A stretch of DNA of 32,000 bases from Desulfocapsa sulfexigens DSM 10523 (GTDB lineage: Bacteria; Desulfobacterota; Desulfobulbia; Desulfobulbales; Desulfocapsaceae). Shown here one piece after another: positions 1 to 32,000 of this stretch (the stretch's first letter is position 1; each line of letters starts with the position of its first letter). Made by a program: the position numbers and the translations under genes. The DNA is taken from the NCBI RefSeq assembly GCF_000341395.1, contig NC_020304.1:810001-842000 (forward strand), read 5' to 3'. The notes under the pieces were generated by a model that was given only the letters and a program-made list of their open reading frames with translations, had not been told where the DNA came from and searched no databases.

Positions 1-29
1 ACGATGATGCGCAAAAGTCCTGTTTTCAT
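1..29 (-). CDS. First 9 codons of a gene translationally coupled to the VIT-vWA gene. By synteny of dedicated-sortase loci it is expected to be the class GN (marine proteobacterial type) sortase.
   Basis: The ATG at 29..27 overlaps the TGA at 28..26 of the preceding minus-strand gene (ATGA). It reads MKTGLLRII and runs off the window. The identity is contextual only. Confidence 0.3.
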
Positions 30-2159
30 GCCCGCTGCCTCCTTCCCCAAAACAGAAATAAAAACGCAATAAGCAGCAGAAAGGCCCCAATAACAATTTG
101 AAGCTGAGCAGGAGTCGCTGTTTTCGCAGTACCACCAAATATTTTCTGTGCCTGCCAGCCATGGGGAAGATTGCTTCTCAGGGCTGACTGACGAAGATCT
201 TCTTCAGGAGGACGTGACACTTCTTTTTCAACTGCCACCAGACTGGTATAACGACTGACCAGATGATGGGCCAATGCGGTATTCAGCACTTCCCTCCGAA
301 CATCCTCCTCCATTGCCCCAAGCGCCAGAGAATCCATCAGGGAACGAATCTTCTTTCTTGCCCAGAGTGTTGCAATCCCGGGCCTCTCTGCAAGTTTCTG
401 CAAGTCCACTTGTTCCTGCCACAGATCAAGACCGAGATGACCACTGATACTCAGGACCTCCTGTTCATTTCCTTCCGGTATCTTCAGAGAAACCACCAGG
501 GGCTCTCCCGCATAGAGGTCCGCAATGGGATTTGGATAACCCAGCAAAGACTTACCACTGCTGTTTTTCACCGCGATATCGGTGATCGCAGGATGCTCCA
601 GTTTCTGAAACAACCGGGCCATCTTTTCCTCCACTTCACTCGTCTTTCCGATATAGGTATAACTCCCCCGCCCCATACCAGCTGCCCGTGACATAAAGTA
701 GGAATTGGGAGCAGAACCGATGCCAACAGTAAAGAGACGGGAATCACCAAGCCGCGAGGCAATCATGGCAAGGAGTTCTTTTTCATTTCCAACACTGCCA
801 TCGGTGAGAAACATAACCTGACGGATGCGCTCATGATTCTTTCTTCCATCAAGTGCCAGATCCAGTGCCCTGGCAATCTCGGTGCCCCCTTCAGCCTTGA
901 GAGAACTGACAAACCTGATCGCCTTTTTCCGGTGTTCTGCATCGGCCGCTTCGGCGTGGTCAAATAACCTCCTGGAATCGGAATTAAATTCAATCACGTT
1001 GAAACGATCATGTTCGCTGAGACGTGAAATGGCGAGAATCAACGCTTCCCGTGCCTGGACAATTGAAGGGCCGGCCATAGATCCCGAGGTATCCAGCACA
1101 AAGACAACCTCCCTTGGAGGTGCCTGCCCGGTAAGATCAAGGGTCGGGGGACTGAGCATCATCAACAGATAGGTATCACCGCCATGTTTTTCGCTGAAAA
1201 GTGCTGCATGGGGATGATACTGTTGTGCCGCCTCCCATTCGAGAACAAAATCACGATCCGCCTTCACACTACCATCAAAGTGAAGCACCTTCACATCTCT
1301 CTCTTTGTCTTCCACGGTTATACCATGATAGAGACTCTCAAGCCTGGACACAGGAAATCCTGCAGCCAGTTCAACCATAAGACGAACTGGATTCTGCTGT
1401 CTATCTGATGCAACGGGAGGTGTGATTCGTGATGCGTCGGGAACCCGATCGGTATCCATGGCCCAGCCCGTACCACTAAACTGAATTGTCCCCACATCGC
1501 TATCCGCCATCAAAGGCCTTCCAGGGATATAACGTGGTCCAACCACCATGGGAAAGCGAAGGGAAAACACCCCATTGCTCAAAGCCACCACCTGCTGGAA
1601 CTGGATTTCAACCTCTATCTCTTCACCGGGAGGAATATTGGCAACGGCCATTGTGAAAATATTTGCTCGTTCCTGAGAGAGAAGAGAGGCCTTCTTTCCC
1701 TCTTTTTTTTGCCTTTTCGTACACCTTTTTTGCTTCTTCTTTCTCCCTTATCTCTCCTTCGATTAACCTTTCGCCAATTTTCATTCGCAGCTGATCCACA
1801 GCAGATTCATCTGGCAGAGGAAAAACATAAATCGCCTCCTGCCACCGATCCGTGTTATTGGCAAAGCGTTGCCGAACCATGGTTCTTGCCGTCATGGCGC
1901 TTATATATATCTCCACATCCTGTGAAAGCTGTGGTGCAGCTTCATATTTTCCTTCATTACCACTCGCAGCAAAGAGCAAAGAACCCTGCTGCACATCCGA
2001 CAGAATTACTTCTCTGTTTGCCACGGAATCCAAAGCCGCATAGCCATCTGCTACCATGGATAGAAGAATAATAACCATCACCAATCCCACATACACGACG
2101 AAGAGCGTATTCCCCGGATCCAGTGCTGTTCTTCTTCTGTCATCTTTCCTGTTGGCCAT
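26..2159 (-). pseudogene. Marine-proteobacterial sortase target protein (TM anchor + VIT + vWA + C-terminal sorting-signal-like tail), interrupted by a 1-nt frameshift
   Basis: The minus-strand ORFs 2204..1623 and 1651..26 are two halves of one gene. The upstream half ends in VIT sequence (..AIYVFPLPDESAVDQLRMKIGERLIEGEIREKEEAKKVYEKAKK). The second frame continues the VIT domain without a stop (GKKASLLSQERANIFTMAVANIPPGEEIEVEIQF). It then carries a vWA MIDAS motif (VFVLDTSGSMAG) and a tail of KTAT, a hydrophobic helix and RRQRA. The frame switch falls in the T8 run at 1703..1710 (A8 on the coding strand). Deleting one A gives an ORF of about 710 aa. I placed the start at ATG 2159 (AGGAGA 6 nt upstream). 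GTG 2204 is the alternative. Confidence 0.75.
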
Positions 2160-2222
2160 TTGTCTCTCCTGTCTCGTAATAAATTGCACAAATCCTCTTT
2201 TCACTGTCCCTCAATAAAGTCC

Positions 2223-2287
2223 ATGACAATGACAAATGAAGGAGAGAACAATGACTTTTCACCTTTAAAAAATGACACATTATGACA
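2223..2287. promoter_or_regulatory. Five direct copies of ATGAC(A/T) in the divergent promoter region between the sortase-target gene and the pdsR-like gene; candidate response-regulator boxes
   Basis: ATGACA occurs at 2223, 2229, 2272 and 2282, and ATGACT at 2251. The spacings are 6, 22, 21 and 10 nt. OmpR-family regulators bind direct repeats phased by helical turns. Confidence 0.35.
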
Positions 2288-2364
2288 AAATGCATCCGAT
2301 GATGGCCAGATGTAACTATTTGTGCTAAGAGAGGGGTGAGTAAGAGCTTAACTCGTGGAGAAAA

Positions 2365-3066
2365 ATGACATACACAATAGCCCTGGTAGAAGATGACGAG
2401 GCCCTGCGCAATAACTACGCCCAGGCCCTGATACGTGACGGTTACCAGGTAAACAGCTATGATTCAAGAGCTGAGGCGAGTAGCGCCTTTGCAAGCAAAC
2501 TTCCCGATCTTGCAATCCTTGATGTGATGCTTCACGATGAAATGGAGGGAGGATTTGAGCTCTGCCGGGAACTGCGGAACCTGTCCCCCACTCTCCCCAT
2601 CATCTTTCTCACTGCCAGAAACTCTGACCTGGATCGCGTTTCCGGTCTTCGCCTTGGTGCCTGGGATTACCTCACCAAAGACACCACCACTCTTGACTTT
2701 CTTCCGGTACGTATCTCGGCTCTTTTCAAGATGTTGGAAGCCATTGCAGGAACAGCAACTCGCCGGGATGAGACTGTTGTCGTTCACGGTTCGCTTCGTA
2801 TCGAGGAGGAACGGAAACAGATTTACTGGAAAGATAAACAGATCAGCCTGACTCTCACGGAATTCTGGATTTTAACTGCCCTTGTTCGAAGGCCTGGTCA
2901 CGTAAAATCACATGACCAGCTTATGGCTGCGGCAAACGTGGTGGTCACCAATAACGCCATCGCTGCCCATGTGAGAAGAATCAGGGAAAAATTTCGTGAA
3001 ACAGACCCTGAATTTGATGCCATCAGTGCCGAGTATGGAATGGGATATCGCTGGATTGAGCGGTAG
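2365..3066 (+). CDS. pdsR: OmpR/PhoB-family response regulator; by context the dedicated sortase system regulator (PdsR-like)
   Basis: The 233-aa product has a REC domain (VEDDE.., LAILDVML, FLTAR, DYLTKD) and a winged-helix output domain (LTLTEFWILTALVRRPGHVKSHDQL .. GYRW). It is divergent from the sortase-target gene and has no adjacent kinase. Confidence 0.8.
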   Translation: MTYTIALVEDDEALRNNYAQALIRDGYQVNSYDSRAEASSAFASKLPDLAILDVMLHDEMEGGFELCRELRNLSPTLPIIFLTARNSDLDRVSGLRLGAWDYLTKDTTTLDFLPVRISALFKMLEAIAGTATRRDETVVVHGSLRIEEERKQIYWKDKQISLTLTEFWILTALVRRPGHVKSHDQLMAAANVVVTNNAIAAHVRRIREKFRETDPEFDAISAEYGMGYRWIER

Positions 3067-3095
3067 GGTTTTCTAATTCAGGCCATATATTATAA

Positions 3096-3109
3096 TTCAA
3101 GCGCTTGAA
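3096..3109 (+). terminator. Perfect 14-nt palindrome TTCAAGCGCTTGAA 30 nt after the pdsR-like stop, followed by a T-rich stretch; weak terminator or operator candidate
   Basis: The sequence is self-complementary by direct reading. ATTCTGTCTTATTTT follows it. Confidence 0.25.
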
Positions 3110-3399
3110 ATTCTGTCTTATTTTCCTCCGACCTCAGGTGTGAAATCTATTTTTTTCTGTTCGCTGTGTCCACTTGCCACCAAAACTCTGCAACCTTGAT
3201 TATTGACTCAATCTTTTTTTAATTACGTATATTCAGGAATAAGGTTAAATTCCAGTTTTGACAAATTGTTAAATATTACCAGTGCTCTCCTCTTACGGAA
3301 AGCGCAACTCTAAACTCTGCACAATGAGGTCCACTTGCATATTGGGAAGGCGGTTGTTATTATATTCTTACACGTAGCGAAGAGAACAGCTTTCAACTT

Positions 3400-3639
3400 A
3401 TGGAGAATATTATGGAACGTGTTGAACTGCCTTTGGCGGAGTACTCATTCGAACAAAAACTCGATCTGCTGGAAACTCTCTGGGATGACTTGGTAAAAAA
3501 TGATACTGTTTTTAAATCACCTGCTTGGCATGAGGAAATTCTCAAAGAACGTGAACAGGCTTTAAGTTCAGGGAAGATAAAGGTCTCTGACTGGGGAGAA
3601 GCTAAAAAAAGGATCAGAAGGAATGTTTCGTGCGGGTAG
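3400..3639 (+). CDS. Antitoxin, putative addiction module component (TIGR02574-like)
   Basis: The 79-aa product contains ..SFEQKLDLLETLWDDL.. and ..PAWHEEILKEREQAL... Its stop at 3637..3639 overlaps the GTG start of the downstream toxin gene. Confidence 0.7.
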   Translation: MENIMERVELPLAEYSFEQKLDLLETLWDDLVKNDTVFKSPAWHEEILKEREQALSSGKIKVSDWGEAKKRIRRNVSCG

Positions 3640-3926
3640 AAATTACAGACCTCGCTGAAAAGGACCTTGAACAAGGATATCTTTTTTATGAACAGCAACA
3701 GTTCGGACTTGGCACCTACTTCCTTGATGCACTTTACTCTGATATTGATTCCCTGTGTTTCTACGGCGGCATTCATTTAAAATTATGGGGATACCATCGC
3801 TTACTGTCCAAACATTTTCCTTTTGCCGTATATTACAGTGTGGCTGAAGACACTGTCCTCGTTATAGCGGTGCTTGATTGTCGTCGAAATCCAAGCTGGA
3901 TCAGGAAGAAATTAAAGGCACTATGA
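3630..3926 (+). CDS. RelE/ParE-family toxin
   Basis: The 98-aa product starts at a GTG that overlaps the antitoxin stop. Its N-terminus (VEITDLAEKDLEQGYLFYEQQ) and C-terminus (YYSVAEDTVLVIAVLDCRRNP) are typical of the family. Confidence 0.75.
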   Translation: MRVEITDLAEKDLEQGYLFYEQQQFGLGTYFLDALYSDIDSLCFYGGIHLKLWGYHRLLSKHFPFAVYYSVAEDTVLVIAVLDCRRNPSWIRKKLKAL

Positions 3927-4210
3927 CTTTGTTACAGGAGTGTTCGGCCAAACATCCTCCTGAAAAGCTTCTTCTCCTAAGGTGCAGTTTCACTTCGGTG
4001 ATTCTGTTTTTTCTGTTTCTCCCCTCTACAATCAATAGCCATTACTAAGGTCTTCCGTTTTACATAATTCTAAAACATTACATTGCTACTATATATACGT
4101 AATAACATACATACATAACGATCATACTTTATTATCAATAACTGTCAGATTAGGTGATTGCCGCTGCTCTGGGACCAACCGAATCTCCAAAAAGCTATAA
4201 AGTTCTTTGA

Positions 4211-4360
4211 TCAGTGATGTTTGATGCCTTGGCTGCAAGCCCTAAACATTTTATAAGACGTGGACAGATGGCACTCAAGTATAAAATTGGTATCTTAAAC
4301 TATTTTGCACATCGTACCACCATTGGTTCTGTCGAGGACATTCTCCATAAAATCAGTTAA
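4211..4360 (+). mobile_element. C-terminal remnant of an ISL3-like transposase gene
   Basis: The open frame reads ..FIRRGQMALKYKIGILNYFAHRTTIGSVEDILHKIS*. This matches the ISL3-family signature (..W..EILNYF.HR.TNG..EG.N.KIK..). Only about 50 codons survive, with no intact upstream transposase body. Confidence 0.4.
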
Positions 4361-4370
4361 CCGGATAAAC

Positions 4371-6449
4371 CTATTTTTTCCCTGAAAGAAATAGTTTTTC
4401 AGAGGACTTAAGAAGATTTTTCCTGCCAAAGAGAGTGACTATATCACCGGCAGCAAAAGATGTAGTACCATGGGGGATATGTAAAACTCCCTCTCTATCC
4501 AGTGAGACCACATTTATGGAACCTGGGAGGTGTAATTCTTTGATGTTTTTTCCAACTGCGTAAGCCCCTGCCTTCAAACGAAATTCTGTAAAATCATTGT
4601 ACTGCTCCCGTCGTAACGTAGTCTGTTCCTCAAGCAACTGACCCCGTTGTTTACGCACAATACCAACATCATAGGCCCTTAAAATATCACTACGACTTAT
4701 CAGCCCAAGGAGCTTGTTTTTTGATTTTCTTGAAACAACCGGTAATCTCGCAAGATCTCTTGGAGCCATCTTCTGAATAGCTGTATAGATAGGCTCATCT
4801 GAGAACACCGTCAATGGGTCAACCGTTGCAAGATCTTCAACCTTTAATGTTCGAAGATTCACAGCTTCCGCTGATAAAGCCCTTTCCATATCTTGGAGAG
4901 TAACGATTCCCCAAAGTTCATCATTCTCATCAAGCACTGGAAAGCCAAGAAGGTTTGTTTCCTGGAAACGCTGATACAGCTCTGCAAGGCTCTGATTCTT
5001 ATAAATGGTCAGTGGTGAGCGCAGCATGACCTCACGCACCTGTACCCCCTGCATGATATCCTTATCGCGTCCCTGGTCAAAACGTATGCCACGTTTTACG
5101 AGCTTCACCGTATAAATGGATTCCGGATGCAGATACTGGGCAAGATAGGTAGCAGTAACCGCGGTGAGCATAAGTGGCAGGATGAGTGCGTAATCATTGC
5201 TCATTTCAAAAACAATAAGCATTGCAGTCAGCGGAGCGCGGGCACAGGCAGCAAAAACTGCAGCCATACCGACAAGGGCATAGGCACCTGGAGGTCCTGC
5301 AAGCTCTGGCTGCCAGGCAAAAAAAAGTTCTCCCATGGCCCCACCAAGCATTGCGCCTATAAAAAGCGAAGGGGCAAAGACACCACCAGAGTTTCCAGAA
5401 CCAAGGGTCAAGGAGGTGGCAAGTGGCTTTAAGAGGACAAGAAGAGCCAAAATCCAGAAATCCGTACCGCCATGCAACACCTCTTCAATAAAAGTAAATC
5501 CCGGTCCATAAACATGGGGAATATTTTCAATAAGCGGCATTCCCAACTGGAATTCGGTGGGATTACTAAAACTGGTATTGGTAAAGTTAATATAGAAAAC
5601 ACCAAGCAATCCAAGAAACAGAGCACCAACAGCAGGTTTCCACAGGAGAGGAAAATTCCAGTTATCAAAAACATCCTCAAACCAGGACAGCATTCGAATA
5701 AATGCTACACCGACGAGTGCGGCAACCAAGCCAAGAAGCAGATAAAAGAAAATGGTCAGGGGTGATTCCATTGTGTAGGACGGCACAGTAAAAGCCGGCC
5801 GGTCACCAAGATACATCTGACTGACCACAGCGGCAGAAACTGCTGCAATAACCACATTGCCAAAGGCACGGACCTTCAATTCACACATCAATACTTCAAT
5901 GGCAAAGGCAACACCTGCAATGGGAGCATTAAAAGTAGCTGCTATTCCTGCGGCGGCTCCACAGGCCACAAGGTTTTTTATACGGTCATCAGAGAGATGA
6001 AGAATCTGACCAACCGACGATCCAAGGGTGGCGCCAACTTGAACAATAGGTCCTTCACGTCCGGCTGATCCTCCGGTTCCGATACAGAGTGCAGAGGCAA
6101 CTATCTTTGCAATTGCGACACGTGGTCGAATCCTGCCTCCACTCATAACGAGTGCCTGCATAACTTCCGGCACCCCGTGCCCCTTTGCTTCACGGGCAAA
6201 CCAGGCTATTACAGGTCCAGCCAGCAAAGCCCCGCCGATTGGCACCAGGGCATAACTCCAGATGCCAAGATGAGGGAAGAGGAAGTGGACTGTGGTATAG
6301 GATCTGTTCTGGATAATTGCAATAAGATGGATAAAAGCCACGGCCGCAAGCCCTGTGGAGCCACCAATAATAACAGAGAGAGTCAGCAGCAACAATCCTT
6401 CGGGAGGAGTTGTTTTATCAAGAAGTGCACCAAAAGGGTTACGTTTCAT
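4371..6449 (-). CDS. ClC-family chloride channel / H+-Cl- antiporter with a C-terminal CBS pair and TrkA-C domain
   Basis: The 692-aa product has the ClC selectivity motifs GHGVPEV, SAGREGPIVQ and GVFAPSLFIGA. It has many TM helices, two CBS-like segments, and a TrkA-C-like end (AVGKNIKELHLPGSINVVSLDREG..AGDIVTLFG). Confidence 0.9.
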   Translation of the reverse strand: MKRNPFGALLDKTTPPEGLLLLTLSVIIGGSTGLAAVAFIHLIAIIQNRSYTTVHFLFPHLGIWSYALVPIGGALLAGPVIAWFAREAKGHGVPEVMQALVMSGGRIRPRVAIAKIVASALCIGTGGSAGREGPIVQVGATLGSSVGQILHLSDDRIKNLVACGAAAGIAATFNAPIAGVAFAIEVLMCELKVRAFGNVVIAAVSAAVVSQMYLGDRPAFTVPSYTMESPLTIFFYLLLGLVAALVGVAFIRMLSWFEDVFDNWNFPLLWKPAVGALFLGLLGVFYINFTNTSFSNPTEFQLGMPLIENIPHVYGPGFTFIEEVLHGGTDFWILALLVLLKPLATSLTLGSGNSGGVFAPSLFIGAMLGGAMGELFFAWQPELAGPPGAYALVGMAAVFAACARAPLTAMLIVFEMSNDYALILPLMLTAVTATYLAQYLHPESIYTVKLVKRGIRFDQGRDKDIMQGVQVREVMLRSPLTIYKNQSLAELYQRFQETNLLGFPVLDENDELWGIVTLQDMERALSAEAVNLRTLKVEDLATVDPLTVFSDEPIYTAIQKMAPRDLARLPVVSRKSKNKLLGLISRSDILRAYDVGIVRKQRGQLLEEQTTLRREQYNDFTEFRLKAGAYAVGKNIKELHLPGSINVVSLDREGVLHIPHGTTSFAAGDIVTLFGRKNLLKSSEKLFLSGKK

Positions 6450-7116
6450 ACCACTTACTACCTTGCCTGGTAAATCTGGCCATGATGGCAGTTCATAGTT
6501 ACTACCTGGCCACTTTTCAGTTTCTCAATGGCACCCTTTACCCCTGTAATAACAGGAATATTTTTTTCCCGGCCAACAATTGCTGCATGCGATGTGAGCC
6601 CCGGTTGTTCGGTGATAATTCCAGCTGCGCCACTTAATTTGTCCAGCATATAATTATCGGTATAGCAGGCAACAAGAATATTCCCGACTTTAAATCCATC
6701 AAGGCTGTGGGGGTCTCCTATTACAGTGACCTCTGCCGTAACTGTTTCCTTGCCAATCCCCTGACCATGGAGGTTAATGTCTCCCACCTCATGGATCTTC
6801 AGCATATTGGTGGATCCACTTATTTTAAATGGAATGCCAGCAATAATAACAATGGTATCCCCCGATTTCATCAGATCACTTTCCATGGCACGAATGATTG
6901 CATCGTCAAAAAGCTTATTGACCGATTCTTCGTCGGAAACTTCCAGAGGTCTCACCCCCCAGAGTAACTGCATCTGCCTCCTCACTGATGCCTCCGGGCT
7001 TGTAGCGATTATGGCCGGCTGGGGACGATGACGAGCCACCATCCGGGCGGTCTGGCCACTCTGAGTTGCAGCAAGGATGGCATGTGCCTGCAAGTCACTG
7101 GCAATGGCACAGGCGG
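6420..7116. repeat. Direct repeat copy A (first 10 ClC codons + pyk-ClC spacer + last ~219 codons of pyk)
   Basis: I aligned it by eye to 10516..11218. I found nine substitutions (copy A positions 6438, 6466, 6704, 6712, 6717, 6728, 6914, 7010, 7034) and a 6-nt indel in the spacer. Homology stops sharply after AGGCGG (7116 / 11218). Confidence 0.95.
6458..7116 (-). pseudogene. Truncated 3' copy of the pyruvate kinase gene (C-terminal domain + PEP-utilizer swivel domain), with no N-terminal body and no credible start
   Basis: The translation matches residues ~363-581 of the full pyk at 10560..12305 except for three changes (IGDPH vs IEDTH, and QAR vs QTR at the C-terminus). Upstream of 7116 the sequence is unrelated. 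The only start in the ORF track is a TTG with no SD. Confidence 0.85.
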
Positions 7117-7142
7117 GAATTATAGTTGTCGCTGACCAGCGG

Positions 7143-7670
7143 TTATTTCGGGGCGTATTTGTAAAGTTTTCTCTGCAGGGTTCTCCTGTGGATGCCTAAC
7201 ATTTTGGAGGCGCAGCTGATATTGTTGTCGCAGTCCGCGAGCACCCGCTGGATATGTTCCCACTCCACCCTGGCCAGCGAAGGGGGCAGGATTTCCTCTT
7301 CGGGGTATTCCTGTTGCTGGTTGTCGTCGGAAAAGGCCTTGAGGATTTCGTCCAGATCAGCGGGTTTGGCCAGATAGGCGACTGCCCCCAGGCGGATGGC
7401 CTCAGTGGCCGTGGCAATGGAACCGTACCCGGTAAGCACGACGATGCGCAGTTCCGGGGCTATGGCCAGGGCATCTTTGATCAGGGACAGGCCGCTTTTT
7501 CCCGACATCTTCAGGTCGATGACGGCCATGGCGGGATGCTCCTGCTCAATGACGGACATGGCTTCATCGTAACAGCGGGCAGTGCAGGTGGTGTACCCCC
7601 TGCGGATAAATGCTTGATTCAATCGTTCCCTGAAGAAGTCTTCGTCATCAACCAGTAAAATCTTTTCCAT
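7143..7670 (-). CDS. regA: RegA/PrrA/ActR-family redox response regulator (REC + Fis-type HTH)
   Basis: The 175-aa product has a REC domain (LLVDDE, AVIDLKM, VLTGYGS, YLAKP). Its C-terminal HTH reads NISCASKMLGIHRRTLQRKL. The gene overlaps the upstream kinase gene by 23 nt. Confidence 0.8.
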   Translation of the reverse strand: MEKILLVDDEDFFRERLNQAFIRRGYTTCTARCYDEAMSVIEQEHPAMAVIDLKMSGKSGLSLIKDALAIAPELRIVVLTGYGSIATATEAIRLGAVAYLAKPADLDEILKAFSDDNQQQEYPEEEILPPSLARVEWEHIQRVLADCDNNISCASKMLGIHRRTLQRKLYKYAPK

Positions 7671-9060
7671 TTGTTCTCCCTGCTGTCTGCCTGCTGTTGC
7701 AGTTCTTCCTGGCCATATGCAGGGACAGGGTCAACGTAACCCTGGTGCCCTGATCCGGCAGCGGCTCTATGGAAAGGCCGCCGCCGAACTGTTCTGCCAT
7801 GCTCCTGGCAAGGAACAGGCCGAGGCCGAGCCCGGTATCCTTGGTGCTGAAGAAGGGGTTACTGGTTTGGGCTTCCAGTCTTTTTTCAATTCCAGTACCT
7901 CTATCACAGACTTCAATACCCAGATGTCCTGCATTGGTAAACCAGCGCAGGGTAACCTTCTCATGGGGGGGCGAGGCCTCGAGTCCGTTCTTCACCAGAC
8001 CCTTGATCGTCCGGCACAATGAACGGAAGGGCATGGCGATATTCAAATCTTCCGGTACTGTATCTATCCGGAGCCGCTTTCGCTCTTCTTCCCGGAGCTC
8101 GGTCAGGATCTGCTCCACCACCTGCTGGATCGAAAAACTCCTGATCTCTTCACCCAAATGCCCGCCGGCACCAGCTGTCATCTGATAGAGGATCTCCTTA
8201 CACTCCGTCACCTGCCTTCTGATCAGACGGGCATCGTCGAGGAGTTCGCCTCTGTCTCCCAGTTGTTCCAGGGTATGGATCATCTCACAGGAGATGACGG
8301 CCACCGTGCTGAGAGGGGTGGCAAGTTCGTGGGCAGCTCCGGCGGCAAAGGTGGCCAGGCCCGCCAGGCGCTCATGACGTTGCCGTTCCTTTTCCAGAGA
8401 TTGGATCTTGAGGCGGTTTTCAGTGAGAGCCCTCTGGATTTTACTGACAAAAAAGACCACGAACAGAGAGGTGACGACAAAGGCCCCTCCCATTCCCTTC
8501 AGGTGGAGTTGAAATGAGCCTGTGAGGATGTCGATCCGCTGCAGATCAGCAGGAGCCATGGCATTGGTGCTGGAAAGTTCGGAGATAAAAGCCGGCGGGA
8601 AGAAGAAGAGCAGGCTGTAGCAGGCCAAAGTGGTCGCGGTGATCAGCCAGGAGCACTTCTCCCTGAGAATGATGGCCCCGGTGACGATATGAATCAGGTA
8701 GAGAAATACAAAGGGATTCATGGCACCGCCGGTGACGTGCAGGAGTCCGGTGAGGAGGATGGTATCCATTAGAAGAATGACCAGAATTGTCTGGTTGGAA
8801 ATCGGGGCGTTGCGGTGCTGCCTGAGGTGAAGGTAAAGATTGCCGGCCACCTCAAAGAGGATTATGGCGGCAACCGGCAGGAGGGGGATATTAATGTGCA
8901 TTACCATCCAAACTGAGAAAATGAGAACAATCTGGCAAAGTACTGCGCCCCAACGCAGGGCCAGGAGCCAGGGAAGGGCTACGCTGACCTGTTCTGTCTG
9001 AGCCTGGCGGATGATGGGTTTGATATGGGAAAAGAGCATGGGTTTTTGAAAGGTACGCAT
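7648..9060 (-). CDS. regB: RegB/PrrB-type membrane redox sensor histidine kinase
   Basis: The 470-aa product has about six TM helices. It has GGAMNPF (RegB GGxxNPF quinone-site motif), the H-box HELATPLSTV, a Cys downstream of the H-box (RRQVTECKEILYQM), and an HATPase domain (GLGLGLFLARS). Confidence 0.75.
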   Translation of the reverse strand: MRTFQKPMLFSHIKPIIRQAQTEQVSVALPWLLALRWGAVLCQIVLIFSVWMVMHINIPLLPVAAIILFEVAGNLYLHLRQHRNAPISNQTILVILLMDTILLTGLLHVTGGAMNPFVFLYLIHIVTGAIILREKCSWLITATTLACYSLLFFFPPAFISELSSTNAMAPADLQRIDILTGSFQLHLKGMGGAFVVTSLFVVFFVSKIQRALTENRLKIQSLEKERQRHERLAGLATFAAGAAHELATPLSTVAVISCEMIHTLEQLGDRGELLDDARLIRRQVTECKEILYQMTAGAGGHLGEEIRSFSIQQVVEQILTELREEERKRLRIDTVPEDLNIAMPFRSLCRTIKGLVKNGLEASPPHEKVTLRWFTNAGHLGIEVCDRGTGIEKRLEAQTSNPFFSTKDTGLGLGLFLARSMAEQFGGGLSIEPLPDQGTRVTLTLSLHMARKNCNSRQTAGRTNGKDFTG

Positions 9061-9120
9061 TTATGGTTGCCTTCGTTCACAAAAGCTTCTGGGAAATTAT
9101 ACCACTTTCTGAAAGATGCG

Positions 9121-9165
9121 ACAATATGCCACATTGTGATATTCTCCTCCGTGGGTTACATGTAA
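9121..9165. promoter_or_regulatory. Two palindromes in the divergent regB / Tat-protein intergenic region: ACAATATG-C-CACATTGT (9121..9137) and TTACATGTAA (9156..9165)
   Basis: Both were read directly from the sequence. The first matches 7 of 8 per arm and the second is a perfect 10-mer. No known consensus is claimed. Confidence 0.25.
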
Positions 9166-9255
9166 ATTATCAGTGAAGTTTGATTGAGGGAGGCTGATCC
9201 TGATTTGCAGGTGTTGGTCGATAACTGTAAAAAGAAGATATGGAGGATAGTCATT

Positions 9256-10050
9256 ATGGAACATCAGAACAAACCCTGTCAAAGCCTGACCCGCCGTCAG
9301 ATGATGATCGGAACCGCGGGAGCACTTGCCGCAGGAACTGCCCTTGCACAGTTTGGGGGATTACTGAAATCCGCACACGCCGCAGGTGGATCGACTGAAA
9401 AATGGCCATGGCCCTACGAGAAACTCGATCCTGTCAAAACTGCGGAACTGGCCTATAAAGAATGGTATCGGGTTTTCTGCGGTGCGGCAGTAATCAACAG
9501 CGTTTTCAATCAATTGCAAGAAAAATTCGGAGAACCGTACACCTCTTTTCCCGATGATGCCTTTGTCTTTCTTGAGGGTGGTATGGTGGGCTGGGGCATG
9601 ACATGTGGCTCCAATGCCGGTGCGGCCATTGTTGCTAATGCGATCATAGGACCTAGAATCGCCGGAGGTAACGAAGGACACCAGATTACCGAGGATATCT
9701 TCGAATGGTATTCCGATGCCGCCATGCCGGTTTTTACGCCGAAAACCCCGAAAATCACCACTGAGCTGGTCAAGACCACCGCCGACTCCCCTCTGTGTCA
9801 CGTCTCTGTCGGCAAATGGATGAAGGCTTCCGGGTTTCACATCGGCAGCCCAGAGCGTAAAGACAGGTGTGCTCGGGTTGCAGCCAGTGTTGCCTACCAT
9901 CTTGTGGAGCTGCTCAACGATTGGCATGACAAAAAATACCAACCGACAGCCACCCATAAGCCAGTTAAGGAGTTTGGCATCACCGCTCAGATGAACTGCA
10001 TGGACTGTCACAGCGACGATGTGCCCACACCACCCATGGCCAAGAAATAA
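9256..10050 (+). CDS. Tat-exported Cys-rich redox protein (C_GCAxxG_C_C-like, reminiscent of split-Soret cytochrome c) with one C-terminal CxxCH heme c motif
   Basis: GGAGGA at 9242..9247 lies 8 nt before ATG 9256. The twin-arginine signal is LTRRQMMIGTAGALAAG..AHAAGG. Four spaced Cys occur (FCGAA, TCGSNAG, LCHV, RCAR), and CMDCH lies near the C-terminus. I think the track's longer start at 9184 is unlikely. Confidence 0.6.
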   Translation: MEHQNKPCQSLTRRQMMIGTAGALAAGTALAQFGGLLKSAHAAGGSTEKWPWPYEKLDPVKTAELAYKEWYRVFCGAAVINSVFNQLQEKFGEPYTSFPDDAFVFLEGGMVGWGMTCGSNAGAAIVANAIIGPRIAGGNEGHQITEDIFEWYSDAAMPVFTPKTPKITTELVKTTADSPLCHVSVGKWMKASGFHIGSPERKDRCARVAASVAYHLVELLNDWHDKKYQPTATHKPVKEFGITAQMNCMDCHSDDVPTPPMAKK

Positions 10051-10109
10051 CCATGGGGTGCTTGACCCATCGGAGTAAGGCGCTCTGAATAGCGTTTCCC
10101 CCTTCAAAA

Positions 10110-10157
10110 CCTTTGCCGTTGCTTCCCGTCTCTGTCAGCCGGGAGTGGCGGCAAAGG
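10110..10157. repeat. Long imperfect hairpin (CCTTTGCCG .. CGGCAAAGG with inner CTTCCCG/CGGGAG pairing); terminator-like or REP-like
   Basis: The inverted repeat was read directly. On the minus strand the stem is followed by TTTTGAAGG. There is no T-run on the plus strand. Confidence 0.3.
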
Positions 10158-10304
10158 CAAAGCGCCCTTCAGACTATTCACCTGAGTAGTTACCTTTTTT
10201 TTCTTTTAATAGACTCCCTTGACTGAGCGTTGCTTCCCGGTATCGGCAATCAGGACAATGTTCCCTTCGGCATCTGTAAGAAAAACGGCACTGAGAGTTG
10301 TTAC

Positions 10305-10529
10305 TCAGTAACGGTGTCGCGAATCAAAGAGTGTTTCATAATCCCACCCACCATAAAAAACATTTAGACCCCGTACCGTCAATTCTGCCTCATTCACAAG
10401 GAATGCAGCAACTGCTTTGTTATCAAGAGCATAAATTCCTAAACCATCCATCAGGTCAGCCCGTAATTGACCTCTTATTGGAAAAGTTTCCAGTTCCTGA
10501 TACTTGGATTTTAGTAAGAAGTGCACCAA
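10305..10529 (-). CDS. Hypothetical ORF, probably the 3' remnant of a gene truncated at the repeat junction
   Basis: The 74-aa ORF has a TTG start that lies inside repeat copy B, in a frame other than ClC. Unique sequence starts at the junction (..KSKYQELETFPIRGQLRADLMDG..YGGWDYETLFDSRHRY). I recognise no family. Confidence 0.25.
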   Translation of the reverse strand: MVHFLLKSKYQELETFPIRGQLRADLMDGLGIYALDNKAVAAFLVNEAELTVRGLNVFYGGWDYETLFDSRHRY

Positions 10530-10545
10530 AAGGATTACGTTTCAT
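10516..10545 (-). pseudogene. Orphan 5' remnant of the ClC gene (first 10 codons, MKRNPFGALL)
   Basis: It is identical in protein to the start of the ClC gene at 6449, with one synonymous change. It then diverges and hits a stop 20 codons later. Confidence 0.7.
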
Positions 10546-11218
10546 ACTGCCTGCTACTGCTACCTTGTCTGGTAAATCTGGCCATGATGGCAGTTCATAG
10601 TTACTACCTGGCCACTTTTCAGTTTCTCAATGGCACCCTTTACCCCTGTAATAACAGGAATATTTTTTTCCCGGCCAACAATTGCTGCATGCGATGTGAG
10701 CCCCGGTTGTTCGGTGATAATTCCAGCTGCGCCACTTAATTTGTCCAGCATATAATTATCGGTATAGCAGGCAACAAGAATATTCCCGACTTTAAATCCA
10801 TCAAGACTGTGGGTGTCTTCTATTACAGTAACCTCTGCCGTAACTGTTTCCTTGCCAATCCCCTGACCATGGAGGTTAATGTCTCCCACCTCATGGATCT
10901 TCAGCATATTGGTGGATCCACTTATTTTAAATGGAATGCCAGCAATAATAACAATGGTATCCCCCGATTTCATCAGATCACTTTCCATGGCACGAATGAT
11001 TGCATCGTCAAAAAGTTTATTGACCGATTCTTCGTCGGAAACTTCCAGAGGTCTCACCCCCCAGAGTAACTGCATCTGCCTCCTCACTGATGCCTCCGGG
11101 CTTGTAGCGATAATGGCCGGCTGGGGACGATGACGGGCCACCATCCGGGCGGTCTGGCCACTCTGAGTTGCAGCAAGGATGGCATGTGCCTGCAAGTCAC
11201 TGGCAATGGCACAGGCGG
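10516..11218. repeat. Direct repeat copy B (ClC 5' remnant + spacer + 3' part of the intact pyk)
   Basis: See copy A. The offset is 4096 nt left of the spacer indel and 4102 nt right of it. Confidence 0.95.
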
Positions 11219-12305
11219 CATAGCAGATAGCATTAGACACGGTTTGGGTCGAATACCTGGCACCTGCACTGAGCAGCTCATCGTAGGGAAGGGCAGATTC
11301 AGAAATTTCTGCATTTTTAACCAGGAAACGAACAGCCTCCAGAGGATATCCTCCAACCGCTGTTTCCCCAGACAACATCACTGCATCGGTCCCGTCAAAA
11401 ATAGCATTGGTCACATCACTGGCCTCTGCCCTGGTGGGCCTGGGACTGCCAATCATCGATTCCAGCATCTGGGTTGCGGTGATAACCGGTTTGCCATGAC
11501 GATTAGCCATCTGGATAATTTTCTTCTGAATAACCGGGACCTTCTCCGGTGGTAGTTCCACTCCGAGATCACCACGGGCCACCATCAGCCCATCAGACAA
11601 ATCAAGAATTTCTTCGAGATTGTCGAGTGCCTCCTGATTTTCAATCTTGGAAATAATCTGCTGCCTGCCTCCAACTTCTTCTATAACACGGCGGACTTCC
11701 AGAACATCTTCCCCCTTACGGATAAAGGAGGCTGCGATAAAGTCCACCTCCATCTCAGCCCCAAACTGAATATCCGAAACATCCTTATCCATCAATGGAG
11801 GTAAATTGACCTTGACCCCGGGCAGACTGACACGCTTATGCTCTCCCAGACGACCACCAACGACAACCTCGGTGCGGATATCATTTCCATGGAGACTTAA
11901 AACACGCAACGCCAGCTTACCATCATCGAGAAGAACGGTGTCGCCAATGTTCACATCATCGCAAAGGCCCTGATAATTCACGCCAATCCGCTCAGACGTT
12001 GCCGCAACTGTATCGATTGTCAAAAAGAATGTCTGTCCCTGCTGAAGCGTAATAAAACCTTCATCAATATCACTGGTTCGAATTTCAGGCCCCCGGGTAT
12101 CGAGAAGAATAGCGGTTTCACACCCAGCCCTGGCTCTAGCTGTCTTGATTGCAGCAATGAAGGCTGCCTGAGACTCGTGGTCTCCGTGAGAAAGATTGAC
12201 ACGAAAAACGTCCACCCCGGCCAGGATCAGCTCATGAATCTGCTCCACAGTATTACTAGCAGGCCCCAGCGTTGCTATAATTTTTGTTTTTCTCATTGTT
12301 TTCAC
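10560..12305 (-). CDS. pyk: Pyruvate kinase with a C-terminal PEP-utilizer (swivelling) domain
   Basis: The 581-aa product starts at a GTG. It contains KIIATLGPAS, MVARGDLGVE and the PK C-terminal domain, followed by an extra domain with TSHAAIVGREKNIPVITGV, as in Bacillus-type PK. Confidence 0.95.
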   Translation of the reverse strand: MKTMRKTKIIATLGPASNTVEQIHELILAGVDVFRVNLSHGDHESQAAFIAAIKTARARAGCETAILLDTRGPEIRTSDIDEGFITLQQGQTFFLTIDTVAATSERIGVNYQGLCDDVNIGDTVLLDDGKLALRVLSLHGNDIRTEVVVGGRLGEHKRVSLPGVKVNLPPLMDKDVSDIQFGAEMEVDFIAASFIRKGEDVLEVRRVIEEVGGRQQIISKIENQEALDNLEEILDLSDGLMVARGDLGVELPPEKVPVIQKKIIQMANRHGKPVITATQMLESMIGSPRPTRAEASDVTNAIFDGTDAVMLSGETAVGGYPLEAVRFLVKNAEISESALPYDELLSAGARYSTQTVSNAICYAACAIASDLQAHAILAATQSGQTARMVARHRPQPAIIATSPEASVRRQMQLLWGVRPLEVSDEESVNKLFDDAIIRAMESDLMKSGDTIVIIAGIPFKISGSTNMLKIHEVGDINLHGQGIGKETVTAEVTVIEDTHSLDGFKVGNILVACYTDNYMLDKLSGAAGIITEQPGLTSHAAIVGREKNIPVITGVKGAIEKLKSGQVVTMNCHHGQIYQTR

Positions 12306-12477
12306 CTGTTACTGTCGTATAGTTCCTCAACTATTTCACTGATAGCTCAACTTTCAGACTTGTGGTTATGGAGCAATCTGTTACATGAATAGTAACCATT
12401 ATACAATTAAACCAGGCTAAAGGCCAAAGGTGAAAAAAATTGATAAAAGCTATCGCCACACTCCCAGCTGAACAACT

Positions 12478-14670
12478 ATGCGCATTTCCCTTCGCCTGAA
12501 ACTTACACTTATTTCCCTGCTGCTCCTGCTGATCCCCCTGATCGGATTCAGGTTCAGCGCCATGCTGCAGTCAAGTCTCCTTGCCAGCCGGGAAGATGCC
12601 CTGATGTTCACAGCAAAAGCAGTGGCCACTGCTCTTGCCAATCGCCCGGATATCTTTGACCGTGAGCTATTCCACTCCCTCGATCAAAGTCGTGATCTCT
12701 ATCTTCTCCGTCTTTCAAGCTCCATCCGCCTCAATGGAAAAGTGGATGACTGGCAGCCTGAACTTGATCAGAGTGATACCTTTGGAATTGAGCACGTCCT
12801 CGCCACCACTTCGCCCTATAAGCCGGGATCTCTCACCTTTCGACATCTGGTCGGACAACGCGGGAAATACCTCTATGCTCTGTTTCTTGTCCATGATGAC
12901 AAGGTGAGGTACCGCCACAAAAACTCTCTCTACCCAGAAAAAGCTGATCATATTCAAATAGGAATACAAGATCCTGCAGGAGAACTTCACAGATACCTGC
13001 TGACCGCAGAGGAGCCTGGATGGGTCAACGGCTTTCAGATGGCAGCTGATCCGGAGAACCAGATCCCCATAGCGAACGAGCCACGCATTCAGGGTGTGTG
13101 GACAGAGACTGAGGATGGCTACATTGTTGAAATGCGCATTCCGCTGGATATGATTGGTAAACGACTGGCCTTTGCCGTGGCAGATGTGGATAATGCCGAG
13201 ACACTGGAGATAGAAACGCTCATCGGCACAGCAAATCCGGATCAAATCGGTGAACTGGGCTGGCTTCTTGCCCCGTCCCGTGATATCGAAGCCCTGCTAA
13301 AACGTCTTGACAGGCCGCATTCACGTATCAGAATTGTCGACAGCAACAGACGGGTTCGGGCCCGCTTTGGTAGCCTAGAAACCATAGCTCCCCCCGAATC
13401 TGACCAGGCCAGAGAGCAATCATCTCTGCTTAACTGGCTTCATCGCCAGCTCAGCCCGGTATATCGTCTTTTCACAGAACCCTTCACCACAACCTTCACC
13501 ACAGCAGGTTCCCAGGCAAAACAACTCGATATTATGGGGATAGAAGAAGGGCTCCTTGGTAAATCGAGCATTACACACTACCAGCTGGATGACGCCCAGG
13601 TGGAGGTGATGGCAGCTATCACACCATTAGTAGATGGAAATACAATTGTTGGAGCTGTGGTTGTAGAGCAGACAACCAATTCCATTCTGGCCTTAAAAAA
13701 TCGCATGATAGAAGAGTCCATCGGACTCACGGTAATGGCCTTTGTCATCATTGGACTTGGCCTGCTGTTTTTTGCCTCACGGATTTCGAGTCGCATCAGG
13801 CGACTACGCAATCAGGCGGCCAATGCCATCAGTGACGATGGACGAATTATCGCCGAGATTACCGCAGTGCGTGCAAAAGACGAAATCGGTGATCTTGCAC
13901 GAACTCTTTCCACCATGCTCGGTCAGCTTAAAGAACAGAACGAATACCGGGAAAACATGGCCGATAACCTCGAACACGAAATGCGCACCCCCCTGGCCGG
14001 TATTGCAGCTTCTCTGAAAAATATGGAGAAAGAGCTGACAAATCCCGACAAACAGCTGAAAGAATATATGGGCTGGGCCTTACGTGATGTCCAGCGCATG
14101 GAGTCCCTCCTCACTGCAATCCGGGATGCCACCAGCATCCAGGATGCTTTGGAACGTGATTTTCCAGAAGACTTTGACCTTGGGGCTGCCCTGGCGATCT
14201 GGGTCGAACATGGTTGGCAACCCGGATACCCCGACGTTGTTTTCAGGTATAATGTACCCGAACAGCCACTTTTTATTTATGGTGACCCGGACAGACTGCG
14301 GCAGATGATAGAAAAACTTATCGACAATGCGGTTTCTTTCCATATACCAGAAACACCTGTCGTACTCTCGCTCTCCAGTGATCAGGAAGGCATCAAGCTC
14401 AGTATCTGCAATCAGGGCCCGACCATTGCTCCGGAGATGCTGGGTCAGATCTTCAACTCCATGGTTTCCCTCCGTACCCGGAAGGATAGCAGCCCTCACC
14501 TCGGCCTCGGCTTATACATTGTCCGTACCATTGTAGAACACCATCATGGAACAATCCGGGTTGAAAATAGAACTGAGGGAAAAGGCGGTGTCTGTGTTAT
14601 TGTGAACCTGCCCCAAACACCAAAACCCGCAAAAGCAGATCATCAAGATGACTATCCTCTATCAAGATAA
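12478..14670 (+). CDS. pdsS: Sensor histidine kinase with a large periplasmic domain; by context the dedicated sortase system kinase (PdsS-like)
   Basis: The 730-aa product has TM1 (LISLLLLLIPLIGF), a ~400-aa periplasmic region and TM2 (LTVMAFVIIGLGLLFFA). It also has a HAMP domain, the H-box NLEHEMRTPLAGI, and an HATPase domain (DNAVSF, GLGLYIVRT). No response regulator is adjacent. It lies on the same strand as the orphan pdsR-like gene. The kinase call is firm (about 0.9); the PdsS assignment is about 0.5. Confidence 0.8.
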   Translation: MRISLRLKLTLISLLLLLIPLIGFRFSAMLQSSLLASREDALMFTAKAVATALANRPDIFDRELFHSLDQSRDLYLLRLSSSIRLNGKVDDWQPELDQSDTFGIEHVLATTSPYKPGSLTFRHLVGQRGKYLYALFLVHDDKVRYRHKNSLYPEKADHIQIGIQDPAGELHRYLLTAEEPGWVNGFQMAADPENQIPIANEPRIQGVWTETEDGYIVEMRIPLDMIGKRLAFAVADVDNAETLEIETLIGTANPDQIGELGWLLAPSRDIEALLKRLDRPHSRIRIVDSNRRVRARFGSLETIAPPESDQAREQSSLLNWLHRQLSPVYRLFTEPFTTTFTTAGSQAKQLDIMGIEEGLLGKSSITHYQLDDAQVEVMAAITPLVDGNTIVGAVVVEQTTNSILALKNRMIEESIGLTVMAFVIIGLGLLFFASRISSRIRRLRNQAANAISDDGRIIAEITAVRAKDEIGDLARTLSTMLGQLKEQNEYRENMADNLEHEMRTPLAGIAASLKNMEKELTNPDKQLKEYMGWALRDVQRMESLLTAIRDATSIQDALERDFPEDFDLGAALAIWVEHGWQPGYPDVVFRYNVPEQPLFIYGDPDRLRQMIEKLIDNAVSFHIPETPVVLSLSSDQEGIKLSICNQGPTIAPEMLGQIFNSMVSLRTRKDSSPHLGLGLYIVRTIVEHHHGTIRVENRTEGKGGVCVIVNLPQTPKPAKADHQDDYPLSR

Positions 14671-16177
14671 CAGATGGCTTGTAATTAACAAACCCTCCGG
14701 CATATCCACCCACAGGGCTCACCCCGGTGACCTTGGTATTGTGGAATGGCTGGACCTGCACCACAAACTGAAGGTGTATACCTGTTCACGGCTTGATAAG
14801 GGGACCAGCGGAGTGCTTCTCTTTGCTCTGGCTCCAGATGGTGTTGCCGAAGCGCAGAGTGTTCACGAGGACGAACGATCACGTAAAACCTATTACTTCA
14901 TAGCCGAAAAAACATCCCAGAGTTCCTGGTTCTGTGATGCCCCCCTCGACGGCAAGCCCTGCAGCACCCACTTCAGTACAGTCAGAGAAGGTGTCACCAG
15001 CGCTCTTTACAAAGCGGTTATCAATCGCGGCCGTACCCACCAGATCAGACGTCACGCGGCGTCATCGGGGATTCCCCTTCTTGGTGATCCCGAGTACAAG
15101 GGAGCAGACTTCGCCAGATTATCTCTCCACTGCGCGATGGTGGAATGGCCGGGAATTTCCCAGACACTGCACGCCCCCCTGCCACAGTGGTTTGAGTTCT
15201 GGCTGGATAGCAAACCACAGGAAGCAGGGTACCTCGCACTGGTCGAACAGCGCTATCCCTTCCTCTCTTCTGTTACCGATTGCTGCCGACTCCTGCATCG
15301 TGGTGAATATTCCAAAGATATCGCCATTGATAAGTACGGTGACTGGCTCTGCGCAACTGGCTACAGGGAAACGGTTCCGGCACGGCAGGTTCTGCAGGCA
15401 CACAAAGATCTGCTCACCACTCTCTGTGAAATCTGTAACTGCAAGGGCGGGGTGATAAAAACCAATCTGCGAGACCCCCATAAAAACAGACTTTTTGCGG
15501 ATATTGCCGCCTGGGGAGACCCCATTCCCGACTCTTTTCTGGTACGCGAACACGATCTTCACTTCAAGGTACAGTTAAACGACAGACAACACACAGGACT
15601 TTTCCTCGACCAGCGGGATTCCAGGAGCCGGATTGCAGAAATTGCCAAAGGAAAGCGAGTAGTAAATCTGTTTGCCTTCACCTGTTCCTTCTCTGTCTAT
15701 GCACTTGCCGCAGAGGCAGAAGTAGTATTTTCGGTGGATCTTGCCGCAGGATGTCTCAAACAGGGGCAGGAGAATGTTGCCATTAATCAACTGGCAGAAG
15801 CAGGAAATGCCAAATTCATAAAAGAAGACACCCGTAAATGGCTGTCCCGGCAGCTTCGTAACAAGCAAAATAATCCTCGCCAGTTTACTCCCTTTGATCT
15901 TGTAATCTGTGATCCTCCAGTATTTGCTTCCGGAGGCAGGGGAAAAAGCTTTCATGTGGAAAAAGAATGGCCTGGACTCGCAGATGGAGTAAGTAACATT
16001 CTCGCAAATGATGGCATAGCACTCTTTGCCAACAATCACCAGGGAGGTGCGGAACCCTTTTATTACGACACTCTACGCAAGGTTTTCAGTGAAGTCACCC
16101 GGTTAAATCCACCTTTGGATTTTCCACAGGTGGGGACGCGGACTTCTCATGTTAATATCTACTGGTGTCAAAAATAA
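14648..16177 (+). CDS. Fusion protein: RluA-family pseudouridine synthase (N-terminal) + RlmI/RlmK-like class I SAM-dependent RNA methyltransferase (C-terminal)
   Basis: The N-terminal ~190 aa contain WLVINKPSGISTH, SRLDKGTSGVLLFA (catalytic Asp motif) and GRTHQIRRH. The C-terminal ~300 aa contain TGLFLDQRDSR, VVNLFAFTCSFSV and DLVICDPPVFA. Confidence 0.8.
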   Translation: MTILYQDNRWLVINKPSGISTHRAHPGDLGIVEWLDLHHKLKVYTCSRLDKGTSGVLLFALAPDGVAEAQSVHEDERSRKTYYFIAEKTSQSSWFCDAPLDGKPCSTHFSTVREGVTSALYKAVINRGRTHQIRRHAASSGIPLLGDPEYKGADFARLSLHCAMVEWPGISQTLHAPLPQWFEFWLDSKPQEAGYLALVEQRYPFLSSVTDCCRLLHRGEYSKDIAIDKYGDWLCATGYRETVPARQVLQAHKDLLTTLCEICNCKGGVIKTNLRDPHKNRLFADIAAWGDPIPDSFLVREHDLHFKVQLNDRQHTGLFLDQRDSRSRIAEIAKGKRVVNLFAFTCSFSVYALAAEAEVVFSVDLAAGCLKQGQENVAINQLAEAGNAKFIKEDTRKWLSRQLRNKQNNPRQFTPFDLVICDPPVFASGGRGKSFHVEKEWPGLADGVSNILANDGIALFANNHQGGAEPFYYDTLRKVFSEVTRLNPPLDFPQVGTRTSHVNIYWCQK

Positions 16178-16291
16178 TATCAACCCTTGACTGAAAGGCG
16201 ATTATCCTGCTATTGCTTCAGAATAGACTTGTAAGTACCATTCCCCCTCAACTGAGTGTCAGTTCCCGGATCAAAGGATAGGAGAAGTGTC

Positions 16292-17164
16292 ATGATGAAC
16301 AGGATATTCGAACTGATCACCTGGATTTTTGACCCCCTTCATCATTTTTACGAGCACGAAAAAGTACACCGGAAGATTTCCTTTGTGCTGGTACTAATCT
16401 TTATCTCCGGCCTTCTGATAATAGAATTAAAACGTCGGCAACTCCTTCCGGCAGAGCTGGCTCCCATCATTCCTAAAAATCACTTCTATGCCATCAGCTG
16501 GGCATTTACGATGATTCTTGTCCTGGAGGTCATCAGCCTTATTTTCACCCTCCCCTGTTCGTTCTCACGCTCCGTTGGTAAACAGTTCGAGATTCTCTCT
16601 CTGATACTGATACGTAACGCCTTCAAGGAACTCTCCTATTTTCAGGAACCGGTAACATTTATCGGCAACGAAGAAAGTATTCTTCATATTTTATCAAACG
16701 GTTTTGGTGCTTTCCTGATCTTTGCCCTGCTGAGTGTCTATTACAAACTGCAGAAGGACAGCTATAACGAACGAGATCACATTGATAATATATTTAATTT
16801 TGTAGCCGCAAAAAAAGGTGTCGCCCTGGTATTACTTATCTCTTTTGCAGGCATGGGAGCGCATTCTTTTTATCTCACCACAGTTGGCATAGAGCATACA
16901 GATTTTTTTCATGGATTTTATACCCTGCTGATCATCACCGATATTTTAGTGGTGCTTATCGCCCAGTGTTTTCATCCGGCCTTTTATACAATTTTCCGCA
17001 ATTCAGGTTTTGCCCTTTCCACATTGATTATCCGTCTTGCTCTGGTTGCACCGGTTTATTTTGATGTCCTGCTTGGAGTAGCCGCCATTATCCTGGCCAT
17101 TTTACTTACGGTGATCAGTGGCAGGATGTTTCCAGGGCATGAATATTCGGAGATGAAAAACTAA
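16292..17164 (+). CDS. Hypothetical polytopic membrane protein
   Basis: GGAG at 16281..16284 lies 7 nt before ATG 16292, which I prefer over GTG 16256. The product has about 6-7 hydrophobic helices. I recognise no family. Confidence 0.65.
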   Translation: MMNRIFELITWIFDPLHHFYEHEKVHRKISFVLVLIFISGLLIIELKRRQLLPAELAPIIPKNHFYAISWAFTMILVLEVISLIFTLPCSFSRSVGKQFEILSLILIRNAFKELSYFQEPVTFIGNEESILHILSNGFGAFLIFALLSVYYKLQKDSYNERDHIDNIFNFVAAKKGVALVLLISFAGMGAHSFYLTTVGIEHTDFFHGFYTLLIITDILVVLIAQCFHPAFYTIFRNSGFALSTLIIRLALVAPVYFDVLLGVAAIILAILLTVISGRMFPGHEYSEMKN

Positions 17165-17181
17165 GGTTGTAAAAAAAAGTC

Positions 17182-17853
17182 TTACTTTTGGGCAAGCCAG
17201 ATCATATGGCGGCTTCCCCCTTTCTGTCCTCGTGCCCGGACCGTTACCTCTTTCACCGAAAATCCTGTCTGAAAGAGCCGCTTTGAAAAGGCAGGATCAG
17301 GACTGGCTGACCAGACAGCAAGGATCCCGGCAGGCTTCAGGGCAGTATAGGTCGCCTTAAGTCCCGGCCAGCCATAAAGCCAGTTGTTATCACTTCGAGT
17401 CAAACCATCGGGACCGTTATCCACATCAAGCATCACGGCATCATACATCTGCTGCTCCGCTTGTAAAATCAGAGCGACATCGCACTCCTGCACCGTTATT
17501 CTGCTGTCGGTCAAAGGATATCCGGCAAGATGTCCCAGGGGACCTCGGTTCCATGCAACCACCGCAGGCACCAGTTCAGCCACTACCACCTGAGCCTGAG
17601 AACCAAGGTTCTGCAATGCTGCCGCCGCCGTGAAGCCCATCCCCAATCCGCCGACCAAAACCTTTGACGATGGATGCTTGGCAAATCGTGCACAAACACA
17701 TTCGGCCAAAGCATCCTCCGAACCGTGAACACGGCTATTCATCAATTCACAGCCATCCACCCGTATGGAAAATTCAGTATCCCGCCTGTAGAGATAAAGC
17801 GTTTCTGAACCTCCCGGCACCGGGCTGCTATCGACTAATTCCCAGGGGATCAT
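17182..17853 (-). CDS. Spermidine-synthase-like class I methyltransferase-fold protein
   Basis: The 223-aa product has a Gly-rich SAM motif (VLVGGLGMGFTA) and an acidic motif (AVMLDVDNGPDGL). The layout is typical of spermine/spermidine synthase family proteins. Confidence 0.7.
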   Translation of the reverse strand: MIPWELVDSSPVPGGSETLYLYRRDTEFSIRVDGCELMNSRVHGSEDALAECVCARFAKHPSSKVLVGGLGMGFTAAAALQNLGSQAQVVVAELVPAVVAWNRGPLGHLAGYPLTDSRITVQECDVALILQAEQQMYDAVMLDVDNGPDGLTRSDNNWLYGWPGLKATYTALKPAGILAVWSASPDPAFSKRLFQTGFSVKEVTVRARGQKGGSRHMIWLAQK

Positions 17854-17917
17854 TTCAATACCAATTACCTTCGCTTTTCACAAACGTGTCTTCAATAAAG
17901 ACGAACAAGTCAACAGA

Positions 17918-19750
17918 TTATTCCTTATTGTAATAATAGTGCGCGTCATTCAGGGCCTTGAGAATTTCAGGTTGCATTTGTGATAATAATTTTTTTCCAT
18001 CAACGACCTCATCATCCAAACTCATTGCCAGGTTTTTATGTTGAGTCGTTGACTTGAAAGGAATAACCAACTTTCCAAAATCATTAATCAAGCCGATATC
18101 TGACCAGCTCGCCACCACCACGTTGTTCGTTTCAAGAGGAAATGACAAATCAGTCCCTAAACTATAATCTTTAGTTGGGTTTTCTATCCCGAGACGACTT
18201 AAAATTGTCGCCGGAACATCCATGTGGCTTGTACGTTGTGTTACTTTTTTTGCAATGCTGCCTGGCATCCAGACAATCATGGGCACTCTCACCTGCCAAT
18301 CTGTGAAGGCTGAATTATGCCCCCAACGACCGCGTTCCATAAACTCTTCACCATGATCCCCTGTTACAATGAGAAGAGTATTGTCAATATCTCCAGAGTT
18401 TTCAAGAGACTCAACAATACGCTGTAATTGAATATCAATACCGTACGCCGCGTTATCATATCTTGCTTTCATTCCCTTAATCTGCGGAGCAAGTTCTTTT
18501 CGTGACAATCCTGTATAATCCAGGGATTGAAGGTAATCATTTCTTAATGCAGCATTGTCCGGAAAAGAATATCGTGCATGTGTGGACTCGTAAAACAGAA
18601 AGCCATAGAAAGGTCTTGAGTGGTCCCTCGTTTGGATGGCATTAATCAATGCTGTCGTATTTTTACGATCGCGTTTCCATGGCTCACCTCTATTGTTTTC
18701 TATTAATTTTTCCGGTGGAATTGCACTGAAAATTGTTCTGTCAAATTCAGGATAGGAAAACTTTGCACTGGTATAGATAAAATATTGGTAATTATACTGG
18801 TTGAGGACATCAAACAATACAGGTCCTTGCTGGTTACGGAGGAAGACATCCCAATAATTTCCCTGAAGACCATAAAAGAGAGCAAATAAACCCTGTCGAG
18901 TCCCGTTACCACCCGAATAATGTCTTGTGAAGTTCCATGCTTTTTCTGCAAAAGCAGACATATTGGGCATGACTGTCGGCGACAGCAGGTCCCAGCGCAT
19001 TGACTCTGACACCAGCATAATAATATTAAGAGGTTTATTAACTTTTGAAATTACTATTGGAACTTTGGGGTAGTTGAGTTGCCTGGATTCGTTTTGAGAC
19101 ATGCTGACTTGAGATACCTGCTCAACTTTTATGCCCATTCTTTTTAAGAACGAATTAATACTTGTCGTCTGGTATAAAAATATCGCATCCCCTCTTTCTA
19201 AAACGGGGCCGTAAAGTTGAGCCTTGCTGTATCCATAAACCCCACGCTCAGCAAAAGTGATGAAAAACAACAGGATCAATACCTTGATGACCGGAAAATG
19301 AAAACGGGAAAGTCTCAGTGCCATATACAGGCCACCAATATGAAGTGCCGCCAGTACCGAGACATAGCCGAGGGTGACAAGCACATTTGTCTGATCTGCA
19401 CCTAAGGAATCTATACCGCCAGGACTCGTCAGCAGATTCCAGACAAAACCATTAAGATGAAAGCCATAGAGATCATACAAATGGGAATCAACAAAGACAA
19501 GAACATGTCCAAGCACAGCCAGCAAGATGGAGAAAGCTACTGCAACATTACGCCAGCGCCGTAACAACCAATAGCTGACAATCGCAGGCCCTTGATACAT
19601 TAGCCCATATGTCACGAGAACCATCAAGGTATGCAACTGATCCCGAAATGTCTCATTGGGAATACTATTTAAAAAATGGCTTGATAAGAACACGCTAAAG
19701 AGCCACGTGCATAAAAAATACACCTTCATATTAATACGTTCAGACATCAT
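17918..19750 (-). CDS. Inner-membrane sulfatase-fold protein of the YejM/PbgA (DUF3413) type
   Basis: The 610-aa product has N-terminal TM helices. Several blocks are recognisably similar to E. coli YejM (VDSHLYDLYGFHLNGFVWNLL; FTRHYSGGNGTRQGLFALFYGL). It also has the sulfatase-type motif TGDHGEEF. Confidence 0.75.
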   Translation of the reverse strand: MMSERINMKVYFLCTWLFSVFLSSHFLNSIPNETFRDQLHTLMVLVTYGLMYQGPAIVSYWLLRRWRNVAVAFSILLAVLGHVLVFVDSHLYDLYGFHLNGFVWNLLTSPGGIDSLGADQTNVLVTLGYVSVLAALHIGGLYMALRLSRFHFPVIKVLILLFFITFAERGVYGYSKAQLYGPVLERGDAIFLYQTTSINSFLKRMGIKVEQVSQVSMSQNESRQLNYPKVPIVISKVNKPLNIIMLVSESMRWDLLSPTVMPNMSAFAEKAWNFTRHYSGGNGTRQGLFALFYGLQGNYWDVFLRNQQGPVLFDVLNQYNYQYFIYTSAKFSYPEFDRTIFSAIPPEKLIENNRGEPWKRDRKNTTALINAIQTRDHSRPFYGFLFYESTHARYSFPDNAALRNDYLQSLDYTGLSRKELAPQIKGMKARYDNAAYGIDIQLQRIVESLENSGDIDNTLLIVTGDHGEEFMERGRWGHNSAFTDWQVRVPMIVWMPGSIAKKVTQRTSHMDVPATILSRLGIENPTKDYSLGTDLSFPLETNNVVVASWSDIGLINDFGKLVIPFKSTTQHKNLAMSLDDEVVDGKKLLSQMQPEILKALNDAHYYYNKE

Positions 19751-20196
19751 TTACCGTGCACTTTCACTTGTTTTGATAACACCTGGACCACCTCTCAAAA
19801 AATGAACTCTCGTCCTGAACAGATAGCCTATGCAGAGCATAGCCAATCAATGTTCCTGTTTTGTACCACTAAAACCATGAAGAAGAGCGTTAAGATCGTT
19901 GCAACACATACCACCTTTAATACTTTTTTTCTTTGATGGCAGTATTAAAAAGGTTTATTAAACGCAGTTACGGTATAAGCTTCTAAAGTGGGCAAGCCCG
20001 CAAGGTATTTAGGCTGAAGGTCGCCATGTGTTGTCTTTCCTTCAGTCTAAAACCCTTCAGTCTGTGTACCTTCTCCTCATAACAAAGGAAATTGAAACTT
20101 GCTTTCTCGTTTTTTATACAGGAGTCCAAGTACAAGGTACTAACACAGTTACCACTGCTCAACAGATGAAAATAAAGAGCACGAGAAAATCCCGGA

Positions 20197-22270
20197 ATGA
20201 AAGTAATTATCGCAGAAAAGCCATCGGTTGCACGTGACATTGCAAGTGTACTCGATATCAAGACCTACAAAAAAAGGTTATATCGAAGGACGTGGCTGCG
20301 CAGTTACCTGGGCCTTTGGACATCTGGTAACACTCCAGGAACCGGGTGAATATGATCCCGCCCTGAAACGCTGGTCACTTGACACTCTTCCCTTTGTACC
20401 GGAGGAATTCAAACTCAAACTGATAAGCAACCGCGGTGTTGCTGAACAGTTTCACATTATCAGAACACTTTTTGATCAGGCCGAAGAGATTGTATGCGCA
20501 ACTGATGCGGGACGGGAGGGTGAACTTATCTTCCGCTATATCCTGGCGCTCTGCAAAGCTGAAGAGAAACCGATTCGCCGGCTCTGGCTCAACTCGCTGA
20601 CGTCCGATGCAATTGAGGCGGCATTCAAGGATCTTCGCGACGGCCACGATTATGATCCGCTCTACGCTGCAGCCCGCTGTCGCAGTGAATCCGACTGGAT
20701 TGTGGGGCTCAACGCAACACGGTATTATACTGTTCGCCATGGAAGGATTGGTGGAGGGAAAGATCGCGTACTCTGGACCATCGGACGTGTCCAGACACCG
20801 GTTCTGGCCATGATTGTCGAGCGTGACGATGCTATTCTCCAGTTTCGTCCTCAGCCATTCTGGGAACTCAGTACCCGCTACCGGGAAGTGATCTTCAAAT
20901 ACAGCGGAAAACGCTTTGAAAACGAAGAAAAAGCGCAGGTGCTGCTCGAAAAACTGACAGATCAGCCCTTTACAATCACAGCCATTCGCGCCAAAAAGAA
21001 AAAAGAACAGCCACCACAGCTCTTTGATCTGACCACACTCCAGCGGGAACTCAACAAACTGCACGGAATCTCAGCTGCAGACACCCTCACTGCGACCCAG
21101 AGTCTTTACGAGGCCAAGCTTGTCACCTATCCGCGAACCGACTCCCGCTATCTCAGTGAAGACATGAAGCCGCGGATTCCAAAAATCTTGGAACAGCTGG
21201 GAACTCTTCGTCCCGAGCAGATAGCTCCGCTTGATCTTAAAAAACTTTCCTTCACCAACAGGATCATTAACGATAAAAAAGTAACCGACCATCATGCCAT
21301 TATCCCCACGGGAGTAATACCACGCAGATTCGGTACGAACGAACAACTGGTCTACGACGCTATCACTACACAGTTTATCGCTGCCTTTTATCCCGTCTGT
21401 CTCAAAAATATCACCACCGTCGATGGCACCAGTAACAAAATAAAATTTGAAGCCAAGGGAACCCAGATTGTTCATCCCGGTTGGACTGCTCTCTTTCCCC
21501 AGAAAACGAAGGCAGCCGAAGATGGACAAACGCTGCCTGACTTCACAAAAGACGAAAGCGGGCCCCACGCCCCCTTCCTCCGTGAAGGAAAGACCATGCC
21601 TCCCAAACACTTCTCAGAAAATTCGCTGCTCGGGGCAATGGAGGCGGCAGGAAAATTGGTTGAAGACGACATCCTGCGTGAAGCCCTTAAGGAGCGTGGT
21701 ATCGGGACACCTGCAACACGTGCTGCCATTATCGAGACTCTGCTCAGACGCAACTACATTCGGCGGGAGAAAAAACAGCTTCGCTGTACGGATATGGGCC
21801 GCTGCCTCATTGCCCTTATCAGGGACCCCTTGCTGAAATCGCCTGAGATGACGGGTGAATGGGAAGAAAAGCTTAAGCAGATAGAGCGCAATGAGCTTGC
21901 ACCCGATGACTTTATGGACGGAATCGGCAACTACATCCGAAATATGATTCACACCAGCAATACCGGGCAGCTGGATAACAGGCGCTGGGGAAACTGCCCG
22001 CTCTGCGGTAAAGATATTATCAAGGGAAAAAGAGCTTACGGCTGCTCCGCATGGAATGATGGCTGTACATTTGTTCTTGAGCCAAACTACAAAGAAACCA
22101 CTCTCTCCCCGAAACAGATTCAAATCCTCCTGCAACAGTGTATCCTGCCGAACCCGGTTCGCATCGATGATGAACCACGAATACTGATTCTCTCCACCCT
22201 GGGCGTCCCCATGGATCTGCGCCTCCCCTCCGCTGATCGTCAGAAACACCAGGCCAAAACAGATCGTTGA
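20197..22270 (+). pseudogene. topB: DNA topoisomerase III, N-terminus disrupted by a 1-nt frameshift in an A7 run
   Basis: ATG 20197 opens the frame MKVIIAEKPSVARDIASVLDIKTYKK (Toprim start), which stops at 20347..20349. The rest (GYIEGRGCAVTWAFGHL.., active-site region LVTYPRTDSRYL, C-terminal CPLCG..CSAWNDGC) lies in the next frame. The switch is at A7 20269..20275. Deleting one A gives ..TYKKGYIEG... Confidence 0.85.
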
Positions 22271-22416
22271 TAGCTTCCAGGCAGTTTCTTCTCCAAACAA
22301 TTCAATGATCAGTAAAAAGATTTTTTGCGATCGCAGAATAGTATGTGATAGAATATCCAAATATCCATCAGACACATCCAAGAATACTCAGACAAAATAC
22401 CCAAGAGGCAACCACC

Positions 22417-22764
22417 ATGGAAAAAGGGGAAAAAAGAAACTTCATTCGACTGGACTCGTTGCACCTCCTGGACTACCTGATAATAGACAAAGAAGGGAGA
22501 CAAACCACCTACTCCATGGGACGAACCCTTGATGTCAGTGAGCACGGCCTGCAACTCGAGGTCACCCAGCCGATGAGCGTAGGAGACACCCTGCTTGTTA
22601 CAGTGGGCATTGAGGACGATCTGATCGATCTGGTAGGAGAAGTGAAATACGCCAAAGAAGCATCGAAGCGTTATACGGTTGGAATTGAGTTCTCCGACAT
22701 CAGCGATGAAGGGCTGCGGATACTGAAAAAATACATTGTAGCTTTTAATACGCACTGCAGCTGA
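22417..22764 (+). CDS. PilZ-domain (c-di-GMP binding) protein
   Basis: AGAGG lies about 8 nt before ATG 22417. The RxxxR motif (RNFIR) and the DxSxxG motif (DVSEHG) are both present at normal spacing. Confidence 0.8.
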   Translation: MEKGEKRNFIRLDSLHLLDYLIIDKEGRQTTYSMGRTLDVSEHGLQLEVTQPMSVGDTLLVTVGIEDDLIDLVGEVKYAKEASKRYTVGIEFSDISDEGLRILKKYIVAFNTHCS

Positions 22765-22831
22765 TCAGTTGACAGTATAGTAAAAAACAATCGGGGTATC
22801 CTTCAAAAGATCCTTTCAACTTTTTGCAAAA

Positions 22832-23995
22832 TCAGGCAGCCGGGATATGCAGATATTTTCGCAAAAAAATCCAGAGAGAAAAAGAAACCAGGCCACTGCC
22901 ACAGGCAAGCCAGCCAATAAATGCTATCTTATCCTCCCAGCCAAGTGATGCTATAGCCATGGCCATGGCACCAAAAATGAAGTACGAAAAGACCATGGTC
23001 GCAGAGGCCGTGCCGGCATCTGTTGTAACCTGTTCAAGGACAAGGTTATTGGATGGGGGGCGGCTCAGTCCGAGAGACAAGGTAATAAGCCCCATGGGGA
23101 GCGCGAGCTGCCAGCAACCGTTAGCCGGAGTCGCAAGCATCCACAGCCCACCAACACCTATGCCGCCATACCCTGCAGTTATCATCCGGAATGTTCCAAT
23201 TTTCTTTCCAAATCGCATACAGATCATGGAACCCGACATAAAACAGAGGGCATTGGCTCCAAAAAACAGGCCAAAGAGACTTTCCTCCATTTGAAACCTG
23301 TTGATGTAAATACTCGAAGAGGCGGCAATAAAAGAAAAGAGGGGGAGACTGGTAACGGCATTACAGAAAACAAGTCCAACTAGACGATAATTGCTCAAAA
23401 CCCGACCGTAACTCCTGAGCAGTGCGGCAACAGAAGTCCCCTCCTGAGCGGTATGCGTTTCAGGCGTCAGCAAAACTCCTGCAAGCGCCACCATTCCCAT
23501 CCCCCCCTGACTGACAAAAATCCAGGGCCAGGAAAGATATTTCATTATCAGACTCCCGGTTAGAGGAGCTACCATGGGGGCCAGGGCCATGATCACCGAA
23601 ATCTGGCTGAGAACCTTTTCCCGCGTCCCGATCTCCAACCTGTCTCTAGCCATGGCAAGGGAAATAGCCGACGCTGCTCCGGCTCCCATTGCCTGAACAA
23701 TTCGTGCTGCCACCAGCATCCAGATATTTTGTGCCAGAGCACAGAGAAAACTTGCTGCGACAAAAAGCAGCAAGCCTGCAATAAGTGGTGGTTTTCTTCC
23801 AAGTCGATCGGACAGGGGGCCGTAGAAAAGTAATGAAATACAGTAGGTAACAAAAAAAAGAGTGAGAGTCAGGTTTATAATGGAGAGAGGCTGCTGCCAG
23901 ATCTTCTGCAGATGAGGTGTGGCAGCAAGATACATATCAGTGGCCAAAGGTGGAAAGGCCGTAAGTAGGGCCAGGAGAAGGATAAAACGCTTCAT
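22832..23995 (-). CDS. MFS transporter, Bcr/CflA drug-efflux subfamily
   Basis: The 387-aa product has about 12 TM helices. Its N-terminal block (LATDMYLAATP .. LLFYGPLSDRLGRKP) matches the E. coli Bcr signature region. Confidence 0.85.
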   Translation of the reverse strand: MKRFILLLALLTAFPPLATDMYLAATPHLQKIWQQPLSIINLTLTLFFVTYCISLLFYGPLSDRLGRKPPLIAGLLLFVAASFLCALAQNIWMLVAARIVQAMGAGAASAISLAMARDRLEIGTREKVLSQISVIMALAPMVAPLTGSLIMKYLSWPWIFVSQGGMGMVALAGVLLTPETHTAQEGTSVAALLRSYGRVLSNYRLVGLVFCNAVTSLPLFSFIAASSSIYINRFQMEESLFGLFFGANALCFMSGSMICMRFGKKIGTFRMITAGYGGIGVGGLWMLATPANGCWQLALPMGLITLSLGLSRPPSNNLVLEQVTTDAGTASATMVFSYFIFGAMAMAIASLGWEDKIAFIGWLACGSGLVSFSLWIFLRKYLHIPAA

Positions 23996-24004
23996 AGCTT
24001 CCCT

Positions 24005-24934
24005 CTAAAAACCATACAGCTGCAAAACAAACAGCAAAATCGCATAGGTGAGTGATGAAAAAGCTGTGGCCATCATAACAATGGTTCCGGCAAGGTCACC
24101 ATCCCCCCCCATCTGGCAGGCCATGATATAGGTGGCAACTGCTGTTGGAGCCCCTGCCATAAGGAGGCCGATGGCAAAATCCAATCCTGAAATATTGAAT
24201 ACAAGCATAAACAGAGCAGTAATAAGAGGCATCAAGAGCAGTTTCATTGCGGTGGCAAGCAGGGCTTTTGGGACATCTCCCTTGAGACTGGCTAGGGAGA
24301 AACTGCCGCCAATGGAGAGGAGGGCAAGAGGCAAACTCATTCCTGTTGCAATATTGAGTGTTCGATCCAGAATGACCGGCATGGGAAACTTTAAAAAGCT
24401 CCATAAAAGACCAGCAAGAGAGGCGAGAATAAGCGGATTACTGATAATCAGGCGGATGATTTCTCTGAAACTGGTTTTCTGTTGCTGCTGAGGTAAAACA
24501 AGTGCCAGGATCGCGAAGAAATTCAAAACCGGAACCAGAAAACCAGTCAGGATTCCGGCCCTGGTCAAGCCAATATCACCATAGGCATTAAAAACAATAG
24601 CCAAACCGATATAGGCAAGATTTCCTCGGAACGCCCCCTGACAGAACGATCCATGGACGGATGGTGGGAAAGAACGCCACTTCCCGTACAAATACGCAAT
24701 TCCAAAACAACAGGCAATCCCGCCACTCGTTGCCATGACCAGTTTAAAATTAAAACTGGTGGAGAAATCTGCACCCGCTATCTTGTAAACAAGAAGCAGC
24801 GGCAGACAGATATAATAGACCAATTTATTGACTTCGGAAAAGAAATCCCTGCTCACAAGCCCCAGCTTGCGGATAGTGTATCCAAGTCCGATAACAAGAA
24901 ATACCGGGAGAACAATTTCGATAACATTCTGCAT
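24005..24934 (-). CDS. AEC (auxin efflux carrier / Mem_trans) family transporter
   Basis: The 309-aa product has about 10 TM helices and typical AEC N- and C-terminal halves. It ends 9 nt upstream of the MFS gene on the same strand. Confidence 0.8.
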   Translation of the reverse strand: MQNVIEIVLPVFLVIGLGYTIRKLGLVSRDFFSEVNKLVYYICLPLLLVYKIAGADFSTSFNFKLVMATSGGIACCFGIAYLYGKWRSFPPSVHGSFCQGAFRGNLAYIGLAIVFNAYGDIGLTRAGILTGFLVPVLNFFAILALVLPQQQQKTSFREIIRLIISNPLILASLAGLLWSFLKFPMPVILDRTLNIATGMSLPLALLSIGGSFSLASLKGDVPKALLATAMKLLLMPLITALFMLVFNISGLDFAIGLLMAGAPTAVATYIMACQMGGDGDLAGTIVMMATAFSSLTYAILLFVLQLYGF

Positions 24935-25023
24935 GACTGCACATCTACTTGAGTGTTAATGCTTGTGCCACTCTTTTTAGGGCATAGCAATGTTATGTGA
25001 GCACGTACATTTTATTAAGAGAG

Positions 25024-25365
25024 TTACAAATTACAGGCCTGTTCCAATGCATCCTTTAATTCCGCACTCCACCAAAAAGTCAATGGGGGAGCCCCCCCCT
25101 CTACATTCAGACCAAAAACAATAAAATCATTTTTCCTGGTGGCGACAAAAAAATAATCAGCCCCTTTGGTGGTAACTGATGGTTTGTTTTTATTCTCTAA
25201 TTCGGCACAGGAGGGTTGATACTCCTCTATACGAATTTGAAATTGCTTTTCCCGTTTATTGGTCACAATAGCATGCTGGTGCCTCAGGATAACTGCTGAA
25301 GAGTACCCTGTAGTTATTCCAACAGAAAGAACAAGTAAATAAAGGATCGTTTTTTTCATCTGCAT
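25024..25365 (-). CDS. Small exported hypothetical protein
   Basis: The 113-aa product has an N-terminal signal-like helix (KKTILYLLVLSVGITTGYSSA) and two Cys (..PSCAEL.., ..EQACNL). I recognise no family. Confidence 0.5.
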   Translation of the reverse strand: MQMKKTILYLLVLSVGITTGYSSAVILRHQHAIVTNKREKQFQIRIEEYQPSCAELENKNKPSVTTKGADYFFVATRKNDFIVFGLNVEGGAPPLTFWWSAELKDALEQACNL

Positions 25366-25520
25366 TTCCTTTGCTATTCTTCGATATTATGGTTTACGTT
25401 ATTTTAAGGGTACTCCTTTCCAGGTTTTGTTTTAATAGTACTCCTATACACAATAGAATGGTCTCAAATTATTCGGATTTTAGTCCCTGTTCTTCAGAAC
25501 AAGGAGCATCCTCTCCAATA

Positions 25521-26486
25521 ATGCTAAGGAAACAAGAAAATATGCGACTTTCAACAATCCCAGTTTGTTTTTTGGTTCTTCTCATCATCACTGGCTGTGA
25601 TGCATCAGTTAGTATTGAGACAACAAATCTTAGTGAACCTGCCATGAGTGAAAGGGTTGACCCAGTAGCCATGGCCCCCATTAATCCCGCTGATACTTTC
25701 TTACCTACGGTAGGTACTCTTCACGCAACAATTAAATTAAGCAATGCTCCTTCTGATACGACGGTAACGGTGCGTTTTTATTTTATGGAGCAGGAGAAGA
25801 GAGAAATTGCTCAGGATGCGATAACGACAAACGGTAATGGCTACATAGGTTTTTCCCTGGATCCTCCGAAAAGTGGCTGGCCCGAAGGAAAGTATCAGGT
25901 AGAATTTTATCTGGGAAAAAAGATGAAAGAGATGCTCACTTTCCACATAGAAAGCAAATCGCCGATTATACCAGAATCCACGTTAGCACCCTCCTCAAAA
26001 AAAGAACAGAGCTACAGACTGTTCAATGACAAACAGTTTGGGATGAGTTTTGAATTGCCAGAGAGCTGGAATTTCAAGGTAATAGGTAAAAACAATGATT
26101 ATCTGTTCCAGGGACCTCAGGGTGTTGACGAAGGAGAAATTGTAGTTGTTGTACAGATGATTGATACACGGCAACCACCCCAATCTACCCTGGATGATGA
26201 AATGACAAACCAGTTCAATATGATCAGCCAAAGAGATGGAGCAAAGATTGTTAAAAAAAGTGATTTTCAGGTTGCCGGAAAGAACGCACCCTATTTTCTC
26301 GCAACGTATCCCACACAAAACCAGCAGGATGAACTTGTTTCATGGGGACATACACAATTGGGCTTACAAAATGGGCCGATCATCCTTCTGATCAGTTATG
26401 CCGCCCCAAGAGACATTTATCAGAGTAAGGTTGATCTGTTCCAGCATATGATGGATAGCTTTCGGTTGAGCACACCAAATCCGTAG
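25521..26486 (+). CDS. Hypothetical lipoprotein
   Basis: The lipobox is LLIITGC, following MLRKQENMRLSTIPVCFLVL. The start is ATG 25521 or 25542. The 50-codon extension from 25371 in the ORF track has no signal-peptide logic. Confidence 0.6.
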   Translation: MLRKQENMRLSTIPVCFLVLLIITGCDASVSIETTNLSEPAMSERVDPVAMAPINPADTFLPTVGTLHATIKLSNAPSDTTVTVRFYFMEQEKREIAQDAITTNGNGYIGFSLDPPKSGWPEGKYQVEFYLGKKMKEMLTFHIESKSPIIPESTLAPSSKKEQSYRLFNDKQFGMSFELPESWNFKVIGKNNDYLFQGPQGVDEGEIVVVVQMIDTRQPPQSTLDDEMTNQFNMISQRDGAKIVKKSDFQVAGKNAPYFLATYPTQNQQDELVSWGHTQLGLQNGPIILLISYAAPRDIYQSKVDLFQHMMDSFRLSTPNP

Positions 26487-26490
26487 CAAC

Positions 26491-32000: not shown

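Follow-up and report, generated by a model that had tools for sequence, protein, structure and literature searches.

What lies between the pyruvate kinase gene pyk and the ClC-family channel gene of Desulfocapsa sulfexigens SB164P1? The window (i.e., the whole 32,000-nt stretch of DNA that was analyzed) contains exactly one internal repeat: self-BLASTN aligned 6413–7116 with 10509–11218 over 710 columns at 97.3% identity (E = 0). The seven outermost nucleotides at the ClC end (6413–6419 and 10509–10515) reflect no more than a similarity (TAAAA) of ClC to parE, so the homology limits are 6420–7116 (copy A) and 10516–11218 (copy B). The locus comprises the following features:

4371–6449, minus strand: intact ClC-family channel gene, 692 aa, with Voltage_CLC, two CBS, and TrkA_C domains
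6420–7116: copy A, with the last ~219 pyk codons, an 8-nt spacer, and ClC codons 1–10
6458–7116, minus strand: pyk′ stump, with part of PK_C plus the PEP-utilizers domain and lacking a start at the junction
7110–7116, minus strand: junction J1, the 7-nt microhomology CCGCCTG
7143–7670, minus strand: regA-like response regulator gene, with receiver and HTH_8 domains
7648–9060, minus strand: regB-like sensor histidine kinase gene, aligned full-length to NCBIfam ActS/PrrB/RegB with a score under the cut-off
9184–10050, plus strand: gene for a C_GCAxxG_C_C/split-Soret-cytochrome-like protein, with the twin-arginine leader TRRQMMIG and a C-terminal CMDCH motif
10171–10263: 93-nt stretch in the interval between the parE remnant and the cassette, missing in three same-species assemblies (L079, L162, and L163)
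10305–10515, minus strand: 5′-truncated parE toxin gene, with ~65 C-terminal codons left
10515–10516, minus strand: junction J2, ClC codon 10 (..CTTCTT) fused to parE codon ~38 (ACTAAAATCC..)
10516–11218: copy B, with the terminal (3′) part of the intact pyk, the longer spacer (14 nt), and a ClC stump of 10 codons
10560–12305, minus strand: intact pyruvate kinase gene pyk, 581 aa, with PK, PK_C, and PEP-utilizers domains

The collinear direct repeats of the original prediction are thus real, and the bounds it gave them coincide with the homology limits. Their content is also as it described—the ~219 pyk codons, short spacer, and 10 ClC codons in each—and copy A is indeed attached to an intact ClC gene, whose first 10 codons lie inside it, and copy B to an intact pyk. 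Thirteen substitutions and a single 6-nt indel separate the copies (98.1% identity without gap columns, 97.3% with them); the indel had been anticipated, whereas the predicted nine substitutions and 98.7% identity fell wide of these values. The pyk portion of each copy holds PK_C and PEP-utilizers domain sequence. The pyk′ stump, whose frame is still open (ORF 6458–7093), is probably a young pseudogene.

Cassette content and assembly

The 3.4-kb insert carries a 5′-truncated parE toxin gene, the gene for a Tat-exported C_GCAxxG_C_C/split-Soret-like protein, regB, and regA, which agrees with the predicted inventory (regA and regB, the Tat redox protein, and one gene remnant). The two-component proteins, a kinase and a regulator, align over their whole length with the NCBIfam models for the redox-responsive RegB/RegA systems (PrrB/PrrA, ActS/ActR) of Alphaproteobacteria. 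Inspection of the kinase translation by eye shows the motif GGAMNPF and the H-box AHELATPL, both typical of RegB. Unlike the alphaproteobacterial systems, however, this pair scores below the curated cut-offs (194 vs. 350 bits for the kinase and 176 vs. 250 bits for the regulator, the latter against ActR/PrrA/RegA), resides in a Desulfobulbales bacterium, and is always coupled with the C_GCAxxG_C_C gene, which is divergent from regB. The parE remnant is 82% identical to residues 40–104 of 104-aa ParE proteins and is followed by a terminator-like hairpin at 10310–10289. There is no terminator-like site between regA and ClC; thus, ClC may now receive read-through transcription from the regBA promoter. 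The predicted foreign look of the module is only mildly apparent in base composition (55% G+C for regBA, 46.6% for the window), and the regBA/GCAxxG cassette is common in Desulfocapsaceae. Domain annotation of the insert found no replication or integration gene, and no similar plasmid was found in PLSDB.

The SB164P1 chromosome (3,986,761 nt) is a finished sequence, built from 454 reads and fosmid ends with gaps closed by Sanger sequencing (PMC3739170). An independent Logan contig (L001, run SRR25712206) is 100% identical to window positions 7087–10598 and crosses both novel junctions unbranched, the cassette edges being single-copy in SB164P1. Each end of the contig lies exactly 30 nt beyond the final copy-specific base, which is where a k=31 graph would break if the genome has both copies. 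Together with the 13 substitutions and the indel, this contig supports the earlier argument that the repeat is no simple assembly duplication.

Strain distribution of the junctions and divergence of the copies

How are the two junctions distributed among relatives? In more distant Desulfocapsa genomes (L057/L085, L054/L086, and L052/L087/L138), an HK gene is divergent from pyk, which is followed by ClC at a single uninterrupted junction with a 4–9-nt spacer, so the proposed ancestral pyk–ClC adjacency is upheld. Within the species, three independent assemblies—L079 (a JGI 3300001419 contig), L162 (a 208-kb contig of NCBI GCA_975001335.1), and L163 (a Logan contig seen in four samples)—are 96.6–99% identical to the window and carry J2 and the cassette at the same spot, with J1 and copy A absent there. 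The relatives thus go half against the original prediction: regBA occurs here without the repeat in the same species, while pyk does stand beside ClC in the distant relatives.

J1 itself is a G+C-rich joint: CCGCCTG is common to the DNA 26–33 nt downstream of the regA stop and to pyk codon ~363; the sequence is TGCCGCCTG/TGCCATT on the pyk side and TTCCCGCCTG on the cassette side. All three sister assemblies leave the window exactly at J1, sharing ...TTCCCGCCTG and then continuing with ACGACCATGACC.... Beyond this point lies an IS3 transposase remnant (profile positions 266–369 of 369), followed in L079 and L162 by a CRISPR array; that of L162 has 84 repeats of 28 nt, spaced 60–61 nt apart, and is succeeded by csy4, csy3, and csy2 (type I-F CRISPR-cas). 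Because J2 and the cassette occur without J1 or copy A in three same-species assemblies, J2 appears to be older and J1 a separate illegitimate junction. This distribution does not support the original prediction as worded, with one event for both, whether Campbell-type integration or tandem duplication plus insertion.

The sister strains apparently lack ClC. No ClC 96–99% identical to that of the window was present in a 5.8-billion-protein set that included JGI, NCBI, and Logan proteins of these strains; the intact ClC junction is therefore likely to stem from another strain background. The earlier suggestion that one copy derives from a related strain is supported. Divergence of the window from L079 and L162 is 0.6–1.7% over 7117–11750 (regAB, GCAxxG, copy B, and mid-pyk), steps up from ~1% at about 11750 to 5.2–5.6% in the pyk 5′ end, and is 3.4–5.3% from 13751 to 17864. 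Between L079 and L162, divergence is just 0.2–1.25%.

At 11 of the 13 sites where the copies differ by substitution, L079 and L162 agree with copy B. By region, they have the copy A base at two of the three such sites in the 5′ third and the copy B base at all 10 in the 3′ part of the repeat. Five of the eight differences in the pyk part are synonymous and four cluster in a hypervariable interdomain linker (P ~0.01), a pattern closer to that of two functional alleles than to neutral pseudogene decay. Nearly all polarizable changes are derived on copy A, including three nonsynonymous ones (none in copy B).

Origin of the arrangement

On balance, we lean toward an origin in two steps, in which pyk3′–ClC′–parE′–cassette DNA was taken up into a strain with the wild-type pyk–ClC locus through a homologous crossover and an illegitimate one, much as in homology-facilitated illegitimate recombination (HFIR). 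In the older step, shared by SB164P1 and its sister strains, the illegitimate junction J2 would have fused ClC codon 10 to the middle of a parE gene with the GCAxxG–regB–regA cassette next to it, along with an IS3 remnant and type I-F CRISPR-cas genes. This order, pyk–ClC′(10 codons)–parE′–cassette–IS3 remnant–CRISPR-cas, is still present in the sister strains. In the second step, confined to the SB164P1 lineage, such DNA would have entered a strain of the same species with a wild-type pyk–ClC locus. The homologous crossover would lie within pyk (near window position 11750) or within the repeat, and the illegitimate one would have joined the CCGCCTG downstream of regA to that at recipient pyk codon ~363. 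Since this joint would lie upstream of the end of donor homology, the recipient's pyk 3′ end and ClC 5′ end would have been kept as copy A, the donor version of the repeat becoming copy B. The net outcome would be a 4.1-kb insertion with no host gene lost and both pyk and ClC intact.

If J1 was made from sister-type sequence, the sister strains necessarily part from the window exactly there; in the reverse order, J1 first, a later breakpoint would have had to hit those few nucleotides again. Uptake of the DNA in linear form would make this HFIR. Alternatively, the fragment could have circularized through CCGCCTG and integrated by one crossover in the repeat, and only as such a second step is Campbell integration possible; the two routes give the same product and are indistinguishable with present data. 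The layout of the locus, the sequences of J1 and J2, the occurrence of J2 without J1 among strains, and the divergence step are direct observations. From them we infer the direction of transfer and the mode of DNA entry (transformation or other), and likewise the recipient, of which copy A would be the allele: no same-species strain with a plain pyk–ClC junction and a copy-A-like allele was found.

Other observations also count against the two-step origin. Divergence is mosaic, with a patch of only 1.0–1.45% at 12306–13750; because this patch lies beyond the 5% patch, the left crossover cannot be uniquely placed. The difference between copies A and B (1.9%) is smaller than that of most of the flank (3.4–5.6%). 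Changes derived on copy A would also be expected from in situ duplication with relaxed selection on the stump.

Could the arrangement instead have arisen within one genome? Such a history, free of inter-strain transfer, is on the whole unlikely. A large tandem duplication, or insertion of an island with a long target duplication, would have made J2 and an ancestor with the order pyk–ClC′–parE′–cassette–IS3–CRISPR-cas–...–pyk–ClC, from which SB164P1 would later have lost the IS3 remnant through pyk codon ~363 by deletion at CCGCCTG. The final topology would be identical, J2 would likewise be older than J1 with the same J1 microhomology, and the three-to-none excess of nonsynonymous changes in copy A fits an in situ stump; this history also comes near the original prediction's option of tandem duplication plus insertion. 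However, it predicts a ~97–99% identical ClC in L079-like strains, of which the protein set contains none, it gives no account of ~1% divergence over 7117–11750 against 3.4–5.6% in most of the adjacent flank, and the duplication would have to exceed the ~10 kb that L162 shows past regA and be removed afterward.

Improbable, too, is a single-step Campbell integration of a preexisting 4.1-kb circle (repeat plus cassette), with the sister arrangement derived or unrelated. It would explain the direct repeats bracketing the insert, the empty site in relatives, and, through a reciprocal crossover in the repeat, the switch from copy A to copy B matches. Yet J2 occurs without J1 in three assemblies that break exactly at J1, so the circle's two junctions cannot both predate those strains, and the insert has no replication or integration gene and no similar plasmid in PLSDB.

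Still less credible is that the SB164P1 arrangement is ancestral, an IS3 element having entered J1 in the sister strains and an IS-mediated rearrangement having exchanged copy A and ClC for CRISPR-cas. IS3 ends begin with TG; the sequence TG/ACGACC.. at the breakpoint is compatible with an IS3-family terminus, and the remnant abuts the breakpoint in L079 and L162. Against this, an IS end would fall within the 7-nt microhomology by a chance of about 1 in 100 even when only the ~700-nt stump is taken as the target, and the step from 1% to 3.4–5.6% divergence is left unexplained.

A single template switch (MMBIR/FoSTeS-like) that copied the cassette from elsewhere in the genome, with microhomology at both ends and sister contigs that are assembly chimeras of inserted and source copies, is hardly probable either. 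Template switching is known to produce insertions flanked by duplications, and J1 has its 7-nt microhomology and J2 the weak TAAAA resemblance, but the same path appears in three assemblies from different pipelines (one on a 208-kb contig), the cassette edges are single-copy in SB164P1, and the 3.99-Mb contig has no full-length parE close to the remnant. Finally, an assembly artifact of the 2013 genome is very unlikely: the 0.7-kb repeat does exceed the 454 read length, but the copies are set apart by their substitutions and indel, finishing drew on fosmid ends and Sanger reads (PMC3739170), the Logan contig spans both junctions and breaks off where two copies would make it, and J2 recurs in three other assemblies.

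Comparison with known recombination processes

[quoted passage not shown] 2002, and Meier and Wackernagel 2003, summarized in PMC6382021). The two-step origin shares with it one crossover in homologous DNA adjoining a foreign segment, another end at a short G+C-rich microhomology (7 nt here), and no need for an integrase or transposase; moreover, a donor with contiguous anchor and cargo exists in L079-like strains. The SB164P1 locus differs as a natural, retrospective case read from sequence, with an illegitimate joint upstream of the anchor end, so that a 0.7-kb recipient segment would have been duplicated rather than deleted. Laboratory HFIR cases are mostly deletions of recipient DNA.

As in Campbell-type integration (i.e., the insertion-duplication of suicide plasmids and episomes), the homology ends up as direct repeats around the insert and both flanking genes can remain intact; the insert can also be lost by recombination between repeats, and RecA could excise it here. 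In contrast to that process, no circular replicon or integrative element was identified for the SB164P1 insert, J1 and J2 differ in strain distribution, and one junction (J1) is a microhomology joint. Breakpoints at a few identical bases and an insertion bracketed by a duplicated target segment also recall microhomology-mediated duplication/deletion and MMBIR/FoSTeS; here, however, the evidence points to two events apart in time and to DNA from another strain background, not to a replication accident in one genome. Overall, the locus adds one more case to a known process, a rearrangement neat in structure but not unusual in kind.

Repeat anatomy and the wild-type site

How is the repeat at pyk-ClC built, and what lies between its copies? 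Self-comparison of the window recovered a single internal repeat, pairing 6413-7116 with 10509-11218 over 710 aligned columns at 97.3% identity, which confirms the repeat described in the original prediction. Of this alignment, the 7 nt furthest out on the ClC side reflect only a chance likeness (TAAAA) of ClC to the gene fused to it; therefore, the real limits are 6420-7116 (copy A) and 10516-11218 (copy B), as first proposed. Inside these limits the copies are collinear and 98.1% identical excluding gap columns, separated by one 6-nt indel and by 13 substitutions, where nine had been counted before. On both sides of the insert the same homologous segment recurs in direct orientation, as Campbell-type integration expects.

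Gene order across the repeat-flanked insert, read in gene sense (minus strand unless stated)
10560-12305, minus strand: intact pyk, 581 aa, with PK, PK_C, and PEP-utilizers domains
minus strand: 14-nt spacer after intact pyk (copy B)
minus strand: ClC stump of 10 codons, after the 14-nt spacer
10515/10516, minus strand: junction J2
minus strand: gene remnant (parE), after J2
9184-10050, plus strand: C_GCAxxG_C_C (GCAxxG) protein gene
7648-9060, minus strand: regB-like kinase gene
7143-7670, minus strand: regA-like regulator gene
minus strand: 26 nt of unique DNA between the regA-like gene and J1
7110-7116, minus strand: junction J1
minus strand: pyk' stump, the last ~219 codons, after J1
minus strand: 8-nt spacer between the pyk' stump and intact ClC (copy A)
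4371-6449, minus strand: intact ClC gene, 692 aa

Four of the 13 substitutions fall within 6 nt of the spacer (6452-6457 in copy A versus 10552-10559 in copy B), just before the start of the functional ClC gene. In this cluster the derived state is that of copy A, and copy B has a private GTAGCA duplication; the changes may represent an event spanning several bases, or the ribosome-binding site of ClC may have been adjusted once separated from pyk. A 41-nt inverted repeat (7790-7830/14500-14540, 76% complementary) lies in two histidine-kinase genes on opposite strands and is probably a conserved-motif or chance match, not part of the structure.

The arrangement comes from the finished 3,986,761-nt chromosome of strain SB164P1 (DSM 10523), assembled from 454 Titanium reads, 40-kb fosmid ends, and Sanger gap closure (PMC3739170). 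A 3512-nt Logan contig (run SRR25712206) is 100% identical to window positions 7087-10598 and spans both J1 and J2. It ends exactly 30 nt past J1 and 30 nt past the last copy-B-specific base, as a k=31 de Bruijn graph predicts if both copies are present and the cassette edges are single-copy. Exact-sequence look-ups with the window's ClC and pyk matched no contig, probably because short-read contigs break within the repeat.

What does this site look like in relatives? Using ClC, we fetched 150 loci from genomes and metagenomes; the relevant ones are those with the closest ClC (88-95% amino acid identity) and enough upstream sequence. In these, pyk runs into ClC across one junction with a 4-9 nt spacer, between a divergent kinase (HK) gene upstream and a convergent response-regulator (RR) gene downstream, and no regBA genes occur within 10 kb. 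The single-copy, directly adjacent arrangement in L057/L085, L054/L086, and L052/L087/L138 bears out the predicted ancestral pyk-ClC adjacency and provides the empty site, with one copy of the segment, that Campbell-type integration calls for. Across the genus pyk is unstable at this site: among more distant Desulfocapsa genomes, L005, L008, and L017 have no pyk between the kinase gene and ClC, L007 has it downstream of ClC, and in L003 it is internally deleted (residues ~182-471 gone).

Two other features of the region can be recorded here. Between ClC and the response-regulator gene lies a 1.3-kb stretch of low G+C content (3067-4370, ~40%) with a toxin-antitoxin pair (Unstab_antitox, 3400-3639, and a weak ParE_toxin match, 3630-3926); in L052 the genes flanking that stretch are only ~80 nt apart. 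A VIT-domain open reading frame (1623-2204) and a VWA-domain one (26-1651) overlap in different frames and resemble a single VIT-VWA gene interrupted by a frameshift, which would be a pseudogene or else a homopolymer error of the 454 assembly.

Sister strains and the two junctions

Do other strains carry the same junctions? Through the closest RegB homologues we reached three sister assemblies: L079 (JGI 3300001419, a 97-kb contig), L162 (NCBI GCA_975001335.1, a 208-kb contig), and L163 (Logan SRR27205363, a contig seen in four samples). They are 96.6-99% identical to the window over 14 kb, from the topoisomerase gene to regA, and all three carry pyk, the 10-codon ClC stump, J2, the parE remnant, and the cassette, matching the window. 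All three then diverge from it exactly at J1, where the common ...TTCCCGCCTG is followed by ACGACCATGACCTGG..., the terminal part of a degenerate transposase gene of the IS3 family (matching profile positions 266-369 of 369); copy A is absent at this spot in each. J2 is common to the window and the sister strains and J1 is private to SB164P1, a distribution that leaves the single-event mechanism of the original prediction unsupported, even as its topology—a repeat-flanked insert at what is the wild-type pyk-ClC site of relatives—proved right.

The sister flank beyond regA (L162 11931-21392, L079 11952-14259) holds the IS3 remnant, then a fragment resembling another IS transposase (no Pfam or NCBIfam match), then an array. 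This type I-F-style CRISPR array, missed by Tandem Repeats Finder and found by a pattern count, has 28-nt repeats at a period of 60-61 nt, with 24 repeats to the contig end in L079 and 84 in L162, where RhuM, CopG, csy4, csy3, and csy2 follow. For SB164P1 one CRISPR array is reported, outside this window (PMC3739170). No protein of the SB164P1 chromosome clusters with the IS3-remnant open reading frame of L079, a weak indication that SB164P1 lacks this flank. No ClC 96-99% identical to the window's was found in a collection of 5.8 billion proteins in which other proteins of the sister assemblies are present; the sister strains therefore probably lack ClC. A metagenome scan with ClC gave no locus above 95% identity. 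A 2-kb window segment (17865-19889) with a 610-aa DUF3413 + Sulfatase gene (17918-19750) is absent from all three sister assemblies; in their alignments, 17864 is followed directly by 19890.

How was J1 formed? The pyk sequence at the start of copy A reads TGCCGCCTG followed by TGCCATT, and the cassette flank reads TTCCCGCCTG; compared, they thus place a 7-nt, G+C-rich microhomology at J1. If J1 was made from sister-type sequence, the window and the sister strains must diverge exactly there, as observed. The opposite order, in which an IS inserted after J1 had already formed, has a low probability, as it requires the later IS to land on the same few nucleotides.

We then compared the window with L079 and L162, which are themselves 0.2-1.25% apart throughout.

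Substitution divergence of the window from L079/L162, by segment
7117-11750 (regAB, GCAxxG, copy B, mid-pyk): 0.6-1.7%
pyk 5' end: 5.2-5.6%
12306-13750: 1.0-1.45%
13751-17864: 3.4-5.3%

By this segmental pattern, sister-strain-like sequence takes in the cassette together with the 3' two-thirds of pyk next to it, within a more diverged chromosome. The candidate anchor tract—a homologous tract of donor type adjoining the cargo—runs at low divergence from J1 to ~11750, but the second low patch at 12306-13750 leaves its boundary ambiguous. Copy B equals L079/L162 at 11 of the 13 sites at which A and B differ by substitution. In the pyk part, five of eight differences are synonymous, and four cluster in 25 nt of the variable linker that joins PK_C to PEP-utilizers (P ~0.01, permutation). 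On these small numbers the pattern looks more like two functional alleles than random pseudogene decay. The copies could also have diverged in situ: nearly all polarisable changes fall on copy A, at few sites, and in-situ divergence is therefore possible.

Candidate recombination mechanisms

Which class of recombination fits these observations? The simplest account would be that sister-type DNA (pyk...ClC'-parE'-cassette-CCCGCCTG...) recombined with a conspecific wild-type pyk-ClC locus through one homologous plus one illegitimate exchange. Such an exchange, with its illegitimate joint at a short microhomology, matches homology-facilitated illegitimate recombination (HFIR), which is described in A. 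baylyi, P. stutzeri, and S. pneumoniae as RecA-dependent, with joints at 3-10 bp (PMC6382021). The J1 microhomology, CCGCCTG, common to the cassette flank and pyk codon ~363, falls within that range, and the donor-type arrangement with anchor and cargo contiguous (pyk-ClC'-parE'-cassette) is present in L079, L162, and L163. In one respect the case differs from HFIR: the illegitimate joint lies upstream of the anchor end, and the recipient segment was therefore duplicated, not deleted.

Campbell integration, as originally predicted, survives in one form. A donor fragment circularised via the J1 microhomology, followed by a single crossover in the repeat, would give the identical product and is possible. 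The two 5'-most sites of agreement between copy A and the sister strains could reflect a crossover within the repeat or, equally well, two synonymous changes private to copy B. The form in which both junctions pre-existed together on one circle is not supported, since L079, L162, and L163 have J2 but neither J1 nor copy A. None of 72,556 plasmids (PLSDB) matched the insert by BLASTN, and a domain search of the insert gave no replication or integration gene. An integrase-mediated island or prophage fits poorly: the repeats are 0.7 kb of coding DNA, not short att repeats, the insert has no integrase domain, and scans of the window with Rfam and for tRNA genes came back empty. A composite transposon or IS insertion also fits poorly, as the insert in the window is without an IS and the degenerate IS3 remnant is found only in the sister strains, on one side. 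The exchange proposed here, one homologous and one illegitimate, makes this a natural, well-documented, strain-level example of a known recombination class and no new mechanism.

Cargo, cassette distribution, and consequences

What does the insert carry? The regB-like kinase aligns end to end with NCBIfam ActS/PrrB/RegB (194 bits versus a curated cut-off of 350) and the regA-like regulator with ActR/PrrA/RegA (176 bits versus 250); because the alignments are full-length and the scores below cut-off, RegBA-like is the safe name. The G+C content of regBA is 55%, against 46.6% for the window. The plus-strand protein has a twin-arginine leader and a C-terminal CMDCH motif, both read from the translation, and matches C_GCAxxG_C_C (Pfam) and, under the cut-off, split-Soret cytochrome c (NCBIfam, E = 4e-39). 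The gene remnant is the 3' two-thirds of a parE toxin gene, its 65 codons 82% identical to residues 40-104 of 104-aa ParE proteins, with a terminator-like hairpin on its 3' side (10310-10289). ParE homologues (~80% identical) occupy ordinary parDE pairs in unrelated contexts and did not reveal the source of the cassette; the ParE-like toxin at 3630-3926 has no significant similarity to the remnant and was dismissed as its origin. Between the remnant and the cassette lies a 93-nt stretch (10171-10263) that none of the three sister assemblies has; a short open frame (..LSAVFLTDAEGNIVLIADTGKQRSVKGVY, then a stop) extends into it and may be another gene fragment.

The three-gene cassette was present in every Desulfocapsaceae relative examined, in a different neighbourhood each time.

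Neighbourhoods of the three-gene cassette
DAHP synthase + PagL: L080 (8989-11900), L158 (5701-8901), L159
rve fragment + DsbD: L081 (8822-11894), L082-L084
within a flagellar gene cluster: L160 (5819-8897), L161
pyk-ClC: window, 7143-10050

Mobile-element genes (rve, RVT_1, Y1_Tnp) are often near the cassette, which has no mobility gene of its own.

How might the insert affect its neighbours? Promoter-like sites lie directly upstream of regB (9124-9096 and 9282-9253), and no terminator-like site was seen on the coding strand between regA and ClC; to judge only from that lack, ClC may now be read through from regBA. Transcripts of pyk would be predicted to reach the hairpin that lies past the parE remnant. 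RecA should be able to act on the 0.7-kb repeats; crossing over between the two would regenerate the wild-type site and free a 4.1-kb circle. It seems very unlikely, though, that the cassette is a self-excising unit without an integrase, released by RecA as a 4.1-kb circle with its own homology arm and re-integrating after uptake by a single crossover at pyk-ClC of any conspecific strain. Were this so, a regulatory cassette would spread through a population on homology alone, which might help explain its different neighbourhood in every Desulfocapsaceae lineage examined.

Laboratory work has established that bacteria can acquire foreign genes with one-sided homology; to our knowledge, it is uncommon for a natural case to allow product, wild-type site, and donor-type arrangement all to be identified. 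For this insert, environmental strains still carry what is likely the donor-type arrangement, and the product stands in a finished type-strain genome, so the event is readable base by base. Its practical weight is modest. The type strain acquired a RegBA-like redox sensor plus a putative Tat-exported haem protein and kept both pyk and ClC, with flanking repeats that could delete the insert again.
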